NCBI GenBank assembly: GCA_005887995.1
Contig: VBJD01000034.1
Location: 1-56,479 of the forward strand
Direction: 5' to 3'
Length of the DNA: 56,479 nt
Source of the DNA: Chloroflexota bacterium
Lineage (GTDB): Bacteria > Chloroflexota > Limnocylindria > P2-11E
Part shown: piece by piece, positions 1 to 56,479 of the stretch
Layout of the letters: the number at the start of each line of letters is the position of its first letter
Numbering within the stretch: the stretch's first letter is position 1
The notes under the pieces: generated by a model
Databases searched by the model: none
What the model was told of the DNA's origin: nothing
What the model saw: the letters and a program-made list of their open reading frames with translations, nothing else
Program-made: the position numbers and the translations under genes

Positions 1-1745
1 TTCACCGTGTCCCGCACCGTGATCGTCTGGCCGCCGATCGTCCACAGCGTCACCGAGAAGCTGTGCGCCCCGGCGTCGGCGGCGGTGAAGCGGTAGTCAG
101 CGGGTAGGACGACCGTCGGCAGGAGGTCGCTCGATGTGAAGTGAACCGCTCCCCGGTAGCCGCTCGCGACATTGCCGAACTGGTCCGTGAGCGTGACCGT
201 GACAGGGAACGACTGTCCCGCGCGCGCCGAGTTGGGTGCTCCGAGGGTGAGCTTGGCCGCAGCCGCCGGCTGCACTGTCACCGCGACGTTCCCGGTGACG
301 GCTGCCACGACCTTGTCCGTCGCGGTGATCGTCTGAGGCCCGGCCTTCGTGAGCGTCGCGGTGAACGTGCCCTGACCGTTCACGAGCGTGGAATCAGCGG
401 GAAGGACGACGGTCGCAGAGGTGTCGGTGCTCGAGAAGTGCACACGGCCGGCGTAGGCGAGGTCGGTGTTTGCGAATTGATCCTGCGCGATCACCGAGAA
501 CGACAGACTCGTGCCCGCGGTCGGCGTCGGTGTCGCGGTCGACACGATGAGGCGAGTGGCCGGCGCCGCGCTCACCGCGACGTTGGTCGTGGTCGTGAGC
601 GCGCCGTCAGCGGAGGAAACAGTCAGTGTCTGCGGTCCGGCCCTCGTCAGCCGCACGGTGAACGTCCGCTGTCCGTTCGTGAGCGGGGAGTCCGGCGGCA
701 GTGAGACGCCCGCCGACGTGTCGCTGCTCGCGAAGTGGACCGTTCCGCCGTAGCCGGTCACCGGGTCGCCCCGCGCATCCGCGGCGACGACGGTCACGCT
801 GAACGCCGCTCCGGCGGTCGCTGTCGCGGGCGCGGTGACCTTCAGCGAGCGGACCGTCTGCGCGACCGCGACGCTCATCGTTCCGCTGATTCCGGGCGTG
901 CCGACGTCGGTGCCGGTGATCGTCTGGGATCCCGGCGCGACGAGGGTCGCCGTGAACGTCCCCTGGCCCGAGGCCAGCGTGGAGTCTGGCGGTAGGACGA
1001 CCCCCGGCAACGTGTCGCTGCTCGTGAAGCGCACCTTGCCGGCGTAGGCGGTATCAGTGTTCCCGAAGCCGTCAAGCGATGTCACCGTGAAGGGGAAGCT
1101 CGAGCCCGAGGCCGGGCTCGCGCTCGTCGTGAGCGCGAGATGGTCCGCGGCGCGCGCCCCTACCGTGAGAGAGGCGGTCGCAGACGGAAGAGAGCTTGCG
1201 ACGTCGGACGCGGTGACGGTCTGCGCTCCAGCCGTCGTCAGCGTCACGTTGAAGGTCCCCTGCCCGCCGCTGAGCGCGGCGTCCGGCGGCAGCCGCACGG
1301 CCGCCGCGGTGTCGCTGCTCGTGAAGTGGATGGTCCCGCTGTATGACGGCACCGGATTGCCCTGACCATCCACGGCGCTCACGGTCACGCTGAAGGCGTC
1401 TCCCGCCGTGGCCGTCGCGGGACCGCTGATCCGCAGCTGCTCCGCGCGTGGCGCGCTGCTCACGACGACGGTCGCGGTCGCGGACAGCGATCGGGCCGCG
1501 TCGGACACCGTGACAGTCTGCGAGCCGGTTCCCGCGAGGGTGATGGTGAACGTGCCGGTGCCACCACTCAGGGTCGAGTCGGGCGGCAGCACAACGCCCG
1601 GTGAGGTGTCGCTGCTGGTGAAGTGGATCGTTCCGTCGTAGGACGCGACCGGTGCTCCCTGGCCATCCACGGCGGTGACGGTCACCGTGAACGCCGTTCC
1701 TGCGGTCGCGGCGGCGGGCGCGGACAGCGCGAGGCCCTGCACCTC
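1..1745 (-). repeat. Tandem coding repeats, period ~295-297 nt (six units in the window, continuing past position 1)
   Basis: The plus-strand signature gtgaagtgga/gcgaagtgga/gagaagtgca (reverse complement of the HF(T/S)SSD codons) recurs near 139, 436, 731, 1024, 1321 and 1621. Units are diverged at nucleotide level but clearly homologous. Confidence 0.8.
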
Positions 1746-3254
1746 AGGCGCACCGTTCAGGAACGCCGAGAAAAGGTTCGCGGTGACCTGCTGAATGCGC
1801 GGGTCGGCACTGCCATGCCAGAAGCCGTCGAGTGCACGGCTCCACGAGATCGTTCCCGACGAGAACACCCATGCCCGGCTCGGCGCTTGATAGATCGACG
1901 AATTCGCGTAGCTGGCATTGCCTTGGTAGTTGGTGAACGGCGAGTGCGACAGCAGCGTCCAGTTCGGGGAGTTCGGCGGCGCGAACTGCGAGTCGTAACG
2001 ATCCATCTCGTAGCCGACTATGCGCGCGACCGTATCGCCATCTTTCAGCCCGGTGCCGGCGTAGATCCAGTGGGAGCTGTTCGTCACGACGTAATCGGGC
2101 AGCGTGCCGGAAGTCACCATGCCGCCCACGAAAGCCATGACTCCCCGAAGGGCCTGCTCGGGGCGGTTCACTGGCGGGCTGCGGAATGCGACGGTCGTCG
2201 TCGGTCCGTTGACCGGATCGATCGCCGCGCTCTTGTAGCAGATCATCACGCGATTCGGCAGCCCTGACGCGGAAGGCTCGAACCGCACCTGAACGCTCCC
2301 GGTGTCCGCGGCGAAGAACGCGAGATTCACGCCCGCGTCGCGCGCGCCCTCGATCGCATCGAAGATCTCCTTCGACCAGTACTCGTCATGTCCGACCGAG
2401 AGGAACGCTTTGTGATTCCGCAGGGAAGCGCCGTCCGCGTGCGTATCGACGTTCGTCGAATATGTGACGTCGTAGCCCATTCGCTCTATCCAACGGATGA
2501 ACTCCATCTCGTCGGCTTGAGGGAAGCCGAAATCGGCGTACGGTCGATCGAAGGAGACTTTGACCGCGCGTGTCTCGCCGGAGATGGTGTTCGCTCCGTA
2601 GCTGTTGTAGGTGTAAAGGCTTTTGCCGGTGCGGCCGTCGTTGGGGTAGTTGTTGTAGGCCTGGTTGGTCATGATGTTCTGCTGATAGAGAAAAGGCGCG
2701 GGTCGATCGTCGCGGACCACGAACAGGACGTAGTTCTGGAATCCCTGCGCGTTGGTGAGAAGTCCGAGATACACGCCACTGGTCCAGTCGCTCGGAACGC
2801 TCAGCGTGTAGCTTGCGCTCCAATCGCACGCGATGAGTCCGGTGGTCGCATCCGGCACGCACGGCGACTGCGTCGTCCCGCTCAGCGACCCCTCATGCAG
2901 TCGGAGGCGTGCGCCGGTCCCCTGGTACCAGCCCAGACGATAGATATCCAGCGCGTAGGTCTGGGACGGATTTACGGTGACGTAGAGAGTGATGGTCTCG
3001 TTCTGCCTGACGCTCGTCGCGGACCAATACCCCTTGATCTGACCGGTCGCGTCGCCGGCGGCGTTCGGTCCGGGAAGCCAGCCGAACGTTCCCGCCTGAC
3101 GGTTCTCCACGACGATCGGGTTGTCCGGCTGGGCCGCCGTGACCGCCGACGACGTCGACGTAGTCCGCGCCGCGCTCGGGAGCGCCGGGCCCGCGCCGAC
3201 CGATATGCACAGGGCAATCAAGGTTCCGACGACGAATCGGGCCGGGGGCGGCAT
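1..3254 (-). CDS. Large secreted protein, 3'-truncated by the window edge: signal peptide + N,N-dimethylformamidase-beta-like (DMFA2_C-type) domain + at least six tandem ~98-aa Ig-like repeats
   Basis: ATG at 3254 (minus) opens a frame I translated by hand with no stop down to position 1, so it is absent from the ORF track. The N-terminus MPPPARFVVGTLIALCISVGAGPALP looks like a signal peptide. The next ~480 aa (NPIVVENRQAGTFGW, GYEMDRYD) resemble the DMFA2-like family. The C-terminal part repeats the motif AG.AFSVTV.AVD..GNPV..Y.GT(I/V)HFTSSD...LP.D..L..G.GTF.VTL..AG.QT(V/I)T. Confidence 0.75.
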   Translation of the reverse strand, partial: MPPPARFVVGTLIALCISVGAGPALPSAARTTSTSSAVTAAQPDNPIVVENRQAGTFGWLPGPNAAGDATGQIKGYWSATSVRQNETITLYVTVNPSQTYALDIYRLGWYQGTGARLRLHEGSLSGTTQSPCVPDATTGLIACDWSASYTLSVPSDWTSGVYLGLLTNAQGFQNYVLFVVRDDRPAPFLYQQNIMTNQAYNNYPNDGRTGKSLYTYNSYGANTISGETRAVKVSFDRPYADFGFPQADEMEFIRWIERMGYDVTYSTNVDTHADGASLRNHKAFLSVGHDEYWSKEIFDAIEGARDAGVNLAFFAADTGSVQVRFEPSASGLPNRVMICYKSAAIDPVNGPTTTVAFRSPPVNRPEQALRGVMAFVGGMVTSGTLPDYVVTNSSHWIYAGTGLKDGDTVARIVGYEMDRYDSQFAPPNSPNWTLLSHSPFTNYQGNASYANSSIYQAPSRAWVFSSGTISWSRALDGFWHGSADPRIQQVTANLFSAFLNGAPEVQGLALSAPAAATAGTAFTVTVTAVDGQGAPVASYDGTIHFTSSDTSPGVVLPPDSTLSGGTGTFTITLAGTGSQTVTVSDAARSLSATATVVVSSAPRAEQLRISGPATATAGDAFSVTVSAVDGQGNPVPSYSGTIHFTSSDTAAAVRLPPDAALSGGQGTFNVTLTTAGAQTVTASDVASSLPSATASLTVGARAADHLALTTSASPASGSSFPFTVTSLDGFGNTDTAYAGKVRFTSSDTLPGVVLPPDSTLASGQGTFTATLVAPGSQTITGTDVGTPGISGTMSVAVAQTVRSLKVTAPATATAGAAFSVTVVAADARGDPVTGYGGTVHFASSDTSAGVSLPPDSPLTNGQRTFTVRLTRAGPQTLTVSSADGALTTTTNVAVSAAPATRLIVSTATPTPTAGTSLSFSVIAQDQFANTDLAYAGRVHFSSTDTSATVVLPADSTLVNGQGTFTATLTKAGPQTITATDKVVAAVTGNVAVTVQPAAAAKLTLGAPNSARAGQSFPVTVTLTDQFGNVASGYRGAVHFTSSDLLPTVVLPADYRFTAADAGAHSFSVTLWTIGGQTITVRDTV

Positions 3255-3715
3255 CACTCTTTCGGGACGACCACGTCGAGCGCCGGCGCCATCCCAGCGG
3301 TCGAGGGGCGGGCCGTGAGCTCGGTGGCCAACCGCCACATGCAACGAGGAGACGATTGAGGTGCGTTGCGCGATCGACATGACGCTCGGCAGCGCGAGAG
3401 GCGCTCGGCATGCGGCCAGCGCTCTGTCTCCAACAAGGCATCAAGGGCGGCTCAATAGGCGCATCTCTCCGGGTCCGGGCGACGCACCGGATCTCGCCGG
3501 ACATGCTCTATCTCCAACGATCGCGCTCGGTATGCCTTGAAGCGGGTTCCACGTCGGCCCCCGGGATGTGAGCCCGGGACCGCTCACGTCTGAGGACTGC
3601 GGGAAGCTCTCACGCGCGAGCACGGCGGATTGCCGCAGAAGAGCGAGAAGCAGATCGCCGAGCGCTTTCGATTTCGGTCTCACCACCGATAGAACAGGCG
3701 TGCTAATATGCGTCA

Positions 3716-4696
3716 GTGCGAGAGCCTCTTCTACCGAGTGGCATACCCGAGCCGCTGAACCGGGAGCTTCTCGCGTGGGCCGCGGGGTTCTTCGATGGAG
3801 AGGGCTCGACGATTGCCCGCAGCGACCGTCGGCGACCGAATTACTACCAGCTGGAGCTCAGTGTTCCGCAACGTGGACCCGACGGTATTCCCGAGGTACT
3901 AGTTAAGTTCCAGCGCGCGATGCTCGGCATGGGGACGATCTCGCTGCGGAATAAGGGTGAGATGTAGAAGTGGGTGACTCGAGGTCGCGTCGCTTCGCAA
4001 ATCGGACTCGCTCTGATGTGGCCATGGCTCGGACCCGTGAAGCGCGTTCAAGCGCAGATCGCTGTCGATCGCATTGCGGATCAGTACCAGCGCCTCCGAT
4101 CGCGCAAGCCGCGCTATGACCCGACTCTGATCGCTCATGAGGACTCGGACGGAACGGACGATTCGTGCCTCGCGCGCGCGTGGGCAGCTGGTTTTCTCGA
4201 TGGGGAGGGCTACTTCGGCAATCCGAGGCAGCACGTACGAAAGGACGGAAGCATTGCGCTCAGAGTGCGGGCCTCTGCGACTCAGCATGGTGAAGTCGGC
4301 GTCCCGGCTGACGTGCTCATGTGAATGCACAAGATCCTCGGCGGCCGGATCGAGCGCCATGGCCAACCAGATGATTTCAAATGGGTGGTCGAGGGCTCGC
4401 TGAATGTGCGTCGCGTCCTTGAGGAAGTCCGGCCATGGTTGGGCCACATCAAGGTCGCGCAGGGAGAGAACGCCCTGGCGGCAGCTGCAGCAATTCGAAT
4501 TCGCGGCGATTCCGAGCGCTGCGTCCGCGGTCACCTGTACGACGGCGTAAGAGTGAAAGCCGATGGGACGGTGCGCCAAACCTGTAGCGCGTGTGCGCGC
4601 ATCACCGAGCGTGAACGACGGATGAGAACGGGGAGCAAACCACGACGAGTGCGCAGCCCATCAGGCGATCCATCGCGCGTCTACGCCTACAGCTGA
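3716..4696 (+). pseudogene. Double-motif LAGLIDADG homing endonuclease with a C-terminal CxxGH...CxxC zinc-ribbon-like tail, interrupted by two in-frame stops (TAG 3965-3967, TGA 4322-4324)
   Basis: ORFs 3716-3967, 3974-4324 and 4325-4696 are all in the same frame. There are two LAGLIDADG motifs, LAWAAGFFDGEGS and ARAWAAGFLDGEGYF. The tail is CVRGHLYDGVRVKADGTVRQTCSAC. Local GC looks lower than the surroundings. Confidence 0.7.
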
Positions 4697-4710
4697 GCGG
4701 GGCTGTCTTG

Positions 4711-4785
4711 TCGGGGTGGTGGGACTCGAACCCACGGCCTTCTGACCCCCAGTCAGATGATCACTCCAAGCTGATCTACACCCCG
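4711..4785 (-). tRNA. tRNA-Pro (anticodon GGG)
   Basis: The minus strand folds as CGGGGTG-TA-GATC..GATC-A-TCTGA-CTGGGGG-TCAGA-AGGCC-GTGGG-TTCGAGT-CCCAC-CACCCCG-A. This is a 75-nt cloverleaf with G37 and no encoded CCA. Confidence 0.9.
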
Positions 4786-4813
4786 TCGCTGACATGGAGT
4801 CTACGTTAGCGAT

Positions 4814-5443
4814 GTGATCGATCGCTCTCGCGAACGCGCTCTCGCTCGTCTTCATTCGCAGATCCGCGCGTGTACGCGATGCGCCGACGCGGGATTCATC
4901 CCGCGCGCGTTTCCGATCGTCGCGGGCAAAGCGAGTGATCGCGTGATGATCGTCGGACAAGCGCCAGGTGCGGTCGAGCTCACGACGGGACTCCCGTTCA
5001 GCGGACGCGCCGGCGCGGAGCTGCGTCGCTGGCTCGCGCGCGCGGGCATCGACGAGGGCCATCTTCCGTACCGCACCGCGATCACGAAGTGCTTTCCCGG
5101 GAAGGCGGCATCGGGTGCGGGTGATCGCAAGCCGAGCCCGCCGGAGATCGCGAATTGCGCGCCGTGGCTCGTGAAGGAACTCGCGCTCGTGCGGCCGAAG
5201 ATCCTCTTGCTCGTCGGTCAACTCGCGATCGAACGCTTCTGGGGCAAGGTCCCCCTGCACGAATCAGTGGGCCGATCGCGACGGGACGGCGATCGCGTCC
5301 TCATCCCGCTGCCGCATCCCAGCGGTGCCTCGCGTTGGCTGAACGACCCAGCGAACCGCGCGCTCCTCGAGCGTGGCCTTCGGATCCTCCGCAGCGAGGT
5401 TCGAGCACTTGACTTTGCAGGGAGCGCAGGCAAAATGGCTTAG
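4814..5443 (+). CDS. Uracil-DNA glycosylase superfamily protein (family 4/5-like, Fe-S type)
   Basis: It carries GQAPG (motif A), HPSGAS (motif B), and four Cys (CTRC, KC, NC) in the pattern of Fe-S UDGs. Confidence 0.8.
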   Translation: MIDRSRERALARLHSQIRACTRCADAGFIPRAFPIVAGKASDRVMIVGQAPGAVELTTGLPFSGRAGAELRRWLARAGIDEGHLPYRTAITKCFPGKAASGAGDRKPSPPEIANCAPWLVKELALVRPKILLLVGQLAIERFWGKVPLHESVGRSRRDGDRVLIPLPHPSGASRWLNDPANRALLERGLRILRSEVRALDFAGSAGKMA

Positions 5444-5483
5444 AGCACGTGACGCTCACAGTGCATCTCACGCAGGAGCCGCA

Positions 5484-5747
5484 GTGGCAAGGTCTCAGCC
5501 GCGCGCCGACGAGCACGCCCCAGATCAAGAGGAGTTCCTCACGACGGACGAGGTCGCGCGGCGGCTCCGCGTCCATCCCACGACCATCCTGCGCCGCCTT
5601 GGCGCGGTGGACGACCCAGACCCCACGCGCATCCCAGCGGTGCGGGTCGGTCGCGTCTGGCGCATCCCACGGAAAGAGTTCGAGGAATGGCTCGCGCGAT
5701 CGAGCCAGGTTTCGCGCCTGGCCGGCCGTCAGCGACGCCTCTTCTGA
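5484..5747 (+). CDS. Excisionase-family (MerR-like) helix-turn-helix DNA-binding protein
   Basis: The sequence FLTTDEVARRLRVHPTTILRRLG...VRVGRVWRIPRKEFEEWL matches the excisionase-type HTH pattern. I chose GTG 5484 because AGGAG sits 5 nt upstream and it avoids overlap with the UDG gene. The track ORF starts at 5373. Confidence 0.6.
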   Translation: MARSQPRADEHAPDQEEFLTTDEVARRLRVHPTTILRRLGAVDDPDPTRIPAVRVGRVWRIPRKEFEEWLARSSQVSRLAGRQRRLF

Positions 5748-5789
5748 AGTGGCGCACCAGACACTCTCGTGGGAAGGGAGGTGATTTGA

Positions 5790-5831
5790 ATGCCGGCAAA
5801 GAAGAAGGGCGGAAAGAAGAAGAAGAAGTAA
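5790..5831 (+). CDS. 13-codon polylysine micro-ORF MPAKKKGGKKKKK (speculative; a leader peptide or tiny basic protein)
   Basis: GGGAGG/GGAGG at 5776-5781 sits 8 nt upstream of ATG 5790. The ORF has nine AAG codons and ends with TAA at 5829-5831. The purine run is unusual in this GC-rich context. Confidence 0.3.
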   Translation: MPAKKKGGKKKKK

Positions 5832-5852
5832 TTCTTCTGACCTTGTGGTGAC

Positions 5853-5874
5853 GGCGCCGCGGGCGGGCGGCGCC
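5853..5874 (+). terminator. GC hairpin GGCGCCGC-GGGCGG-GCGGCGCC (no U-tract)
   Basis: It is a perfect 8-bp stem with a 6-nt loop, 22 nt downstream of the micro-ORF stop. Confidence 0.3.
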
Positions 5875-5996
5875 TGAACCGAACCGGCCTTGTCAGCGAG
5901 CCCGACCCTGCTTTCACCGAGCTGATCCCCGAGTACTCCCCCGTAGCCCCTTCGGGGGGATAACAACGAAACCGTTACGTTCGTTCGCCCTAGCAC

Positions 5997-7655
5997 ATGC
6001 ACAGACACCGGGTGGGTGTCCGCATCGTGCGGGTGCTTGCTCTTCTCCCGTTCTTGTCACTGGGCGTGTTCTTCGTCGCTCCGACGAACGTCGCGAACGC
6101 CGACGTTGTCAGCGCTGCGGCGATGCTCCAGCGCCACAACGAGCTGCGCTTCGCCGTCGGCGCGCCGACGCTCACGGCCGACCCGCGGATCGTCACCGCG
6201 GCGCAGAACCACGCGAACTACAACAGCGCGAACCGGATCGTCGGGCACTTCGAGACCGCGGGCCTTCCGTACTACACGGGTTACGCGCCGCGCGACCGCG
6301 TGCTCGCCGCCGGCCTGAACGCGACGTTCGTGAGCGAAGTCGCGACGTCATTCGGCGGCGCGCTCAACGGCGTGCAGCAGCTGTGGGACGCGCCGTATCA
6401 CCGACTTGGTCTCATGCATCCATCCGCGAGCTCGGCAGGTTGGGGACACGCGGACCTCGTGGGTAGCGCGACGGTCGCGGACATCACCTACGACTTCGGC
6501 ATCCGCAGCGTGAACTACGTCCGCTCGCCCGCGAACGGTCAGACGAACATCCCAACGTCGTGGAGCGGCAATGAATCCCCGAGCCCGCTGCCGTCCGGCG
6601 TCTCCGGCCCCGTCGGCTACCCGATCATGCTCGTGTACTCGGGCGGACAGAACGTCGACATGCGCGCCGCCGAGATCGTCGCGCCGGATGGCTCACGCGT
6701 GCCGATCTACTACGCGCCGCAGCAGTTCGAGCGCGACTACTACGTGATCATCCCGCAGCGCCCGCTCGCGACGAACACGACGTATCACGTGCGCTTCGAC
6801 ATCAACGTGGGCTCGGTCATGGTCACCAACGAGTGGAACTTCAGCACTGGGTCGACCATCTCGGGTGGTGGCACGACCGCCATCGCGCCGACCGACAACG
6901 GCTTGCACTCGGCGTGGGTCTCGCAGACGCCGACCGGCGCGATGCAGGCCGCGGCGACGACGACCGTCACGCTCTCGTTCCGCAACACGGGGACCAAGAC
7001 GTGGACGAAGGGCGTCGCCGGTAGCCAGGTCACGCTGGCGATCAACGGCGATAGCGCGGCCTACTCGAACATGGGCATGAACGTCGGCTGGCCGTCGGCG
7101 AACCGCGTCGCGGTCCAGAACGAAGCGGTGATCGGCCCGGGCGGCACCGCGACATTCACGTTCACGACGCGCGCGCCGTTCGCGGCCGGCACGGTGAGTC
7201 TGCCGCTCCGTCTCGTCGTCGACGGAGTCGCGTGGCTCGAGGACCAGGGCGTCTTCGTGCCGATCACGACGATCGTCGACTACCACAGCCGCTGGGCATC
7301 GCAGTCGGCGTATCCGACGCTTCGCGCCGGCCAGGTCAGTGGCTCGCTGACGATCGCCTTCCGCAACACGGGATCGCAGAGCTGGACCAAGGGCATCCTC
7401 GGCCAGGAGGCGCGCCTCGCCGTGAACCGTGACGTCACGACATGGGCGGGCCTCGGCGTCAACTGGATGTCCGCCAACCGTGTGGCCGCGCAGACCGAAT
7501 CGAGCGTCGGCGCGGGTGGGACCGCGACGTTCACCTTCCAGGTGATCGCGCCGAGCACGCCGGGAACGTACGCGATCAACCTGCGTCCGGTCATCGACGG
7601 CGTCACCTGGATGGAAGACGAGGGCGTCTTCCTCTACGTCACCGTCATCCCATAG
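5997..7655 (+). CDS. Secreted CAP/SCP (PR-1-like) domain protein with two C-terminal NBR1-like Ig-fold repeats
   Basis: There is a hydrophobic signal, LALLPFLSLGVFFVAPTNVANA. The CAP-like region includes MLQRHNELR...HANY...GHFE...PYHRLGLMHP. Two ~120-aa repeats contain (L/I)(S/A)FRNTG(T/S).(T/S)WTKG...GGTATFTF. Confidence 0.75.
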   Translation: MHRHRVGVRIVRVLALLPFLSLGVFFVAPTNVANADVVSAAAMLQRHNELRFAVGAPTLTADPRIVTAAQNHANYNSANRIVGHFETAGLPYYTGYAPRDRVLAAGLNATFVSEVATSFGGALNGVQQLWDAPYHRLGLMHPSASSAGWGHADLVGSATVADITYDFGIRSVNYVRSPANGQTNIPTSWSGNESPSPLPSGVSGPVGYPIMLVYSGGQNVDMRAAEIVAPDGSRVPIYYAPQQFERDYYVIIPQRPLATNTTYHVRFDINVGSVMVTNEWNFSTGSTISGGGTTAIAPTDNGLHSAWVSQTPTGAMQAAATTTVTLSFRNTGTKTWTKGVAGSQVTLAINGDSAAYSNMGMNVGWPSANRVAVQNEAVIGPGGTATFTFTTRAPFAAGTVSLPLRLVVDGVAWLEDQGVFVPITTIVDYHSRWASQSAYPTLRAGQVSGSLTIAFRNTGSQSWTKGILGQEARLAVNRDVTTWAGLGVNWMSANRVAAQTESSVGAGGTATFTFQVIAPSTPGTYAINLRPVIDGVTWMEDEGVFLYVTVIP

Positions 7656-7666
7656 CAGTGACCGGC

Positions 7667-7689
7667 GGAGGGCCGTGGCACGGCCCTCC
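7667..7689. terminator. Bidirectional hairpin between convergent genes (GGAGGGCCG-TGGCA-CGGCCCTCC)
   Basis: It is a perfect 9-bp GC-rich stem with a 5-nt loop, lying between the stop at 7655 (+) and the stop at 7720 (-). Confidence 0.55.
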
Positions 7690-7719
7690 TCCCATCGATC
7701 AGCTCGAGCCCATCAGCAG

Positions 7720-7932
7720 CTAGCGCGGCGAGTCGGTGAACTTCACCTCGAAGATCTCTTTGCATTTCGGACATCTGACCGTCGCCGCGTAGGGCGGGTT
7801 CGGCGGAACGTCGAGATGCTCGCGCGTCACGAAGCGCGGCCCGACCGCGGTGTTGCAGTACGGGCACTTCACTTCGTACTCGAGGAAGGCGCGGCGATCG
7901 ACCTCGATGCGCCTGCGCTGATCGACGCTCAT
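7720..7932 (-). CDS. Small zinc-ribbon protein (two CxxC pairs)
   Basis: The 70-aa ORF carries CPYC...CPKC. It fits compactly between neighbours and has normal-looking composition. Confidence 0.55.
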
Positions 7933-7970
7933 GCGCGGACGAGTCTAGGTTCCCCGATACTTCTCCACGA

Positions 7971-8477
7971 GTGGCCGCCCCCAAGGGACGCAACAAGATC
8001 GCGACCGAGACGAAGACGCTCAAGGTCGGCGATGTCGCTCCCGACTTCACCCTGCGCGCGCACGACGGCAGCGAGGTCACGCTGTCGGCGTACCGCGGCC
8101 GGCGCGTCGTCCTCGCGTTCTTCGCGTTCGCGTTCACCAACACCTGAAACAGCGAGGCGCCCGCGCTGAACTCGCTGCAGGAGCGGTTCGCGGGCGGCGG
8201 TGCCCAGGTCGTGGGCATCTCGTGCGACACGGTCTACACGCTGAAGAAGTGGGCCGAGGACCTCGGCGGCGTGAAGTACCCGCTCGCATCGGACTTCTGG
8301 CCGCACGGCGCGGTGAGCATGAAGTACGGCGTCTTCAACGAGGAGATCGGCCGTCCCGAGCGCTCGATCATCGTCGTCGACGCGGCGGGCATCGTGCGCT
8401 ACATCGACGTGCACCAGCTGCGCGAGGTGCCGGATGACGAGGAGATCGCGGACGAGCTGAAGAAGCTGGAAGGCTGA
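7971..8477 (+). CDS. AhpE-like 1-Cys peroxiredoxin with in-frame TGA (8145-8147) at the peroxidatic Cys position: candidate selenoprotein, otherwise a nonsense pseudogene
   Basis: GTG 7971 and the track ORF at 8211 are in the same frame. The upstream half reads [42 protein letters not shown]-[TGA]-NSE. The downstream half reads GISCD...[22 protein letters not shown]...ERSIIVVD. Both align with the AhpE/Prx fold as I recall it. Confidence 0.7.
8150..8177 (+). promoter_or_regulatory. SECIS-like stem-loop starting 3 nt after the in-frame TGA
   Basis: The lower stem is CAGCGAG (8150-8156) paired with CTCGCTG (8171-8177). The upper stem is GCG (8157-8159) paired with CGC (8164-8166). The apical loop is CCCG and there is a 3' bulge TGAA. 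Confidence 0.4.
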
Positions 8478-8501
8478 TCCAGAGGGCCGACCGGTGCGTG
8501 A

Positions 8502-8954
8502 TCAGCCGCGCGTCGGAATGAGGTAGGCCTTTCCCTCGCCGTCGATCGTGAACTCCACGGCATCGCCGACGCGCATGGCTCCGAGCGTGTCGCCACGGAC
8601 CAGGACGTCGGCCCCGCAGTCGATCACCGCGATCTCGCCGGTCTCCTTCACGGTGCCTGAGACCGTCGCGTTCGGCGCGACGATGCCGCGGCTCGCGCTC
8701 GCCTCGCCGGTGCCGGCGTGCACGTCCTTCGCCCGGTACTCGATCGCCATGAAGATCCGATCGCCGATCGCGAGGCGGCCCTTGCGCACCGCGCCCGTCG
8801 CGTCCTGACCGCGCATATCGAGCCGCTCGCCGAGATCGCCGACGCGCAGCGTCACGATGATGTCCCCGCGTGTGCCGTCGAGCGCGACCACGACGCCGCG
8901 CGACGCCTTCTGGCGCCACTTCTCGATGAACGCGAGCTGCTCGAAGTCCAGCAT
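8502..8954 (-). CDS. Hypothetical protein (beta-rich, no recognised family)
   Basis: I trimmed the track ORF 8502-9011 to the internal ATG at 8954 (MLDFEQLAF...), so that it does not overlap the divergent HAD gene. Confidence 0.45.
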   Translation of the reverse strand: MLDFEQLAFIEKWRQKASRGVVVALDGTRGDIIVTLRVGDLGERLDMRGQDATGAVRKGRLAIGDRIFMAIEYRAKDVHAGTGEASASRGIVAPNATVSGTVKETGEIAVIDCGADVLVRGDTLGAMRVGDAVEFTIDGEGKAYLIPTRG

Positions 8955-8973
8955 CGCTCCGTACGATAGCCAC

Positions 8974-9744
8974 GTGAGTCTTCGGGCCGCGTTCTTCGAC
9001 GTCGGCGACACACTCGTCGATCACTGGGCGCCGCCGGAGCAGCTACACGAGCTCCTGCGCGAAGCCTTGCGACGCGAGTACGGGGAGCGCGCCTGGTACG
9101 AGCGGTGGATCACCGGGAAAGTCGAACCCGCTCGCACGGCCGAGGGCGACCTCGCGGCGATCGCGGCTGGTGAGGAGGAGATCTTCCGACAGGAGACCCT
9201 CCGCTGGTACGAGGACTGGTTCCGCAACGCGGCCGTCGGCATCGACGACGTCGAGATGGATCGACTGCGCTCGGTGATGTCCGTTCCGCTCGACCTCGTG
9301 TCGACGCCGGTCCCAGGTGCGTTCGCGGCGCTCCGCTGGTGCAAGGCGAAGGGCCTCAAGGTCGTGCTCGTCACCAACACGCTCTCGCGCGGCGACGACG
9401 AGGCGTGGGAGGACTGGCGGCGCTTCGGGCTCGCGGATGCGATCGACGGCATCGTGAGCTCGCACAGCCTTGGCTGGCAGAAGCCGCACCGGCGCATCTT
9501 CGAGCGCGCACTGGAGATCGCGGGCGCAAAGCCGGAGGAGGCGGTGATGGTCGGCGACCGCATGCTCGCCGACATCTGGGGCGCCAAGCGTCTTGGCATG
9601 CGCGCGGTGCTGCGCCGCACGCCTCACGAGCAGGCCGCTGCCGATGTCACGCCGGACGCGGTCATCGACGACCTCACCGAACTGCCCGGCGTGATTGCTC
9701 CCTGGCTCGCGCGGCCGGCCGCGGACGCCTCACGAACGCGCTAG
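8974..9744 (+). CDS. HAD-superfamily hydrolase (subfamily IA-like)
   Basis: Motifs present are FFDVGDTLV (motif I-like), VLVTNT (motif II), and K...MVGD (motifs III/IV). The start is set at GTG 8974, just before motif I. Confidence 0.75.
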   Translation: MSLRAAFFDVGDTLVDHWAPPEQLHELLREALRREYGERAWYERWITGKVEPARTAEGDLAAIAAGEEEIFRQETLRWYEDWFRNAAVGIDDVEMDRLRSVMSVPLDLVSTPVPGAFAALRWCKAKGLKVVLVTNTLSRGDDEAWEDWRRFGLADAIDGIVSSHSLGWQKPHRRIFERALEIAGAKPEEAVMVGDRMLADIWGAKRLGMRAVLRRTPHEQAAADVTPDAVIDDLTELPGVIAPWLARPAADASRTR

Positions 9745-9766
9745 GGATCGCCGGGCCGCGCAATAT

Positions 9767-10396
9767 GTGCGCGTGACGGCCTCGCGCGACGAGATGGTCC
9801 GCCAGCTCCGGCGCATGGGCATCCGCGATCCGCGCGTCCTCACCGCGATGGCACGCGTCCCGCGCGAGGAGCTCGTCCGCGAGGAGGATCGCCCGGTCGC
9901 GTACGGCGATCACGCCCTGCCGATCGGGGAGGGTCAGACGATCTCGCAGCCGTACGTCGTCGCGCGCATGACCGAGCTGCTCGACGTTGGGCCGGGCCAC
10001 CACGTCCTCGAGGTCGGCACGGGCTCGGGGTACCAAGCCGCCGTGCTCGGTGAGATCGCGAACGATGTCGTCAGCGTCGAGCGCCACAAGCCGCTCGCCG
10101 ACGTCGCCCGTGAGCGGCTCCGCCGTCTCGGCTACGACAACGTTCGTGTCGTCCACGACGACGCGTCACTGGGCTTTCCGCAGGAGGCGCCGTACGACCG
10201 CATCATCGTGACGGCCGCGACGCCGCGCATCGATCCCGCGCTCGCGGCACAGCTCACCGACGACGGACTCCTCGTCGCGCCGATCGGCGACGAGGAGATG
10301 CAGGAGCTCGTCGTGCGGGACGCGCACGGACACGAGCAGCGACACGGCGCCGTCCGTTTCGTGCCGCTGCGGGGGCGGGCCGGCTTCAAGCAGTGA
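9767..10396 (+). CDS. pcm: Protein-L-isoaspartate O-methyltransferase
   Basis: Motifs present are GQTISQPYVVARM, VLEVGTGSGYQAAVL and RIIVTAA. The start is ambiguous among GTG 9767, GTG 9773 and ATG 9794. Confidence 0.85.
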   Translation: MRVTASRDEMVRQLRRMGIRDPRVLTAMARVPREELVREEDRPVAYGDHALPIGEGQTISQPYVVARMTELLDVGPGHHVLEVGTGSGYQAAVLGEIANDVVSVERHKPLADVARERLRRLGYDNVRVVHDDASLGFPQEAPYDRIIVTAATPRIDPALAAQLTDDGLLVAPIGDEEMQELVVRDAHGHEQRHGAVRFVPLRGRAGFKQ

Positions 10397-12072
10397 GCCC
10401 CAACGCGCTGCTGCTGCACGGCGGTCGGGTGCACGTGGGGGACGGGCGCGCCGCTGAGGCGATCCTCATGCGCGACGGCCGCGTGGCCGCGGTCGGCGAT
10501 GCGCGGCAGCTCCGACGGGAAGCGTCGGACGCGGAGATGGTCGACGTCCGCGGCGGACTCATCGTGCCGGGCTGGTGCGACGCGCACGTGCACTTCCTGT
10601 GGTGGTCGTTCCAGATGACGCAGCTCGACCTGCGCGAGACGCGGAACCTGGACGAGGCGCTCGCCAGCATCGACCGGTTCGCGAAGCGGCTGCGGCCGGA
10701 CGCATGGCTCGTCGGCGGCCGCTTCGACAAGAACCTCTGGGGGCGCTGGCCCAACGCGGCGGAGCTCGATCGCGTGAGCGGCGATCGACCGGCGGTGCTG
10801 CGCAGCCGCGATGGCCACTCGCGCTGGCTGAACACACACACGCTCGCGCTCGCTGGGATCGACGCGACCACGGCGGATCCAGGCGGCGGTCGGATCGGAC
10901 GTGACCGCGAGGGCAAGCCCGACGGCATCCTCTACGAGAACGCGACGCGACTCGCGGACGCTGTGATCCCGCTGCCGACCGCGGACGATTGCCTTGACGC
11001 GCTGCGACGTGGGCAACAGGAGGCCTGGCGACGCGGCGTCGTCGGGATCGAAGACCTGGAGGACGCGTTCGCCTACCAGGCGTGGCAGCGCCTCCATGCC
11101 GGCGGTGAGCTCGGCATCCGCGTCGCGATGGGCATCCCGTACCGCGGTCCGCAGGTCGCGGCACGCGCGGGCGACCGTCAGATGTTCGCGTCGATGTCGC
11201 GCAATCCGGTCATCGAGGATCTCGATCGTGCGAACGTCTCCGCGCCGGCGCACGACTTCGCCACCGCGCTCGCGAAAGCGATGCGCACCGGCGACGGCGA
11301 CGCGTGGCTGCGTATCGGACACCTGAAGATCTTCACCGACGGCGCGCTCGGCTCGCAGACCGCGGCGCTGGAAGAGCCGTACGACGGGACGAGCGATCGC
11401 GGCATCCTCACCATCGACCGCGCGGAGATCATCGACGCCGTCGCGCGCGCCGCGAATGCCGGCATCGCCGTCGCGATCCACGCCATCGGCGACCGCGCCG
11501 TCCACCTCGCGCTCGACGCGATCGAGCCGACGCGCGCGAGCGCGCCGCAGCTGCGCCAGAAGGTCGAGCACGTGCAGCTCGTGCGCGAGGACGACCTCGG
11601 TCGCTTCGCGAAGCTCGGCGTCATCGCGTCGATGCAACCGATCCACGCGACGAGTGACCGCGATCTCGCCGACCGCTACTGGGGGCCGCAGCGCATCAAA
11701 CGGGCGTACCCCTGGCGGACGTTCCTCGCGAGCGGCGTCGTGCTCGCCTTCGGATCGGACGCGCCGGTCGAGCCGATCGATCCGCTCCTCGGCATTCACG
11801 CAGCGGTCGCGCGACGCCGTCCGAACGACGCGGCTGCCTGGACGCCCGAGCAGCGGCTCACCGTCGACGAAGCGCTGGCGGGCTACGCGAGCGGGGCGGC
11901 GTACGCGCTTGGACGCGAACATGAAGCGGGCACGCTCACCGTCGGGATGATGGCGGACGCGACGGTGCTCGACCGTGACATCACGCGCGTGAAAGAGCAG
12001 GAGCTGCTCGACGCGCGCGTCCGCGCGACGATCACCGGCGGCGTCGTTCGCTACTCGGACGGAGTCGGCTAG
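10393..12072 (+). CDS. Amidohydrolase-family metal-dependent hydrolase (Amidohydro_3/YtcJ-like)
   Basis: It carries PGWCDAHVHF (HxH metal motif), IAVAIHAIGDRA and GSDAPVEP. Its GTGA start overlaps the pcm stop. Confidence 0.8.
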   Translation: MSPNALLLHGGRVHVGDGRAAEAILMRDGRVAAVGDARQLRREASDAEMVDVRGGLIVPGWCDAHVHFLWWSFQMTQLDLRETRNLDEALASIDRFAKRLRPDAWLVGGRFDKNLWGRWPNAAELDRVSGDRPAVLRSRDGHSRWLNTHTLALAGIDATTADPGGGRIGRDREGKPDGILYENATRLADAVIPLPTADDCLDALRRGQQEAWRRGVVGIEDLEDAFAYQAWQRLHAGGELGIRVAMGIPYRGPQVAARAGDRQMFASMSRNPVIEDLDRANVSAPAHDFATALAKAMRTGDGDAWLRIGHLKIFTDGALGSQTAALEEPYDGTSDRGILTIDRAEIIDAVARAANAGIAVAIHAIGDRAVHLALDAIEPTRASAPQLRQKVEHVQLVREDDLGRFAKLGVIASMQPIHATSDRDLADRYWGPQRIKRAYPWRTFLASGVVLAFGSDAPVEPIDPLLGIHAAVARRRPNDAAAWTPEQRLTVDEALAGYASGAAYALGREHEAGTLTVGMMADATVLDRDITRVKEQELLDARVRATITGGVVRYSDGVG

Positions 12073-13025
12073 TTACAGCTGGCGGGGTCGGTCGTCACGA
12101 TCACGACGTAATGCGCACGCTTCAAGTCAGCGCTCGTGTATGTGTGACACCAAATCTCGCGATCGCCTTGATTCGCTGAGAACGGATAACTCGATCTCGG
12201 AAACTGGCCAGTCGAGCGTGTCTGTCGTGCGCCGACAACCATGCCATAGGCGGGCTGTCCGCGTGTCGTAAAGAAGGTGATCACCTCGTCTGTGTCGTTC
12301 CTCACGTCGAACGGCTGAATTGGATCACCCATGATCGGGCCGCCGAAGGTGGAAACAAGCCACGCCGGAATCACGATTAAGACGAACGCGAGAGCAACGA
12401 CGATGTCATTGGCGACGCGCAACCATGCACGCCTGGAGGGCACGCCCCTTGGTCTCCAACCGTTCGCGATCCGTGAGGCGAAGCGCCAGGTCCAGATCAT
12501 GAACGGTAGAAAGAAGAGAGGACCGCCGACGACCGGCAGCGGGTCCTCATTGCGGATGTTGACGAGTCCCCAGACGACGAGCGTGCCACCGAGGATCGTG
12601 CCGAGCACCGATTGAGTGACCGTGGCTCGGCGCACGCCTAGGCCAATGAGCCAGAGGCCTATACCGATCCAACCGAGTACCACGAGGCGCCAGAATTGAT
12701 CGACCGGCGCGACTGGCAGACCGAGGGCTCCTACGGTCGCGACGAAGGAGCTGCCCATACCGGTAATCCGCAGCACGCGTTCTGCGATGCCCGACGGCGT
12801 CAGGGTGAGATACGCAAGCATCCCGCAACCGGCTGCTGCTGCCGCATTACCGGCCGCCGCCGCCCAACCGGTGTAACCGCAGCCAAAGAGTTCCCATATG
12901 CCGTAGCGCAGGCACGACCCTAAGAAGGTGTACGCCCACGCGAATCCAAGGCCGCCGCCCGCGAGCAGCGCCGCACATGCAATCGCCATCACGCGGCGAT
13001 CGAGTGGCCGCGCTGCTTCATTCAT
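12069..13025 (-). CDS. Hypothetical multi-pass membrane protein with a C-terminal soluble domain
   Basis: Several hydrophobic helices are visible (AIACAALLAGGGLGFAWAY, LVVLGWIGIGLWLIGLGV and others). I trimmed to ATG 13025 (MNEAARPL...). GC looks lower than in the neighbours. Confidence 0.55.
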   Translation of the reverse strand: MNEAARPLDRRVMAIACAALLAGGGLGFAWAYTFLGSCLRYGIWELFGCGYTGWAAAAGNAAAAAGCGMLAYLTLTPSGIAERVLRITGMGSSFVATVGALGLPVAPVDQFWRLVVLGWIGIGLWLIGLGVRRATVTQSVLGTILGGTLVVWGLVNIRNEDPLPVVGGPLFFLPFMIWTWRFASRIANGWRPRGVPSRRAWLRVANDIVVALAFVLIVIPAWLVSTFGGPIMGDPIQPFDVRNDTDEVITFFTTRGQPAYGMVVGARQTRSTGQFPRSSYPFSANQGDREIWCHTYTSADLKRAHYVVIVTTDPASCN

Positions 13026-13080
13026 GAGCGGGGACGGTACTCTCCGCGCGTTACAGATCAGGGTCTGCTTGGAGAGCACG

Positions 13081-14274
13081 GTGAGCGGTGACGGCGCGCT
13101 CGAGGGTGTGCGCGTCCTCGATCTCACGCGCGCGCTCGCGGGTCCGTACTGCACGCTCATGCTCGGCGACCACGGCGCCGATGTCGTGAAGGTGGAGATC
13201 CCAGGCGAGGGTGACGAGACGCGGTCGTGGATGCCGCCGGCGATGGGCGGCGTGTCTGCGTACTACCTCGCGATCAATCGCAACAAGCGCAGCGTGACGC
13301 TCGATCTGAAGCACCCTGACGGCAAGCGTGTCCTTGAGCGGATGATCGAGCGATCAGACGTCGTCGTTGAGAACTTCAGCCCGGGTGTGCTCGCGCGTCT
13401 CGGCTTCCCCGACGATCGCATCCGCGCGATCAACCGGCGCGCGATCGTCTGCCATGTCAGCGGCTTCGGTCAGGATGGACCCGGCCGCGCGTGGCCGGCG
13501 TACGACCTCATCGTGCAGGGGATGGGCGGGATCATGAGCCTCACCGGCGAGCCCGGCAGCGAACCGGTCATGGTCGGCGTCCCGCAGGCCGACATGGTCG
13601 CGGGTATGTTCGCGGCCTTCGCTATCGTCGCTGCGCTGCACGCGCGCGAGCGCACCGGTGAGGGGCAGGTGATCGACGCGACGATGATCGGCGGGCAGGT
13701 CGCGCTGCTGTCGCGGCAGGCCGCGCGCTACTTCGCCGACGGGACGGTGCCCGGGCGCGAGGGCAACGTGCACGCCTCGATCGTCCCGTACCAGACGTTC
13801 CGCGCGGCCGACGGCCACGTGAACATCGGCGTCGCGAACAACGCGCTCTTCGAGCGCTTCTGCCGAGCGCTCGAGCTCGAGGAGCTGCTGGACGACGCGC
13901 GCTTCGTCGACAACCCGACGCGCGTCGCGCATCGCAGGGACCTCGTCCCGCTCATCGAACGGCGGATCGCGTCGCTGCCGAAGGCGGAGGTGGTCCGCCG
14001 CTTGCGTGAGGCGAACGTGCCGGTGGGTCCGATCAACGCGCTCGACGAGGTCTTTGCCGACCCGGTCATCCGTCACCTCAGGCTCGTCGCCGAGGTCGAC
14101 CATCCTGTCGCTGGTCGCGTGCGCGCGCCGGGCATTCCGGTGCGGATGTCGGGGACGCCGCCGTCGGTGCGCGGCCATCCGCCGCTCCTCGGCGAGCACA
14201 CCGATGAGGTGCTGCGCGACCTCGGCTACAGCGCCGACGAGATCGACGCGCTACGACGGGACGGTGCGGTCTAG
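13081..14274 (+). CDS. CoA-transferase family III (CaiB/BaiF-like)
   Basis: It reads LEGVRVLDLTRALAGPYCTLMLGDHGADVVKVE, plus the typical central and C-terminal regions. GTG 13081 is preceded by GGAGAG. Confidence 0.85.
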   Translation: MSGDGALEGVRVLDLTRALAGPYCTLMLGDHGADVVKVEIPGEGDETRSWMPPAMGGVSAYYLAINRNKRSVTLDLKHPDGKRVLERMIERSDVVVENFSPGVLARLGFPDDRIRAINRRAIVCHVSGFGQDGPGRAWPAYDLIVQGMGGIMSLTGEPGSEPVMVGVPQADMVAGMFAAFAIVAALHARERTGEGQVIDATMIGGQVALLSRQAARYFADGTVPGREGNVHASIVPYQTFRAADGHVNIGVANNALFERFCRALELEELLDDARFVDNPTRVAHRRDLVPLIERRIASLPKAEVVRRLREANVPVGPINALDEVFADPVIRHLRLVAEVDHPVAGRVRAPGIPVRMSGTPPSVRGHPPLLGEHTDEVLRDLGYSADEIDALRRDGAV

Positions 14275-14277
14275 CCG

Positions 14278-15183
14278 GTGGCGGACATCCTCGTTGTCGG
14301 GTCGCTCGCGTACGACGACGTGCGCACGCCATTCGCGAGCCGCGAGGGCGTGCTCGGTGGAGCGGCGTCGTACTTCGCCATGGCCGCCGCGCTGTACGGG
14401 AGCGTGCGCCTCGTGGGCGTCGTGGGTGAGGACTTTCGTGAGGACGACATCCGGCGCCTTCGGCGGCGTGGCGTCGACGTTCGCGGCATCGAACGTCGTC
14501 CCGGCAAGTCGTTCCGCTGGACCGGCACGTACGACTTCGTGAGTGACACCGCAGAGACGATCAACACCGAGCTCGGCGTCTTCGGCGACTGGCGGCCGCA
14601 CATCCCCGAGGCGTACGCGGACAGCGAGTTCGTCTTCCTCGCGAACATCCATCCGGAGATCCAGCTCGCCACGCTCGAGCAGATCCGCAGACCGAAGGTC
14701 GTCGCCCTCGACACGATGAACTACTGGATCGACCACAACCGCGACGACCTCATCCGGGTCATGCGCAAGGTCGACGTCGTGACCATCAACGAGGGTGAAG
14801 CCCGTCAGCTTTATCAGACGTTCAAGATCATCAAGGCCGCGCGCGAGATCCTCTCGCTCGGCCCGCGCGTGCTCGTCGTGAAGCGCGGAGAGGACGGTGC
14901 GGCGCTCTTCACGAAAGAAGGTTCGTTCTGGGCGCCTGCGTATCCGCTCGAGGACACCATCGACCCCACGGGCGCGGGTGACACTTTCGCCGGCGGTTTC
15001 CTCGGCTACATCGCCGAGTGTGGCGGCTACGACGATCCCGGTGTGCTGCGACGGGCCGTCCTTCACGGGACCGTCTGCGCCTCGTTCTCGGTCGAGCGTT
15101 TCAGCGTCGACGGCATCCTGGCGGTCGACCGGGGCGCGGTGGACGCGCGGTACCGCGCGCTTGAAGAGCTCATCCGCGTTTAG
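14278..15183 (+). CDS. PfkB-family carbohydrate/nucleoside kinase
   Basis: It has the ribokinase-like layout with the signature DPTGAGDTFAGGF. Confidence 0.8.
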   Translation: MADILVVGSLAYDDVRTPFASREGVLGGAASYFAMAAALYGSVRLVGVVGEDFREDDIRRLRRRGVDVRGIERRPGKSFRWTGTYDFVSDTAETINTELGVFGDWRPHIPEAYADSEFVFLANIHPEIQLATLEQIRRPKVVALDTMNYWIDHNRDDLIRVMRKVDVVTINEGEARQLYQTFKIIKAAREILSLGPRVLVVKRGEDGAALFTKEGSFWAPAYPLEDTIDPTGAGDTFAGGFLGYIAECGGYDDPGVLRRAVLHGTVCASFSVERFSVDGILAVDRGAVDARYRALEELIRV

Positions 15184-15194
15184 CGCACCTCGGG

Positions 15195-15214
15195 AACCGC
15201 ACGCGCGTGCGGTT
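15195..15214 (+). terminator. Hairpin AACCGCAC-GCGC-GTGCGGTT after the PfkB gene
   Basis: It is a perfect 8-bp stem with a 4-nt loop, 12 nt after the stop, and is followed by GT only, so the U-tract is weak. Confidence 0.4.
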
Positions 15215-15238
15215 GTAGAGGGGGTGGAGACCGACTCA

Positions 15239-15802
15239 GTGGAGGGCCGGCCACTGGAGGACCCCGAACTCGTGGAACGGAGCAGGCACGGCGATCAGGA
15301 CGCCTACGCGGAGCTTGTGACGCGCTACCAGGCGCTCGCTGCGCGGACGGCGTACGTGATCACCGGCTCGGAGGATGACGCTCAGGACGCGGCGCAGGAG
15401 GGATTCGTGAAGGCGTACTACGCGCTCGACCGCTTCCGCGCGGGCGCGCCCTTTCGCCCCTGGCTGCTCCGCATCGTCGCGAACGAGGCGATCAACCGCC
15501 GCAAGGCGCGCGGTCGCCGTCCGACGGTCGGTCTCAGCATGGCCATGGACCGCCCCTCGCCCGACACGGCCCTGTCGCCCGAGGGCGCGGCCCTGGCCAG
15601 CGAGCGCCGCGAGCGCGTGCTCGCCGCGCTGCGTGAGATGCGCGAAGAGGATCGTGTCGTGATCGCGTACCGCTACTTCTTCGATCTCTCCGAGGCGGAG
15701 ATGGCCCAGGCGCTGGACGTTGCGCGCGGTACGGTGAAGTCACGGCTCTCACGCGCGATCGCGAGGCTTCGCGAACACATGGGTGAGGAGACCGCCGAGT
15801 GA
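15239..15802 (+). CDS. ECF-type sigma-70 family RNA polymerase sigma factor
   Basis: Region 2 reads DAQDAAQEGFVKAYYALDRFR...FRPWLLRIVANEAINRRK. Region 4 reads YFFDLSEAEMAQALDVARGTVKSRLSRA. The part of the track ORF upstream of 15239 overlaps the PfkB gene and I rejected it. Confidence 0.85.
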   Translation: MEGRPLEDPELVERSRHGDQDAYAELVTRYQALAARTAYVITGSEDDAQDAAQEGFVKAYYALDRFRAGAPFRPWLLRIVANEAINRRKARGRRPTVGLSMAMDRPSPDTALSPEGAALASERRERVLAALREMREEDRVVIAYRYFFDLSEAEMAQALDVARGTVKSRLSRAIARLREHMGEETAE

Positions 15803-16578
15803 CTGAGCGAATACACGACGACGAGCTCGAGCGGACGCTCGCCGAGGTGGGCGAGCGGCTCGCGTACCCGCGCTCGACGGCCATCGCTGCCGCGGTGCGC
15901 GCGCGCATTGCGCGGCCGCGCTCTCGGTGGTCGGCAATCTTCGGTCGCCCGCTCGCGCCGGCGCTCGTCACAGCCGCGCTGCTCTTGCTCATCAGCGCGT
16001 TCGCGTTGCCCGACGTGCGCAGTGCTGCAGCCGAGTTCCTCCACCTGCGCGGCATCGACATCTTCCCGGTGCCGAGCGTGCCCGCCACCGCGACCGGCGC
16101 GCCGCTGCCGCTGTCGGGGGAGCGCGTCACCTTGGACGAGGCACGGCGTCGTGTGCACTTCACCATCCGCGTGCCTGCCGAACTCGGCGCCCCCGATGAC
16201 GTGTTCGTCGAGACGAGCGGCCCCAGCGAGCGGGTCACGCTCGCCTATCGCGAGCGCGCCGGCATACCGCAGTCGAAACAGCTCGGCATCGCGGTGCTCG
16301 TGGGCGAGTTCCGCGGGACCCTCGAAGAGGTCCTGCTCGGAAAGGCCGCGGGGCCGGGTACGAAGATCGAGCCCGTTTCGATCAATGGCGGGCGCGGATT
16401 CTGGCTCGAGGGCGAGCCGCACCTCTTCTTCTATCGCGAGCCGTCGGGCGATGTCCGCCAGGACACGCTCCGCCTCGCGGGCAACACGCTCGTCTGGGAA
16501 CAGGACGGCGTGACGATGCGCCTCGAGGCGCAGGTCACGAAGGAACAGGCGCTGCGGATCGCGGGTACATTCCGTTAG
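15799..16578 (+). CDS. Putative anti-sigma factor (single-pass membrane, DUF4367-like C-terminal domain)
   Basis: Its GTGA start overlaps the sigma gene stop. There is one TM helix, LAPALVTAALLLLISAFAL. The extracytoplasmic domain ends ...LVWEQDGVTMRLEAQVTKEQALRIAGTF. Confidence 0.6.
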   Translation: MTERIHDDELERTLAEVGERLAYPRSTAIAAAVRARIARPRSRWSAIFGRPLAPALVTAALLLLISAFALPDVRSAAAEFLHLRGIDIFPVPSVPATATGAPLPLSGERVTLDEARRRVHFTIRVPAELGAPDDVFVETSGPSERVTLAYRERAGIPQSKQLGIAVLVGEFRGTLEEVLLGKAAGPGTKIEPVSINGGRGFWLEGEPHLFFYREPSGDVRQDTLRLAGNTLVWEQDGVTMRLEAQVTKEQALRIAGTFR

Positions 16579-16618
16579 ACGCGCGGCCCGCGCGGTTGCC
16601 GCCTGACGAAACCCTGAC

Positions 16619-16647
16619 TTGACAGAGTGAAACGGTCGGAATCGAAT
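16619..16647 (+). promoter_or_regulatory. Candidate sigma-70-type promoter TTGACA-N17-TCGAAT upstream of the TRAP operon
   Basis: A perfect -35 hexamer lies at 16619-16624, with a 17-nt spacer and a weak -10 at 16642-16647. GGAGG at 16671-16675 precedes GTG 16686. Confidence 0.3.
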
Positions 16648-16685
16648 GAGGCCGCCGTCCCAGTTGGGTTGGAGGTGGACTACTG

Positions 16686-17879
16686 GTGAGCGTTCTTTCG
16701 CGCCTGTCTCGCCGATCGCTACTGAAGTACGGTTCGCTCTCGGGGCTCGGCGCATTCATCACCGCGTGCCTCGCGCAGAACGCACCGACGACCTCGCAGG
16801 CACCCGGCACCGGTGCCGCCGCGACGAGCAGCGGCGCATCGAGCGTCGCTCCCGCTGCCAACGCGATCACCTGGAAGATCCAGTCCGGCTGGGCCGGCAA
16901 CGACATCTTCCAAACGATGTTCCTCAACTGGAAAGCAAGCGTCGAGGAGATGTCGGGCGGCCGGATCAAGATCGACGCGCTGCCGGTGAACACGATCACG
17001 AACAACAACGGCATGCTCGACGCGGTCCATGCCGGGACGCTGGACGGCGCGCACGAGGTGCCAGCCTACGGGCCGTTCCAGAAGGACCACGCCGCGAGCC
17101 TCATCGGCACCGGTCCGATGATGGGCATGAGCGGCCAGATGTGGCTGTCGTGGTACTGGTACGGCGGTGGCCAGCAGCTCTACCAGGACCTCATCCAAAA
17201 GAAGCTCAAGCTCAACGTCGTCTCCTTCCTACACATGCCAATGCAGAACCAGCCCCTCGGGTGGTTCAAGGATGAGATCAAGTCACCTGACGACTTCAAG
17301 GGCATGAAGTTCCGGACCGTCGGTCTCGCGACCGGCATCTATCAATTCATGGGCGCGAGCGTCATCAATGTCGCCGGCGCGGATGTGGCGTCGTCGCTCG
17401 ATCGTGGCGTCATCGACGCCGCCGAGTTCAACAACACCACCTCGGACACCGCATACGGCCTCCCGGACGTGCGCAAGATCTGCATGACGCAGTCGTACCA
17501 CCAGCCGAGCGAGATCCTCGGTCTCGATCTGAATAAGACGAAGTTCGACTCGATGCCGAAAGACCTCCAGGCGATCATGAAGTGGTCGGTCATTGCCGCC
17601 TCTGCGGACGGCGAGTGGATACAGATGGCGAAGAACTCCGAGGACTACGCGAAGCTCGTCGCCCGTGGCATCAAGTTCATCAAGACGCCGCAATCAGTAC
17701 GCGATTCGCAACTCCAAGCCTGGGACAAGGTCATCGCCGACGAGTCGAAGGACAATCCGGAGTTCGTCGCGATCCTCAAGTCGCAGAAGGCCTGGGCCGA
17801 GCGGATCTTCCCCTGGGCGGACACGGTCAACATCCGCACGCCCGATCCGGTGTCGTTCGCCGCACGGCCGAAGGTGTAG
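16686..17879 (+). CDS. dctP: TRAP transporter substrate-binding protein (DctP family, Tat-type signal)
   Basis: It has an RRSLLKYGSLSGLGAFITAC signal and a DctP-like body (WKIQSGW..., KFRTVGL..., IDAAEF). Confidence 0.8.
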   Translation: MSVLSRLSRRSLLKYGSLSGLGAFITACLAQNAPTTSQAPGTGAAATSSGASSVAPAANAITWKIQSGWAGNDIFQTMFLNWKASVEEMSGGRIKIDALPVNTITNNNGMLDAVHAGTLDGAHEVPAYGPFQKDHAASLIGTGPMMGMSGQMWLSWYWYGGGQQLYQDLIQKKLKLNVVSFLHMPMQNQPLGWFKDEIKSPDDFKGMKFRTVGLATGIYQFMGASVINVAGADVASSLDRGVIDAAEFNNTTSDTAYGLPDVRKICMTQSYHQPSEILGLDLNKTKFDSMPKDLQAIMKWSVIAASADGEWIQMAKNSEDYAKLVARGIKFIKTPQSVRDSQLQAWDKVIADESKDNPEFVAILKSQKAWAERIFPWADTVNIRTPDPVSFAARPKV

Positions 17880-17913
17880 CCCGCGGACGACTTGCTTCTT
17901 GGAACCTATCGTG

Positions 17914-17942
17914 ACGGGGCCCTGGCGGATCCAGGGCCCCGT
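17914..17942 (+). promoter_or_regulatory. Intercistronic 12-bp perfect hairpin (ACGGGGCCCTGG-CGGAT-CCAGGGCCCCGT) between dctP and dctQ
   Basis: I read it directly from the sequence. It sits 35 nt after the dctP stop and 23 nt before the dctQ start. Confidence 0.6.
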
Positions 17943-17964
17943 CTGATGTCGTAGAGGGACCGAA

Positions 17965-18573
17965 GTGCAGCGACTCCTGTTCTCAATAGACCGATTCAGC
18001 GCCTGGTCGGGCAAGGCCGCTGCATGGCTCGTGCTCGCCAGCACGCTCCTCATTAGCTACGACGTCCTCATGCGCTACCTTTCGAAGCCGTTCGCCACAG
18101 GCTGGTTTGGCGAGCTCATCCGCAACATCTGGTTCACCTACAACTTCTCGTACGACATGTCCTACTACCTGTACGCGACCCTCTTCATGCTCGGCGGCGC
18201 CTACGCACTCTCGCGAGCGCAGCACGTGCGCGGCGACATCTTCTATCGGAGCTGGCCCGTGCGCGTACAGGGCGGCGTCGACTTCGCGCTAATGCTGCTG
18301 GCGTTCTATCCGGGCATCCTCGCGATGGTCTCGGTGGGCGCGCAGTGGGCCGGACTCTCCTGGTCCATCCACGAGCGCTCGCCTACAGGGGTGTCAGGGC
18401 CCCCGCTCTACCCACTGAAGACGGTCATTCCGCTAGCGGCCGGGCTCATGGCGGTCCAGGGCGTGGCGGAGACGATCCGCGCGTTCCAGGCGCTCCGCAC
18501 GGGCGTCTGGCCGCCCCGCCTCGCTGACGTCGAGGAGACCGAGACGATCCTCGCAAGGCAGAGCGAGGTCTAG
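17965..18573 (+). CDS. dctQ: TRAP transporter small permease (DctQ family)
   Basis: The ~200-aa four-helix membrane protein lies between the DctP and DctM genes. Confidence 0.75.
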   Translation: MQRLLFSIDRFSAWSGKAAAWLVLASTLLISYDVLMRYLSKPFATGWFGELIRNIWFTYNFSYDMSYYLYATLFMLGGAYALSRAQHVRGDIFYRSWPVRVQGGVDFALMLLAFYPGILAMVSVGAQWAGLSWSIHERSPTGVSGPPLYPLKTVIPLAAGLMAVQGVAETIRAFQALRTGVWPPRLADVEETETILARQSEV

Positions 18574-19932
18574 TTGAGCCCGGAATACCTCGGGCTGGCG
18601 ATGCTCGCGCTGATGGTCGCCGCGATCCTTGTCGGTTTCCCGACCGCATTCACGCTCATGTCCCTGGGCATCACGTTCGGCTACCTGGGTATGGGCTTCC
18701 TCGTCTTCGACCTCGCCGTGCAGCGCGTGTTCTTCGTGATGCAGAACGATGTGCTCGTGGCCATCCCGCTGTTCCTCTTCATGGGCTACATCATCGAGAG
18801 GGCCGGCATCCTCGACGAGCTGTTCCACGCCGTGAACGTCATGTTCGGCTGGCTGCCGGGCTCGCTCGCCGTGGCGACGCTCGCCACGGGAACCATCTTC
18901 GCGACCGCCACCGGCATCGTCGGCGCGTCGGTCACGCTCCTCGGCCTCCTTGCGTTCCCGGCGATGGTGCGCGCGGGCTACAACAAGCGCTTCGCCGCGG
19001 GGACCGTGACCGCGTCGGGCACGCTGGGCATCCTCATCCCGCCGAGCGTGCTGCTGATCCTTTATGGGTTCGTCGCCGGAGTCTCGGTCCCCCGCCTGTA
19101 CGCGGGAGCCTTCCTTCCCGGATTCATGCTCTCGTCGCTCTACCTCGGGTACATCGTGCTCTGGGCGAAGTTCCGGCCGCACGATGCCCCGAACCTCTCG
19201 AAGGAACAACAGGAGCACCTGACCGCGTCACAGACGCTGGTCCTTATCTTCCGTGGCTTCGTGCCGATCGTGACGCTCATCCTGTTCGTGCTCGGCGCGA
19301 TCTTCTTCGGCCTTGCGACCCCGTCCGAAGGAGCCGCGCTCGGCGCGCTCGGCGGCATCATCTTGGCCGCCGCACACAAGCGCCTCTCGTTTTCGATGCT
19401 CCGCGAGTCCGTGTTCCTGACGGTACGCACCGCCGCGATGGTCGGATGGCTGCTCGTCGGCTCGAGTATCTTCGCCGCGGTCTTCGCGCGCCTCGGCGGC
19501 GCGCAGATCATCGGCGACTTCATCCTCGGCATGAAGCTCTCGCCCGAGGTGTTCTTCTGGGTCGTGCAGGGGATCATCTTCCTGTTGGGCTGGCCGCTGG
19601 AATGGACGGAGATCACGATCATCTTCATGCCGCTCTTCCTGCCACTGCTGGCCGAGTACCACCGCCAGTATCCGGACAGCATCGCCACCGATGCCTTCTA
19701 TTTCGGCATCATGGCCGCGCTCAACCAGCAGACGTCATTCCTCTCGCCGCCGGTCGCGATGTCGGCGTACTACCTACGCGGCGTCGCGTCGAAGCTAGTC
19801 ACGCTCAATGAGATCTTCCAGGGCATGTACCCGTTCCTCGCGATACAGCTCGTGTCGATGGCCGTGCTTTGGCTTGTCCCGTGGCTGGCGTATGGCCCCG
19901 CCGTCGCGATATTCGGAGAGAGCTTCCGCTAG
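18574..19932 (+). CDS. dctM: TRAP transporter large permease (DctM family)
   Basis: The 452-aa polytopic protein has a TTG start adjacent to the dctQ stop and a typical DctM hydrophobic profile. Confidence 0.8.
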   Translation: MSPEYLGLAMLALMVAAILVGFPTAFTLMSLGITFGYLGMGFLVFDLAVQRVFFVMQNDVLVAIPLFLFMGYIIERAGILDELFHAVNVMFGWLPGSLAVATLATGTIFATATGIVGASVTLLGLLAFPAMVRAGYNKRFAAGTVTASGTLGILIPPSVLLILYGFVAGVSVPRLYAGAFLPGFMLSSLYLGYIVLWAKFRPHDAPNLSKEQQEHLTASQTLVLIFRGFVPIVTLILFVLGAIFFGLATPSEGAALGALGGIILAAAHKRLSFSMLRESVFLTVRTAAMVGWLLVGSSIFAAVFARLGGAQIIGDFILGMKLSPEVFFWVVQGIIFLLGWPLEWTEITIIFMPLFLPLLAEYHRQYPDSIATDAFYFGIMAALNQQTSFLSPPVAMSAYYLRGVASKLVTLNEIFQGMYPFLAIQLVSMAVLWLVPWLAYGPAVAIFGESFR

Positions 19933-20396
19933 CGCCGCACATCGGCGAACATCTCCTCGAGGAACGCTCGCAGATCCTTTCGCTGACTCTGCGCTCCACC
20001 TACGAAGATCCCGGCTATGACGAGCGCTCCCACGACCGACACCGCGACCTCTTCCACCGATACCGTGGGGTCCGGTTGCCGCGTCGCGATGCCCGCCGCG
20101 ACAAGGGCATACAGGACGTAGAACACGGACACCAGGACGCGCGTACGAGCCGGCGTGATGAACGACACTTCCAGGCGGGAGCCGCGCTGGGCCGCCTCGA
20201 CGCGGCCACGCGCGTGGATGGCCCGCTTCTGACGTTCCCAGATCTCGAACTCACGGGGTCCGACGACGCCCACGTATTCGTTCGTCGTCTTCAGCACGCC
20301 GAATGCGCGCTTGCCGCGGCGGTTGATGCGCGCGGAGATGCGGTCGAGCGCGCCCTGCGGCGCGATGGCGATGTCGGATGACCAGTTGGTCGTCAT
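19929..20396 (-). CDS. Hypothetical protein with two C-terminal TM helices
   Basis: I trimmed the track ORF 19929-20492 to ATG 20396 (MTTNWSSD...), because the upstream part overlaps tRNA-Pro. Confidence 0.45.
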   Translation of the reverse strand: MTTNWSSDIAIAPQGALDRISARINRRGKRAFGVLKTTNEYVGVVGPREFEIWERQKRAIHARGRVEAAQRGSRLEVSFITPARTRVLVSVFYVLYALVAAGIATRQPDPTVSVEEVAVSVVGALVIAGIFVGGAQSQRKDLRAFLEEMFADVRR

Positions 20397-20423
20397 CGGG
20401 GCCGTATAGTGGTCATCACCGCA

Positions 20424-20497
20424 CGGGGTGTAGCGCAGCTTGGTAGCGCGTTGCGTTCGGGACGCAAAGGCCGGCGGTTCAAGTCCGCCCACCCCGA
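20424..20497 (+). tRNA. tRNA-Pro (anticodon CGG)
   Basis: It folds as CGGGGTG-TA-GCGC..GCGC-G-TTGCG-TTCGGGA-CGCAA-AGGCC-GGCGG-TTCAAGT-CCGCC-CACCCCG-A, 74 nt. The acceptor stem is identical to that of the Pro-GGG gene. Confidence 0.9.
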
Positions 20498-20569
20498 CAA
20501 GGACAGAAGGCAGGAGCTGTTCCTGTCATGACAGAACATCCGTTCTAGCATTCTCTACCGAGATGGCTG

Positions 20570-20854
20570 ATGGACGCGGCGGTCTCCATGCGTCGATGTT
20601 CGCGCTGTGGCGTGACGAAGCGCCTCAGTGCAGCTCACCGTCGCGGCGACCAGAGATCTCGTCGCTCGCGGCGCCGCCGGCGCAGTGACGTTCTTGTCGC
20701 CCGCATGCGTGAGGTCAAGTCGGCTCCGCGTATGGACTGCGGTGGGAGCTTCCATAGATTTGGCGTCCCTGATCTCGTCTGTGTGAACTGTCACGCCGTT
20801 CGGACGTTTCAGAGACGAGAAGAGGCTCCGTATTTGTCTGCCACAGCGATCTGA
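20570..20854 (+). CDS. Small Cys-rich HNH-endonuclease-like protein, possibly a truncated remnant
   Basis: It reads RRCSRCGVTKRLSAAHRRG...DCGGSFHRF...LVCVNCHAVRT, which resembles the CxxC...CxxCH zinc-finger/HNH pattern. It lies in a lower-GC 400-nt gap next to the tRNA. Confidence 0.3.
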   Translation: MDAAVSMRRCSRCGVTKRLSAAHRRGDQRSRRSRRRRRSDVLVARMREVKSAPRMDCGGSFHRFGVPDLVCVNCHAVRTFQRREEAPYLSATAI

Positions 20855-20894
20855 GCTCGCGTAGGACACTCGACCACTGCACTAGGTTGTCGTC

Positions 20895-22205
20895 GTGACC
20901 CTGCTGCTCTGCGCCGCGCTGCCGCTCATCGCGGCGGCGATCATCGCGCTCGCCGGGGACCGCGTCGGTCGGCGCGGCGGCGTCGCCATCTCGTCCGCGG
21001 CACTCGTCCTCGCGTTCGGTGCATCGGTCGCGATCGGCCAGGCCTTCGCCGCCGGCAAGAGCTCGCTCGTGGCTGAGCTCGGACCATGGTTGCCGCTGCG
21101 CGGTGGTGACATCGCGCTCGTGGTCGTGCCGACGACGCTGCCCGTGTTGATCGCGATGACTCTCGTGAGCGCGGCCATCGCGGTCGCGTCGTGGCGCGTC
21201 CGACAAACCCGTGCCTATCAGCTCGCGATCCTGCTCGGGACCGCGGCGCTCGTCCTCGTCGCCACCGCGGGCAACCTCGCGCTCTTCACCGCTGCCTTCG
21301 GCCTCCTTGGCGCCGCGACGTACATCGCGCTCTCGCACGACCGCGAGCGTGCGGCCGCGGCGGCGAGTGCCGAGCGCGCACTCGTCGTCGATCGGTTGGG
21401 CGACGGCGCGCTGCTTCTCGCGACGCTCGGCTATCTCGCGCTCTTCCGCACGCTGGATCTCGCCGAGATCGAGACGCGAGTGGTCGCAACACGTGTCGCC
21501 GACATCACGTTCATCGGCCCCAGCGTGTTCCTCTGCGCGGGGATCCTCGCGAAATCTGCGCAGCTGCCGTTCCAGGCGCGGGCGATGGCGCTGCGCGAGG
21601 CGCCGCTCGGTCTCGCGACGTTCGGCGCGCTGGCGTTCGCGGCGAACGCCGTCGCGCTCACGCGCGTGTCGTTTCTCGTGCATCCGGGCGTGCTCGCTGC
21701 CGCCGCGGCGCTCGGTACGCTCTCCGCGCTCCTGGCGGTCGTGCTCGCGGCCACGCGCGCCGACGGCCGCGCGGCGCTCGCGTGGATCGCGATCGCACCG
21801 GCCGGCATCGAGATCGTCACTATCGGCGCTGGCGCGAGCGAGATGGCGCTCACGATCTTCGTGGTCACGGCGATCGCGCTCACCTCGCTCACCGCGATCG
21901 CGGCGATCGGGCGTCCGCACCTTCGCTGGCGCGGTGCTGGTCCGGCGCGTGCGCGGCGCGCGCTCGCAGACGGGTTCGGATTCCTCGCGGTCTTCGTCGC
22001 GGTCGCGCGCGGCTATGGCGCGATCGCCAAGGCGCTCGAAGACGGGACCGACGCCTCGCTCGATCGCCTTCTCGGGTGGGTCGCCGCGGCGACGCTGCGT
22101 GCCGGACGGATCGTCGCGCACGCCGAGGCCGGGCCGGCGTGGCGCGTCGAGGCCATCGGAGTGGCGGCGCTTATCGCATTCGTCGCGTACTGGGGACTGC
22201 GGTGA
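20895..22205 (+). CDS. NuoL/MrpA-like antiporter-type membrane subunit, short (436 aa) and degenerate
   Basis: RLGDGALLLATLG and ILAKSAQLPFQ resemble the NuoL motifs (R)VGD.GLL.G and GKSAQ.PLH.WLPDAM.GPTP. The His and the WLPDA...PTP residues are replaced, and the C-terminal lateral-helix region is absent. Confidence 0.6.
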   Translation: MTLLLCAALPLIAAAIIALAGDRVGRRGGVAISSAALVLAFGASVAIGQAFAAGKSSLVAELGPWLPLRGGDIALVVVPTTLPVLIAMTLVSAAIAVASWRVRQTRAYQLAILLGTAALVLVATAGNLALFTAAFGLLGAATYIALSHDRERAAAAASAERALVVDRLGDGALLLATLGYLALFRTLDLAEIETRVVATRVADITFIGPSVFLCAGILAKSAQLPFQARAMALREAPLGLATFGALAFAANAVALTRVSFLVHPGVLAAAAALGTLSALLAVVLAATRADGRAALAWIAIAPAGIEIVTIGAGASEMALTIFVVTAIALTSLTAIAAIGRPHLRWRGAGPARARRALADGFGFLAVFVAVARGYGAIAKALEDGTDASLDRLLGWVAAATLRAGRIVAHAEAGPAWRVEAIGVAALIAFVAYWGLR

Positions 22206-23611
22206 TCGCGACCGCGGTCATCGCCCTTCCGCTCGCGCTCGCCGTCGTGTCGCTCCTCCCGCCGCTTGCCCGGCGCACGCGGCCCCTTACGGTCGTCGCG
22301 GGGCTCGCGGTCGCCGTGCTCGGGTTCACCGGTCCGATGCTCCCCGTGCGCGCCAGCGTCCACGCGCCGTGGGCGCCGATCCTCGGTCTCAGCTACGCGG
22401 TCGAACTCGACGCGTTCGCGGCGATCTTCGTCGCAGCCACGGGTCTCGTGTTCGCCGCGGTCGTCGCGTCCAGCGATCGCATCGGGCACGCGCGCGCGTA
22501 TCACGCGCTGTTGTCCGTACTGCTCGCCGCGCTGGTCGGCGCTTTCGTGGCGCGCGATCTCGCGCTCTTCCTGCTGTTCTGGGAGCTCGCGCTCGCGATC
22601 GCTGCGCTCCTCATATCGCAGTGGGGTGGCGTCGGTCGGTCCGACGCCGCGGTTCGGGTGCTCGTCACCGCGCTCGTCGGCAGCGCGCTCTACATCGTCG
22701 TGATCGTGTCGCTCGCGGTCGCCCGGGGGTCGCTCGACAGTGACGTGCTCCGCGCACGCCCGCTTCCCGCGTCGGCGCAGCTTCTTCCCGCGGTGCTCCT
22801 CTGCGCCGCGTTCCTCGTCACGCTGCCGGTGCTGCCGTTCCAGTCGTGGCTCATCCGCGCCTTTGTCGCTGGGCCGCGCGAGGTCGCGCTGCTGCTCGGT
22901 GCGGGCCTTTCGAGCGTCGCGCTGTACGCCGTCATGCGGCTCTGTGTCGGACTGTTCCCGCAGGGCATGAGCGTGGCCGCTCCGGCGTTCGTCGCGCTCG
23001 CCGCTGTGGGGACGCTCTACGGCGCGGTCATCGCCTCACGGCAGGACGATCTGCGCCGGCTGGCGGCGTTCGTCGCGTTCTCGACCATCAACCTCGCGGC
23101 CGTGGGCGCTTTTTCGGGCACAGAGGTCGGCCTGCGCGGCGCGACCCTCGCCGCGATCTCGCGCGAGATCCTGCTCACCGCGCTGGTCGTCGCGATCGCG
23201 TGTGTCGCTCGACGGAGCGGCGCGGCGTCGCTCGCTCGCGCCGGCGGTCTTGCGACGTCGAGTCCCCGCCTCGCGACGCTCACCACGGTCACCGTGCTCG
23301 CGCTCGTCGGCATACCAGGCAGCAGCGCGTTCGCAGCGGACTACCTCGTCCTCGCCGGCGCATACGAGCGTTTCCCGACCGCGGCCGCCGTCGTGGCGAT
23401 CGTGATCATCGCATCGGCGATCTGGGCCGCGCGAACGTTGCGCCGAGCGTTCCACGGTCCGCCGCTCGCGCACGCAGGCGACCTGCGGTGGCGCGAGACC
23501 GCGATCATCCTGCCGCTTCTCCTCCTGAGCCTCGCGATCGGCGTGGTACCGCGCTCGATCACCGATCGCGTGCCCGCGGACGTCCTGCCCGCGCTCGAGG
23601 CGCCGCGATGA
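22202..23611 (+). CDS. NuoM-like antiporter-type membrane subunit, degenerate
   Basis: Its GTGA start overlaps the previous stop. LFLLFWELALA retains the TM5 Glu. The TM7 region VTLPVLPFQSWLIRAFVAGPRE replaces the canonical K.P..P.H.WLPDAH.EAPT. Confidence 0.6.
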   Translation: MIATAVIALPLALAVVSLLPPLARRTRPLTVVAGLAVAVLGFTGPMLPVRASVHAPWAPILGLSYAVELDAFAAIFVAATGLVFAAVVASSDRIGHARAYHALLSVLLAALVGAFVARDLALFLLFWELALAIAALLISQWGGVGRSDAAVRVLVTALVGSALYIVVIVSLAVARGSLDSDVLRARPLPASAQLLPAVLLCAAFLVTLPVLPFQSWLIRAFVAGPREVALLLGAGLSSVALYAVMRLCVGLFPQGMSVAAPAFVALAAVGTLYGAVIASRQDDLRRLAAFVAFSTINLAAVGAFSGTEVGLRGATLAAISREILLTALVVAIACVARRSGAASLARAGGLATSSPRLATLTTVTVLALVGIPGSSAFAADYLVLAGAYERFPTAAAVVAIVIIASAIWAARTLRRAFHGPPLAHAGDLRWRETAIILPLLLLSLAIGVVPRSITDRVPADVLPALEAPR

Positions 23612-24915
23612 GTGGCGCCGACATACCACTGCTCGTCCCGGAGATCGTGCTGCTCGCCGGAGCCGCGGTCGTCACTGCGATCGATCGAATCTGGCGCACG
23701 GACGCGTTCGTCGCGCCGCTCATCGGCGTCGCGAGCGCTCTCGCCGCGGCGGCGGCCGCCAGCGTCGCCGGTATCGGCCATGACCTCTTCGGGGGCGCAG
23801 TCCGCCGAGACAGCGCGACGCTCTTTTTCAGCGTGCTCACTGCGACGTCGACGGCAGCGGCGTTGGCGATCGGCGTCCGTCAGGTCGCGCCACGCACCGT
23901 CGCGCTGCTCCTTGTCTCGTGCTCGGGCGCCATCGTCATCGTCGCGAGCGGGGATCTTGGTGTCCTTGCGCTCGGCGTCACGGTCATGGTGCTGCCTCTC
24001 GCGCTTCTCGAGTCGCGCGGCCGTCTCATCACGCTGGGCGCGGCGGGCCTGGTCGTCGTCGGCGCCATCGATCTCGCGCTGGCGACGGGTTCGTCGTCGC
24101 TGTCTGCGCTCGACGTAGTGGCGACACCCCTCGGATCCGCCGGCCTTGCACTCCTGCTCGCGGGCCTCGTGATGATCGCCGGCGTCGTGTCGCCGCGATC
24201 CCATGCACCGGTCGACACGGGAACGTCTGACGCGTACGTCGCCGTCGTCGTGCGGATCGCGGGGCTCGGCGCGCTCATGCGTGTCGGCGCGGCGCTCGCA
24301 TCGTCCGCGGTGATCGATTGGCGCGCCAGCATCGCGGTCATCGCCGCCGTCAGCGTGATCGTCGCGAGCCTCGTCGCGCTCGGCCAGACCAGCCCGCGCC
24401 GCATCCTCGCGTATGCATCGATGGCGCAGGCGGGTTACGCGGCGGTCGCGCTCACCGCCGGCTTCGCATCGGGCCCTACGGCGGCGTTCTTTCTCGCCGC
24501 GTTCGCGTTGATGACCGTCGGTGCGCTTGCGCTGATCGGGCGCCTGCCGTCAGGCGCGAAGATCGGCGACCTGCGTGGCCTCGCGCGGCAGCGTCCGCTG
24601 TTCGTGGTGGCGCTCGGGACGTTGCTGCTTGCGCTCGCGGGACTGCCGCCCTCGATCGGATTCGTCGCGAAGCTCTACGTCCTCGAGCTCGCCGTAGGCG
24701 CTCAGCTCGCGTGGCTCGCGCTCATCGCCGCGCTCGCGAGCGTGCTCTCCGCCGTGGCGTACCTGCGGATCCTGTTCGCATGTCTCGGCGAAGGAGACGG
24801 CGTGCTGCCGCGAGGCCGGGTCTATGCCATCGGGCCGGCCGCAGCGGTCGTTGTAGTGCTCGGAGGCCTCGTTCCCGGACCGCTGCTCGGTATCGTGCAG
24901 AACGTGCGTTTCTAG
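23608..24915 (+). CDS. NuoN-like antiporter-type membrane subunit, degenerate
   Basis: Its ATGA start overlaps the previous stop. It has the 14-TM-like profile, YASMAQAGY, and GLPPSIGFVAKLYVL (NuoN-like). The central PFH.W.PDVY.GAPT motif is eroded. Confidence 0.6.
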   Translation: MSGADIPLLVPEIVLLAGAAVVTAIDRIWRTDAFVAPLIGVASALAAAAAASVAGIGHDLFGGAVRRDSATLFFSVLTATSTAAALAIGVRQVAPRTVALLLVSCSGAIVIVASGDLGVLALGVTVMVLPLALLESRGRLITLGAAGLVVVGAIDLALATGSSSLSALDVVATPLGSAGLALLLAGLVMIAGVVSPRSHAPVDTGTSDAYVAVVVRIAGLGALMRVGAALASSAVIDWRASIAVIAAVSVIVASLVALGQTSPRRILAYASMAQAGYAAVALTAGFASGPTAAFFLAAFALMTVGALALIGRLPSGAKIGDLRGLARQRPLFVVALGTLLLALAGLPPSIGFVAKLYVLELAVGAQLAWLALIAALASVLSAVAYLRILFACLGEGDGVLPRGRVYAIGPAAAVVVVLGGLVPGPLLGIVQNVRF

Positions 24916-24922
24916 GTTCGAG

Positions 24923-24995
24923 AGGGGCTGGCCGGAATCGAACCGGCGACACGAGCCTTAGGACGGCCCTGCTCTATCCGCTGAGCTACAGCCCC
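24923..24995 (-). tRNA. tRNA-Arg (anticodon CCU)
   Basis: The minus strand folds as GGGGCTG-TA-GCTC..GAGC-A-GGGCC-GTCCTAA-GGCTC-GTGTC-GCCGG-TTCGATT-CCGGC-CAGCCCC-T, 73 nt. Confidence 0.85.
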
Positions 24996-25030
24996 CGCGC
25001 TACTCAATTATCCGTCGACGGCTGCCACTC

Positions 25031-26547
25031 TTGTCACCGAGCGTCGACTGTGTCTTGATGCAACGCGTGCGCACCACGTCCCGCGTCGTCGTCCGAACGA
25101 TTCGGCGGGACATTGCCCTTGGTTTGACGGCCGGCAAGCGCGAGGAGCTGGTTACTCTCGCGCGACGTTTCGCACGCGGTCGGAAAACTCACGTCGATGC
25201 GTACTGGCACCCGCGGTTCTTCGCCACGGTGTCCGATCCTCGCCTGCGGGTCGTACAGAGCCAGCGGCGAGCCGGCTGGCTCGTTCCCGACCTCAGCGTC
25301 CATCAGAACAAGGTGTGCCTTGAGTCGAGCCTAGCGTTAGTACGAAGCTCCTGGTCCGGGACAGTCAAGGCCGCTATGCGCGTTGTCTCTCGCGATAAGG
25401 GTTGGGATAGCTCCCGGCTGTGGGCTCTTGCGACGCTGCGTTCCGTGGACCAGATTCAGGAGTGCCTCGTCACGCCGTTACGACTGGCGACGCGACAACA
25501 GCGTCGAATGCGGCGACTGCTGCTCCGGGTGCGAGGCGGGAAGCCGCGAGAATCGGGGAACCTGTGGTTCGAGCTCGACTGCAACCTGTACAGGCCATTT
25601 CATCGATCGACCGGCCATTTCCGAGGCGCCTGGCTGGCAGTGACAGGTACACGGCCAGGTCATCGCGTCAACGTGCCTCTTGCCGGATCGTCGCTCGACG
25701 TGTTTGCTTCGCGGACCGGACGCGCTGATAGCAGACCGAACATTCGTGTCGTAATCCGCGAACGCGTGACGTGTTACGTCGCCACGCGGACGCCAGTCAA
25801 GCCTCGCCGTCAAGGATGCACGCTCGGTCTGGACAAAGGTTTGAACACACTTCTCGTTTCTTCTGATGGAACAGTGAGACGGCCAGAGCGTATGGTCGCG
25901 ACGCGTCGAATCAGCTTGAAGAAATGATTGCTGCATCCGACCGACGGCGAAATCGCGCGCGTCTCGTGGCGTATGAACGATCAATCCGCAACTCGAGCCC
26001 GACCCACTCTCGACAAATCCGTCGCCACAATCTTGGCCGACGCAAACAGGTGCGCGTGCGTTCTTGCGAGTCATCCAGGCTTCGTGACTTCGTCAATCGC
26101 TCGCTGAACGAGTTGTTTCATGACACAGGCATCTTGCGTATGTACGCGGAGGACCTGACGTTTCGACCCGGTTGGCCCGGTCGAGCCATCAACCGACGCT
26201 TGGGCCGATGGTTAAAGGGTTACCTGCACCATCGTCTCATGCACAAAGCCGAGCTCAACGGTGTTGAGCTTCAGACCGTGAACGCGGCCTACACGAGTCA
26301 GACCTGCCCTCGCTGTTGGTTCGCCTCAAGGGGCAACCGACGTGGAGACAGGTTCAGATGGCGAATTGGACGCGCCTGGGACTCAAACGAAGCGTCCTTC
26401 ATGCACCAAGGTGCGTCGAGGACGTGGATCGAGTCGCGAACTGTGGCCGGCGGACGCACACGTCCGCCAGTCATCCATACGGCGGCGCTCTATCCACTCG
26501 CCGCCGCGGCCGAGAGCGTGACCGACGGTTCGACGTTTACAGCGTGA
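25031..26547 (+). mobile_element. tnpB: TnpB-like (IS200/IS605-IS607 OrfB, RuvC-type) gene, frameshifted near 25924 and with an eroded zinc finger: probable decayed element
   Basis: ORF 25031-25927 ends with the RuvC-I-like motif LGLDKGLNTLLVSSDG. ORF 25924-26547, in a different frame, has MYAEDL (RuvC-II Glu) and NAAYTSQTCPRC. The expected second CxxC and the DxDxNAA motif instead read FRWRIGRAWDSNEAS. GC is lower than the flanks, and no TnpA is adjacent. Confidence 0.6.
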
Positions 26548-27520
26548 AGAAGGCGTCGTTCGTGTGGTCGAACGGGTTCGCGCTGGTCGCCGTCATGTTC
26601 GGTGCGGTCACGCGGAACGTCTGGCCGCGCTTGTCCATCACCAGGCGCGTGCGGCGCCCGCTGTCCTCAAGACGTAGCGGCAACCACTCGTAGTCGCAGA
26701 GCGCCTGCAGGTGATATCCGATCTCGCGACCGCTCTCGAGATCCTCGATGAGATCGGCGGGCGGATCCGCGAGCGCGAACGAGAGCGAGCCGTCCCCAGT
26801 GTGCATCGGCGTGAGGCTCTTCATGACCGTCATTCCGAAACGGTCCGCGATGCGCACGCGCGTCGCACGTGTCGACGTGTCGCAGTCGAGTTCGAGGCGG
26901 AGCACCGAGCCGTCGAAGTGCAGGCCCCACCTGAAGCGCAGGCCGGACTCCTCCGCGGCGCCGTCGAATTCGGCGCGCGGTGCGTCCGCTGAGGCCGCGC
27001 GCTCCTGAGAACGGCGTGCTTCAGCGAGGTCGCGGTCGAGCTTGCGGATGTGACGCTCGCGCGCGCGACCCTGCACGACGAGGAGGTCCGCCGTCACCTG
27101 GGCGCGATCTTGCTCTCGCTTGAGGCTCGCAAGGTCGTTCACCGCCCACTCGAACTGCCGGATGACCATGGCGACGCGATCGTCGGCTTCGGTGTTCAGC
27201 GCTTTGACCGCGTTCTCATGCACGGCGCGGCTCTTGGCTTGCGCGTGACGCAGGGCTTGATACGCGAATGCGGCGCCGGCGAGAACACCGCCGATCGATC
27301 CCAGCCCGAGCCAGCGATCACCGCCGACGCCGAAGCTCGCGATGAGCACACCGACGGTGAGCGCGACGGCCCACGGCAGGAGCTCGTCGCGTCGGTCGCG
27401 CTCGGCAGGCGCTTGTGCGTGCCCTGCGGAAGCGTTCGCGGCGCAGAGCGCGCAGGCATGCACGTCATGCGCGACGGCAGTTACGCCGGCATCCACCACA
27501 CCCACCCGTGTACTCCCCAA
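26537..27520 (-). CDS. Hypothetical membrane-anchored coiled-coil protein with an unassigned C-terminal domain
   Basis: There are two TM helices (WAVALTVGVLIASFGV, LGSIGGVLAGAAFAY), followed by a charged heptad-like stretch (DLASLKREQDRAQVTADLL...DRDLAEARRSQER). A ~150-aa beta-rich domain follows. Confidence 0.5.
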   Translation of the reverse strand: MGSTRVGVVDAGVTAVAHDVHACALCAANASAGHAQAPAERDRRDELLPWAVALTVGVLIASFGVGGDRWLGLGSIGGVLAGAAFAYQALRHAQAKSRAVHENAVKALNTEADDRVAMVIRQFEWAVNDLASLKREQDRAQVTADLLVVQGRARERHIRKLDRDLAEARRSQERAASADAPRAEFDGAAEESGLRFRWGLHFDGSVLRLELDCDTSTRATRVRIADRFGMTVMKSLTPMHTGDGSLSFALADPPADLIEDLESGREIGYHLQALCDYEWLPLRLEDSGRRTRLVMDKRGQTFRVTAPNMTATSANPFDHTNDAFFTL

Positions 27521-27613
27521 CGACGCTAGAGACCCGGCGTGAACAGTCGGTCCCGGGCGCGCGCATGCTCATCCCCCAATAGGGTGGGGGTGGTGTCTAC
27601 GGGGTAGCCCTGT

Positions 27614-28378
27614 GTGACACTTTTCCATATGGCGACGCTCACGGCGCGGGCGCCGCGGCGCATCGGGGCACCGATCGTCCTCATCCTGCCCGCGCTGCTC
27701 TTCGGCCTTCTGGTATCGGTCCAGTGGCGGACACAGCTCGAGCGCAGCGAGTTAAGCGTCCGCTACAACGCGCCGCTGCTCGACGCCGCGAGGTCGCTCC
27801 AGAGCGAACAGGAGGTCTTGAAGAAGCAGCTCGCCGACCTGCGCGCGCAGCTCGATGAGATCCAGCGAGGCGCCGCGAGCCAGTCCACCGCGAGCCGCGA
27901 CCTGCAGGCGCAGATCGAGGACCTGCGCTCGGCCGCCGGTCTGACCGAACGGACGGGCGATGGGGTGCAGATCGTCCTCGACGACGCTCACACCACCGTC
28001 ACGGCGCCAGCCGCGAACGTGGACAAATCGATCTGCCACTCGACCGACCTCACGGACATCATCAACGCGGCTTGGCGCGGCGGCGCACAGGCGATCGCGG
28101 TGAACGGCGAGCGCGTCGTCGGATCGACGAGCGTCTACTGCGTCGGTTCGACCATCATGGTGAACGGCACGCTCATGTCGCCGGCCTTCACCATCAGCGT
28201 CATCGGGCCGCAGAACGAGCTGCTCGGGGCCTACGACGATCCGAACGAGCTCAAGGACGTCAAGCAGCGGCGTGATGTGTACGGGCTCGGCTTCCGCGTG
28301 ACGCGCGCGTCGGGCCTTCGCGTGCCGGCGTACGCGGGCGCGCTCAACGTGAAGTACGCGACGCCGACGGAGCGCTGA
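27614..28378 (+). CDS. DUF881-family protein (division/envelope-associated)
   Basis: It has an N-terminal TM helix, a coiled-coil and a C-terminal domain with GDGVQIVLDD...INAAWRGGAQAIAVNGERV. Confidence 0.7.
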   Translation: MTLFHMATLTARAPRRIGAPIVLILPALLFGLLVSVQWRTQLERSELSVRYNAPLLDAARSLQSEQEVLKKQLADLRAQLDEIQRGAASQSTASRDLQAQIEDLRSAAGLTERTGDGVQIVLDDAHTTVTAPAANVDKSICHSTDLTDIINAAWRGGAQAIAVNGERVVGSTSVYCVGSTIMVNGTLMSPAFTISVIGPQNELLGAYDDPNELKDVKQRRDVYGLGFRVTRASGLRVPAYAGALNVKYATPTER

Positions 28379-29037
28379 TGCGCGGCAACGCGGGCGTCAT
28401 CTGGATGTCGATCGTCGCGTTGTTCCTCGGCGTGCTCGCGGTCACGCAGATCAAGGCGCAGGACGTGTACACGCGGAGCCTCGAACTCGAGACACCGTCA
28501 TCGCTCACGACGCTCATCGCGAACCTCGCCGAGCGTAACAACGCGCTGCGCGACGAGATCTTCGATATGAAGCTGCGCACTGAGGCGGCGCGCGACGACG
28601 CGGCGAACGGGCGTGGCACGCTCACCGAGGCGCAGCGTCAGCTCGCGCAGCTGCGGGTCTTCGCCGCGCGCACGTCGGTGAAGGGGCAGGGCATCAGCGT
28701 GCGGATCGACGGCGCGTTCGACGACAAGGCGCTGTCCGATCTGGTGAACGAGATGCGCAACGCGGGCGCCGAAGCGATCTCGTTGAACACCGTCCGCGTC
28801 GGACCGCGGTCGTACTTCGGTATCACCACAGACAAGTCGCTGACCGTCGACGGTTCGGCGATCCGTGGACCGTGGACCGTCTCGGCAGTCGGTGCGCCCG
28901 AGGTGATGTACGTCGCGATGACGCGGACCGGCGGGATCATCGGCCAGTTCGAGCTCATCTACCGCGGTACCCGCTTCAACGTGAGCAGGGAGAGCGCGCT
29001 CGATCTTCCGAGCCTGGCGAACCCACCTCGCGGATAG
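28378..29037 (+). CDS. DUF881-family protein (second paralog)
   Basis: It has the same architecture: GQGISVRIDG...VNEMRNAGAEAISLNTVRV. Confidence 0.7.
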   Translation: MRGNAGVIWMSIVALFLGVLAVTQIKAQDVYTRSLELETPSSLTTLIANLAERNNALRDEIFDMKLRTEAARDDAANGRGTLTEAQRQLAQLRVFAARTSVKGQGISVRIDGAFDDKALSDLVNEMRNAGAEAISLNTVRVGPRSYFGITTDKSLTVDGSAIRGPWTVSAVGAPEVMYVAMTRTGGIIGQFELIYRGTRFNVSRESALDLPSLANPPRG

Positions 29038-29050
29038 ACTCCGTCGTCTC

Positions 29051-29290
29051 GTGAGCGACATGAAAACAAGGAAGAAGCCTATCGGCCCGATGCCGCTCTA
29101 CCTCGATGACGTCGTCGTGCTGCGCAAGCCGCATCCGTGCGGCGGCGACACCTGGCGCATCGTCCGGCTGGGTGCCGACATCGGCCTGCGCTGCATGACC
29201 TGCGAACATCGCGTGCTCGTCGCGCGCGCGGCGGTCGAGCGCGATATCAAGCGCTTCGTGGAGCGCGGGCCGCTGGCCCCGGTCGAGTAG
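29051..29290 (+). CDS. DUF951-family small protein
   Basis: LRKPHPCGGDTWRIVRLGADIGLRCMTCEHRV matches the KHPCG...W...R.G.D..L.C..C pattern. Confidence 0.65.
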   Translation: MSDMKTRKKPIGPMPLYLDDVVVLRKPHPCGGDTWRIVRLGADIGLRCMTCEHRVLVARAAVERDIKRFVERGPLAPVE

Positions 29291-29298
29291 ACAGCAGT

Positions 29299-30642
29299 TT
29301 GGCGGAGGTCACGCAGGCCGCGCAGCATGGGCTGCTCCGCAACCGCGGGTTCATGGCGCTGTGGGCCGCGCAGATCCTCTCGCAGACCGCGGCCAACGCG
29401 GTCACCTCCGCGCTGATCGTCCTCGTCGCGGAGCTCACGCACAACAACACCTCGTCCTCGTTCCTCATCCTCCTCGCGATCATCCCCGCGGTGCTCTTCG
29501 GGTTCGCTGGTGGCGTCATCGTCGACCGCGTCGATCGGCGGATCGTGCTCATCGTCACGAACTCCGCGCGCGCGGTCGCGATCATCCCGCTGCTCCTCGC
29601 GGGCGACAGCGTGACGACTGCCTACCTGGTGAACTTCCTCGTCGCCGCGGTCACGCTCTTCTTCGTCCCCGCGGAAGCTGCGACGATCCCATCGATCGTG
29701 CGCCGCAGCGATCTCCTCGTCGCGAACTCGCTGTTCACCTTCACGTTCAACGGCGCGTTCCTCGTCGGCTTCATCATCCTCGCGCCGGTCATGGTGAGCC
29801 TGTACGGCTTCACCGCACTGTGGTTCACGATCGTCATCATGTTCGAGATCGCGTCGGTCCTCTGCCTCACGCTGCCATCGGTGCCACCGACCGCGAAGCT
29901 TGGCGCCGACGTCGCCGAACGTGCCGTCACCGAGACGCGGCGTGGCATCGCCGACGCGTTCCACTACCTGCGCTCGACGCCGCTCGTCACCTGGGCGATG
30001 GTCTACATCGCGCTCACGTACACGCTCGTGGCGATCGCCGGCGCGCTCGCGCCAGGCTTCGTGCGCGAGGTGCTCCGCCTGGGCGAGCGCAACGTCGTCG
30101 TGCTCGTCGGGCCAGCCGGCATCGGGGTCGTGGTCGGACTCGGCGTGCTGAACGTCGTCTCCCGGCGCATCGGACGATCCCATGCGATCGGTCTCGGGCT
30201 CCTCGTCATATCGATCGCGCTCGCGGCGCTCGCGGCAGCCCGGCCGTTCGCCGACGTCTTCGCGAACTCGCAGTTTGGGCAGTTCGGCGGGCTCGCCGCG
30301 CTCGGCGGGGCGCTGCCGTTCTTCATCGGCATCGTGAGCGTGACCGCGTTCGTGTTCGGAATGGCCTACTCGTTCATCACCGTTCCGGCGATGACGCTGC
30401 TCCAAGAGGAGCTGCCGGAGGACATCCGCGGCCGCGTCTTCGGAGTGTTGAACTCGCTCGTCTCGATCTTCAGCTTTCTGCCGCTCATCATCGTCGGCCC
30501 GATCGCCGACGTGTGGGGGATCGCGCCGGTGTTCGTCCTCGCCGCCGCCGCCGTCTTCGGCGTGTGGCTCGCTGGACGGTCCGCGCGCCTCAAATCTGTG
30601 ACGAACGTCACACCAGGAGCGAGTCACGCTCAGTTAAACTGA
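29299..30642 (+). CDS. MFS transporter (MFS_3/EntS-like)
   Basis: It has LLRNRGFMALWAAQILSQ at the N-terminus and about 12 TM helices. I chose TTG 29299 because the conserved N-terminal motif lies upstream of the first ATG. Confidence 0.75.
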   Translation: MAEVTQAAQHGLLRNRGFMALWAAQILSQTAANAVTSALIVLVAELTHNNTSSSFLILLAIIPAVLFGFAGGVIVDRVDRRIVLIVTNSARAVAIIPLLLAGDSVTTAYLVNFLVAAVTLFFVPAEAATIPSIVRRSDLLVANSLFTFTFNGAFLVGFIILAPVMVSLYGFTALWFTIVIMFEIASVLCLTLPSVPPTAKLGADVAERAVTETRRGIADAFHYLRSTPLVTWAMVYIALTYTLVAIAGALAPGFVREVLRLGERNVVVLVGPAGIGVVVGLGVLNVVSRRIGRSHAIGLGLLVISIALAALAAARPFADVFANSQFGQFGGLAALGGALPFFIGIVSVTAFVFGMAYSFITVPAMTLLQEELPEDIRGRVFGVLNSLVSIFSFLPLIIVGPIADVWGIAPVFVLAAAAVFGVWLAGRSARLKSVTNVTPGASHAQLN

Positions 30643-30648
30643 CGCCGG

Positions 30649-32493
30649 GTGCACTCCTCCAGAGCGACCCTTCTCCACTACCTCGGTCAGCACAAGGTCA
30701 AACTCCTCACTGGCATCCTCCTCGTCGCCGGTAGCTCGTTCGTCGCGGTCCTGCCGCCGCTGCTCATCGGCCGCATCGTCGACGCGCTGACGACGGGAGC
30801 AAACCTCGATCTGATCGGTCGCCTTGCGCTGATCATGGTCGCGCTGGCCGCGGTCGAGAACGTCCTCCGCGGCCTGGGGCGTCTGCGCATCCTGGACTCG
30901 TCGCGGCGCATCGAGTACGGCGTGCGCAACGACCTGCTCGCCCACCTGCAGACGATGCACCTGGCGTACTTCCAGCACCAGCGCATCGGCGACCTCATGG
31001 CCCGCCTGACAAACGACCTGCAGGCGGTGCGTCAGATGATCGGCTTCGGGATCCTCATGCTCACGAACACCCTGATGACGCTCCTGTTCACGTTCGTGTC
31101 GATGTTCGGGGTGAACACCAAGCTCGCGCTCATCACCCTCATCCTTACCCCGATCTCGTCGTACGTGTTCTGGACCATCGGACGGCGCGTCAATCGCCGG
31201 TTCGAGCAGCTCCAGTCGCAGTTCGGCGACCTGTCGGCCAAGGCGCAGGAGAACTTCTCGGGCATCCGCGTGGTGAAGGCGTTCTCCCAGGAAGAGGACG
31301 AGATCCGCGCGTTCGCGAAGGTGAACCGCGACTATCTGAACAAGGCGGTCGACCTCGCCATGGTGAACGGTCTCCTCTGGCCGGCGATGCAGTTCATCCT
31401 CGGCGCCGCGCTCCTCACCATCCTGTACGTCGGCGGCCAGGACGCTATCGAAAAACAGCTCACGATCGGTCAGCTCGTGCAGTTCGTCGCGTACCTGCAG
31501 CTCATCTCGTGGCCGATGATCGCGCTCGGTGAGGTCACGAACATGATCCAGCAGGGCGCCGCCTCGCTCGGACGGCTCCAGCACATCTTCGAGGCACGGC
31601 CGGCGATCACCGATCCGATCGACCCGGTCACGACGCCGATCAAGGGCGCCGTCGAGTTCAAGGGCATCTCCTTCGCGTACGGCCAAGCCGTCGTGCTGCG
31701 CGACATCTCGTTCTCCGTTCCCGCCGGCGGATCGCTCGCGATCGTCGGGCCGACCGGCTCGGGGAAGAGCACGCTCGTCAACCTCATCCCGCGCCTGTTC
31801 GATGCGCAGCAGGGCGAGATAACGATCGACGGCATCGACGTGAAGCGATACCCGCTGCCGCAGCTGCGTCGTGCCGTGGGGTACGTGCCGCAGGAGACGT
31901 TCCTCTTCTCGGTGCCGCTTCGGGAGAACGTGGGATTCGGCCGTGACACGCCGCTCGCCGAGAGCGAGCTCGAGTGGGCCGGCGACGTCTCGCAACTGGG
32001 CAAGGACGTCGCGGATTTCCCGGCGCGATACGACACGATGATCGGCGAGCGCGGCGTCACGCTCTCCGGCGGGCAGAAGCAGCGCACCGCGATCGCGCGA
32101 GCGGTCGCGAAGGACCCGCGCATCCTCATCCTCGACGACGCGCTCTCGGCCGTCGACACGTACACCGAGGCCGAGATCCTGAAGCGCCTTCGCGGCGTCA
32201 TGCGCGAGCGCACGAGCATCGTCGTCGCGCACCGCATCTCGACGGTGAAGGACGCCGACGAGATCCTCGTGCTCGACGATGGCGTCATCGCCGAGCGCGG
32301 CACGCACCGTGACCTGCTCGAGCGGAACGGCCTGTATGCGGCGATGTACCGCCGTCAGCTCCTCGAGGAGGAGCTCGAGGTCGACGAGGAGCAGTCCGAG
32401 CACGATAAGCGGGTGCGTACGTCGACAGCGCCCGAGCAGAGCGCGCCGCCGCGCGCGCGGCGCATCGACGAGATGCCGGCGGATCAGGACTGA
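30649..32493 (+). CDS. ABC transporter, fused permease/ATPase (exporter half-transporter, MdlA/MsbA-like)
   Basis: It has six TM helices, Walker A GPTGSGKST, signature LSGGQKQR and Walker B ILILDD. Confidence 0.9.
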   Translation: MHSSRATLLHYLGQHKVKLLTGILLVAGSSFVAVLPPLLIGRIVDALTTGANLDLIGRLALIMVALAAVENVLRGLGRLRILDSSRRIEYGVRNDLLAHLQTMHLAYFQHQRIGDLMARLTNDLQAVRQMIGFGILMLTNTLMTLLFTFVSMFGVNTKLALITLILTPISSYVFWTIGRRVNRRFEQLQSQFGDLSAKAQENFSGIRVVKAFSQEEDEIRAFAKVNRDYLNKAVDLAMVNGLLWPAMQFILGAALLTILYVGGQDAIEKQLTIGQLVQFVAYLQLISWPMIALGEVTNMIQQGAASLGRLQHIFEARPAITDPIDPVTTPIKGAVEFKGISFAYGQAVVLRDISFSVPAGGSLAIVGPTGSGKSTLVNLIPRLFDAQQGEITIDGIDVKRYPLPQLRRAVGYVPQETFLFSVPLRENVGFGRDTPLAESELEWAGDVSQLGKDVADFPARYDTMIGERGVTLSGGQKQRTAIARAVAKDPRILILDDALSAVDTYTEAEILKRLRGVMRERTSIVVAHRISTVKDADEILVLDDGVIAERGTHRDLLERNGLYAAMYRRQLLEEELEVDEEQSEHDKRVRTSTAPEQSAPPRARRIDEMPADQD

Positions 32494-34367
32494 TGGGCGG
32501 TCGCGGTGGCGGTGGCGGCGGACATCACGGCGGCGGGGCCGGCGGCTTCTTCCAAGAGGACGAGATCCTCGGGAAGGCCTACGACGCGACGCTGACGCGG
32601 CGTCTTGTCGGCTACCTCGCTCCCTACAAGCTCTGGGTGGCGCTCGCGATCGTCTTACTCCTCGTCCAGTCGCTCGCGCAGATCGTGCCGCCGATCATCG
32701 CCAAGGAGATCGTCGACCAGGCGGTCATCCCCGCGGTGAGCGGTGCGCTCGCGCGCGACGATGCGTTCGCCCGACTCGCCGTGCTCGGCATCGTCTACCT
32801 CGTCGTGCTCGCGATCGGCGCGGCGATCCGCTACGGGCAGACGATCCTCACGACCTGGGTCGGGCAGAAGGCCATGTACGACCTGCGCCTCGAGCTGTTC
32901 CGGCACCTGCAGTTCCTGCCGCTCGGGTTCTTCGACCGCAATCCCGTCGGCCGGCTGATGACACGGATCACCAACGACATCGACGCACTCACCGACATGG
33001 TCACGCGCGGCGTCGTCTCGATCTTCGGCGACATCGCGATGGTCGTGCTCATCTCGGGCGCGATGCTCATCCTCGACTGGCGCCTGGCGCTCGTGACGTT
33101 CATCTCACTGCCGATCCTCATCGCGCTCACCGCGTACTTCCGCGGCATCATGCGCGAGTCCTTCCGCGCGATCCGTATCCGGCTCGCGCGCGTGAACGCC
33201 TTCCTCAACGAGACGCTCTCGGGCATGGCCATCGTGCAGCTCTTCACGCGCGAGAAGCCGGTCTTCGACGCCTTCGACACGCTCAACCGCGACCTCCTCG
33301 CCGCCAACCAGGGTCAGGTGCGGGCGATGAGCGTCTTCCAGCCGACCGTGAACTTCACCCGCAACGCCACGGCGGCGCTGCTCTTCGTCGTCGGCGCGAA
33401 CTGGGTGATGGATGCGCAGCTCAGCCTCGGCACCCTCGTCGCGTTCTGGCAGCTACTTCAGAACTTCTTCCAGCCGATCCTCGACCTATCCGAGAAGTAC
33501 AACATCATGCAGGCCGCGATGGCCTCATCCGAGCGCGTGTTCCGTCTCCTCGACACGCACTCCACCATCCTGGACCCGCAGAGGCCCGTCGAGCTGCCGC
33601 ACGTGCGCGGCGAGATCACGTTCGACAACGTCTCCTTCGCGTACAACGAGGGCGAATGGGTGCTGCGCGATGTGAACTTCAAGATCACCGCGGGCGAGAG
33701 CGTCGCGATCGTCGGTGCGACCGGGGCGGGGAAGACCTCGATCATCAGCCTCATCTCGCGCTTCTACGACGTGCAGAAGGGCCGGATCCTCCTCGACGGC
33801 GTGGACATCCGCGACATGCGCCAGGCCGACGTGCGCCGCCACGTCGGCGTCGTGCTGCAGGACCCGTTCATCTTCGCGGGGACGATCTCGTCGAACATCC
33901 GCCTTAACGAGGCATCGATCAGCGATGAGCAGGTCCGCGCCGCGGCGCAGTTCGTGAACGCGGACAAGTTCATCGAGCGGCTGCCGCAGGGCTACGAGAC
34001 CGTGGTCACCGAGCGCGGCTCGACGCTGTCGGTAGGGCAGAAGCAGCTGCTCGCGTTCGCGCGCGCCATCGCCTTCAACCCCGAGATCCTCCTCGTGCTC
34101 GACGAGGCGACGAGCTCCGTCGATACCGAGACCGAGCACCTCATCCAGGACGCGCTCGCGAAGCTCATGGTCGGGCGGACGTCGATCATCATCGCCCACC
34201 GTCTCTCGACCATCCAGAACGTCGACCGCATCATCGTGCTGCACAAGGGACGCGTGGTCGAGATGGGCACGCACCGCGATCTGCTGCAGCAGCGCGGCAC
34301 CTATCACCGGCTCTACGAGCTGCAGTACCGCGCGCACGAGGCCGAGTCGCCAATGAAATCGGCCTAG
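32493..34367 (+). CDS. ABC transporter, fused permease/ATPase (partner half-transporter), Gly-rich N-terminus
   Basis: It has Walker A GATGAGKTS, signature LSVGQKQL and Walker B LLVLDEA. The N-terminus is MGGRGGGGGGHHGGGAGG. Confidence 0.9.
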   Translation: MGGRGGGGGGHHGGGAGGFFQEDEILGKAYDATLTRRLVGYLAPYKLWVALAIVLLLVQSLAQIVPPIIAKEIVDQAVIPAVSGALARDDAFARLAVLGIVYLVVLAIGAAIRYGQTILTTWVGQKAMYDLRLELFRHLQFLPLGFFDRNPVGRLMTRITNDIDALTDMVTRGVVSIFGDIAMVVLISGAMLILDWRLALVTFISLPILIALTAYFRGIMRESFRAIRIRLARVNAFLNETLSGMAIVQLFTREKPVFDAFDTLNRDLLAANQGQVRAMSVFQPTVNFTRNATAALLFVVGANWVMDAQLSLGTLVAFWQLLQNFFQPILDLSEKYNIMQAAMASSERVFRLLDTHSTILDPQRPVELPHVRGEITFDNVSFAYNEGEWVLRDVNFKITAGESVAIVGATGAGKTSIISLISRFYDVQKGRILLDGVDIRDMRQADVRRHVGVVLQDPFIFAGTISSNIRLNEASISDEQVRAAAQFVNADKFIERLPQGYETVVTERGSTLSVGQKQLLAFARAIAFNPEILLVLDEATSSVDTETEHLIQDALAKLMVGRTSIIIAHRLSTIQNVDRIIVLHKGRVVEMGTHRDLLQQRGTYHRLYELQYRAHEAESPMKSA

Positions 34368-34516
34368 CTCCGGGGCACCATGGAACTAAACCGTGATAGG
34401 CCCCAGGTCGCGAACGATGGACTAGCGGGACCTCAAGTGGCACGCAGAGCCGTTGGCACGGAAATGCTCACTTCCCAGGAGAGCACCGTGGCGGGCACGG
34501 CAACAGAGAACCAGTA

Positions 34517-34879
34517 GTGCCGACCATCAGCTTCTGGATCGGAGTCCTTGTCCTCGTGTCTGGAGTGGCAGCTCTGGGCCGTGGGCGCAACTGGCATGAC
34601 GAGGCCGAAGGCCCCAGGTTTCCGTCAGAACGGCTCGGGTCGGTAGCGGGCTTGCTCAGGAACGGCGTCGGCCCCATCGCCGTCGCGGCTTTGCCGATTC
34701 AACTCTTCGGCCTAGTCGCGGTGGTGGTCGGGATCCTAATGATGTTTGGCGTCGTGCCGAGCCAGCAGGCTCCTGGTCTTGCCGTTGCTGCAGTGGCGGG
34801 AGGAATCTTCCTTGTGACACTCGCGACACTGCTGATTCGACTCGTGGTCTGGTTTAGTCACAGAAATCGCGCGGGCTGA
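34517..34879 (+). CDS. Hypothetical small membrane protein (3 TM)
   Basis: The 120-aa ORF has three hydrophobic helices and lies in a lower-GC gap. Confidence 0.4.
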   Translation: MPTISFWIGVLVLVSGVAALGRGRNWHDEAEGPRFPSERLGSVAGLLRNGVGPIAVAALPIQLFGLVAVVVGILMMFGVVPSQQAPGLAVAAVAGGIFLVTLATLLIRLVVWFSHRNRAG

Positions 34880-35108
34880 CCGTATGCCTCGCACTCCCCG
34901 ACCCGGTCGACGCGCTCGGGCCCGGTTCCGTTATCAAGTGCCCGCGAGATCGGACAAAGGTTTGGCCTGCGCGCGCTCCTGCGTGAGCTCCGCAGTGGCG
35001 AGGCGACGAGCGCATGGCTCGGCGGCGATACCGCCGCGGCTCTGACGATCCTCGACGAAGTCACGCTCGAGGCGGCCGGCGACGGTGACGGCCAGCGGCA
35101 GCTAACCC

Positions 35109-36032
35109 TCACAGCAGGCGCGGGTCGAGCGCGTCCCGAAGCGCGTCGCCCACCAGGTTGAAGGCGAGCACTGTCGCGAGGATGGCGAGACCGGGAAACG
35201 TCGCGATCCACGGCGAGTCGATGACGTAGCTCCGGCCTGCCGACAGCATGTTGCCCCAGTCGGGGGTCGGCGGCTGCGTTCCGAGCCCGAGGAAGCTCAG
35301 GCCCGCGGTGTCGATGATCGCCGTGCCGACGTTTAGGGTCGCCTGCACGATGATCGGGGCGAGCACGTTCGGCAGAATGTGCCGCCACATGACGCGCCGG
35401 TCGCGCGCGCCGACCGCACGCGCCGCCTCGACGAAGTCGCGCGCACCGACCGACAGCACGGCGCCGCGCACGACACGGGCGTAGTTCGGGATGTACACGA
35501 TGCCGATCGCGATCATCGCCGTGAGCAGCCCCGGCCCCAGGATCGCCACGATCCCGATTGCCAGGAGCAGGTACGGGAACGCCAGCAGGACGTCCATGGC
35601 GCGCATGACCAGGCCGTCCGTCCGGCCGCGGTAGTAGGCGGCGGTCATACCGAGAGCGAGACCCACGACCAACGCGATGCTCGCGGCGATCGCGCCGGCC
35701 TGAAGAGAGACACGCGCGCCCCACACAACACGGCTGAAAACGTCACGGCCGAATTCGTCGGTTCCCATGAGGTGCTCGGCGCTCGGAGTCTCGCGCTCGA
35801 TACGGAAGTCCTGATGGATCGGGTCGTATGGACTCACTTGCGCGGCGAAAACCGCGACCAGCAGAAAGAGCACGAGCAAAGCCGCGCCCAGCATCCCGGT
35901 GCCGGAGTGCACGAACCGCCGGCGCGCCGCCGCCCACTGGGACTGCGGTGAGTTCGCGTCCTTTGCGATCCGCGACCCGACGGCGGTCGCGCGGAGGCCG
36001 GCCACCTCAGCGGTACCGAATGCGCGGGTCAA
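35109..36032 (-). CDS. Peptide/nickel ABC transporter permease (DppC/OppC family)
   Basis: It has BPD_transp_1 features and a typical DppC N-terminal segment. Confidence 0.85.
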   Translation of the reverse strand: MTRAFGTAEVAGLRATAVGSRIAKDANSPQSQWAAARRRFVHSGTGMLGAALLVLFLLVAVFAAQVSPYDPIHQDFRIERETPSAEHLMGTDEFGRDVFSRVVWGARVSLQAGAIAASIALVVGLALGMTAAYYRGRTDGLVMRAMDVLLAFPYLLLAIGIVAILGPGLLTAMIAIGIVYIPNYARVVRGAVLSVGARDFVEAARAVGARDRRVMWRHILPNVLAPIIVQATLNVGTAIIDTAGLSFLGLGTQPPTPDWGNMLSAGRSYVIDSPWIATFPGLAILATVLAFNLVGDALRDALDPRLL

Positions 36033-37011
36033 GCATCGCGTAGACCAGATCCACGATGATGCTGATCAGGGCGACGAAGATGGCGACGACGATGACCGTC
36101 GCCTGCACGACCGGGTAGTCGCGCGCGGTGATGGCGTTCAGGACGTAGCGGCCTACGCCGACCCGACCGAATACCGTCTCGGTGAGGACTGCGCCGCTGA
36201 GCAGCGCGCCGAGCTGCAGGCCAACGACGGTGACGACGGGAATGAGCGCGTTCTTGAGCGCATGACCGAGGACGACCGCCCGATCGCGGAGGCCTTTCGC
36301 CCGCGCGGTCACGAGGTATTCGCTGCCCAGGACCTCGAGCATGCTGGACCGAGCCATGCGCGAGACGATGGCCATGGTGATCGTGCTGAGCGTGATCGCG
36401 GGAAGCACGAGGTGCCAGACGACGTCCGCGAATACGGCGACGTTACCGGTGAGGAGTCCATCGACGGTGTAGAAGTGCGTCCGTGCGGGAATCTCGAGCC
36501 CGGCGCTCACGGTCCCTGAGAGCGGGAACCACTCCGCGCGCGCGCCGAGCCAGTAGATGAGCATTAGCCCGATCCAGAAAACGGGCATCGAGATCCCGAC
36601 CAGCGAGCCGATCATCGTCACGTATTCGATCAGGGTCCGCCGCCGCAGCGCGGCGAGGACCCCGGCAGGCAGGCCGACCGCGAGCGCGATCACAAGGGCG
36701 GCGATCGAGAGCTCGATGGTCGGGGCGAAGTTCTCAACCAGCTCCTGGCGGATGTCGCCGCCGGTCCGGATCGACCGGCCCAGGTCGCCGCGCACGAGGT
36801 GAGCGACGAAGTCGACGTACTGGACGGGCAGCGGCCGATTGAGACCGAGTGCCTCGCGCATCTGTTCGATCTGCGCGGCGCTTGCCTTCTCGCCGGCGAG
36901 AGCCACCGCCGGATCACCCGGGATGAGCCGCAGCGCGAGGAACACGACGGTGACGACGCCAAGCAGCACAGGGACGACGTACGCGATGCGCCGCAGGACG
37001 TACCCGCGCAC
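36007..37011 (-). CDS. Peptide/nickel ABC transporter permease (DppB/OppB family)
   Basis: It has the MRGYVLRRIAYVVPVLLGVVTVVF N-terminus and ends ...DPRIRY, the classic DppB start and end. Confidence 0.85.
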   Translation of the reverse strand: MRGYVLRRIAYVVPVLLGVVTVVFLALRLIPGDPAVALAGEKASAAQIEQMREALGLNRPLPVQYVDFVAHLVRGDLGRSIRTGGDIRQELVENFAPTIELSIAALVIALAVGLPAGVLAALRRRTLIEYVTMIGSLVGISMPVFWIGLMLIYWLGARAEWFPLSGTVSAGLEIPARTHFYTVDGLLTGNVAVFADVVWHLVLPAITLSTITMAIVSRMARSSMLEVLGSEYLVTARAKGLRDRAVVLGHALKNALIPVVTVVGLQLGALLSGAVLTETVFGRVGVGRYVLNAITARDYPVVQATVIVVAIFVALISIIVDLVYAMLDPRIRYR

Positions 37012-37042
37012 GTTCTAGGCGCTCGAGTGGTGCCGCACCTGA

Positions 37043-38653
37043 CTAACTCACGCTGACGCTGTTGAAGTAGTAGATATAGGTCGGCTGCAGTACGAAGCCC
37101 TTCACGCGCTTGCGAATCGCGACCTGCTGCTTCATGTGTCCGATGAAGAGCCACGGCGCGTCGTCGACGATCTTTGCCTCGGCTTGGTTGAACAGCGACT
37201 TCCGCTTTGCGACATCGGTCTCCTCGTTCGCCTGCTCGAGGAGCTTGTCGACCTCCGGAGTGCCATAGAAGGACGTGTTCACGCCGCCCTGGTTCTTGCT
37301 GTAGAAGAAGACACCCAGGAAGTTCTCGGGGTCGCCGGTGTCCGCCTGCCAACCGCCGAAGGCGATGTTCAGTTGACCCTGGCGCCGGATTTTCCGGTAC
37401 TCGGTCCACTCCGTCGTCTTGATCTCGCTCTTCACGCCGACCGCCTGGAAGTACTGCTGGATCGCTTCAGCGAGCTTCGCGCCCTGCGGGTTGTAGCCGC
37501 GCGGGATCGTGTACGAGTCGAGGATGATCGTGTCGCCGGTATACCCGGCGGTCTTGAGGAGAGCCTTGGCCTTCTCCGGGTCATACGGGTAGCCCTTCAG
37601 GGCGCTGTCGAAGCCCCACGAGGTGGGCGGGAGCGCGCCGACTGCGGCGACGCCCGCGCCGCTATAGAGCTTGTCCGCGAGCTCCTGCTTGTTGATCGCG
37701 TAGTTCAGGGCCTGGCGCAGCGCCTTGTTCTGGAACTGCGGCTTCTTGAGGTTGAACTCGGCCATGTTCACGTTGAGCCCGGCCTGCTCGAGCACGTCCG
37801 TCTCGGCCTTGCCCTTGACCGACGGCGCGTCCTTCGGATCGAAGGGCCAGGCGATGTCGCCTTCGCCGCGCTGGATCTTGAGGATCCGCACGGAGGCCTC
37901 GGGGACTGGCTGGAAGATGATGCGCTGCAGCTTCGCCTGGCCGCCCCAGTAGCCTTCGAAGTTCTCGACTGTGATGTGATCGTCCTTCTTCCACTCGACG
38001 AACTTGAACGGGCCGGTCCCCACCGGGTTCTCGTTGATCTTGCTGCCGAACTTTTTCAGCGCGTCCATTGAAATGACGTAGGCCGGCGGGATCGCCAGGT
38101 TCGAAAGAAGCGGCGAGAACTTCCGCCGCAGCGTGAAGCGGACGTCGAGCGGGCCGACCGCCTCGACTTTGGCTACAACGTTTCCGATGTAGTCGTCGAT
38201 GAACGGGAAGCCTCCCGCCGACTGCGCCTCCTTGAAGAGGGCGTTGTCCTTGTTGATGCTCCGGTCGAACGTGAACGCGACGGCCTCCCCGGTGAGCGCG
38301 GAACCGTCGTGGAACTTGACTCCCGACCGCAGGTGGAACGTGTACGCGAGGCCGTCGCTCGAGATGTCCCAGCGCTCGGCGAGGGCCGGCTCGATGTCGG
38401 TGCTGTTCGGCTTGTAGCGCACGAGGCCCTCGTACAACGCGGTCGTCGCGATGAACCCTTCTTGGGTGGTCATCGCCGGCGGATCGAGCTTGTCGGTGTC
38501 CCCGCCCCAGAGGAACGTCAGCGTGCCGGTGGCCGCCGCAGCCTTCCCGGTACTCGTGGCGCCCGGCTGCGCCGCAGGCGCGCACGCAGCGATGATCGTT
38601 GCTGCCCCGGCCGCACGCAGGAGGTCGCGCCGGGTCATGTTTGATGACTTCAT
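37043..38653 (-). CDS. ABC transporter substrate-binding protein, family 5 (DppA/OppA-like), Tat/lipoprotein-type signal
   Basis: It has the RRDLLRAAGAATIIAACAP signal and SBP_bac_5-like motifs. I trimmed to ATG 38653, which has GGAGG 9 nt upstream. Confidence 0.85.
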   Translation of the reverse strand: MKSSNMTRRDLLRAAGAATIIAACAPAAQPGATSTGKAAAATGTLTFLWGGDTDKLDPPAMTTQEGFIATTALYEGLVRYKPNSTDIEPALAERWDISSDGLAYTFHLRSGVKFHDGSALTGEAVAFTFDRSINKDNALFKEAQSAGGFPFIDDYIGNVVAKVEAVGPLDVRFTLRRKFSPLLSNLAIPPAYVISMDALKKFGSKINENPVGTGPFKFVEWKKDDHITVENFEGYWGGQAKLQRIIFQPVPEASVRILKIQRGEGDIAWPFDPKDAPSVKGKAETDVLEQAGLNVNMAEFNLKKPQFQNKALRQALNYAINKQELADKLYSGAGVAAVGALPPTSWGFDSALKGYPYDPEKAKALLKTAGYTGDTIILDSYTIPRGYNPQGAKLAEAIQQYFQAVGVKSEIKTTEWTEYRKIRRQGQLNIAFGGWQADTGDPENFLGVFFYSKNQGGVNTSFYGTPEVDKLLEQANEETDVAKRKSLFNQAEAKIVDDAPWLFIGHMKQQVAIRKRVKGFVLQPTYIYYFNSVSVS

Positions 38654-38703
38654 CGCATCATTCCTCCCCTGGAAACGGCCGGCAGCATAGCACCGGCCAT
38701 CGT

Positions 38704-39726
38704 TCACGCAGGCACGCCAACGCCGAGAAGAAGCCCATCCTTCTTGATCGCCGGACTCGTCACCAGAAAGAGCACGATGCCGTCGACGGATGATTCGATG
38801 GCCTCGAGCCGCTCTCCGAGCAGATCGACCATCTCGCCGAGCGCTTGACCCTTCTTGACCCGGTCACCGACGCGAACGGCGCAGCGGAAGAAGCCTTCGA
38901 CGGGAGAGCGCAACCACTCGAACCGGTTCAGCACGCGAGCCGGGGCCACGCGAGCGGGTTCGCCGTCCAGGACGCCGACGGTGCGGAGGATGTTCTGCAC
39001 GCCATCGACGTGCCGCGCGACCGCGTCTGCTTCGACCTGACCGATCCGACCGGACTCGGCGATCATCGCGGCCACCCCTCGCGCCGCCGCAGCGGCGAAG
39101 AGCAGCCCGGAGCGCTCGCCCGTGGGCATGGCCTTCACGAGCCACTCCGCGCCGTACGCGTCCGCCATCCGTCGTGCCCGTCCGTCGACGTCCGTGTTCC
39201 CCGTCTCGCGATAGGTCACGAACGGGACGAGATCCTCGATCATGTCGCCGGCGTGGAGGTCGACCGCGTACTCGCATTGCGCGATGACCTCGTTCAGCAG
39301 CCAGTGCGCGAACCGCTCGCTCCACGTGCCATCCGGCCGCCCGGGGAACACGCGGTTCATGTTGTCGTTGTCCTCTGGGTTCACGTAGATGCTCCGTTCG
39401 TAGAAGCCCGGCCGATTCAGCAGCGGGATGATCAGCACGCGGCCGCGCAGCTGCCCTGGATCGAGCATGCGGCCGAGCCGCATCGCGGCGTCGATCCCCG
39501 TGTACTCGGCGGCGTGGATCCCTGCGGTGATGAGGAACGTGGGACCCTCGCGCCGTCCGGTGATGCTAAAGAACGGCCACGAGTACTTCGCGAGGGCCGG
39601 GTCTCTGGTGAACGTGAAGTAGCCGGATCGCCGCTCGCCAGGAGGCGCCACGGTGATTGGGCCGAGATCTGTTATCGCCTCTTTGTCCTCCGTGTGCAAC
39701 GCGCGTAGGTGCGAAGGCACGACCAT
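38704..39726 (-). CDS. Succinylglutamate desuccinylase/aspartoacylase-family (M14-like zinc) deacylase
   Basis: It carries ITAGIHAAEYTG, NRVFPG and DLHAG. I trimmed to ATG 39726 to avoid overlap with the divergent gene. Confidence 0.75.
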   Translation of the reverse strand: MVVPSHLRALHTEDKEAITDLGPITVAPPGERRSGYFTFTRDPALAKYSWPFFSITGRREGPTFLITAGIHAAEYTGIDAAMRLGRMLDPGQLRGRVLIIPLLNRPGFYERSIYVNPEDNDNMNRVFPGRPDGTWSERFAHWLLNEVIAQCEYAVDLHAGDMIEDLVPFVTYRETGNTDVDGRARRMADAYGAEWLVKAMPTGERSGLLFAAAAARGVAAMIAESGRIGQVEADAVARHVDGVQNILRTVGVLDGEPARVAPARVLNRFEWLRSPVEGFFRCAVRVGDRVKKGQALGEMVDLLGERLEAIESSVDGIVLFLVTSPAIKKDGLLLGVGVPA

Positions 39727-39775
39727 ACATCGAGTGAGCCTTTCCCTTTTCGACAAGCCCGTGCCGCTAGCATCG

Positions 39776-41332
39776 ATGCAGGTGCGCCGCCTGATCGCCG
39801 CTATTGCCCTCGCGCTCGGGATCGCGTGCAACGCGGCCGGCCCGAGCGCACCCTCCGGCGCGCCGTCCGCGGGCGCGAACGCGCTTGCCGCGGACCGCAT
39901 CCAGTTGCTCCACACCGACGACATTCACGGCCGCCTCGACTACGAGGTCGTGAAGAGCGGCAGCACGAGCTTCAATCAGGGCGGGATGGCGATGGTCGCC
40001 TCGCAGGTGCGATCGCTGCGTTCGCGCGCGATGCCCGAGCGGTCGCTGCTCGTCGACGCGGGGGACGCGTGGCAGGGCACGTTCATCTCGAACGCGAACA
40101 AGGGCGAGCTGGTCACGAAGGCGATGACCCTCATGAAGTACGACGCGATGGCCGTCGGCAACCACGACTTCGACTGGGGCCAGGATGTCCTCGCGCAGCG
40201 CGCGAAGGAGGCGTCGTTCCCGTTCCTCGCGACCAACGTCGTCGAGACGAAGACCGGGAAGCTGCCCTCATACCTCAAGCCGTACGTGATCAAGGACACG
40301 GGTCTCGCGAAGGTCGGCATCCTCGGCATCACGAACCCGCAGGGCAACACGATCGTCAAGGCCACGAGCGTGGCCGGCCTCCAGTTCGGGCCCGCGACGC
40401 AGGTGCAGCCGTTCCTCTCCGAGCTGCAGACGCAGGCGGACATCATCGTCGTCGTCGCGCACATCGGATCAGCCGACGCGGCGAAGCTCGCGCGCGACGT
40501 TCCCGGGATCGATGTCATCGTCGCGGGCCATGATCACCAGCCGATCCAGACGGGGCGCGTCGAAGGAAGGACGACGATCGTCGACTCAGGCGCGTACACG
40601 CAGTACCTCGGCCGGCTCGAGATCATCGTCGACCCGGCCACGCACAAGATGAAGGACGCGATACGCGCGGGCGAGCTCACCGCGGTCGCCGCGTCGCAGA
40701 CGCTGCAGCCGGATCCCGAGATCGCCGCGATCGTCGAATCACGCCGCGCGGAGACCGAGAAGTACACCTCGCGCGTCGTCGGCACGATCAAGAACGATCT
40801 CGACAACCCGCGAGATGAGTGCGGCCTCGGGAACATGATCACTGACGGGATCCTCGAGTACGGCAGGCAGCAGGGATGGAGGACCGACGTCGCCTTCTAC
40901 AACGCCGCCGGCGTCCGCGCGCCGCTCAAGGCGGGCCCGGTGACGTACGGCCAGCTCTACCAGGTGCTGCCTTTCGAGAACACGATCGTGAATGTCGACC
41001 TCACCGGCGCACAGCTGAAGGAGGTGTTCGAGGACGCATCGGGCCGAGCGGGCCGGCTGCAGATCGGCGGCGGGAAGTGGGTCTACCGCTTCCTGAACAA
41101 CCCGAGCGAGCGCGTCCTCGAGGCGACGATCGGCGGCGCGCCGCTGGACCTGGCGCGGCTCTATCACGTCGCGACGATCGATTACCTCCTGCTCGGCGGC
41201 GACGGACACACCTGGTTCGGCAAGGGCACGAACGTCGTCTACGGCGATATCGAGGTCGATGCGGTCGCCGCCTATATGACCGCGCACTCGCCGCTCGACC
41301 CCAAGGTCGAGGGCCGGATCACCCAGCGATAA
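39776..41332 (+). CDS. Bifunctional metallophosphatase/5'-nucleotidase (UshA family), lipoprotein signal
   Basis: It has the lipobox LALGIAC and the motifs HTDDIHG, DAGD, GNHDF and AGHDH. Confidence 0.85.
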   Translation: MQVRRLIAAIALALGIACNAAGPSAPSGAPSAGANALAADRIQLLHTDDIHGRLDYEVVKSGSTSFNQGGMAMVASQVRSLRSRAMPERSLLVDAGDAWQGTFISNANKGELVTKAMTLMKYDAMAVGNHDFDWGQDVLAQRAKEASFPFLATNVVETKTGKLPSYLKPYVIKDTGLAKVGILGITNPQGNTIVKATSVAGLQFGPATQVQPFLSELQTQADIIVVVAHIGSADAAKLARDVPGIDVIVAGHDHQPIQTGRVEGRTTIVDSGAYTQYLGRLEIIVDPATHKMKDAIRAGELTAVAASQTLQPDPEIAAIVESRRAETEKYTSRVVGTIKNDLDNPRDECGLGNMITDGILEYGRQQGWRTDVAFYNAAGVRAPLKAGPVTYGQLYQVLPFENTIVNVDLTGAQLKEVFEDASGRAGRLQIGGGKWVYRFLNNPSERVLEATIGGAPLDLARLYHVATIDYLLLGGDGHTWFGKGTNVVYGDIEVDAVAAYMTAHSPLDPKVEGRITQR

Positions 41333-41349
41333 CCGATCCGCGCCGCGAC

Positions 41350-42186
41350 GTGAGCAGCGCGATCGACGTCGCGCTCACGGCCGGGGACATCCTCCTCGGA
41401 CGCTGGGGCGAACGCGGTGCCGGGCTGCGGACGAAGACCACCGACACGGACATCGTCCTCGACGCCGATCGCGCGGCCGAGGATGCCGCGGTCGGGATCA
41501 TCCGCACCACGTATCCCGCGGACGCGGTGCTGGCCGAGGAGGGATCGAGCGGCACCGGCACCTCGGGGCGCACCTGGTACATCGACCCGCTCGATGGGAC
41601 GGTGAACTACTTCTACGGCCTGCCGCACTTCGCGGCGGCGGTCGCGTGCGAGGACGCGGACGGCCTCGTGTGCGGCGTCGTGCTCGACGTCTGGCGCCAG
41701 GAGCTCTTCGCGGCGATCCGCGGTGGTGGCGCGTGGTCGTTCGACGAGCACGCGATGCACGAAGTCGGCGGCCTCGCCGCTCTGCGCGAGGAGTGGTCGA
41801 CAGCGCGCGGTCACCGGCTCGGCACGACACAGCTGTCGGACGTCGCGCACGCGCTCGTCGCGACGGGATTCGCGTACGCGCCGGCGGCGCGCGACGAGCA
41901 GGCGCGGATCCTGAACGGCGTGCTCGGTCGCATACGTGACATCAGACGATTCGGATCCGCGCAGCTCGACCTCGCCTCCGTCGCGGCGGGCAAGATGGAT
42001 GCGTACTTTGAATCGGTCGACAAGCCGTGGGACTGGAAGGCCGGCGCGTTGCTCGTGCGCGAGGCCGGCGGGCGGGTGACAGAGCTGGAGCAGAAGAGAC
42101 CTGGCCAGCCGCACATCGTGGCGAGCGGCGCGGTGGTGCACGACGCGCTCGTCGCGCTCATCCGCAATGCCGTGCAAAGCCATTAG
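41350..42186 (+). CDS. Inositol monophosphatase family protein
   Basis: It carries LAEEG, WYIDPLDGTVNY and WDWKAG. The start is set at GTG 41350. Confidence 0.8.
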   Translation: MSSAIDVALTAGDILLGRWGERGAGLRTKTTDTDIVLDADRAAEDAAVGIIRTTYPADAVLAEEGSSGTGTSGRTWYIDPLDGTVNYFYGLPHFAAAVACEDADGLVCGVVLDVWRQELFAAIRGGGAWSFDEHAMHEVGGLAALREEWSTARGHRLGTTQLSDVAHALVATGFAYAPAARDEQARILNGVLGRIRDIRRFGSAQLDLASVAAGKMDAYFESVDKPWDWKAGALLVREAGGRVTELEQKRPGQPHIVASGAVVHDALVALIRNAVQSH

Positions 42187-42207
42187 AACTCCCTAGACTT
42201 GACCTAG

Positions 42208-42795
42208 ATGGCGATCGAAGAGCGTCCCGCCGAGTCAAAGGGCGTCCCGATCGACTTCGAACAGGACGTCATTCAGCGCCGTCCGGTGAGCTCGCAGGCA
42301 GGCCTCGCCGGCGAGGACATCCCCATTCGCAGATCGGTCATCGCCGAAGACGACAACGTCGTCTTCACGACCGTGACGAATCTCATCAACTGGGCGCGGT
42401 CGCGTTCGCCCTGGCCGCTCGGCTACGGCCTCGCGTGCTGCGCGATCGAGATGTTCGCGAGCGTCGCGCCGCAGCATGACCTCTCGCGTTTCGGGGCGGA
42501 GGTGTTCCGTTCGAGCCCGCGCCAGGCGGACGTGATGATCGTGGCCGGGACCGTGACCCACAAGATGGCGCCCCGCCTCCGCCGGCTCTACGAACAGATG
42601 CCCGAGCCGAAGTGGGTCATCGCCATGGGCAACTGCGCATCGAGCGGCGGTGAGTTCTGGGACAGCTACTCGACCCTGCAGGGCGTCGACACGGTCGTGC
42701 CGGTCGATGTCTATGTTCCGGGCTGCCCGCCGCGTCCCGAAGCGCTGACCGAAGGCGTCCTCCGGCTGCGCGAAAAGATCTCCAGGGGCGGCTAG
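42208..42795 (+). CDS. nuoB: NADH-quinone oxidoreductase subunit B
   Basis: It carries [18 protein letters not shown] and VPGCPPRPE, the ligand pattern for cluster N2. Confidence 0.9.
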
Positions 42796-42796
42796 T

Positions 42797-42892
42797 GCGA
42801 ACGAGGAGCGCGGGGGCAGGGGCCCCCGTTCAGCGCGCGACAGCACGCGTGACCGCGACGAGGGAGCAGCCTTGAGCGTGTCTCCCGTGCGC
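42797..42892 (+). repeat. Intercistronic repeat copy A (hairpin CGGGGGC-AGGG-GCCCCCG at 42811-42828, then GTTCAGCG..., SD, nuoD start)
   Basis: It aligns by eye with 44060-44158 over ~90 nt with few mismatches and one small indel. Confidence 0.8.
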
Positions 42893-44059
42893 AGCACAGA
42901 GATCGGGAGAGAGGGCGCGCTCGTCGACCTTCCGATCATCGAAACAGAGGAAGGGCTCCAGACCGAAGAGCTCATCCTCAACATGGGGCCGCAGCATCCG
43001 TCGACGCACGGCGTCCTGCGTCTGGTGCTGAAGATGTCCGGCGAGAAGGTCATCGAGTGCATCCCGGTGATGGGGTATCTCCATCGAGGCCTCGAGAAGA
43101 TCTTCGAGTGGCGCACGTACCACCAGGGCATCCGCTACGCGGACCAAGCCGACTACGTCTCGAACATGCTCAACGAACACGCATACGCCGGGGCGATGGA
43201 GGCGATCGGCGGCATCGACGTGCCGCGCCGCGCCGAGTACATCCGCGTGATCGTGGACGAGATGAGCCGGTGCGCCGCGCACCTCATCTGGCTCGGCACG
43301 TACGGCCTCGACGTCGGTGCGACGACACCGTTCCTCTGGTGCCTACGCGACCGCGAAGAGATCCTCGACATGTTCGAGGAAGTCTGTGGCTCGCGCATGA
43401 ACTTCAACTATTACCGCCCGGGGGGCGTGCTCTACGACCTGCCGCAGGGCTGGCTCGGGAAGCTCGAGCGGTTCCTGGATCGCTTCGCGGACCGCATCGA
43501 GGCTGACTACATGCGCATCCTCGAAGGAAACGAGATCTTCCTCGAGCGGACCATCGGCGTCGGCACGATCCCCGCTCACGTCGCGAAGCAGTACGGCATC
43601 ACCGGCCCGATGCTCCGCGCGTCGGGCGTCGACTGGGACCTCCGGCGTGACCGTCCGTACGGGATCTACCCCGAGCTGAAGACGCTGAGGCCAGTCGTGT
43701 TCCCCGACGGCGACGCGTTCGCACGCTTCAAGGTGCGCGTCGGCGAGATGCGGCTTGCGATCGCGCTCATCCGCGAGTGCATCGCGAACTTGCCGGGAGG
43801 CGCGGTGCGCGCTCGGCTCGGCCACGTGTGGAAGTGCCCGAAGGGCGAGGCGTACTACACCGTCGAGGGCGCGAAGGGCGAGGTCGGGATCTACATGATC
43901 AGCGACGGACGCAGTCCGAACCCCTTCCGCGCGAAAATGCGCGGGCCATCCTTCAACAACCTGCAGATCGTCCCGTGGCTGCTCAAGGGACGCCTCGTCG
44001 CGGACGTCGTCGCGATCCTCGGATCGCTCGACTTCGTGTTGGGTGAGGTAGACAGATGA
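42872..44059 (+). CDS. nuoD: NADH-quinone oxidoreductase subunit D (short form; no NiFe-ligand cysteines)
   Basis: It reads NMGPQHPSTHGVLRL, GYLHRGLEK and ...SLDFVLGEVDR. The TTG start has GAGGGAG 5 nt upstream. Confidence 0.9.
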   Translation: MSVSPVRSTEIGREGALVDLPIIETEEGLQTEELILNMGPQHPSTHGVLRLVLKMSGEKVIECIPVMGYLHRGLEKIFEWRTYHQGIRYADQADYVSNMLNEHAYAGAMEAIGGIDVPRRAEYIRVIVDEMSRCAAHLIWLGTYGLDVGATTPFLWCLRDREEILDMFEEVCGSRMNFNYYRPGGVLYDLPQGWLGKLERFLDRFADRIEADYMRILEGNEIFLERTIGVGTIPAHVAKQYGITGPMLRASGVDWDLRRDRPYGIYPELKTLRPVVFPDGDAFARFKVRVGEMRLAIALIRECIANLPGGAVRARLGHVWKCPKGEAYYTVEGAKGEVGIYMISDGRSPNPFRAKMRGPSFNNLQIVPWLLKGRLVADVVAILGSLDFVLGEVDR

Positions 44060-44158
44060 GCGAGCGACGAGCGCAGGGGCAGGGGCCCCTGTTCAGCGAG
44101 CGGCAGCGAGCGTGGCCGCGAGGAGTGAGAACCACCAGCCCTGAGCGTGTCTCGCGTC
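44060..44158 (+). repeat. Intercistronic repeat copy B (hairpin CAGGGGC-AGGG-GCCCCTG at 44074-44091; ends with a ghost copy of the nuoD start region)
   Basis: See copy A. Positions 44136-44157 (cagccCTGagcgtgtctcgcgt) mirror 42867-42888 (cagccTTGagcgtgtctcccgt). Confidence 0.8.
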
Positions 44159-44210
44159 CAGGGGTAGGGGCCCCTGTTCAGCGAGCGACGCGAGCGCGGC
44201 GCGAGATTGA
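44159..44210 (+). repeat. Intercistronic repeat copy C (hairpin CAGGGGT-AGGG-GCCCCTG at 44159-44176), directly upstream of the NuoI/E-like cistron
   Basis: It has the same hairpin plus the GTTCAGCGAGCG core. A G-U wobble sits at the closing pair. Confidence 0.75.
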
Positions 44211-44238
44211 GGTGGATCGCTAACGTGGTGATCCGATA

Positions 44239-44958
44239 GTGCTCGGCATCGTCGACGGCATGGTGCGGACGCTGCAGCACCTCTTCCGCGCGCGTCTCGT
44301 GACGCGGAAGTACCCGTACGAGAAGCGCGAGTTGCCTGAGCGATCGCGCGGCCTCATCGCCCTGCTCCTCGAACCCGAGACGAGCATCTTCAAGTGCGAG
44401 TCGTGCCTCATGTGCGAGAAGGCGTGTCCGCCGCGCGCGATCTCGATCTCGTACAAGTTCCGCAACGGCTTCCGCCGCCGGCCGATGCTCGCGCCGCGCG
44501 CCTCCTATTACCGCATTCGCATGGTGCAGACCGCCCCGTACGGCGATCGGCGGCCGATGTCGACGGCGGTCGTCACCGTCCCCGCGGAGGCGGAGCGCGG
44601 CCTCGATACGAAGAAGGTCGACGAGATCCTGCGCGGTGAGCCCGCGGGGCTCGATCGCATGACGCGCGTTCTCTATCGCACGCACGATGCGTACGGCTAC
44701 CTTCCGTGGACCGCCGCGGAGCGCATCGCCGCCGAATTCGGCAAGACGATGACCGACGTCTACACCGCGGCGTCACTTCTCGCGAACTTCCGCGGTGCCC
44801 CTGAGGGACAGGGGACCGCGGTGCCGCGCGGTGGGCGGAAGTTCACCGGCAACCTCGGCATCGCCGGCGAGTGGCCGGCCGCGTCGCCGGCGCCTGCGCA
44901 CGACACGCTGCGCGAAGACGAGGTGAAGCACGTGCTCGAGCCGACGTATGCCCGCTAA
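44239..44958 (+). CDS. NuoI-like (single 4Fe-4S motif) fused to a NuoE-like N-terminal helical segment that lacks the 2Fe-2S domain
   Basis: The N-terminus GMVRTLQHLFRARLVTRKYPYEKRELPERSRG...CESCLMCEKACP is NuoI-like but has only one CxxCxxCxxxCP. The C-terminal half VDEILRG...RVLYRTHDAYGYLPWTAAERIAAEFGKTMTDVYTAASLLANF is NuoE-like and contains no cysteine. Confidence 0.6.
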   Translation: MLGIVDGMVRTLQHLFRARLVTRKYPYEKRELPERSRGLIALLLEPETSIFKCESCLMCEKACPPRAISISYKFRNGFRRRPMLAPRASYYRIRMVQTAPYGDRRPMSTAVVTVPAEAERGLDTKKVDEILRGEPAGLDRMTRVLYRTHDAYGYLPWTAAERIAAEFGKTMTDVYTAASLLANFRGAPEGQGTAVPRGGRKFTGNLGIAGEWPAASPAPAHDTLREDEVKHVLEPTYAR

Positions 44959-46153
44959 CGCCACGCTGCTGAACGGCGCGCCGCCGACCGGCGGCGATGT
45001 CCGCGCGCGGCCGCCGGACGAGATCGTCGCGATGATCGAGAAGAGCGATCTCCGCGGGCGCGGCGGCGCGGGCTACCCGCTCGCGAAGAAGATCGCGGCC
45101 GTCCGCGATGCGGCAAAGGCGACCGGACGTGCCCCGCTCGTCATCGCGAACGCGTACGACGCCGACCCCGACAGTCCACTCTCGCGAACGCTCATCAAGC
45201 ACTCGCCGCTCGGTGTCCTCCGCGGGACGATGATCGCGGCGGTCGCGGTCGGCGCGCGCGAAGCGATCGTGTACCTGCATCCGAAGGCCGAGGACGAGCG
45301 CCGTGCGCTCGAGAGCGAGCTCGCGAAGCTCGAGGGCTCGCTCGGCGGCGTGCTCATCTCCGTCGCGCTCGGCCCAGGTGGCTTCATGGGCGGCGAAGAG
45401 AGCGCGCTCATGAACGTGCTCGAGTCGAAGCGCGCGATGGCGCGCCAGCGCCCGCCGTATCCGGCCAGCCTCGGCGTGGAGCAGCGTCCGACACTGATTT
45501 CGAGCGCCGAGACGCTCGCGTGGCTACCGCACATCCTCGAGCGCGGCGTGCGCGCCGACTCGAAGCTCGTGTCCGTCACGGGCGCGGTTCGTTCGCCGGG
45601 CGTGTACGAGGTCGCGCTCGGCGCGACGCTCGCCGAGATCCTCGACGCAGCGGGTGGTGTCATCGGCGAGCTCAAGGGCATCCACGTTGGCGGGCCGACC
45701 GGAGGGATCCTATCGGCGACGCGTCGGGGGACGCGCCTCGACTTCGACGAGCTGCGCGCGGCGGGGACGCACATGGGCTCGGGGCAGATCCGCGCGATCG
45801 CGGAGGGCACCTGCATCGTCGCCGAGGCGGCGAAGCTTTTCGCGTACCTCGCGAAGGAGACCTGCGGCATCTGCGTGCCGTGCCGCGTCGGCACGGCGCG
45901 AGTGCAGGGGATCCTCGAGAGCGTGCAGAGCCAGCTCGGGCGCGACGAAGATACGAAGTGGCTCGGCGAGCTCGGCGATCACATGGAGCAGTTCTCGCTC
46001 TGCGGCTTCGGCATCACCGCGCCGTCGATCCTCCGCACCACGATGTATGAGTTCGCCGAGGACTACCGCGCGCACATCGAAGATCACCGCTGCCCGACCG
46101 GCTCGTGCAAGCCCGTCCGCGCGCGGCGCTACGAGACGATGGTCCAGCCATGA
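44948..46153 (+). CDS. nuoF: NADH-quinone oxidoreductase subunit F-like flavoprotein (FMN/NADH site, N3-type 4Fe-4S)
   Basis: It carries LRGRGGAGYPLAKK, GGEESALMNVLES, ETCGICVPCRVG and SLCGFG. Confidence 0.85.
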   Translation: MPANATLLNGAPPTGGDVRARPPDEIVAMIEKSDLRGRGGAGYPLAKKIAAVRDAAKATGRAPLVIANAYDADPDSPLSRTLIKHSPLGVLRGTMIAAVAVGAREAIVYLHPKAEDERRALESELAKLEGSLGGVLISVALGPGGFMGGEESALMNVLESKRAMARQRPPYPASLGVEQRPTLISSAETLAWLPHILERGVRADSKLVSVTGAVRSPGVYEVALGATLAEILDAAGGVIGELKGIHVGGPTGGILSATRRGTRLDFDELRAAGTHMGSGQIRAIAEGTCIVAEAAKLFAYLAKETCGICVPCRVGTARVQGILESVQSQLGRDEDTKWLGELGDHMEQFSLCGFGITAPSILRTTMYEFAEDYRAHIEDHRCPTGSCKPVRARRYETMVQP

Positions 46154-48564
46154 GTCTGCTCGAGCGTTATACGCAGCCCGCGGAAGCGCAGATCCCGACG
46201 GTGTCGCACCAGGGCGACATCCCGGCGGGCCAGCCCACGTGCACGATCTGGATCGACGGCCAGGAGGTCACGGCCGTCGCGGGCGAGGCGATCCTTCGCG
46301 CGGCGCAGCGCGCCGGCTTCAACATCCCGACGCTCTGCGACGACGAGAAGCTCGCACCCGCCGCCGCGTGCCGTATGTGTCTGGTGAACATCGATGGCTA
46401 CGACCGGCCGATGCCGTCGTGCCACCTCGCGGTCGAGCCGGGCATGAAGATCACCGCGACCGAGGACGGCCTCTTCAAGATGCGCCGGCAGAACCTCGAG
46501 TACATCCTCAGCGACCACAACGCGTACTGCATGCCGCCGTGCCAGATCGGCTGCCCGACGCACATCGACATCCCGGGCTACCTCGAGCTCATGGCCAAGG
46601 GGCAGCACGTCGAGGCCGCGCGCCTGGTGAAGGAAGTGCTGCCGTTCCCATACGCACTCGGGCTGGTGTGTCCGCGCCCGTGCCAGGAGGTGTGCCGCCG
46701 CGGTCTCGTCGAGGAGGAGATCGCGATCTGCCAGTGCCACGGGTACACGGGCGAGATGGTCATGGAGATGGAGAAGGCGCCGACGCCATTTCCGCAGCTG
46801 CCCGCGACCGGCAAGCGCGTCGCGGTCATCGGCGCGGGTCCCGCGGGGCTCACTTGCGCGTACTACGTCGCCCTGGCGGGCCACGCGGTGACGGTGTTCG
46901 ACATGATGGAGAAGCAGGGCGGGATGCTCCGCTACGGCATCCCCGAGTACCGCCTGCCAAAGGTGAAGCTCGACAAGGAGCTCAACTCCGTCTGGCAGCT
47001 CCGCGACGCGGAGTTCAAGGGGAACATGAAGCTCGGGCGCGACTTCTCCATCGATGACCTGGTCGCGCAGGGCTACGACTCCGTCTTCATCGGCATCGGC
47101 GCGTGGTCGAGCAACGACCTGCCCATCCCGGGCATCGACCTGCCGGGGGTCATCGAGGCGATCAACTACCTGAACCAGAACGCGAGCGGCGATCCGGTGC
47201 CGGTCGGCAAGGGCTCGCGTGTCGTCGTCATGGGCGGCGGGTTCACGACCTTCGACTGCGCGCGCACCTCGCGCCGCCTCGGCGCCGAGGTCACCGTTGT
47301 CTACCGCCGCTCGCGCAAGGAGATGGGCGCGCATTACAGCGAGGTCGACGACGCCGAGCACGAGGGCATCAAGCTCGAGTTCTTCGGTTCGCCCGTGAAG
47401 ATCCACGAGAAGGACGGACGCGTCGGCGGCGTCGAGTTCCAGCGCATGGCGCTCGGCGAGCCGGATGCCTCGGGTCGCCGCCGGCCCGTGCCGATCGAGG
47501 GGGCGAACTTCACCATCGACTGCGACGTCGTCATCCCGGCGATCGGGCAGCTGCCGGTGCTCGACTGGTTCGAGCGCTCGCCGGGCATCCGCAAGACGCG
47601 GCGCGAGACGATCGTCGCGAACGCCGCGCTCATGACCGATCGGCCGGGCGTGTTCTCAGGCGGCGACTGCCAGATGGGGACGGTCACCGTCATCCAGGCG
47701 GTCGCGCAGGGAAAGCTCGCGGCGAAGGCGATCGATCGCTACCTCGCGGGTGACGACATGTCCCTCGTCGCCTCGGAGATCCAAGAGGAGGAGCGCGTCC
47801 CCGAGCTCATCGACATCGTTCCCTATAAGCCCGAGGAGCCGCAGGTGCGTATGCCGTTCCTGCCGTTCGAGCAGCGCGTGCGCTCCTTCGAGCTCATCGA
47901 GGGCGGCTACGACAAGGCCGGCGCCGAGAAGGAAGCCGCGCGCTGCCTGCAGTGCGTCTGCCCGGACGTCGGCCGCTGCCACCTGCAGCGGCTGTCACTG
48001 GAGCACGGCCTCACCGACAACCGCTTCCACCGCGCCGAGCCGGTGGACTACCACGACTATGAGTACGACTTCAGCCATGACTTCATCCTTCGCGACCTCA
48101 ACAAGTGCATCAACTGCACGCAGTGCGTGCGCATCTGCCGCGACGTCATCGGCGCGAACTGCTACGGCCTCATGGGTGGTGGATACGACTCGATCGTCAC
48201 GACGCCGTGGAACGTGTCGCTCTCGTACACCGACTGCGTCTCGTGCGGCGCGTGCGCGGAGACGTGCCCGACGGGCGCGCTCATGATGCGCGAGCGCGAC
48301 CTGGAGACGTACGAGCTCGACATCGTGCGGTGCATCTACTGCGGCGACTGCGTCGAGGTGTGCCCGCACGGCGCGCTCGGCGAGACGCCGAACTTCGAGC
48401 TCTCGACCTACACGCGGTTCGGTAGGACCGTCCTCGCGAAGGAGGAGCTCGCCGTCGCGCGCACGTGGAAGCCGAGTGAGGACATCCCCACGAACGGCGA
48501 TGGCAAGGGCGGCGTGCGTCCGCCCGAGGTCCGTCCGCCCGCGCCGCCGCGCTGGAGCGCGTAG
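46150..48564 (+). CDS. Fusion protein: NuoG-type N-terminal 2Fe-2S domain + GltD-type (glutamate synthase small-subunit-like) FAD/NAD(P)H module + NuoG/ferredoxin-type 4Fe-4S domains
   Basis: The 2Fe-2S part is TLCDDEKLAPAAACRMCLV...SC. The GltD part is CMPPCQIGCP, VCPRPCQEVC and GKRVAVIGAGPAGL...GGMLRYGIPEYRLPK. The 4Fe-4S motifs are CINCTQCVRIC, CVSCGACAETCPTGAL and CIYCGDCVEVCPHGAL. Its ATGA start overlaps the nuoF stop. Confidence 0.8.
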   Translation: MSLLERYTQPAEAQIPTVSHQGDIPAGQPTCTIWIDGQEVTAVAGEAILRAAQRAGFNIPTLCDDEKLAPAAACRMCLVNIDGYDRPMPSCHLAVEPGMKITATEDGLFKMRRQNLEYILSDHNAYCMPPCQIGCPTHIDIPGYLELMAKGQHVEAARLVKEVLPFPYALGLVCPRPCQEVCRRGLVEEEIAICQCHGYTGEMVMEMEKAPTPFPQLPATGKRVAVIGAGPAGLTCAYYVALAGHAVTVFDMMEKQGGMLRYGIPEYRLPKVKLDKELNSVWQLRDAEFKGNMKLGRDFSIDDLVAQGYDSVFIGIGAWSSNDLPIPGIDLPGVIEAINYLNQNASGDPVPVGKGSRVVVMGGGFTTFDCARTSRRLGAEVTVVYRRSRKEMGAHYSEVDDAEHEGIKLEFFGSPVKIHEKDGRVGGVEFQRMALGEPDASGRRRPVPIEGANFTIDCDVVIPAIGQLPVLDWFERSPGIRKTRRETIVANAALMTDRPGVFSGGDCQMGTVTVIQAVAQGKLAAKAIDRYLAGDDMSLVASEIQEEERVPELIDIVPYKPEEPQVRMPFLPFEQRVRSFELIEGGYDKAGAEKEAARCLQCVCPDVGRCHLQRLSLEHGLTDNRFHRAEPVDYHDYEYDFSHDFILRDLNKCINCTQCVRICRDVIGANCYGLMGGGYDSIVTTPWNVSLSYTDCVSCGACAETCPTGALMMRERDLETYELDIVRCIYCGDCVEVCPHGALGETPNFELSTYTRFGRTVLAKEELAVARTWKPSEDIPTNGDGKGGVRPPEVRPPAPPRWSA

Positions 48565-48635
48565 CCGCGCCCACGCTCGCGGAACGTCTTCTCGCGCGGA
48601 TACGCGCGCGTGGTGCGATCTCGTTCGCTGACTAC

Positions 48636-49676
48636 ATGGACGCCGCGCTCTACGACCCCGACCACGGCTATTACTCGACGCGCGCTTCGATCGGCTTCGA
48701 GGGCGACTACCTCACAGCACCAGATCTCGGTCCGCACCTCGGTCGCGCGCTCTCACGAGCGATGGCGGACTTCTGGCAGCAGCTCGGAAAGCCGCACTCG
48801 TGGGATCTCGTCGAGGCTGGCGCGGGGAGGGGGACGCTGCTGCGGGATGTTCTCGCGTCGCTTGAGCGTGAGCGACCCGATGCCGCGCGGGGCGTGCGGC
48901 CGGCGATCGTCGAGGTGTCGCAGCACCTTCGCGCCCAGCAGTCCTCGGCACTCGACGGCCGCGACATCCGTTGGGCGTCCGACCCGCGCGCGCTCGGGCC
49001 GATCGCGGGCGTGCTCTACGCGAACGAGATCCTCGATGCGTTCCCGGTGCACGTCCTCGTGCGGACGACAGACGGCGCGCGTGAGGTCTTCGTCAGCGTG
49101 CACGAAGATCGTCTCGTCGAGACGCTGCGCCCGCCGAACCCGCCGGAACTTCGCTACCGCGTGCCCGAAGCGGTGCCGATGGGCGGACGGTGGGAGGTGA
49201 GCCCGCGAGCCGAAGGCTGGGTCGCTGGGCTCGCAGCCGCGATGACGCGAGGGTACGTGCTCTTCATCGATTACGGCGGAGACGAGCCGGAGCTGCTGAC
49301 GCGCTTCGGCAGTGGGACCGTCCGTGGCTTTGCGCGCCATCGACTCATCGCCGACCCGTTCACCGAGCCCGGGGAGCACGACCTGACGGCGAGCGTGAAC
49401 TTCACCGCGGTCCGACGCGCCGCGGAGGGCGCGGGCTTCACGTTCGCAGGCCGGACGTCGCAGCGCGAGGCGTTGCTTGCGCTCGGCATCCGCGACGTCG
49501 CCTCGCGCCCGACGACGCCGATCGACCGGCTGCGCGATCTCGGCCGCCGTTCGGCGATCGACACATTGCTCGATCCAACCGGCTTCGGCGCGTTCCAGGT
49601 CGTCTGCTTCGCGAAGGACGCGCCCGAGGAAGGGCTACGCCTGTTCGCAACCCGTCAGGGCAGCGTGCAGAGGTAG
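48636..49676 (+). CDS. MidA/NDUFAF7-family (DUF185) SAM-dependent methyltransferase; the true start is probably upstream of the first ATG
   Basis: It carries YMDAALYDPDHGYY, DLVEAGAGRGTL and ANEILDAFPVH. Family-typical N-terminal residues (LAERLLARIRARGAISFADY) are encoded in frame at 48576-48635, with no ATG/GTG/TTG upstream. Confidence 0.75.
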   Translation: MDAALYDPDHGYYSTRASIGFEGDYLTAPDLGPHLGRALSRAMADFWQQLGKPHSWDLVEAGAGRGTLLRDVLASLERERPDAARGVRPAIVEVSQHLRAQQSSALDGRDIRWASDPRALGPIAGVLYANEILDAFPVHVLVRTTDGAREVFVSVHEDRLVETLRPPNPPELRYRVPEAVPMGGRWEVSPRAEGWVAGLAAAMTRGYVLFIDYGGDEPELLTRFGSGTVRGFARHRLIADPFTEPGEHDLTASVNFTAVRRAAEGAGFTFAGRTSQREALLALGIRDVASRPTTPIDRLRDLGRRSAIDTLLDPTGFGAFQVVCFAKDAPEEGLRLFATRQGSVQR

Positions 49677-49927
49677 CCACTGGGACGGACGATGAACGTC
49701 CCGCCGTACGCGTGCTCGCAGACGGGTTGACCGACGACGAACGCGTGATAGGGAAGGCTCCCGCCCTCGCAGTGATAGAAGTTCTCGTCCGCGTGCGGGA
49801 TGAAGTTCCCGCCCGAGTGCTCGCAGACCTCCTGCGCCGGCCGGAACGTCGGCGGCGCGGCGAGCGCCGATGTCGTCGACGAAAGCAACAATGCCGCCAC
49901 TGCGAGACCAGGAAGTGCCCGTCGCAT
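49655..49927 (-). CDS. Small secreted Cys-containing protein with an internal duplication
   Basis: It has the signal MRRALPGLAVAALLLSSTTSALA. The duplicated motif is VCEHSGGNF...YHCEG and VCEHAYGGTF...YLC. Confidence 0.45.
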   Translation of the reverse strand: MRRALPGLAVAALLLSSTTSALAAPPTFRPAQEVCEHSGGNFIPHADENFYHCEGGSLPYHAFVVGQPVCEHAYGGTFIVRPSGYLCTLP

Positions 49928-49976
49928 GCCCACCGTGTCCTCCACCTCCGCGTAGCGCGGATGGCGGGAGTATGGC

Positions 49977-50249
49977 TTACGCCTCGTTCAACTCGGTGTC
50001 ATAGACGTGCTCCGACGGATCGCTGTGGACGAGCTCGAGATGGTTGCCTTCGGCCTCGTGGATGAGCTGCCAGCCCTCGCGCTCGAGCTCGACCAGCCAC
50101 ACCGCGAAACCGTGGAGCTCATGCGCTGCCTCGGATAGTGATCTGCTGCCATCGGCGATCGGCCCGACGCAGATCGGTTCGACGCGCTCCTCGAACTCAT
50201 GCTCGTCGAATTCCGCGGCGAGATCGGCTGCTTGATCGGGCGTCAGCAT
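49977..50249 (-). CDS. Small acidic hypothetical protein
   Basis: I trimmed the track ORF 49977-50273 to the internal ATG (MLTPDQAADL...). I recognise no family. Confidence 0.35.
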   Translation of the reverse strand: MLTPDQAADLAAEFDEHEFEERVEPICVGPIADGSRSLSEAAHELHGFAVWLVELEREGWQLIHEAEGNHLELVHSDPSEHVYDTELNEA

Positions 50250-50335
50250 TCGGCGATGCGTGTGGTGCCGCACGCTGACTTCATCGGCGCGACCTTGCGC
50301 AGCGCGCGGGCGCGGCGGTTAGACTTGTGTTCTTC

Positions 50336-50409
50336 GGGCTCTTAGCTCAGCTGGTTAGAGCGCAGCGTTGACATCGCTGAGGTCGCGTGTTCGAGCCACG
50401 CAGAGCCCA
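50336..50409 (+). tRNA. tRNA-Val (anticodon GAC)
   Basis: It folds as GGGCTCT-TA-GCTC..GAGC-G-CAGCG-TTGACAT-CGCTG-AGGTC-GCGTG-TTCGAGC-CACGC-AGAGCCC-A, 74 nt. Confidence 0.9.
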
Positions 50410-50419
50410 CCGCTGGTTC

Positions 50420-51154
50420 CTACCAATGGTCCTCACGGATGGCCTCGTCCGGCGGGCGACGCGTGACCGGACCAAAACGGCCGAGCGGCCATCCGATGGG
50501 GACGACCGCGTAGGTTCGAACCCCGCTCGGGATCTCGAGGATCTCCTTCACATCGGCTTCAGCGAAGAGATGCCAGGTGGTCATGTTCGCCGCCAGCCCG
50601 CGCGCCCGCGCCGCGAGCAGCAGGTTCTGGATCGCCGGATAGATCGAGGCGGCCTCTGAGCGATGCTCGAGAGCCGACAGCCCGCCCAAGAGCAGCCGCG
50701 CGGCACGTCGCGGGCCGGCCATCCGGAGTGCGGTGACCATCTCGCCGAGCCGGCGTTTCACAACGCCGATCTGGCGGCGCTGGTCGTAGCACGCGACGAT
50801 CACGAGCGGCGTCTCGTGGAAGTGATCGCGCTGATAGTGGATCGCTTCCCATGTTCGGATGTACACCGGGTCGGTCCCGTAGCGCGGATCCGCTTTGCCC
50901 ATCCAACCCTCGTATATCTCCGCGACCATTCGCCAAACGGTCGCGAGCCGGGCGATGCGGTCGCGGTCCGTGACGACGATGAAGACCTGGCCCTGCTGGT
51001 GACCCGCACTCGGCGCGCACAGCGCAGCTGCGATGAGCTCGCGCACGAGCTCGCGCGGCACGGGATCGGCGCGGAGGCGACGCATCGCTCGCATCGTCGT
51101 CATGACCTCGACGAGCGATCCGTCCGTTCCGCCGATCGACGGTGTGAGCTTCAA
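50420..51154 (-). CDS. Nitroreductase-family protein
   Basis: It carries MRAMRRLRADPVP...LCAPSAGHQQ and IYPAIQNLLLAARARGL. The start is uncertain (TTG 51154 or ATG 51103). Confidence 0.75.
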   Translation of the reverse strand: MKLTPSIGGTDGSLVEVMTTMRAMRRLRADPVPRELVRELIAAALCAPSAGHQQGQVFIVVTDRDRIARLATVWRMVAEIYEGWMGKADPRYGTDPVYIRTWEAIHYQRDHFHETPLVIVACYDQRRQIGVVKRRLGEMVTALRMAGPRRAARLLLGGLSALEHRSEAASIYPAIQNLLLAARARGLAANMTTWHLFAEADVKEILEIPSGVRTYAVVPIGWPLGRFGPVTRRPPDEAIREDHW

Positions 51155-51227
51155 GCGGCGAATGGTAGTCGTCCGGCGAGCAGGCGCCGTCCATCGATTA
51201 CCGTGGGTGCGCTGTACGTTTTGGTGT

Positions 51228-51650
51228 GTGACGACGGCAACGGAGGAGTCGAACCGACGATTGCTGCGTGCCCGTGACACGATGGATCGCACCTACGCAG
51301 AGCCGCTCGACATCCCCACGCTCGCGCGCGTCGCCCACACGTCGCCGGCGCACTTCAGTCGCACGTTCCGCGACACATTCGGCGAGACGCCGCACCGCTA
51401 CCTGCAGCGGCGGCGGGTGGAGCGCGCGATGTTCCTGTTGCGGCAGACCGCACGGGACGTCACCGACATCTGCATGGACGTCGGATTCACCAGCCTGGGA
51501 ACATTCAGCCGGACGTTCTCGGACATCGTCGGGACTCCGCCGACCGAGTACCGCCGGCGCGGGTCCGTGGCGCCGGTGCCCAACTGTTTCGCGATGGCCT
51601 GGACGAGACCGAGCAGTTTTGGAGAAGCGCGCGATGGGTCCCGCAAATAG
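51228..51650 (+). CDS. AraC-family HTH transcriptional regulator (short type)
   Basis: It carries LARVAHTSPAHFSRTFRDTFGETPHRYLQRRRVERA and GFTSLGTFSRTFSDIVGTPPTEYRR. Confidence 0.8.
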   Translation: MTTATEESNRRLLRARDTMDRTYAEPLDIPTLARVAHTSPAHFSRTFRDTFGETPHRYLQRRRVERAMFLLRQTARDVTDICMDVGFTSLGTFSRTFSDIVGTPPTEYRRRGSVAPVPNCFAMAWTRPSSFGEARDGSRK

Positions 51651-51681
51651 CGTCCTCCTCACCACATCAGGAGGGAAAGAA

Positions 51682-52098
51682 GTGCTCAAGTCACTGGCGA
51701 TCTCATCGATCTACGTACTCGATCAGGACGAGGCGCTCGATTTCTACGTCGGCAAGCTCGGGCTCGAAAAGAAGGAAGACGTCGACCTCGGCTTCATGCG
51801 CTGGCTCACGGTGAATGTGCCCGGCGACAAGAGCCGCGAAGTCCTCCTCGAGCTCCCGGCTCGCCCGGCGATGGACGACAAGACGGCTGCCCAGGTCCGT
51901 GACCTCGTCACGAAGGGCCACGCTGGCGGGAACCTGTTCTTCACGACGGACGACTGCCGCAAGACGTACAAGGAACTCAAGGCGAAGGGCGTCGAGTTTA
52001 CCGAGGAGCCCACGGAGCGTCCGTACGGTATCGATTGCGGGCTCCGCGACCCGTTCGGCAACTTCCTGCGGTTCTCGCAGCCGACAGCGCAGGCATAG
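51682..52098 (+). CDS. VOC/glyoxalase-bleomycin-resistance family protein
   Basis: GGAGGG lies 5 nt upstream of GTG 51682. It carries DFYVGKLGL and YGIDCGLRDPFGNFLRF. Confidence 0.75.
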   Translation: MLKSLAISSIYVLDQDEALDFYVGKLGLEKKEDVDLGFMRWLTVNVPGDKSREVLLELPARPAMDDKTAAQVRDLVTKGHAGGNLFFTTDDCRKTYKELKAKGVEFTEEPTERPYGIDCGLRDPFGNFLRFSQPTAQA

Positions 52099-52108
52099 GA
52101 GGAGAGCG

Positions 52109-52453
52109 ATGGCCGCCGACACGAAGTACATCGCCGAGCAGCCCGCCGACAAGCGGGTCCTCCTCGAGCAGCTCCGAGCGATCATCGTGAAGACCGTCCC
52201 CGACGCGACTGTCGCGATCAAGTGGGGCGTCCCCTTCTACGAGCGCGGAGGCAAGAAGATCTGCGCTCTGGCGACGTTCAAGGACCATGTCGGCATCAAC
52301 TTCTTCGCCCCGCCGGCGGCGCTCGCCGACCCAAAGAAGCGTCTGGAAGGTGCCGGCAAGGGCAATCGGATGCTCAAGGTGCGTACGGCGAAAGACGTTG
52401 ACGCGCCGAGCATCACCCGCTGGCTCAAGGTGGCGGTCGCGGCCGCGGATTAG
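52109..52453 (+). CDS. DUF1801 (YdhG-like) domain protein
   Basis: It reads AIKWGVPFYERGGKKICALATFKDHVGINFF. ATG 52109 is preceded by GGAGGAG. Confidence 0.7.
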   Translation: MAADTKYIAEQPADKRVLLEQLRAIIVKTVPDATVAIKWGVPFYERGGKKICALATFKDHVGINFFAPPAALADPKKRLEGAGKGNRMLKVRTAKDVDAPSITRWLKVAVAAAD

Positions 52454-52752
52454 CCCCTCGGACTGCCCCGGGCTGAACGGTTGCCTGCCAAGCACGCGAG
52501 CGCGGAGAATGCGACCTGGTGGGAACGAGGATGGGGAGCCTCGTCGCGGCTGGATTCGTCTGCGGCGCCGCCTTGGGGTTCCTGCTGGGGCTCCTCCTGG
52601 CGATCCCGGCCGCGGCGCTCGTCCCAGGCGGCCGTCCGGTCATCCTCGGCTCTGCCGGACTCGGTGCGCTCCTCGGCTCGGCTCTCGCGGCTTGGCGTAC
52701 GTCGGGCGGACTGCCACGCGAACGTTCTAGCCCTTCGTCCGTTGAGGAAGTA

Positions 52753-53298
52753 ATGTCCCCAATCACGTTCAAGCGAGGAAGCGGCCAAGCTAAGCAGTCG
52801 ACGACGACACCCCCACCGGTGTGGCGACCCGCCGACCCGCCTGCGCCTAGCCGTGATGAGGAACCAGCGGAGGAGGGCACACGAATGGCACAACCAGAGA
52901 CGCGCAGCTATACCCCGATGACGGCGGCGAGTTCAGATTTGAATGCACTGCTCGGCCGCGGATCGGAGTTCGAGGGCAAGCTCGCCTTCGAAGGCAAGGT
53001 CCGCATCGACGGCACCTTCACCGGCGAGATCTCGACGAACGATCTGCTGCAGATCGGCGACGGCGCGAAGGTCCAGGCCGAGATCAGCTGCGGCACAGTA
53101 GTCGTCGAGGGTGAGGTCGTCGGGAACATCAAGGCGACGCAGGCCGTCGAACTGCGCCGTCCTGCAAAGGTCCACGGCGACATCACGACCCCATCGCTCA
53201 CGATCGAGAAGGGTGTGATCTTCGAGGGCCGTTCGCATATGGAGTCGGCAGCTACCTCGAATGTCGTTCCGATCTACGCAGCAGCTGACGAGAGCTAG
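52753..53298 (+). CDS. Bactofilin-family cytoskeletal protein (an alternative in-frame upstream start at 52519 would add two TM helices)
   Basis: The core is FEGKLAFEGKVRIDGTFTGEI...VVVEGEVVGNIKA...VHGDITTPSLTIEKGVIFEG. ATG 52753 has GAGGAAG upstream. Confidence 0.7.
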   Translation: MSPITFKRGSGQAKQSTTTPPPVWRPADPPAPSRDEEPAEEGTRMAQPETRSYTPMTAASSDLNALLGRGSEFEGKLAFEGKVRIDGTFTGEISTNDLLQIGDGAKVQAEISCGTVVVEGEVVGNIKATQAVELRRPAKVHGDITTPSLTIEKGVIFEGRSHMESAATSNVVPIYAAADES

Positions 53299-53321
53299 AC
53301 CGGCGTAGGGAGCGCTCTTCG

Positions 53322-54041
53322 ATGCAGGGCGTCCTGATGCTCAGTCGCGCGACGGTACGCGATGCGGACTTCCGCCGCGTCACCTTCGATCAGTTCGCCC
53401 CGGAGGGGTGCACGTTCGAGCGCTGCGACTTCAGCGGCCAGGCGCTCGATCGTCGCTATCAGCCGCTCTTCTCCAGCCGCAGGCAGTCGATCTTCCGCGA
53501 CTGCAAGTTCGACGATGCCGACCTCACCGGCGTGCGTCCCGGTCAGGCGCGCTTCGAGCGCTGTACCTTCGACAACGCGAAGCTCGACGCGTGGGAGTCG
53601 TTCACCGCGGAGTTCATCGACTGCCACTTCGCCGGGCGTCTGAAGGACGTCCGCTTCTACGGCCGGCCCTGGGGCTCAGGCGCGGACCGCATCGACCCGC
53701 TGCGCACGACCAACGCCTTCACCGGTAACGACTTCCGTAAGGCCGACCTCCTCGGCGTCGTCTTCGCGCACGGCATCGACATCAAGAAGCAGAAGTGGCC
53801 TGAGGGTCCGCAATACGTGATCCTCGACCGTATCCACCAGCGGATCGCGAAGGTGCGCCTCGGCGTGCTCGAGTGGCGCGACCACGAGGCAAGGCAGCAG
53901 GCGCTCGACATGCTCCAGGCCGCGTCGCTCCTCTATTCGCACCAGATGACGATCATCGGCCGCCGCGTCGAGCAGCGCTGGACGGCGGCACCCGCGATCC
54001 AAGAGCGCGTCTGGGATGAGCTCGCCGCCGCGATCGCCTAA
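53322..54041 (+). CDS. Pentapeptide-repeat protein
   Basis: It shows repeating A(D/N)(L/F)xx-type units: DADFRRVTF, ERCDFSGQAL, DDADLTGVRP, ERCTFDNAKL. Confidence 0.65.
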   Translation: MQGVLMLSRATVRDADFRRVTFDQFAPEGCTFERCDFSGQALDRRYQPLFSSRRQSIFRDCKFDDADLTGVRPGQARFERCTFDNAKLDAWESFTAEFIDCHFAGRLKDVRFYGRPWGSGADRIDPLRTTNAFTGNDFRKADLLGVVFAHGIDIKKQKWPEGPQYVILDRIHQRIAKVRLGVLEWRDHEARQQALDMLQAASLLYSHQMTIIGRRVEQRWTAAPAIQERVWDELAAAIA

Positions 54042-54983
54042 CTAGGCCGTCGCCGCGAGGGCGACGCCCACCTTCGGTGCCGGCTGCGACCGGATCCAAC
54101 CGATCTCCTCTTTGAGACCATCCACGAGGTGGCGCCGCGCCGCAAAACCGAGCTCCTCCTGCGCGCGCCGCGTCGCCGCGACGAGCCGCGGCGGGCGTGA
54201 CTCACCCTCAACCGGCGCGCGCGAGACCGGGCGCGCTTTCGCGCCGGCGAGCTCGCCGATCGTGCGCGCGAGATCGAGCGTGCGGGTCGCCATCCCCGTC
54301 CCGATGTCATAGGCACCGTCGGCCTTGCGGTCGACCGCCGCGATCGTCGCCGCGGCCGCATCGCACACGTGGAGGTAGTCGCGTTCCTCCGAGCCGTCGC
54401 TGTCGAGCAGGAGCGGAGTGCCCGCGAGCGCGTCGCGGATGAGGCGGGGGATCGCTCGTCGCTCGGGCTCGTACGGGCCGTAGACGCTCGCATACCGAAG
54501 GATCGTTGCCGTCGATGCCGGCGCGAACACGCGAAGCATCCGCTCGGCGGTGAGCTTCGCGAATCCGAACGCGGTCACCGGCCCTGGCTCGTCACCGTCC
54601 ACCTCGCCGCCGTCGTAGACCTCGAGCGTGCTCGCGAACACGAAGTGCGAGCAACCATCAAGCGCTCGAAGGAGCCGGCTCAGAGGGACGACGTTGAGCT
54701 CGATCTCCTCGGCAAGGCGAGCTGCACCGCTCGCACCAGGCATGACGTAGCCCAGCAACACGACGGCGTCGACCGGGCCGAGCGCATCGCGCAGCCGATC
54801 TGCATCGCGGAACGTCGAGTCGCATCGCAGATGGCGAACTTGTCCCGATGCCACGAGCGACGCGGCGTAGCGACAGTGTCCTGTTTCTGGGCCAAGGAGC
54901 GTGACATCCATACCGGCGCCGACCATGCGCGCGAGGACGTGCGATCCGATGAAGCCGCCGCCGCCGGTGAGCGCGACGCGCAC
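54042..54983 (-). CDS. NAD-dependent epimerase/dehydratase (extended SDR)
   Basis: It has the GGGGFIGSH Rossmann motif and YGPYE (YxxxK-region-like). Confidence 0.8.
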   Translation of the reverse strand: MRVALTGGGGFIGSHVLARMVGAGMDVTLLGPETGHCRYAASLVASGQVRHLRCDSTFRDADRLRDALGPVDAVVLLGYVMPGASGAARLAEEIELNVVPLSRLLRALDGCSHFVFASTLEVYDGGEVDGDEPGPVTAFGFAKLTAERMLRVFAPASTATILRYASVYGPYEPERRAIPRLIRDALAGTPLLLDSDGSEERDYLHVCDAAAATIAAVDRKADGAYDIGTGMATRTLDLARTIGELAGAKARPVSRAPVEGESRPPRLVAATRRAQEELGFAARRHLVDGLKEEIGWIRSQPAPKVGVALAATA

Positions 54984-54990
54984 CGCGGTC

Positions 54991-55710
54991 CTAGGCGGCC
55001 CCGTCGCGCCCGAGGACGACCGGGATCGTGCGGACGAGGATCTGCAGATCGAAGAGCAGTGACGCCTGCTCGGCGTAGCTCACATCGAGCCGGTACATGT
55101 CGAGCAGGCCGAGGCGGCTCCGGCCACTCACCTGCCAGAGTCCGGTCATCCCGGGCTTCACATCGAGACGGCGCTGCATCCAGTCCGCGTAGTCGACGAA
55201 GGCGTAGCGCACATCCGGCCGCGGACCGACCAGGCTCATGTCGCCGCACAGCACGTTCCAGAGCTGCGGGAATTCATCGACGCTCGTTCGGCGCAGGAAC
55301 GCGCCGAACTTCGTGACCCGTGGATCGGCATCGACCTTATAGAGATCGCACGTCTTGCCGTCGCGCAGCAGGCTCCGGACGAATTGCACGTGCGGAGTGG
55401 CCGAGCAACCCTCGCGCATGGAGCGGAACTTCAGCACGGTGAAGGGCCTTCCGAACCGGCCGATCCGCTCCGCGCGGTAGAACACCGGACCCGGACTGTC
55501 GAGCTTGATGGCGATCGCGATCGCGATGAAGACCGGAAAGAGGATCGCGATGAGCACGAGCGACGCGAGGAAGTCGAGCAGGCGCTTGGCGAAGGCGTAC
55601 CCCAGCTGACGTCGGCGCGCCTCGCCGAGCGCCTGCGACAGCGGGGCGGCGGCCGTGCTCGCATCTGCGACCTCGACAGCGACTCCGACGGCCAGCCGTT
55701 CCGTTGCCAT
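54991..55710 (-). CDS. Undecaprenyl-phosphate sugar phosphotransferase (bacterial sugar transferase, WbaP/EpsL C-terminal type)
   Basis: It carries [56 protein letters not shown] and [10 protein letters not shown] trimmed to ATG 55710. Confidence 0.85.
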
Positions 55711-55859
55711 GGCGACATGAGACCGCTGGGGAATTGAAGTTCTGTGCGGGTCGGCAATGACGATGCGCGAGATAGGGCCGAATGCGGGCAGCGAGCGAGG
55801 GGTCTTCAATCCGGCATCAACAACTGGAAAGTTGCCGAGGGATCCGCTGCGGACGCCCG

Positions 55860-56479
55860 TCACAGGAATAGGCGGGTGTATCCGCCGTCGACCTCGAGCA
55901 CCTGGCCGTTGACCTGGCGCGCGGCATCGGAGCAGAGGAACGCGGCGACGCCGGCGATGTCCTCGACGCTCGTCGTGCGGCCCGACGGCGTCATGCAGCG
56001 CGCTTTCTCCAGCAGCTCGCCGCCGCGGCGGAAGTACGCGAGCGCTTCCGTATCCACCAGACCGGGCGAGATCGCGTTCACCGAGATGTTGTGGGGCGCG
56101 AGCTCGACCGCGAGGTAGGCGGTGAGGGTGTTGATCGCCGCCTTCGATGCGGCGACGGTCCCGTAGTACGGGAACGCGCGCTCCGTCGCGATGCGGGCCG
56201 TCACCGCAATGATGCGACCGCCCCCCTCGTGCGCGGTGAGCAGCGGGAAGGCGGCCTGCGCGCAGAGAAGGTACGAGCGCGCGTTCACGTTCATCGCGAG
56301 CTCCCACGCCTTCAGCGTGGCCTCGAGCATCGTGCTTTGCATCCCGGCCGCGGCGTTACAGATCAGGAAGTCGAGCCGGCCGAAGTCCTCGCGGATCGTC
56401 GCGAATAGACGCTCGATCTCGGCTGGCTCGGCCATGTTCGCCTGCGCGAGCAGTGCGCGGACGCCGCGCGCCTCGATCT
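55860..56479 (-). CDS. SDR-family enoyl-ACP reductase-like protein (FabL-like), 5'-truncated by the window end
   Basis: It carries FGRLDFLICNAAAG, YGTVAASKAAINTLTAYLAVELAP and VNAISPG. The frame stays open past 56435 to the window edge. Confidence 0.7.
   Translation of the reverse strand, partial: IEARGVRALLAQANMAEPAEIERLFATIREDFGRLDFLICNAAAGMQSTMLEATLKAWELAMNVNARSYLLCAQAAFPLLTAHEGGGRIIAVTARIATERAFPYYGTVAASKAAINTLTAYLAVELAPHNISVNAISPGLVDTEALAYFRRGGELLEKARCMTPSGRTTSVEDIAGVAAFLCSDAARQVNGQVLEVDGGYTRLFL

Follow-up and report, generated by a model that had tools for sequence, protein, structure and literature searches.

A UGA codon at the peroxidatic position of an AhpE-type peroxiredoxin from Limnocylindria (Chloroflexota): a probable selenoprotein, possibly with a two-hairpin SECIS

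Introduction

The locus raises the question of whether a UGA codon that interrupts a peroxiredoxin gene of a Limnocylindria bacterium is a lesion, a genuine stop or a codon for selenocysteine (Sec), and which RNA structure would direct its decoding in the last case. The window analysed is the whole 56,479-nucleotide stretch of contig VBJD01000034.1. Peroxiredoxins (Prx) with a TxxU site are an accepted selenoprotein family that underwent repeated Cys-to-Sec switches (PMC13188914, PMC1794560, PMC5029168), and Sec users exist among the Chloroflexi (PMC1794560, PMC5389517). A literature search found no paper on a Sec form of AhpE or on selenium use in Limnocylindria. Nucleotides 7971-8477 very probably encode one 168-residue AhpE-type peroxiredoxin with Sec as the peroxidatic residue and a downstream RNA structure that would recruit SelB. 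Its identification as an unannotated AhpE-type selenoprotein, belonging to the known kind of Sec-peroxiredoxins, is well supported; its SECIS possibly comprises two hairpins in an unusual arrangement.

Results and discussion

Reading frame and gene predictions

A single 169-codon frame on the forward strand extends from GTG 7971 to TGA 8475-8477, and its sole interruption is the TGA at 8145-8147, as a sequence-only reading of the stretch had described (Table 1). Orthologs have ATG at the position of the GTG start. The mechanical ORF list splits the gene into 7971-8147 (58 aa) and 8211-8477 (88 aa). The best 120 database proteins, as predicted by gene callers, are all truncated to 87-113 aa.

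The TGA at 8145-8147 is the only one in the 56-kb window, on either strand, that lies inside a frame strongly coding on both sides. TGA terminates about 20 of the 46 ORFs in the window, this gene included, and UGA is therefore not reassigned. A same-frame TGA junction at 30640 was considered as a further selenoprotein and rejected, as it consists of the stop of an MFS transporter followed by the start of an ABC transporter.

Table 1 Features of the peroxiredoxin locus, in window coordinates.
Feature	Position	Strand	Basis
Full CDS, AhpE-like peroxiredoxin, 168 residues, residue 59 = UGA	7971..8477	+	Frame, family match, ortholog alignment
In-frame UGA, proposed Sec codon U59, motif T56-N-T-U59	8145..8147	+	Aligns with AhpE peroxidatic Cys
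Hairpin of the sequence-only reading; overlaps H1, considered non-functional	8150..8177	+	Fold; not conserved
H1, candidate structured spacer or canonical-position SECIS stem	8158..8196	+	Fold -23.7 kcal/mol; stability specific to Sec forms
H2, GCCCA-GGUCG-UGGGC, candidate SelB-binding element	8202..8216	+	+58 to +72, -7.5 kcal/mol
70-aa four-Cys protein (CPYC...CPKC), divergent neighbour of the peroxiredoxin gene	7720..7932	-	Context

Family assignment and catalytic site

With Cys put in at the stop, the translated frame matches Pfam PF00578 (AhpC-TSA) with 123.5 bits (cutoff 26, E 6e-36) over profile positions 1-124 of 124. The closest relatives of solved structure in the PDB are M. tuberculosis AhpE (Rv2238c; E 1e-31, against 7e-17 for the next family). 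The seven top PDB sequences are all AhpE, scoring 109-113 bits compared with 65 bits for the next family, and identity to AhpE is 44 % over 151 residues. Judged by these nearest relatives, the window protein falls closer to AhpE, as characterised, than to the other Prx subfamilies. The top NCBIfam hit is PrxU (NF040737); its score of 68.5 bits is below the cutoff of 270 and the protein is thus no member of the PrxU family. Prx-SUH (NF045827) scores 43 bits against a cutoff of 298. Sec-peroxiredoxins are already known, and the window protein represents a different, AhpE-like subfamily that has no curated model.

Alignment of FFAFAFTNT[TGA]NSE with FFPLAFTGICQGE of AhpE places the stop exactly on the peroxidatic Cys, T56-N-T-U59 facing the T-G-I-C of AhpE. 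Downstream, Arg131 (8361-8363) aligns with the catalytic Arg of AhpE, and SDFWPHGAV is common to the two proteins. The Pro of the PxxxTxxC motif is replaced by Ala52 across the window's clade, with Ser in a few orthologs; this Pro is retained in sister Sec subfamilies, for example FYPLDWSPT*, FFPLAWTPI* and FHPLNFTPT*. The sequence-only reading had assigned the TGA to the AhpE peroxidatic Cys of PxxxTxxC, had noted the change of the motif Pro to Ala, and had considered the downstream part, with SDFWPHGAV and the conserved Arg, undamaged; the alignment with AhpE bears out each of these points.

The protein shares with AhpE (PDB 1XVW, 1XXU, 4X0X) its length, its fold family, the pattern F-T-x-x-[C/U]-x-x-E, a 10-residue motif and the catalytic Arg. 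It differs in having UGA for the catalytic Cys and, in the window's clade, Ala52 for the motif Pro, and in two conserved additions, an N-terminal extension of 13 residues and Cys85 (ISCD). The hosts also differ, AhpE being from Actinobacteria and the window protein from Chloroflexota (Limnocylindria). By analogy to the family, the U59 selenolate, positioned by T56 and R131, would attack the hydroperoxide to form a selenenic acid, which may then be reduced by a thiol partner or by the conserved Cys85.

Conservation of the UGA codon

TGA occupies the catalytic codon in 28 of 28 Limnocylindria/Chloroflexota genome loci (67-91 % amino acid identity) and in about 50 further metagenome loci, including subfamilies that are just 37-49 % identical. 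It is invariant across about 80 unique homologous loci with at least six active-site motif subfamilies, which settles in favour of TGA the question, raised by the sequence-only reading, of whether relatives carry TGC/TGT or TGA at this position. TGC or TGT is found at the catalytic column in the related loci L029-L032, L085, L090, L094, L103, L105, L106 and L109, and such Cys forms are limited to outgroups or a few nested revertants. The TGA-bearing orthologs align as one segment across residues 1-167 and show no lesions besides the TGA. For 63 unique full-length sequences with invariant TGA, dN/dS is 0.19 upstream and 0.21 downstream of this codon (dS 0.65-0.8); both halves are under purifying selection. 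Synonymous variation is almost nil in the codons that flank the TGA, ACC (-1) and AAC (+1), and an 8-gene syntenic block is conserved around the gene.

Pseudogenisation by a nonsense mutation, or a fault of sequencing or assembly, could not be dismissed from a single window, and one related contig (L082) does contain a frameshifted copy of the gene. The same TGA, however, recurs in independent assemblies from many studies and samples, without further lesions, with a dN/dS of about 0.2 on both sides and with conserved synteny. This explanation is effectively refuted by the conservation of TGA among orthologs together with the dN/dS values, and its remaining probability is negligible. The gene is not a pseudogene, because the TGA is kept, outgroups have Cys, both halves are constrained, synteny is preserved and TGA is otherwise a normal stop; the preference of the sequence-only reading for a Sec-AhpE is supported on these grounds.

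The UGA could also be a true stop that splits the gene into two polypeptides (58 aa and about 88-109 aa) or leaves the C-terminal fragment alone, in either case with no peroxidatic residue. Gene callers predict exactly such halves in the 120 best database entries, and GTG 8211 and other starts are available downstream of the TGA. Against this, in the ~80 loci the halves always adjoin each other without a change of frame, with the stop exactly on the catalytic codon; the 21 codons from the TGA to GTG 8211 are conserved as protein; and purifying selection acts on the N-terminal half just as on the C-terminal half. Moreover, a Prx fold that lacks the catalytic residue and is cut within helix alpha2 has no known function. 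A split gene is accordingly very improbable.

The TGA form was found throughout Limnocylindria, whose MAGs here are mainly of soil origin, and several further soil lineages have it as well.

Decoding of the UGA

On comparative criteria, the UGA is very probably read as Sec. Decoding to another amino acid would yield an ordinary Cys-peroxiredoxin or a variant of it, by way of a selC*-type tRNACys or thiophosphate-charged machinery, or through near-cognate read-through with Trp, Cys or Arg. Opal suppressors of the selC* tRNACys type are known in some bacteria (PMC5389517), and a stable hairpin just beyond the ribosome edge could conceivably stimulate read-through. The Sec-decoding genes themselves did not appear in the sequences at hand: tblastn with E. 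coli SelA, SelB and SelD together with ARAGORN, run on the window and 112 loci, turned up none of selA, selB, selD and tRNA-Sec, either in the window or across 652 kb of related loci, which amount to a small fraction of any genome and make the result uninformative. Rfam likewise gave no tRNA-Sec in the window. Both ARAGORN and Rfam might miss the 8/4-type tRNA-Sec that has been reported in Chloroflexi (PMC5389517). The possibility that a 90-nt 'tRNA-Glu' called by ARAGORN at 49826-49915 is really a tRNA-Sec was rejected, since its anticodon differs from UCA and Rfam does not support it.

Several observations speak against such non-Sec decoding. Selection offers no reason to keep a UGA invariant over a dS of about 0.7, as Cys could be encoded directly by TGC or TGT. 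Sec/Cys pairing at a catalytic residue with redox activity typifies selenoproteins (PMC13188914, PMC1794560), selC* has been reported solely in anaerobic Firmicutes, Thermodesulfobacteria, Nitrospirae and Proteobacteria (PMC5389517), and the conserved hairpin H2 described below resembles a SelB-binding loop. Decoding as an amino acid other than Sec is consequently improbable. For the preferred Sec reading, SelB.GTP.Sec-tRNASec would be recruited to UGA 8145-8147 by RNA structure within the next ~72 nt of the coding sequence.

The hairpin adjacent to the UGA

The sequence-only reading had proposed a SECIS-like hairpin 3 nt after the TGA. The hairpin exists and folds as described, with a 7-bp stem (8150-8156/8171-8177), a 3-bp upper stem and a CCCG loop, at -12.2 kcal/mol; the local folding is unexceptional for GC-rich sequence (z = -1.28 compared with dinucleotide shuffles). 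Conservation is where the proposal fails. Co-variation among TGA orthologs had been suggested as its check, and the 7-bp stem pairs in 49.6 % of alignment cells, with pair 11-28 formed in 6 of 68 sequences. The stem is not conserved because it needs the TCG codon at 8171-8173, which most orthologs lack. As it begins 3 nt past the UGA, it would presumably, given the extent of ribosome footprints, be covered by the ribosome while the UGA occupies the A site.

Hairpin H1

H1 spans +14 to +52, counted from the U of the UGA, and is built of an outer 7-bp GC stem, an inner 4+4-bp stem and a GCAGG loop. The 48-nt stretch +10..+57 has z = -3.4 in the window copy, ranking 1 among 55 stretches of the gene. 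In Sec forms it ranks first or close to first in stability among the 48-nt stretches of the gene that carries it, and its mean z is -2.5 in 79 Sec forms compared with -0.1 in 12 Cys/Ser forms. H1 pairs in 72 % of alignment cells, as opposed to 33-55 % when the pairing is slid. The stem sequence varies between subfamilies, and RNAalifold on 68 Sec-form sequences gave no structure common to the subfamilies because the stem registers shift by 1-2 nt between them. No suppression of synonymous diversity was detected directly after the UGA (codons +1 to +17, 0.321 versus 0.335 for the rest of the gene, p = 0.36).

The window H1 passes all four published bSECIS criteria (GCAGG loop, 29 nt spacing, upper stem of at least 4 bp, -23.7 kcal/mol). 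These criteria do not separate the forms, being passed by 14 of 81 Sec forms and 2 of 12 controls. Few Sec forms pass because the H1 loop is not conserved; in most it reads CCAGC or CAG, without the required G.

Mini-hairpin H2

The second hairpin, which in the window can be extended to 8199-8219, is conserved in sequence. Of 80 unique Sec forms, 79 retain all five pairs of H2 and 69 contain the exact 15-mer, for which codon usage predicts about 4 %; none of 12 Cys/Ser forms has all five pairs. Variation is confined to four G.U wobbles and two double changes of G-C to A-U that are independent of each other, and it preserves the pairing. Codons +19 to +24 show a synonymous diversity of about 0 and form the core of the stretch of the gene where this diversity is lowest. 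Cys/Ser forms that nest among the Sec forms in a rough tree have no intact H2, and in one Cys form with the same AQVVG peptide (L094) H2 is broken; one Sec form (L081) is without both hairpins. The stability of H1 and the sequence of H2 are associated with UGA-bearing forms.

H2 varies too little for its covariation statistics to exceed those of shuffles. When trained on distant Sec subfamilies only, a covariance model finds the window element uniquely (52.3 bits, E 4e-14); it also gives the nested Cys forms 35-41 bits, so that part of the RNA signal is shared coding ancestry and the match is not independent evidence of structure. Rfam matched nothing, SECIS or otherwise, in 8100-8300. Scanning generically for 5-bp stems capped by GGU loops produced 81 off-target hits in 652 kb and was rejected as a way to find further selenoproteins.

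Which hairpin would serve as the SECIS

H2 lies about 59 nt from the UGA, beyond the 16-37 nt of the bSECIS model (PMC13188914), while its loop, stem and energy agree with that model. It resembles the E. coli fdhF SECIS, the upper hairpin of which starts 11 nt after the UGA and bears the loop GGUC, in its short GC-rich stem, its GGUC-starting loop and its CA-GGUC context. Unlike in fdhF, the H2 loop starts 59 rather than 18 nt after the UGA in linear distance (consensus 16-37 nt, PMC13188914), the 39-nt H1 intervenes, and H2 has no bulged U; binding of SelB to H2 is a candidate function only. Once H1 is folded, the window has 11 unpaired nucleotides between the UGA and the core of H2, equal to the fdhF spacing; the median is 12, and this measure does not separate Sec and Cys forms.

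In the preferred mechanism, H2 with its GGUCG loop would be the SelB-binding element. H1 would stand at the mRNA entrance with the UGA in the A site and loop out about 40 nt, and this looping would leave H2 some 11 unpaired nucleotides from the UGA, the spacing of the fdhF mini-SECIS. Such a bipartite SECIS, a GGUC-loop mini-hairpin about 55-60 nt past the UGA with a stable hairpin of variable sequence looping out about 40 nt, falls outside the current bacterial model and is advanced tentatively, with a somewhat less than even chance of being correct. Su, Li and Gladyshev reportedly described a distant SECIS in E. coli in 2005.

Alternatively, the protein may be a selenoprotein whose SECIS is H1 alone, its loop 29 nt after the UGA, H2 being kept by protein or codon constraint on AQVVG or for an unrelated RNA role. 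The agreement of the window H1 with all four bSECIS criteria and the restriction of its extra stability to Sec forms favour this arrangement, as do the position of H2 beyond the accepted spacing (PMC13188914) and the lack of significant H2 covariation. It is at odds with the unconserved apical loop of H1 and the few Sec forms that pass the criteria, with the excess of the H2 15-mer over codon-usage expectation, with the loss of H2 in Cys forms that encode the same peptide, such as L094, and with the GGUC loop that H2 has in common with the E. coli SelB-binding hairpin. H1 acting alone is therefore considered rather unlikely.

Comparison with known Sec-peroxiredoxins and implications

PrxU, first described in Eubacterium acidaminophilum (NF040737; 'Prx, PF00578, TxxU'), likewise belongs to PF00578 and has Sec at a peroxidatic TxxU site; PrxU-type Prx are listed as an experimentally supported selenoprotein family (PMC13188914). 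Unlike PrxU, the window protein falls in the AhpE-like subfamily, and the conserved RNA element of its family is much farther from the UGA. PrxU hosts are anaerobic Firmicutes, whereas the gene studied here occurs in high-GC Chloroflexota from soil and freshwater and in further soil bacteria. Prx-SUH and the Prx-like thiol:disulfide oxidoreductases (UxxC) share the thioredoxin-fold peroxidase type and the same Sec/Cys-pair logic (PMC13188914), and differ in their Sec motif, CxxU or UxxC as opposed to TxxU in the window.

The probable selenoprotein marks selenium dependence of peroxide defence in organisms for which no report of selenium use was found, and the locus exposes a blind spot of gene callers and of selenoprotein finders that rely on the SECIS. 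The H1/H2 arrangement, if confirmed, would extend the geometry now accepted for the bacterial SECIS and provide a natural template for a SelB-binding hairpin placed far from the UGA, a real constraint in recombinant selenoprotein design. A bipartite SECIS, if true, would be a natural counterpart to engineered looped-out SECIS designs, and searches limited to 16-37 nt would systematically miss a widespread class of soil selenoproteins.

Genomic context

The four-Cys protein encoded divergently next to the peroxiredoxin gene had no hit in a Pfam search and gave weak zinc-ribbon family matches only (TIGR02098, E 1e-5). It represents conserved genomic context, and a functional link to the peroxiredoxin may exist but is putative; the small protein keeps the same relative position and orientation in 72 loci.

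The peroxiredoxin reading frame and its family

The sequence-only reading had placed an AhpE-type peroxiredoxin in a frame that opens at a GTG and is broken by a single TGA at the peroxidatic Cys codon, and had seen its C-terminal half in the ORF track. All of this was borne out: the frame runs on to a terminal TGA, and the mechanical ORF list reports it as two pieces, 7971-8147 (58 aa) and 8211-8477 (88 aa). Read with Cys in place of the stop, the frame encodes 168 residues that match Pfam AhpC-TSA along the profile's full length (6e-36), and all seven of the product's best solved relatives are M. tuberculosis AhpE (E about 1e-31; next family 7e-17). The two proteins are 44 % identical and have a 10-residue motif in common, and the peroxidatic Cys of AhpE is the exact alignment partner of the TGA. 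Thr56 and the conserved Arg, Arg131, are in place, and the Pro of the PxxxTxxC motif is replaced by Ala52, as had also been recognized. The protein scores below the cutoffs of the curated Sec-peroxiredoxin model PrxU (68.5 bits, cutoff 270) and of Prx-SUH (43, cutoff 298) and is a member of neither; it belongs to the AhpE-like branch of peroxiredoxins. Peroxiredoxins with a TxxU motif are an accepted selenoprotein family (PMC13188914), counted in 78 organisms in a 2016 survey (PMC5029168), and five independent Cys-to-Sec conversions were inferred in a 2006 survey (PMC1794560). A literature search found no report of a Sec-form AhpE.

Features of the peroxiredoxin locus and of the surrounding sequence
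Feature	Position	Strand	Description
Helix-turn-helix ORF	5520-5747	+	Short; excisionase/MerR-like (…TTDEVARRLRVHPTTILRRL…), judged by eye only
Lys-rich mini-ORF	5791-5832	+	13 codons (MPAKKKGGKKKKK*); strong SD-like GGGAGGTGA at 5776-5784
70-aa protein	7720-7932	-	Two CxxC pairs, CPYC…CPKC; divergent from the peroxiredoxin, 38 nt away
Peroxiredoxin CDS	7971-8477	+	GTG start 7971; sole interruption TGA 8145-8147; final stop TGA 8475-8477
Hairpin H1	8158-8196 (+14 to +52)	+	Stable, -23.7 kcal/mol
Mini-hairpin H2	8202-8216 (+58 to +72)	+	GCCCA-GGUCG-UGGGC, -7.5 kcal/mol
169-aa protein	8502-9011	-	Convergent to the peroxiredoxin, 24 nt past its stop; conserved in 64 related loci
NuoB-, NuoD-, NuoF-like cluster, then 837-aa fusion	42208-48564	+	Fusion domains: 2Fe-2S, 4Fe-4S, FAD/NAD-binding

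Conservation of the catalytic TGA

With one genome scanned for each GTDB species, 28 loci were recovered in Candidatus Limnocylindria/Chloroflexota MAGs (67-91 % amino-acid identity), every one with TGA rather than TGC at the catalytic codon and none with another stop. Cys forms come no closer in that scan than about 46 % identity, in Actinomycetota proteins. From metagenomes came about 50 further TGA-bearing loci, among them subfamilies that differ considerably in active-site context (FYPLDWSPT*TNE, FFPLAWTPI*TSQ, FYALDWTPT*SAQ, FHPLNFTPT*ARQ, FYVLAFTPV*GEQ and FHPATFTGG*KNH) and have siblings with Cys (loci L085, L090 and L094) or Ser (L100 and L110) at the same position. The best 120 protein-database matches to the C-terminal part are without exception truncated gene calls of 87-113 aa, and therefore annotation pipelines cut the gene at the same place everywhere.

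The window's clade supplied 63 unique full-length sequences; in these the TGA is invariant, and dN/dS is 0.19 over the 54 codons before it and 0.21 over the 106 codons after it (dS 0.65-0.8). The TGA is thus not a lesion: the invariance, the dN/dS values and the Sec/Cys pairing support a Sec-AhpE over a pseudogene, which is excluded, and the sequence-only reading stands on this point, the identity of the hairpin aside. What is established is a single-frame AhpE-type peroxiredoxin whose invariant catalytic UGA is under purifying selection and pairs as Sec/Cys with homologs; the gene very probably encodes a selenoprotein.

UGA is not reassigned in the window organism. TGA is the stop of about 20 of the 46 high-GC3 window ORFs, the peroxiredoxin gene among them, and ends the PCMT gene five residues past its Pfam domain. 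When both strands were searched for TGA codons flanked on both sides by strong coding signal, a single window site, 8145, was returned; in the related loci the search recovered the peroxiredoxin TGA in 67, together with just six noise-like hits.

Three further cases deserve mention. A frameshifted window-clade copy (L082:313-673, contig WNGO01302634.1) is either a genuine pseudogene or the product of misassembly. MAG DASWDY01 holds two distinct TGA-form copies on different contigs (L020 and L023, 75 % and 73 % identical to the window copy), which are paralogs or come from a mixture of strains in the bin. A contig labelled Candidatus Bathyarchaeia archaeon (L021, DASPWX010000213.1) encodes the same peroxiredoxin (80 % identity) flanked by UDG, CAP, zinc-ribbon, HAD and PCMT genes as in Limnocylindria loci, and is therefore probably misbinned.

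Selenocysteine machinery

ARAGORN and Rfam found no tRNA-Sec in the window, and SelA, SelB and SelD are absent from its thirty annotated ORFs; tblastn with the E. coli proteins, together with aragorn, found none in 652 kb made up of the window plus 112 related loci. Because 652 kb is a small fraction of any genome, this absence cannot count against the Sec reading. Sec use is known in some Chloroflexi (PMC1794560, Table 2), and Chloroflexi and Actinobacteria can carry tRNA-Sec of an atypical 8/4 type that may escape standard tools (PMC5389517). No paper on selenium in Limnocylindria turned up in a literature search. The 90-nt 'tRNA-Glu(ttc)' called by ARAGORN at 49826-49915 (-) is not a tRNA-Sec and gains no support from the Rfam tRNA model; it lies inside a high-GC3 ORF (49655-49987, -) and is probably a false positive.

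RNA elements downstream of the UGA

Three candidate elements were compared on gapless codon alignments of Sec forms, with positions counted from the U of the UGA. The hairpin first proposed (8150-8156/8171-8177, with an upper GCG/CGC stem and a CCCG loop) is present and folds as drawn (-12.2 kcal/mol), and overall 58 % of its alignment cells are paired versus 15-44 % in slid controls. Its 7-bp stem, however, is paired in only half of the ortholog cells and needs a TCG codon absent from most orthologs.

The other two elements, H1 and H2, go with the UGA forms. In most Sec forms the segment +10 to +57 ranks first or close to first in stability among the 48-nt stretches of the gene (z = -3.4, rank 1/55 in the window), with a mean z of -2.5 in 79 Sec forms versus -0.1 in 12 Cys/Ser forms; arithmetic on the same table gives about -2.9 for the window's clade and about -1.4 for other Sec subfamilies. 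The H1 stem varies by subfamily (GCGCCCGCG/CGCGGGCGG, UCGGCG/CGCCGA, AUCCCA/UGGGAU, UUCCGGCG/CGCCGGA and GGCGGCG/CGCCGCC), and 72 % of its cells pair versus 33-55 % when slid. Its apical loop is not conserved. In most Sec forms H1 starts between +12 and +16. All four published criteria for bacterial SECIS elements (PMC13188914) hold for the window H1 but for just 14 of 81 Sec forms, no better than for controls (2 of 12).

Of 80 unique Sec forms, 79 have an intact H2 and 69 the exact 15-mer, expected in about 4 % from the gene's own codon usage; none of 12 Cys/Ser forms has an intact H2. Synonymous diversity is not suppressed at codons +1 to +17; at codons +19 to +24 it is close to nil, and these form the core of the gene's lowest-diversity stretch. 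Variants comprise ACCCA…UGGGU (G-C to A-U, in two unrelated subfamilies), the G.U wobbles GCUCA and GUCCA, and loop changes. The Cys form L094, with the same AQVVG peptide, carries GCGCAGGTGGTGGGC, which breaks the stem. The upper SECIS hairpin of E. coli fdhF begins at +15 and presents GGUC as GCA-GGUC-UGC; H2 presents the same GGUC as CCA-GGUC-G-UGG. Covariation statistics for H2 do not rise above shuffles, the hairpin being too invariant; RNAalifold gave no family-wide consensus structure, and Rfam no family match on 8100-8300. A covariance model trained on distant subfamilies alone singles out the window element (52.3 bits, E about 4e-14), and also scores nested Cys forms at 35-41 bits, so that shared coding ancestry contributes to the signal. 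The only TGA-bearing homolog lacking both hairpins (L081:1016-1498, FHPATFTGG*KNH) may be a pseudogene or rely on some other element immediately 3' of the UGA.

Evolution of Sec and Cys forms

In a rough NJ tree (no support values) all Sec forms fall in one clade with exclusively Cys-form outgroups, and L085, L090 and L094 (Cys) and L100 and L110 (Ser) are nested inside it; L085 and L090 are 69-70 % identical to their own Sec sisters. None of the nested non-Sec forms has an intact H2 or excess H1 stability, which ties both hairpins to UGA decoding. The pattern is consistent with a single old Cys-to-Sec switch and subsequent reversions with later hairpin decay. The Ser forms (L100:2927-3001 and L110:2913-2987) carry AGC at the peroxidatic position in FYPLNWE[QP]VS; their proteins, if expressed, would have a peroxiredoxin fold without a redox-active catalytic residue.

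Proposed decoding mechanism

UGA 8145-8147 would be decoded by SelB.GTP.Sec-tRNASec, with H2 as the candidate for SelB binding, since no other element has a conserved G-G-U loop. With UGA in the A site, +12 to +16 is about where mRNA exits the ribosome. H1 may stay folded at this edge and loop out about 40 nt, which would leave the UGA and the H2 core 11 unpaired nucleotides apart in the window, equal to the fdhF spacing. In E. coli, a distant SECIS reportedly functioned once it had been moved close to the UGA (Su et al. 2005). What may be new, and we put this forward tentatively, is the SECIS geometry; a two-hairpin SECIS, if validated, would raise the interest of the system. The enzyme would presumably reduce hydroperoxides through a selenolate/selenenic acid cycle, with the conserved Cys85 and the neighbouring CPYC protein as candidate reductants.

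Genomic neighbourhood

The gene lies in a conserved block of UDG, a CAP-domain protein, the divergent 70-aa four-Cys protein, the peroxiredoxin, the convergent 169-aa protein, HAD, PCMT and an amidohydrolase. The 70-aa protein keeps its position in 72 loci and has only weak zinc-ribbon matches; its first CxxC, CPYC, is the classical glutaredoxin motif, and the protein is possibly a redox partner or regulator of the peroxiredoxin. The 169-aa protein has no Pfam or NCBIfam match. Syntenic versions of the Lys-rich mini-ORF (12-20 aa; MPAKKKKAAKKGKKK, MPKKKKAAKKKH and similar) are present in about 48 related loci, always with GGAGGTGA upstream; it has no Rfam match and could encode a tiny basic, perhaps ribosome-associated, protein or a leader peptide. 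The helix-turn-helix ORF is close to tRNA-Pro 4710-4785, and such an ORF beside a tRNA gene is typical of integrated elements. The Nuo-like cluster resembles a soluble, NADH-linked oxidoreductase module and not a complete complex I.

Follow-up and report, generated by a model that had tools for sequence, protein, structure and literature searches.

A putative non-pumping remnant of a second complex I operon, nuoL2-nuoM2-nuoN2, in a Candidatus Limnocylindria genome

The window analysed here is the whole DNA stretch of 56,479 nucleotides from a genome referred to as G000, which belongs to a genus (g1) of a Candidatus Limnocylindria family; g12 is a sister genus. Three polytopic genes lie in this window between two tRNA genes, as listed below.

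20424..20498, forward strand: tRNA-Pro(CGG) gene (ARAGORN), the upstream flank of the trio, seen as a conserved stretch by tblastn.
20499..20894, no strand: upstream spacer, without a recognisable nuoK2 remnant or a sigma-70-like promoter match.
20895..22205, forward strand: nuoL2 remnant (L2), 436 aa; TM1-11 are retained together with a putative homolog of the lateral helix and of TM16, an in-frame deletion has removed the equivalent of TM12-15, and 3/10 key residues are kept.
22202..23611, forward strand: nuoM2 remnant (M2), 469 aa; gapless alignment with the intact ortholog of G003 at 52% identity, 1/7 key residues kept (E144), with Asp at E407.
23608..24915, forward strand: nuoN2 remnant (N2), 435 aa; it carries several small deletions, all in frame, the TM7 His region being lost through one of them, and 1/8 key residues are kept (K395).
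24922..24995, reverse strand: tRNA-Arg(CCT) gene, the downstream flank of the trio.

The start and stop codons of the three genes overlap as GTGA and ATGA, 4-base overlaps that are present in most orthologous trios too, and their GC3 of 0.84-0.88 is of the coding type. The first-pass annotation of this DNA had described three overlapping nuoL/M/N-like genes, and this is borne out, the top NCBIfam model being NuoL for the first gene, NuoM for the second and NuoN for the third; the motifs it had quoted are found in the translations. The NuoM, NuoN and NuoL models outscore the Mrp models on the trio. The gathering cutoff of PF00361 (Proton_antipo_M, 21.5 bits) is exceeded by M2 (116.7 bits) and N2 (96.3 bits) in hmmscan, which at E 0.1 listed no family for L2; in a six-frame genome search L2 scores 49.1 bits against this family. 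When compared with the NCBIfam cutoffs, M2 falls narrowly below that of NuoM (261.5 versus 263.8 bits, TIGR01972), N2 falls below that of NuoN (122.6 versus 332.6 bits, TIGR01770; 125 versus 519 in a second NCBIfam comparison), and L2 falls below those of NuoL (58.2 versus 556 bits, NF005141; 53.9 versus 407.5 bits, TIGR01974), matching only model positions 5-332 of 615. The trio of G003 is above all three cutoffs (L, 564.4 versus 556 bits; M, 394.2 bits; N, 348.1 bits).

The neighbours of the trio are a TRAP transporter, the two tRNA genes and a TnpB remnant. The tRNA-Pro(CGG) gene also adjoins nuoA2 in G003 and (K2)L2 in G013, G002 and G041, and the tRNA-Arg(CCT) gene is also found just 3' of nuoN2 in these four genomes. 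Remnants of nuoK2, nuoJ2, nuoI2, nuoH2 and nuoA2 were sought in the window and none adjoins the trio; a candidate nuoA2 match beside it turned out to be the tRNA-Pro gene. A scan of positions 20350-25150 for sigma-70-like promoters, which is uninformative for this phylum, gave 0 sites, and a clear ribosome-binding site was not found upstream of L2. Among the matches listed, 16 studies contribute the 20 soil DNA runs in which the stretch is present, and none of the 21 runs listed is an RNA run. The spacer is variable across the soil populations, with 1-base indels and skips.

The L-like protein had been described at first as lacking the long C-terminal lateral helix; the loss is instead internal, as L2 aligns to residues 2-346 and 533-612 of Escherichia coli NuoL. 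The missing block corresponds to about residues 347-532 (TM12-15), a deletion of about 170 aa. In NuoL, the C-terminal amphipathic lateral helix sits between TM15 and TM16, as described in an excerpt of PMC3274701, and L2 residues 355-436, which align to E. coli residues 533-612, have predicted helices at 363-409 and 415-435 (AlphaFold, pLDDT 42-57), with TM15 being absent. The tail of L2, ending in AYWGLR, is common to orthologs of 537-608 aa. The AlphaFold model of L2 superimposes on the E. coli NuoL chains over about 350 columns (TMq 0.71). Within L2, conservation is highest in the β-hairpin region, residues 51-75 (pairwise identity 0.70 versus 0.23-0.50 elsewhere), and M2 and N2 each have their TM12 region among the best-kept blocks.

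For the proton path, 25 Glu, Lys, His and Asp positions were scored in E. coli numbering, in columns that are invariant in 8-10 canonical sequences of the genus. The classes scored are the TM5 Glu, the TM7 Lys, the TM8 Lys/His, the connecting His residues and the TM12 Lys/Glu, and the numbering of 13 of the 25 positions is confirmed in excerpts of PMC9271201. The erosion of proton-channel residues noticed in the first-pass annotation is upheld by the alignment, in which 5/25 key residues are retained in the trio of G000, when compared with 24/25 in the three intact trios of sister species. In L2, the changes are E144G, H334I, H338T and K342L, K399 and D400 are deleted, H254 falls in an alignment gap, and D178, K229 and D303 are retained. 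In M2, they are K234T, H241Q, K265S, H322T, H348R and E407D. In N2, they are E133T, K217I, K247R, K295R and H305Q, H224 is deleted and K158 falls in an alignment gap. The Gln that replaces a His in L2, which had been taken as a further sign of erosion, is not diagnostic because this site is Gln in E. coli NuoL and Tyr in the canonical NuoL of this genome. Of the 275 columns invariant in the canonical and intact trios, 133 are still held in G000. The functional proton path of the antiporter-like subunits of complex I is not found in the trio, and from these replacements we infer that it would be unable to act as a redox-driven proton pump.

The trio probably represents nuoL2-nuoM2-nuoN2, left as an orphan from the 3' end of a second complex I operon (nuoA2-N2) of the classical 14-gene type, and it is probably a non-pumping but still coding remnant. 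In G003, the genes nuoA, B, C, D, E, F, G, H, I, J and K are directly upstream of L2M2N2 on the same strand, and all 14 genes of the second operon are present in three sister species within the genus and in two sister genera. In G000, the nuoA-K genes of this set are not located at the trio, and the tRNA gene and the spacer lie upstream of L2. A second NuoH adjoins the trio in all six intact-trio species with an informative result (G003, G023, G017, G198, G084 and G266) and was not found in any of the nine orphan species tested (G000, G002, G041, G013, G014, G078, G233, G185 and G042). Among the 26 genomes of the genus, a second NuoD is present only in G003, G017 and G023, and the eroded-trio species of g1 are without it. 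NuoH, NuoD and NuoF are each single-copy in the G000 assembly, which is 86.7% complete, such that nuoA2-K2 could sit unassembled elsewhere.

The 28 trios form one clade in the tree, divided by genus. Orphaning happened separately in g1 and g12, and a nuoK2 remnant precedes L2 in G013, G014, G042 and the g12 orphans, with none in G000. The eroded trios of g1 may have had a single origin: all seven are grouped with a support of 100, but in a tree that flags long-branch joins, and the subtree of the canonical genes puts G002 outside the rest. The trio was found in 10/26 genomes of the genus; it is dispensable, because it was not found in the other 16. The ancestor of this Candidatus Limnocylindria family would have carried the nuoA2-N2 operon, and in the lineage of G000 the other eleven genes, nuoA2-K2, would have been lost, leaving L2M2N2 behind.

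The trio of G000 has evolved about eightfold faster than the housekeeping nuoLMN genes, with a terminal branch of 0.73 versus 0.09 for the canonical set. The site rates of the eroded trio are nearly homogeneous (gamma alpha 2.1-2.5 versus 0.27-0.84), and in L2 the columns invariant among the eroded sequences of g1 number 40, versus 36 expected at equal rates. The dN/dS of the G000 lineage is estimated at roughly 0.4-0.8 when the ML dS of the canonical genes (about 1.5) is used; this is a rough value because this dS is near saturation. Several pairwise ML dS values of the eroded genes are saturated (6-35), and a codon-model omega of 0.11 for the eroded M2 set of g1 was set aside, as its tree length of 15.7 is saturated. 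The orphan trios of g12, with 10-14/25 key residues, have ML dN/dS values of 0.06-0.18 and 0-1 gap blocks.

Full-length alignments of M2 and N2 stay within a single frame, and no alternative frame matched better. Frameshifted segments were considered in L2 and rejected, there being just two alternative-frame matches, both at E 0.84. At substituted sites, hydropathy correlates at 0.33-0.43 versus 0.15-0.21 ± 0.06 in neutral simulations with three mutation spectra, Arg and Pro make up 9-13% of the trio versus 14-27% in the neutral simulations, and these simulations yield 1.4-5.9 stops per gene. Soil variants were taken from four runs (40 of 419 substitutions and 12 of 22 indels, on contigs at ≥90% likeness that may include related strains). 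Among the variants listed, the trio has 11 synonymous and 11 nonsynonymous changes, corresponding to a pN/pS of about 0.42 (p = 0.034 versus neutrality), and the flanking genes have synonymous and nonsynonymous changes at 10:1; of the 12 indels listed, 0 are in the trio, and the upstream spacer and the TnpB remnant have 5 each. These patterns indicate, indirectly, that the trio is probably still read as protein, with selection holding the frames, overlaps and hydropathy and purging part of the amino-acid changes and indels. Pseudogenisation had been named in the first-pass annotation as the outcome that would speak against its reading; no frameshift is seen in the three genes.

An alternative is that the trio is a dead pseudogene cluster that lost its function with the deletion of nuoA2-K2, its open frames being merely due to the scarcity of stops in DNA of 70% G+C. 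We consider this unlikely. Random sequence of the same composition is expected to hold just ~2.2 stops per gene, and the nearly homogeneous site rates, the loss of half of the deeply invariant columns, the large deletion in L2, the failure to find the trio in 16/26 species of the genus and the lack of a promoter match are all as expected for such a cluster. However, zero frameshifts are seen although the simulations put the estimate at 0.9-1.4 nucleotide changes for each codon, a count by eye in the alignment gives about 15 indels that are in frame, all three genes have a conserved in-frame C-terminus, and second-position GC, Arg and Pro content and hydropathy are without the drift that the neutral simulations predict. 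The pN/pS value also argues against it, and no listed indel falls in the trio, yet 1-base indels occur in the neighbouring TnpB remnant. The earlier reading as a relic module losing function is retained as regards the origin, a remainder of a second nuoA-N operon that is intact in G003, but the trio is not simply a pseudogene, given its frames, hydropathy and pN/pS.

With a similarly low probability, though a little higher, the L-M-N (sometimes K-L-M-N) module might have been selected, after the redox part was lost separately in two genera, for a new redox-independent job without the classical Lys/Glu/His chain, the candidates being a swappable distal arm that does not pump and lowers the H+/e- ratio of the remaining complex I, or a free-standing membrane scaffold. 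It is rather improbable that L2M2N2 replaces L1M1N1 as a non-pumping distal arm or anchor on the core of the two-operon complex I, lowering the H+/e- ratio. This proposal is close to the repurposed membrane anchor of the first-pass annotation. The retention of the trio after two separate orphanings, the purifying selection on the g12 orphans, the well-kept β-hairpin of L2 and TM12 regions of M2 and N2, and the survival of the putative lateral-helix and TM16 homolog after the loss of an even number of helices would agree with it, but the N2 residues that would take the NuoK signal (E133 and K217) are lost. The nuoB-D-I-F-G genes are 17 kb from the trio, and contig C24 of this genome carries the canonical nuoA-C-H-J-K-L-M-N operon; the description of the trio as detached from nuoB-G had misread this context, since the cluster already has a normal membrane operon. 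An anchor role for NuoBD-F-G is unsupported because of this intact operon and because the NuoD of the type in the window is present in 24/26 genomes of the genus, with or without the trio, versus 10/26 for the trio itself. That (K2)L2M2N2 works on its own as an Mrp-like cation/proton antiporter is highly improbable: NuoK/L/M/N are homologous to MrpC/A/D and nuoK2 remnants do precede L2 in some of the relatives, but G000 has no K2 remnant, the Lys/Glu/His chain common with Mrp is mostly gone, and no MrpB/E/F/G-type genes adjoin the trio. As the still coding remnant favoured here, L2, M2 and N2 may still fold and pack as an inert or structural membrane assembly, which is the weakest step of this proposal. 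Such an assembly may be slowly decaying, and it may be kept since truncated or misfolded forms would be costly, or for a minor non-pumping role; the present role of the trio may be only structural.

The trio has the same L-M-N order and fold as NuoL/NuoM/NuoN (ND5/ND4/ND2; E. coli 7Z7R and 3RKO, Thermus thermophilus 4HE8), M2 matching the NuoM chains of the PDB at E 9e-41, and it descends directly from a bona fide nuoLMN set; it differs from this set by having no nuoA-K partners of its own, by the replacement or deletion of 20/25 proton-path residues and by the missing TM12-15 of L2. M2 also matches the homologous antiporter-like fold of MrpA/MrpD (for example 6Z16 and 7QRU) at E 1.8e-20 to 5e-16, but mrpB/C/E/F/G genes are not seen beside the trio and the conserved charged chain is eroded. 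In cyanobacteria, paralogs of NdhD/NdhF swap into NDH-1 as extra antiporter-like subunits giving alternative distal modules, and they retain a function (CO2 uptake) and partner proteins; no comparable partner or function is seen for the trio. Second complex I isozyme operons within one genome are described in part of Spero et al. 2015 (PMC4453560), and the intact form of G003, G023 and G017 is one of these, beside the two-operon enzyme. The excerpts of that study cover whole operons and partial operons without nuoEFG and mention no L-M-N remnant, whereas G000 keeps only the eroded last three genes. No orphan or eroded nuoLMN remnant and no Limnocylindria complex I was found in the literature as far as excerpted, including PMC4453560, bioRxiv 2025.03.13.643058 and PMC9040806.

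For annotation and metabolic models, similarity may give the three genes NuoL/M/N names, but they are not to be treated as a proton-pumping complex I or as members of the nearby nuoB-G cluster. Within the family, a single complex I pumping module can be followed through a natural series, from the intact trios (24-25/25 key residues) through the partly changed g12 trios under purifying selection to the heavily eroded trio of G000 (5/25). In this series the N2 ion pair, the exit Lys/Asp of L2 and the connecting His residues are lost first; the fold, the β-hairpin, the TM12 region and the putative lateral-helix tail persist once pumping is gone.

The three NuoL/M/N-like genes of this genome (G000; similar handles denote relatives' genomes), here called L2, M2 and N2, are joined by GTGA and ATGA overlaps, and their GC3 of 0.84–0.88 is usual for the coding DNA of G000.

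20895–22205, forward strand: L2, open reading frame of 436 aa
22202–23611, forward strand: M2, open reading frame of 469 aa
23608–24915, forward strand: N2, open reading frame of 435 aa

The top NCBIfam models are NuoL for L2 (58 bits; cut-off 556), NuoM for M2 (261.5 bits; cut-off 263.8) and NuoN for N2 (125 bits for the best model; cut-off 519; 122.6 bits for TIGR01770; cut-off 332.6), all under the curated cut-offs. With hmmscan, M2 (116.7 bits) and N2 (96.3 bits) match Pfam PF00361 and no Pfam match is found for L2, which matches PF00361 (49.1 bits) solely when the genome is searched in six frames. The L2, M2 and N2 orthologs of the relative G003 are all above the NCBIfam cut-offs.

The G003 trio forms the last part of a full nuo operon, being immediately preceded on its own strand by nuoA, B, C, D, E, F, G, H, I, J and K. 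A second NuoH adjoins the trio in G003, G023, G017, G198, G084 and G266, which are all the intact-trio species tested with any NuoH match (G228, 62% complete, gave none), and no second trio-type NuoH is found in G000, G002, G041, G013, G014, G078, G233, G185 and G042; G013 and G014 have one extra weak NuoH-like match, which belongs to an unrelated cluster. NuoD has a second copy (41–45% identity) solely in G003, G017 and G023. A nuoK2 remnant lies upstream of L2 in G013 (PF00420, 45.6 bits), G014, G042 and the orphan trios of the sister genus g12; none is present upstream of L2 in the window. We are highly confident that the trio descends from a second complex I, now lost, of which it is the orphaned tail. 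Orthologous trios are found in 10 of the 26 species genomes of the genus (g1), and in the other 16 canonical NuoN alone was detected; this tally includes one unpublished, trio-less genome (G022), as does the NuoD tally below. Among the matches listed for 301 genomes of the class (11 unpublished; 156 further matches exist), M2 orthologs of at least 46% identity are confined to three genera of one family, g1, g12 and a second sister genus, g19, and matches from other families do not exceed 41%. The residue tables, trees and rates use published genomes only.

tRNA-Pro(CGG) precedes the trio and tRNA-Arg(CCT) follows it, and in G003, G013, G002 and G041 the same two tRNAs border the operon or trio. 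The tRNA-Pro gene has the same direction as the trio in G000 and the opposite one in these four relatives (window 20424–20894), and its spacer to L2 measures 396 bases in G000 versus about 100 in G041; in soil populations this spacer is rearranged, with skips of 57 and 175 bases. For the reverse-strand ORF at 19929–20525, without a Pfam family, the first ~32 listed residues come from translation of the tRNA-Pro gene's complementary strand, and its true start is probably near 20396; orthologs stand beside the trio in G041, G014, G016, G002 and G013. Directly after tRNA-Arg is a TnpB/Cas12f-like remnant (25031–26547), split into two ORFs, of which just a 39-residue TNB-domain match remains; soil populations show 1-base indels and a 138-base replacement in it.

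The G000 assembly (231 contigs, 86.7% complete) also has a canonical membrane operon, nuoA-C-H-J-K-L-M-N (contig C24, 6749–14778), with strong scores (NuoH 386 bits; NuoL 742 bits, cut-off 556). A nuoB-D-I-F-G cluster lies 17 kb downstream of the trio.

42208–49676: nuoB-D-(NuoI-like)-F-(NuoG-like fused to a Pyr_redox_2/GltD-type module)-Methyltransf_28
42749–44059: NuoD, single-copy in G000
44224–44958: ORF with a NuoI-like N-terminus
44927–46153: NuoF, single-copy in G000

Because the C24 membrane operon is present and NuoD and NuoF are single-copy in the window, this cluster supplies the soluble half of a complex I that is encoded in two operons. NuoD of the window type (73–85% identity) is found in 24 of the 26 genus genomes; those that lack it are 67% and 72% complete. 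Single in-frame stops (TGA or TAA) are seen inside the NuoD matches of five genus genomes (G013:C9:59389–60630, G011:C104, G009:C212, G023:C182 and G001:C241), which may reflect misassembly or the end of an overlapping gene just before NuoD. That the trio serves this remaining complex I as an alternative, non-pumping arm is quite improbable. G000 also encodes a lone divergent antiporter-like protein of 473 aa (C8:3024–4445, reverse strand; PF00361, 49.9 bits), with similar weak matches in G002, G003, G013, G017 and G023. A third cluster, in which a weak NuoH-like protein (136–142 bits) accompanies two PF00361 proteins, occurs in G003 (C16:60907–65352), G013 (C54:13041–17468), G014 (C7) and G084 (C107), was not found in G000, and may be an Mbx/Hyf-type membrane module.

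The trio was aligned with E. coli K-12 NuoL/M/N, the canonical NuoL/M/N of G000 and the relatives' orthologous trios, and 25 proton-path positions were scored (E. coli numbering). None of the 25 columns varies across E. coli and 8–10 canonical genus sequences, and the G000 trio keeps five: D178, K229 and D303 of L2, E144 of M2 and K395 of N2. The register of eroded proton-channel residues, read by eye in the first-pass annotation, is therefore essentially right. Of the 25 positions, 13 are named in passages of PMC9271201 (NuoL D178, K229, K399, D400; NuoM E144, K234, K265, H322, E407; NuoN E133, K217, K247, K395). It is very likely that the trio is unable to pump in the canonical way, and an autonomous antiporter is extremely improbable.

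Two details of that annotation do not hold. The Gln after the KSAQ of L2, taken there as replacing a His, is uninformative, since E. coli NuoL has Gln and the canonical NuoL of G000 has Tyr at this position. The shortness of L2, ascribed to loss of the C-terminal lateral helix, is due to a missing internal block: L2 residues 1–333 align to E. coli NuoL 2–346 and 355–436 to 533–612, a region holding, according to passages of PMC3274701, the amphipathic-helix residues Asp542, Lys551 and Pro552 and the TM16 start, Tyr590. The C-terminal ...AYWxLR is common to L2 and its orthologs of 537–608 aa. The AlphaFold2 model of L2 (29-row alignment; mean pLDDT 79.9) is confident over residues 1–340, followed by a 47-residue helix (363–409) and a terminal helix (415–435) with pLDDT of only 42–57; its top Foldseek matches are all NuoL/ND5/NdhF chains (best 7z7r_L, TMq 0.71), a NuoL-type fold.

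When 28 trios are scored (sequences below 300 aa excluded), nine keep 23–25 of the 25 key residues (16/17 where one gene is missing), including all six with an adjacent NuoH2, and the G042 trio keeps 21. The seven g1 orphan trios keep 5–12, or 3/15 in the two of them that are incomplete. The g12 clade (11 species) has a common derived pattern, for example L2 H254Q, H334Q, K399I and D400A, its complete sets keeping 7–14 residues, most of them 10–14. At the g12 loci L090–L100 the pattern reads EDKQDQHKIA in L2, ERHKQHE-like in M2 and A/R/H...QK in N2; branches are short and dN/dS is low across the 11 species, which suggests that the change has settled into a stable state and is not decay. In the tree of concatenated L+M+N (quick search under LG+G4; 38 rows, each with at least two of the three genes), every trio falls in a single clade that divides by genus, and the eroded sets nest separately within g1 and within g12; long-branch joins are flagged among the g1 eroded rows. 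The terminal branch of the G000 trio is 0.73 versus 0.09 for the G000 canonical set. Canonical L/M/N are 72–92% identical between species, and the G000 trio is 36–52% identical to any other trio.

Given this divergence, one may ask if the G000 trio is a dead pseudogene cluster, which we consider unlikely. As would fit a dead cluster, it keeps 133 of the 275 non-key columns (48%) invariant across canonical sets and intact trios and 5 of 23 key columns (22%; Fisher p = 0.016), and site-rate heterogeneity is almost gone in the g1 eroded set (alpha 2.1–2.5; 0.53–0.84 in intact trios, 0.27–0.34 in canonical sets), where L2 has 40 invariant columns versus 36 expected at equal rates. Versus G003, dN is 0.64 (L2), 0.40 (M2) and 0.51 (N2), giving, with a canonical ML dS of about 1.5, a lineage omega of roughly 0.4–0.8, which is only rough because dS is near saturation. 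However, M2 and N2 align to intact orthologs end to end in a single frame, the two parts of L2 are in one frame (alternative-frame matches no better than E 0.84), and the overlapping starts are common to most orthologous trios. The trio also departs from neutral simulations in which the G003 genes evolve under three mutation spectra until their amino-acid divergence equals that observed.

Neutral simulations compared with the observed trio.
Hydropathy correlation at substituted sites: simulated 0.15–0.21 +/- 0.06; observed 0.33–0.43
Arg+Pro: simulated 14–27%; observed 9–13%
Second-position GC: simulated 0.55–0.73; observed 0.53–0.56
Stops per gene: simulated 1.4–5.9; observed 0

The soil variants, from contigs of four metagenome runs compared with 16600–29100, also argue against a dead cluster. 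Among the 40 of 419 substitutions listed, synonymous and nonsynonymous changes number 11 each in the trio, the latter mainly hydrophobic swaps (pN/pS 0.42; binomial p = 0.034 versus neutrality), and 10 and 1 in the flanking genes (Fisher p = 0.027). Among the 12 of 22 indels listed, none falls in the 4 kb trio; the upstream spacer of 400 bases has five, and so does the TnpB remnant, the local reference for a true pseudogene. The close g12 orphan trios have an ML dN/dS of 0.06–0.18 (NG86 0.13–0.30; 11 gene pairs, at most one gap block), and intact trio pairs 0.00–0.05 (NG86 0.11–0.20); selection can therefore maintain a trio that is orphaned and has an altered proton path. Of the proposed relic losing function, the relic origin stands, given the full operon upstream in G003, and simple pseudogenisation is unlikely, given the intact frames and the pN/pS.

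Passages of PMC4453560 describe second complex I operons within one genome and partial operons without nuoEFG, and passages of PMC9040806 mention complex I variants with extra pumping subunits. In the literature covered, no account was found of a remnant made up of L-M-N whose proton path is eroded, nor anything on Limnocylindria complex I. Among eroded g1 trios the best-kept blocks are the beta-hairpin region of L2 (residues 51–75, 0.70 identity), residues 251–275 of M2 and the TM11-12 region of N2 (0.61–0.64 identity), which would fit retained folding and packing and are no proof of function. The trio is probably still translated and weakly constrained as a membrane-protein set. As a whole, it is likely to be an orphaned tail, evolving fast, that a second complex I left behind when it was lost, non-pumping and still coding.

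Follow-up and report, generated by a model that had tools for sequence, protein, structure and literature searches.

A six-gene operon of Limnocylindria that probably encodes the soluble arm of a variant, two-operon complex I

Canonical respiratory complex I consists of 14 subunits, NuoA-N (Thermus thermophilus, 4HEA; E. coli, 7AWT), among which NuoB carries the N2 cysteines, NuoD the quinone-site His and Tyr, NuoF the FMN and cluster N3, and NuoI a characteristic set of cluster motifs. Related flavin modules occur in the Bfu-family transhydrogenases NfnABC and StnABC, which have been solved from Caldicellulosiruptor saccharolyticus (9BOV/9BP5), Sporomusa ovata (8OH5) and an archaeon (9N5U). 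In this family, a true BfuB subunit carries clusters B2-B5 and BfuC carries C1 (PMC9304861), and the minimal bifurcation site comprises B1, FMN and C1 (PMC11829005). Bfu-related ABC modules are also found in the company of Nuo proteins: they take the place of NuoEFG in the middle of the nuo operon in predicted 14-subunit Nuo-Bfu complexes of Deferribacteres, Proteobacteria, Planctomycetes and Nitrospirae (PMC9304861), and are wired to homologs of NuoB (HydS) and NuoD (HydL) in HydABCSL, the bifurcating NiFe-hydrogenase of Acetomicrobium mobile (7T2R). Two further systems are of interest for their gene organization, namely the 11-subunit complex I operon of Ca. Actinomarina, in which a MidA/NDUFAF7 gene directly follows the nuo genes (bioRxiv 10.1101/2021.02.01.429150), and the NDH-1 of cyanobacteria and chloroplasts, whose subunit genes are scattered over several loci.

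Here, we describe an operon that shares features with all of these systems. It lies on a 56,479-nucleotide stretch of DNA from a Chloroflexota bacterium (contig VBJD01000034.1), referred to as the window in the following, and comprises nuoB, nuoD, a fusion of the NuoI N-terminal half with the NuoE helical domain, a nuoF-like gene, a fusion of an NfnA-like protein with the NuoI C-terminal half, and midA (Table 1). As originally predicted, the six genes are co-directional and partly overlapping, with 11 nt shared between the chimera and NuoF genes and an ATGA overlap between the latter and the 804-aa gene. Their GC3 of 0.84-0.93 is typical of real genes in a genome with 67% G+C, and all six family assignments are confirmed by Pfam and NCBIfam profiles, even if several equivalog cut-offs of the latter are not reached. 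We consider it likely that this operon encodes the peripheral (N and Q) arm of a respiratory complex I variant whose genes are divided over two operons in Limnocylindria, a class of soil and freshwater Chloroflexota. The enzyme is probably an NAD(P)H:quinone oxidoreductase bound to the membrane, into which electrons would enter at two flavins. We found no description of this variant in the searchable literature.

Table 1. Coordinates of the operon genes and selected features within the window
Feature	Position	Strand	Size	Evidence
NuoB	42208-42795	+	195 aa	PF01058 2e-30; TIGR01957 236.9 bits (cut-off 142.7)
NuoD	42872-44059	+	395 aa, short subtype	NF004739 425 bits (cut-off 360)
NuoI/NuoE chimera	44239-44958	+	239 aa	Pfam/NCBIfam; structure-chain alignments
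NuoI motif 1 (CESCLMCEKACP), in chimera	44395-44430	+		Motif scan
NuoF-like flavoprotein	44948-46153	+	401 aa	Pfam Complex1_51K, SLBB, NADH_4Fe-4S
NfnA/StnC-like subunit (2Fe-2S/GltD/4Fe-4S)	46150-48564	+	804 aa from ATG; 819 aa from upstream GTG	
GltD/NfnL-like FAD and NAD(P)H module (aa 127-533)	46528-47748	+		Pfam Fer4_20, Pyr_redox_2
NuoI C-terminal half (motif 2 CIYCGDCVEVCP, then PNFELSTYTR tail), fused to NfnA-like protein	48304-48564	+		
MidA/NDUFAF7-family methyltransferase	48636-49676	+	346 aa	PF02636 1.8e-56

NuoB and NuoD retain the residues of cluster N2 and of the quinone site. The predicted N2 cysteine set of NuoB (CC77/78, C143, C173) was located by motif scan in CCAIE (aa 77-81), GNCAS (141-145) and PGCPP (171-175), within a region (residues 61-180) that is 96-100% conserved across 58 sequences, except for residues 81-100 (69%). 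At its N-terminus, the protein is extended by about 47 residues of low conservation. Likewise, NuoD possesses the expected motifs GPQHPSTHGVLRL (39-51), ADY (93-95) and, at its C-terminus, GEVDR, and retains the quinone-site residues His46 and Tyr95; it has no CxxC pair and lacks NiFe ligands. Its closest solved relatives are NdhH (6hum_H, 1e-105) and Nqo4 (2fug_4). The shortening of NuoD by about 25 aa is real and shows up in the alignment with NdhH as 24 missing residues following LPGG. Its length is normal among members of a known short subtype, given that both the NF008974 and the FpoD model can be aligned with it end to end in a single stretch. The methyltransferase that closes the cluster was also correctly recognized. 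It has the solved relatives 1zkd, 4f3n and the NDUFAF7 homolog 5ztz, its gene comes after the NfnA-like one in 36 related loci, and it probably methylates the conserved Arg50 of NuoD, the equivalent of the NDUFAF7 target arginine, during assembly.

The 804-aa protein had been interpreted as a NuoG::GltD fusion. The GltD-type FAD/NAD(P)H module and its motifs, among them CMPPCQIGCP and CPRPCQEVC, are indeed present, but the protein is a homolog of NfnA and StnC (E = 8e-161 and 2e-153), with which it is collinear over about 700 residues (33-732; chains 9bov_A, 8oh5_C and 9n5u_A). Its 2Fe-2S domain is joined by a GltD/NfnL-like insertion, which provides two 4Fe-4S clusters together with FAD and NAD(P)H sites, by a C-x2-C-x-C-x5-C cluster and by a 2x[4Fe-4S] domain; where NfnA has an Fdh-like C-terminal domain, the NuoI C-terminal half is found instead. 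The protein is 79-91% identical within Limnocylindria, and no other of the operon is as well conserved. One might suppose that the GltD-like module is an inherited structural or Fe-S relic without NADPH turnover in an otherwise ordinary NADH:quinone complex I, given that part of the NfnABC Fe-S chain, a dead-end side branch, is already regarded as a remnant without function, and that histidine takes the place of the A7 lysine ligand of NfnA in all versions linked to complex I. We regard this as unlikely: both nucleotide folds are conserved in the alignment to NfnA, with the GAGPAG motif of the FAD fold, the GGGFT motif of the second dinucleotide fold and the 2'-phosphate-type VYRR motif intact, the module is 73-99% conserved per 20-residue window in 42 Limnocylindria sequences, and none of the lineages seen has lost it, not even the distant L104 type described below.

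The NuoI/NuoE chimera proved to be one of two fusions that together tile NuoI. Its residues 1-82 represent the NuoI N-terminal half with the first CxxCxxCxxxCP motif (residues 4-81 align to NDUFS8 30-105), and residues ~129-191 the helical domain from the N-terminus of NuoE (with 141-191 aligning to HydC). The NuoE 2Fe-2S (N1a) domain, whose absence had been predicted, was found neither by Pfam search, in which 2Fe-2S_thioredx matches at model positions 3-65 of 145 only, nor by cysteine scan: the single CESCLMCEKACP motif contains all cysteines of the chimera, with none past residue 63. To our knowledge, no other complex I equipped with an N-module has lost N1a. The cysteines of motif 1 are invariant even in distant family members, and the surrounding residues 21-60 are ~99% conserved in 79 sequences. 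The second cluster motif resides on the C-terminus of the NfnA-like protein, where residues 1-37 of the fragment align to NDUFS8 109-145, residues 1-76 to Nqo9 91-168, and both TIGR01971 (positions 69-111) and E. coli NuoI match. Both halves occur together in the window and in loci L086, L085 and L104. On sequence grounds, they would form a 2x[4Fe-4S] domain built from two chains; a single-sequence AlphaFold model of the joined halves had a pLDDT of 33.6. This second half had been overlooked in the original prediction.

The absence of nuoA, C, H, J and K from the cluster extends to its flanks. No membrane nuo genes are found within ~17 kb upstream or 7 kb downstream of the operon in the window, or within 10 kb of it in 83 related loci. 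Instead, 16 Limnocylindria-type loci (L088-L103) feature a second operon, nuoA-C-H-J-K-L-M(-N), which has no B, D, I, E, F or G and thus encodes exactly the set missing from the six-gene operon. Among the genomes compared, all of them metagenome-assembled, one (GCA_036564905.1, WGS prefix DATCOD01) harbors both the B-D-chimera-F-NfnA operon (DATCOD010000141.1, L041) and an A-C-H-J-K-L operon (DATCOD010000022.1, L096), so that their co-occurrence rests on this one MAG and its binning. In related Chloroflexota, a single operon is found. L104 reads A-B-C-D-H-[I'E, 279 aa]-F-[NfnA-like, 872 aa]-J-K-L-M-N, with no separate nuoI, nuoE or nuoG, L085 has the same gene order, and L106 reads A-B-C-D-H-[215-aa truncated chimera]-F-NfnA-like. 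As judged by sequence identity, L106 is the nearest relative of both operons (NuoB 77%, NuoD 58%, NfnA 59%; NuoA 69%, NuoH 58%).

These observations argue against a complex that works without NuoA/C/H/J/K, as the original prediction implied. A stand-alone cytoplasmic enzyme, composed of NuoB, NuoD, the chimera, NuoF and the NfnA-like protein and reducing a soluble acceptor via N2 or NuoD, would agree with the lack of membrane nuo genes nearby and with a self-contained, translationally coupled operon. However, it appears quite improbable in view of the complementary operon in the same class and MAG, the location of nuoH in relatives, where it is immediately flanked by nuoD and the chimera gene, and the conservation of the NuoD quinone-site residues and the NuoI N-terminal segment.

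The NuoF-like protein, identified as such from the outset, has the motifs of the FMN/NADH site as well as the 4Fe-4S cluster N3/B1. Its closest solved matches are the Bfu B subunits NfnB (9bov_B, 2.6e-66), HydB and StnB, while canonical NuoF follows at ~1e-49. This kinship of the N-module with NfnABC/Stn, together with the Nuo-Bfu complexes predicted in other phyla (PMC9304861), might suggest a bifurcating or confurcating enzyme that couples NAD(H), NADP(H) and/or ferredoxin at the flavin site before quinone reduction. We consider this very unlikely, as the protein covers residues 136-526 of the 584 in NfnB and is a trimmed BfuB core without the N-terminal thioredoxin-like and C-terminal ferredoxin domains, a CPxxxC remnant is all that is left, and the chimera lacks a 2Fe-2S domain entirely. 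Of the proposed chimeric enzyme, the union of an Nfn/Stn-type flavin module with a NuoB/NuoD N2/quinone module stands, whereas the Bfu-type (bifurcating) label has to be dropped, since the BfuB and BfuC clusters that define it are missing.

The operon is intact and unchanged in gene order in about 80 species-level Limnocylindria genomes (58-91% identity), and its six proteins are full length and free of frameshifts in 36-79 distinct sequences, which points to purifying selection. Decay of a paralogous standard nuo operon, which the eight missing nuo genes, the truncated NuoE, the halved NuoI and the missed equivalog cut-offs might bring to mind, is therefore already contradicted and has next to no probability, the more so as the halved NuoI segment is the best conserved part of the chimera.

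For the two-operon complex I that we favor, homology suggests that NADH would be oxidized at the FMN of the NuoF-like protein, that the FAD of the GltD-like module would accept electrons from NADPH, and that both flavins would feed the Fe-S chain of the NfnA-like subunit. Electrons would leave this chain through the NuoI-type 4Fe-4S pair formed by motif 1 of the chimera and motif 2 of the NfnA-like protein, and pass via N2 on NuoB to quinone in a pocket of NuoD, NuoB and NuoH, driving proton pumping by the membrane arm encoded elsewhere in the genome by nuoA-C-H-J-K-L-M-N. The N-module appears to have been recruited from an Nfn/Stn-type enzyme by insertion into nuoI of an 11-subunit-type operon and later trimmed, losing the bifurcation-specific clusters and, in this lineage, N1a. 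The same genomes may encode a further, canonical complex I.

The proposed complex is distinct from each of the systems outlined above. The Ca. Actinomarina operon is devoid of any N-module, and NDH-1, which has no NuoEFG-type module, receives its electrons from ferredoxin. HydABCSL is soluble and bifurcating, with a NiFe site in HydL, whereas the NuoD described here lacks NiFe ligands, and NuoH and antiporter-like subunits are encoded among its partners. Compared to NfnABC and StnABC, the A subunit is without its Fdh-like domain and the A7 lysine, the B subunit without the B2-B5 sites and the C subunit without the C1 cluster, and the module is attached to NuoB/NuoD and, presumably, to a membrane arm. 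The predicted Nuo-Bfu complexes have a full bifurcating BfuBC core and no GltD module (PMC9304861), while here we find a core reduced to a non-bifurcating type, an Nfn-type A subunit and a split NuoI. Finally, in comparison to canonical complex I, whose subunits A, H, J-N and NuoC are found in the partner operon, NuoG is replaced by an NfnA-type subunit with an FAD/NAD(P)H module and no molybdopterin-like domain, NuoI is distributed over two fusions, NuoE has lost its N1a domain, and the genes reside in two operons, one of which includes midA.

The operon is filled by six co-directional ORFs, whose third-position G+C is high in all cases, as in real genes (the 56.5-kb window has ~67% G+C). The motifs quoted in the original prediction are all found in the sequences, and Pfam/NCBIfam-type models assign NuoB, NuoD, NuoI/NuoE, NuoF, NfnA-like domains and MidA to the six products. 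NuoB matches PF01058 and scores 237 bits against TIGR01957 (cut-off 143), with a complete N2 cysteine set (CC77/78, C143 and C173, in the pattern tandem CC, C, CP). NuoD matches PF00346 and NF004739 (425 bits, cut-off 360), keeps the quinone-site residues His46 (THG) and Tyr95 (ADY) and carries GEVDR at its C-terminus. It has no CxxC pair for NiFe ligands, which rules out a group 4 [NiFe] hydrogenase. It had been noted to be ~25 residues short, which is real, as a 24-residue gap separates it from NdhH in the alignment; its length is nevertheless normal for a known short subtype, because the NF008974 and FpoD models align end to end. MidA is a Methyltransf_28 protein (PF02636 at 1.8e-56; matches to 1zkd, 4f3n and 5ztz) and most likely methylates Arg50 of NuoD, the arginine within GVLRL, whose position we take to be that of the NDUFAF7 target arginine of NDUFS2. 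An NDUFAF7 gene behind nuo genes has an earlier bacterial instance in Actinomarina (bioRxiv 10.1101/2021.02.01.429150). A promoter and terminator scan over 39.4-50.5 kb yielded matches no commoner than chance.

The 804-aa protein comprises Fer2_4, Fer4_20, Pyr_redox_2 and 4Fe-4S domains. Its residues 33-732 are collinear with three solved subunits, namely NfnA of Caldicellulosiruptor saccharolyticus (9bov_A, 8e-161), StnC of Sporomusa ovata (8oh5_C, 2e-153) and an archaeal NfnA (9n5u_A). The domain order is that of NfnA and StnC, i.e. an N-terminal 2Fe-2S domain, an inserted NfnL/GltD-like FAD module and 4Fe-4S domains. The aligned region takes in the VYRR motif of the FAD insert along with its two dinucleotide folds. 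Judged by this collinearity, the protein does not represent a new fusion. Its score against TIGR01973, the model for canonical NuoG, is 118 bits (cut-off 470), with a match limited to the N-terminal 2Fe-2S and 4Fe-4S parts, and neither profile nor structure-relative searches revealed the molybdopterin-like domain of NuoG. The alignment to NfnA stops at residue 732, and the remainder is a NuoI-like tail in place of the Fdh/NuoG-like C-terminal domain. Where NfnA and StnC have a lysine as ligand of cluster A7 (AELKRF/AQLKSF), all complex-I-linked versions have a histidine (CQCHGY, FSHRY and DSHRY across the window protein, aa 194-197, CQCH, and the related loci L086, L085 and L104). This consistent difference may tune the FAD-adjacent cluster.

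The tail is the counterpart of the third gene product, a 239-aa chimera of NuoI and NuoE. The first ~80 residues of the chimera match the first two-thirds of NuoI models, and against solved structures its residues 4-81 cover NDUFS8 residues 30-105. The C-terminal 84 residues of the NfnA-like protein correspond to NDUFS8 109-145 and Thermus Nqo9 91-168, in an alignment that includes the NuoI-specific tail YELDIVRCIYCGDCVEVCPHGALGETPNFELSTYT, set against a 35-letter counterpart; an alignment with E. coli NuoI gives the same tiling. CxxCxxCxxxCP motifs occur once on the chimera and three times on the NfnA-like protein, where the first two correspond to the 2x[4Fe-4S] domain of NfnA and the third lies beyond the NfnA-homologous region. 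Both NuoI motifs (N6a/N6b type) are thus present together with their flanking NuoI-specific segments, on two polypeptides. In the 2x[4Fe-4S] ferredoxin fold, each cluster is bound by three cysteines from one motif and a fourth from the other. Given this sharing of cysteines and an orphan motif on each chain, we infer that the NuoI domain is assembled in trans. An AlphaFold2 model of the artificially joined halves was uninformative (pLDDT 33.6), the input being a single sequence and the orthologs too similar for a useful alignment.

Close relatives of the chimera (77-90% identity) number in the hundreds, and the named ones belong to Chloroflexota, class Candidatus Limnocylindria. In a scan of one genome per species, 292 genomes had such a relative, and the best 80 of these 292 are Limnocylindria or unclassified Chloroflexota, save four contigs filed under unrelated taxa. 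These four (L007, L032, L033 and L039; 78-83% chimera identity) were deposited as Acidiferrales, Bathyarchaeia, Saccharimonadales and Udaeobacter MAGs and are most likely binning errors. In the related genomes, wherever the contig is long enough, the gene order is IMPase-NuoB-NuoD-chimera-NuoF-NfnA-like-MidA, and all tblastn matches of the six proteins are full length. Identities across loci are 79-91% for the NfnA-like protein, 76-89% for NuoD, 71-90% for NuoB (over matches of full length), 70-85% for the chimera, 62-81% for MidA and 58-73% for the NuoF-like protein; within the chimera, residues 21-60 of the NuoI-like part are ~99% conserved. The locus is under strong purifying selection. Some Limnocylindria lineages have extra genes in the operon, located between NuoF and the NfnA-like gene (L010, L022), between the latter and MidA (L021, L031, L033) or ahead of NuoB (L002). 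These additions are an ORF of 222 aa that has hydrophobic stretches and paired cysteines, a gene for a 200-270-aa protein bearing the phosphatase motif HCxAGxDRTG, and one for an HNH endonuclease.

When representatives at 50% identity were searched exhaustively, more distant chimeras emerged, among them longer ones (271-282 aa) that retain the complete NuoE 2Fe-2S domain. A profile of these longer proteins finds at least 2,830 members, and those with an organism name are from Chloroflexota. Among PLSDB plasmids, tblastn with the NuoI-NuoE fusion (I'E) gave partial NuoE/FdsG-type matches only. Among the distant relatives of the chimera locus, L104 (GCA_034667005.1) has a single operon that reads nuoA-B-C-D-H-[I'E, 279 aa]-F (451 aa)-[NfnA-like, 872 aa]-J-K-L-M-N, and this locus has no separate nuoI, nuoE or nuoG. 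L085 shares this order, its MidA gene lying 9 kb upstream, L086 reads D-H-I'E-F-NfnA-like, and L106 reads A-B-C-D-H-[215-aa truncated chimera]-F-NfnA-like, after which come unrelated genes. In L085 and L087, several nuo genes are called as fragments, the NfnA-like gene among them; the operon is intact in L104, and the breaks have the look of assembly indels, not of biological disruption. The order H-[I_N::E]-F-[G'::I_C]-J is the product expected if an E-F-G' cassette had been inserted into the nuoI gene of an 11-subunit-type operon.

In the window, neither the operon nor its flanks contain nuoA, C, H, J, K, L, M or N, and the original prediction had implied a complex lacking NuoA/C/H/J/K. This reading found no support. 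With NuoH of L086 as query, we found many Limnocylindria NuoH proteins at 53-57% identity, and 16 loci place their genes in a nuoA-C-H-J-K-L-M-N context that lacks B, D, I, E, F and G. This partner operon is the exact complement of the gene set in the window. One MAG, GCA_036564905.1, holds both, the window-type operon on DATCOD010000141.1 (L041) and the partner operon on DATCOD010000022.1 (L096). The nearest relative of both operons is L106, where the genes are contiguous (identities of 77% for NuoB, 58% for NuoD, 59% for the NfnA-like protein, 69% for NuoA and 58% for NuoH). As the most economical reading, we consider it probable that the two operons encode one membrane-bound complex I, of which the window would specify the peripheral arm.

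Several other explanations have to be weighed. All genomes compared are MAGs, and a second, canonical complex I may exist in the same genomes. It is also possible that the GltD module is a relic, which sits badly with the conservation of this module.

A bifurcating enzyme of the Nuo-Bfu type is unlikely. The nearest solved relatives of the 401-aa NuoF-like protein are Bfu B subunits (NfnB 9bov_B, 2.6e-66; canonical NuoF chains, ~1e-49), and the match spans only residues 136-526 of the 584 in NfnB. A profile search found no Fer4 domain, and by this alignment the protein corresponds to a BfuB core minus the N-terminal (thioredoxin-like) and C-terminal (ferredoxin) cluster domains. Residues 129-191 of the chimera cover no more than positions 3-65 of the NuoE model (145 positions), i.e. 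the NuoE part consists of the helical N-terminal domain alone. For the 2Fe-2S cluster of NuoE (N1a), the chimera has no cysteine beyond its single ferredoxin motif and none after residue 63, 77 of 79 orthologs have none beyond residue 90, and the thioredoxin-like domain for cluster C1 of BfuC is absent from the chimera. According to PMC9304861, the B subunit of true Bfu enzymes carries the extra cluster or Zn sites B2-B5, and their C subunit carries C1; the minimal bifurcation site is B1-FMN-C1 (PMC11829005). Neither B2-B5 nor C1 is present here, and with these defining clusters absent the reading as a bifurcating Bfu enzyme was rejected. The existence of the complementary operon, and nuoH adjoining the chimera gene in relatives, contradict the reading that the six genes encode a soluble enzyme on their own. 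Finally, a decaying paralog, which according to the original prediction would show as accumulating frameshifts in relatives, is excluded by the conservation of the locus, with not one frameshift across 36-79 distinct sequences.

The sequences show the domain identities, the gene orders, the complementary gene content, the tiling of NuoI and the conservation; for the two-operon complex I, we infer from them the assembly, both nucleotide activities and an electron path. By homology, NADH would enter at the FMN of the NuoF-like subunit and NADPH at the FAD of the GltD-like module, and the NfnA-type Fe-S chain would gather electrons from both flavins. PMC11829005 traces the electron route of NfnABC as FAD-A7-A6-A3-A2-A1-B1-FMN and calls the A2-A4-A5 branch a dead end. 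That branch is the candidate exit here, from which electrons could pass through the split NuoI to N2 and on to quinone in the NuoD/NuoB/NuoH pocket, whose histidine and tyrosine are conserved. Whether this amounts to a working dual-nucleotide enzyme (FMN for NADH, FAD for NADPH) with an independently captured N-module we regard as evenly balanced. We likewise see an even chance that Chloroflexota possess a widespread, undescribed proton-pumping complex I, whose N-module was captured independently from an Nfn/Stn-type enzyme and inserted into nuoI of an 11-subunit ancestor, with FMN for NADH and FAD for NADPH, a two-chain NuoI and the absence of N1a from Limnocylindria and some relatives.

The operon's neighbors are unrelated: upstream lie an MFS transporter, two ABC exporters, a peptide ABC transporter, a 5'-nucleotidase and an inositol-monophosphatase-family (IMPase) protein, and downstream small ORFs and a tRNA. 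L001 and L003 have an uninterrupted MFS-ABC-ABC-5'-nucleotidase-IMPase-NuoB order, into which four genes are inserted in the window. The IMPase-family gene stops 22 nt short of nuoB, and nearly all loci share its synteny, so it might be co-transcribed with nuoB. A GC-rich palindromic element, AGGGGCCCCTGTTCAGCGAGCG, occurs in three copies (chance expectation zero), confined to the NuoB-NuoD and NuoD-chimera gaps, and the 180-nt NuoD-chimera spacer folds as a long hairpin (-88 kcal/mol, z = -2.8). The NuoD and chimera genes abut or overlap in L001-L003 and are few to tens of bases apart in most other loci, so the spacer looks like a small REP/MITE-like insertion in the window genome. Three antiporter-like genes elsewhere in the window were rejected as candidates for the NuoL, M and N absent from the operon; they share no more than 26-32% identity with the corresponding subunits of the Limnocylindria partner operon and thus form a separate paralogous module. 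The region of the TnpB-like ORF may be a mobile-element remnant, and the tRNA-Glu is probably a false call.

Coordinates of the operon and of other features in the window
Feature	Position	Strand	Remarks
Antiporter-like genes	20895-24915	+	three divergent genes standing alone after tRNA-Pro, no nuoH, J or K nearby: 436 aa (weakly like NuoL N-terminal half), NuoM-like (469 aa), NuoN-like (435 aa); strongly negative AT skew
tRNA-Arg(CCT)	24922-24995		adjoins the TnpB-like ORF
Cas12f/TnpB-like TNB-domain ORF	25924-26547		preceded by a 298-aa ORF without family match
Inserted genes	35109-39924	-	between ABC exporters and 5'-nucleotidase: two peptide-permease genes, family-5 solute-binding protein, AstE/AspA-like protein
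Six-gene operon	42208-49676		NuoB, NuoD, chimera, NuoF-like, NfnA-like, MidA
Palindromic element, copy 1	42818-42839		
Palindromic element, copy 2	44081-44102		
Palindromic element, copy 3	44166-44187		
NfnA-like gene	46150-48564		
96-aa ORF	49655-49945		overlaps the tRNA-Glu call
tRNA-Glu	49826-49915	-	ARAGORN, 90 nt; not reported by Rfam at gathering score

Complex I is usually taken as strictly NADH-specific with a fixed cofactor set. If our reading is true, a respiratory NAD(P)H:quinone oxidoreductase would by itself tie the NADH pool to the NADPH pool, and its NADPH-type second flavin entry would alter the view of how respiratory and biosynthetic redox pools are connected in abundant soil and freshwater Chloroflexota. 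Furthermore, a complex I devoid of N1a would offer a natural test of this cluster's role, a two-chain NuoI would be an unusual assembly route for a ferredoxin-like domain, and the order H-[I_N::E]-F-[G'::I_C]-J would record the capture of an N-module by an 11-subunit ancestor. Automated pipelines would score such genomes as lacking NuoG, NuoI and NuoE, and the window operon would wrongly pass for an incomplete complex I.

Our searches of open-access papers and bioRxiv turned up no description of this arrangement, and earlier work may exist. The nearest published systems are the predicted Nuo-Bfu complexes (PMC9304861) and the solved NfnABC (PMC11829005) and Stn enzymes. Many Chloroflexi have been reported to possess 13 of the 14 complex I subunits, with only NuoG lacking (Spero et al., 2015; PMC4453560), and the split-NuoI variant may partly account for this remark.
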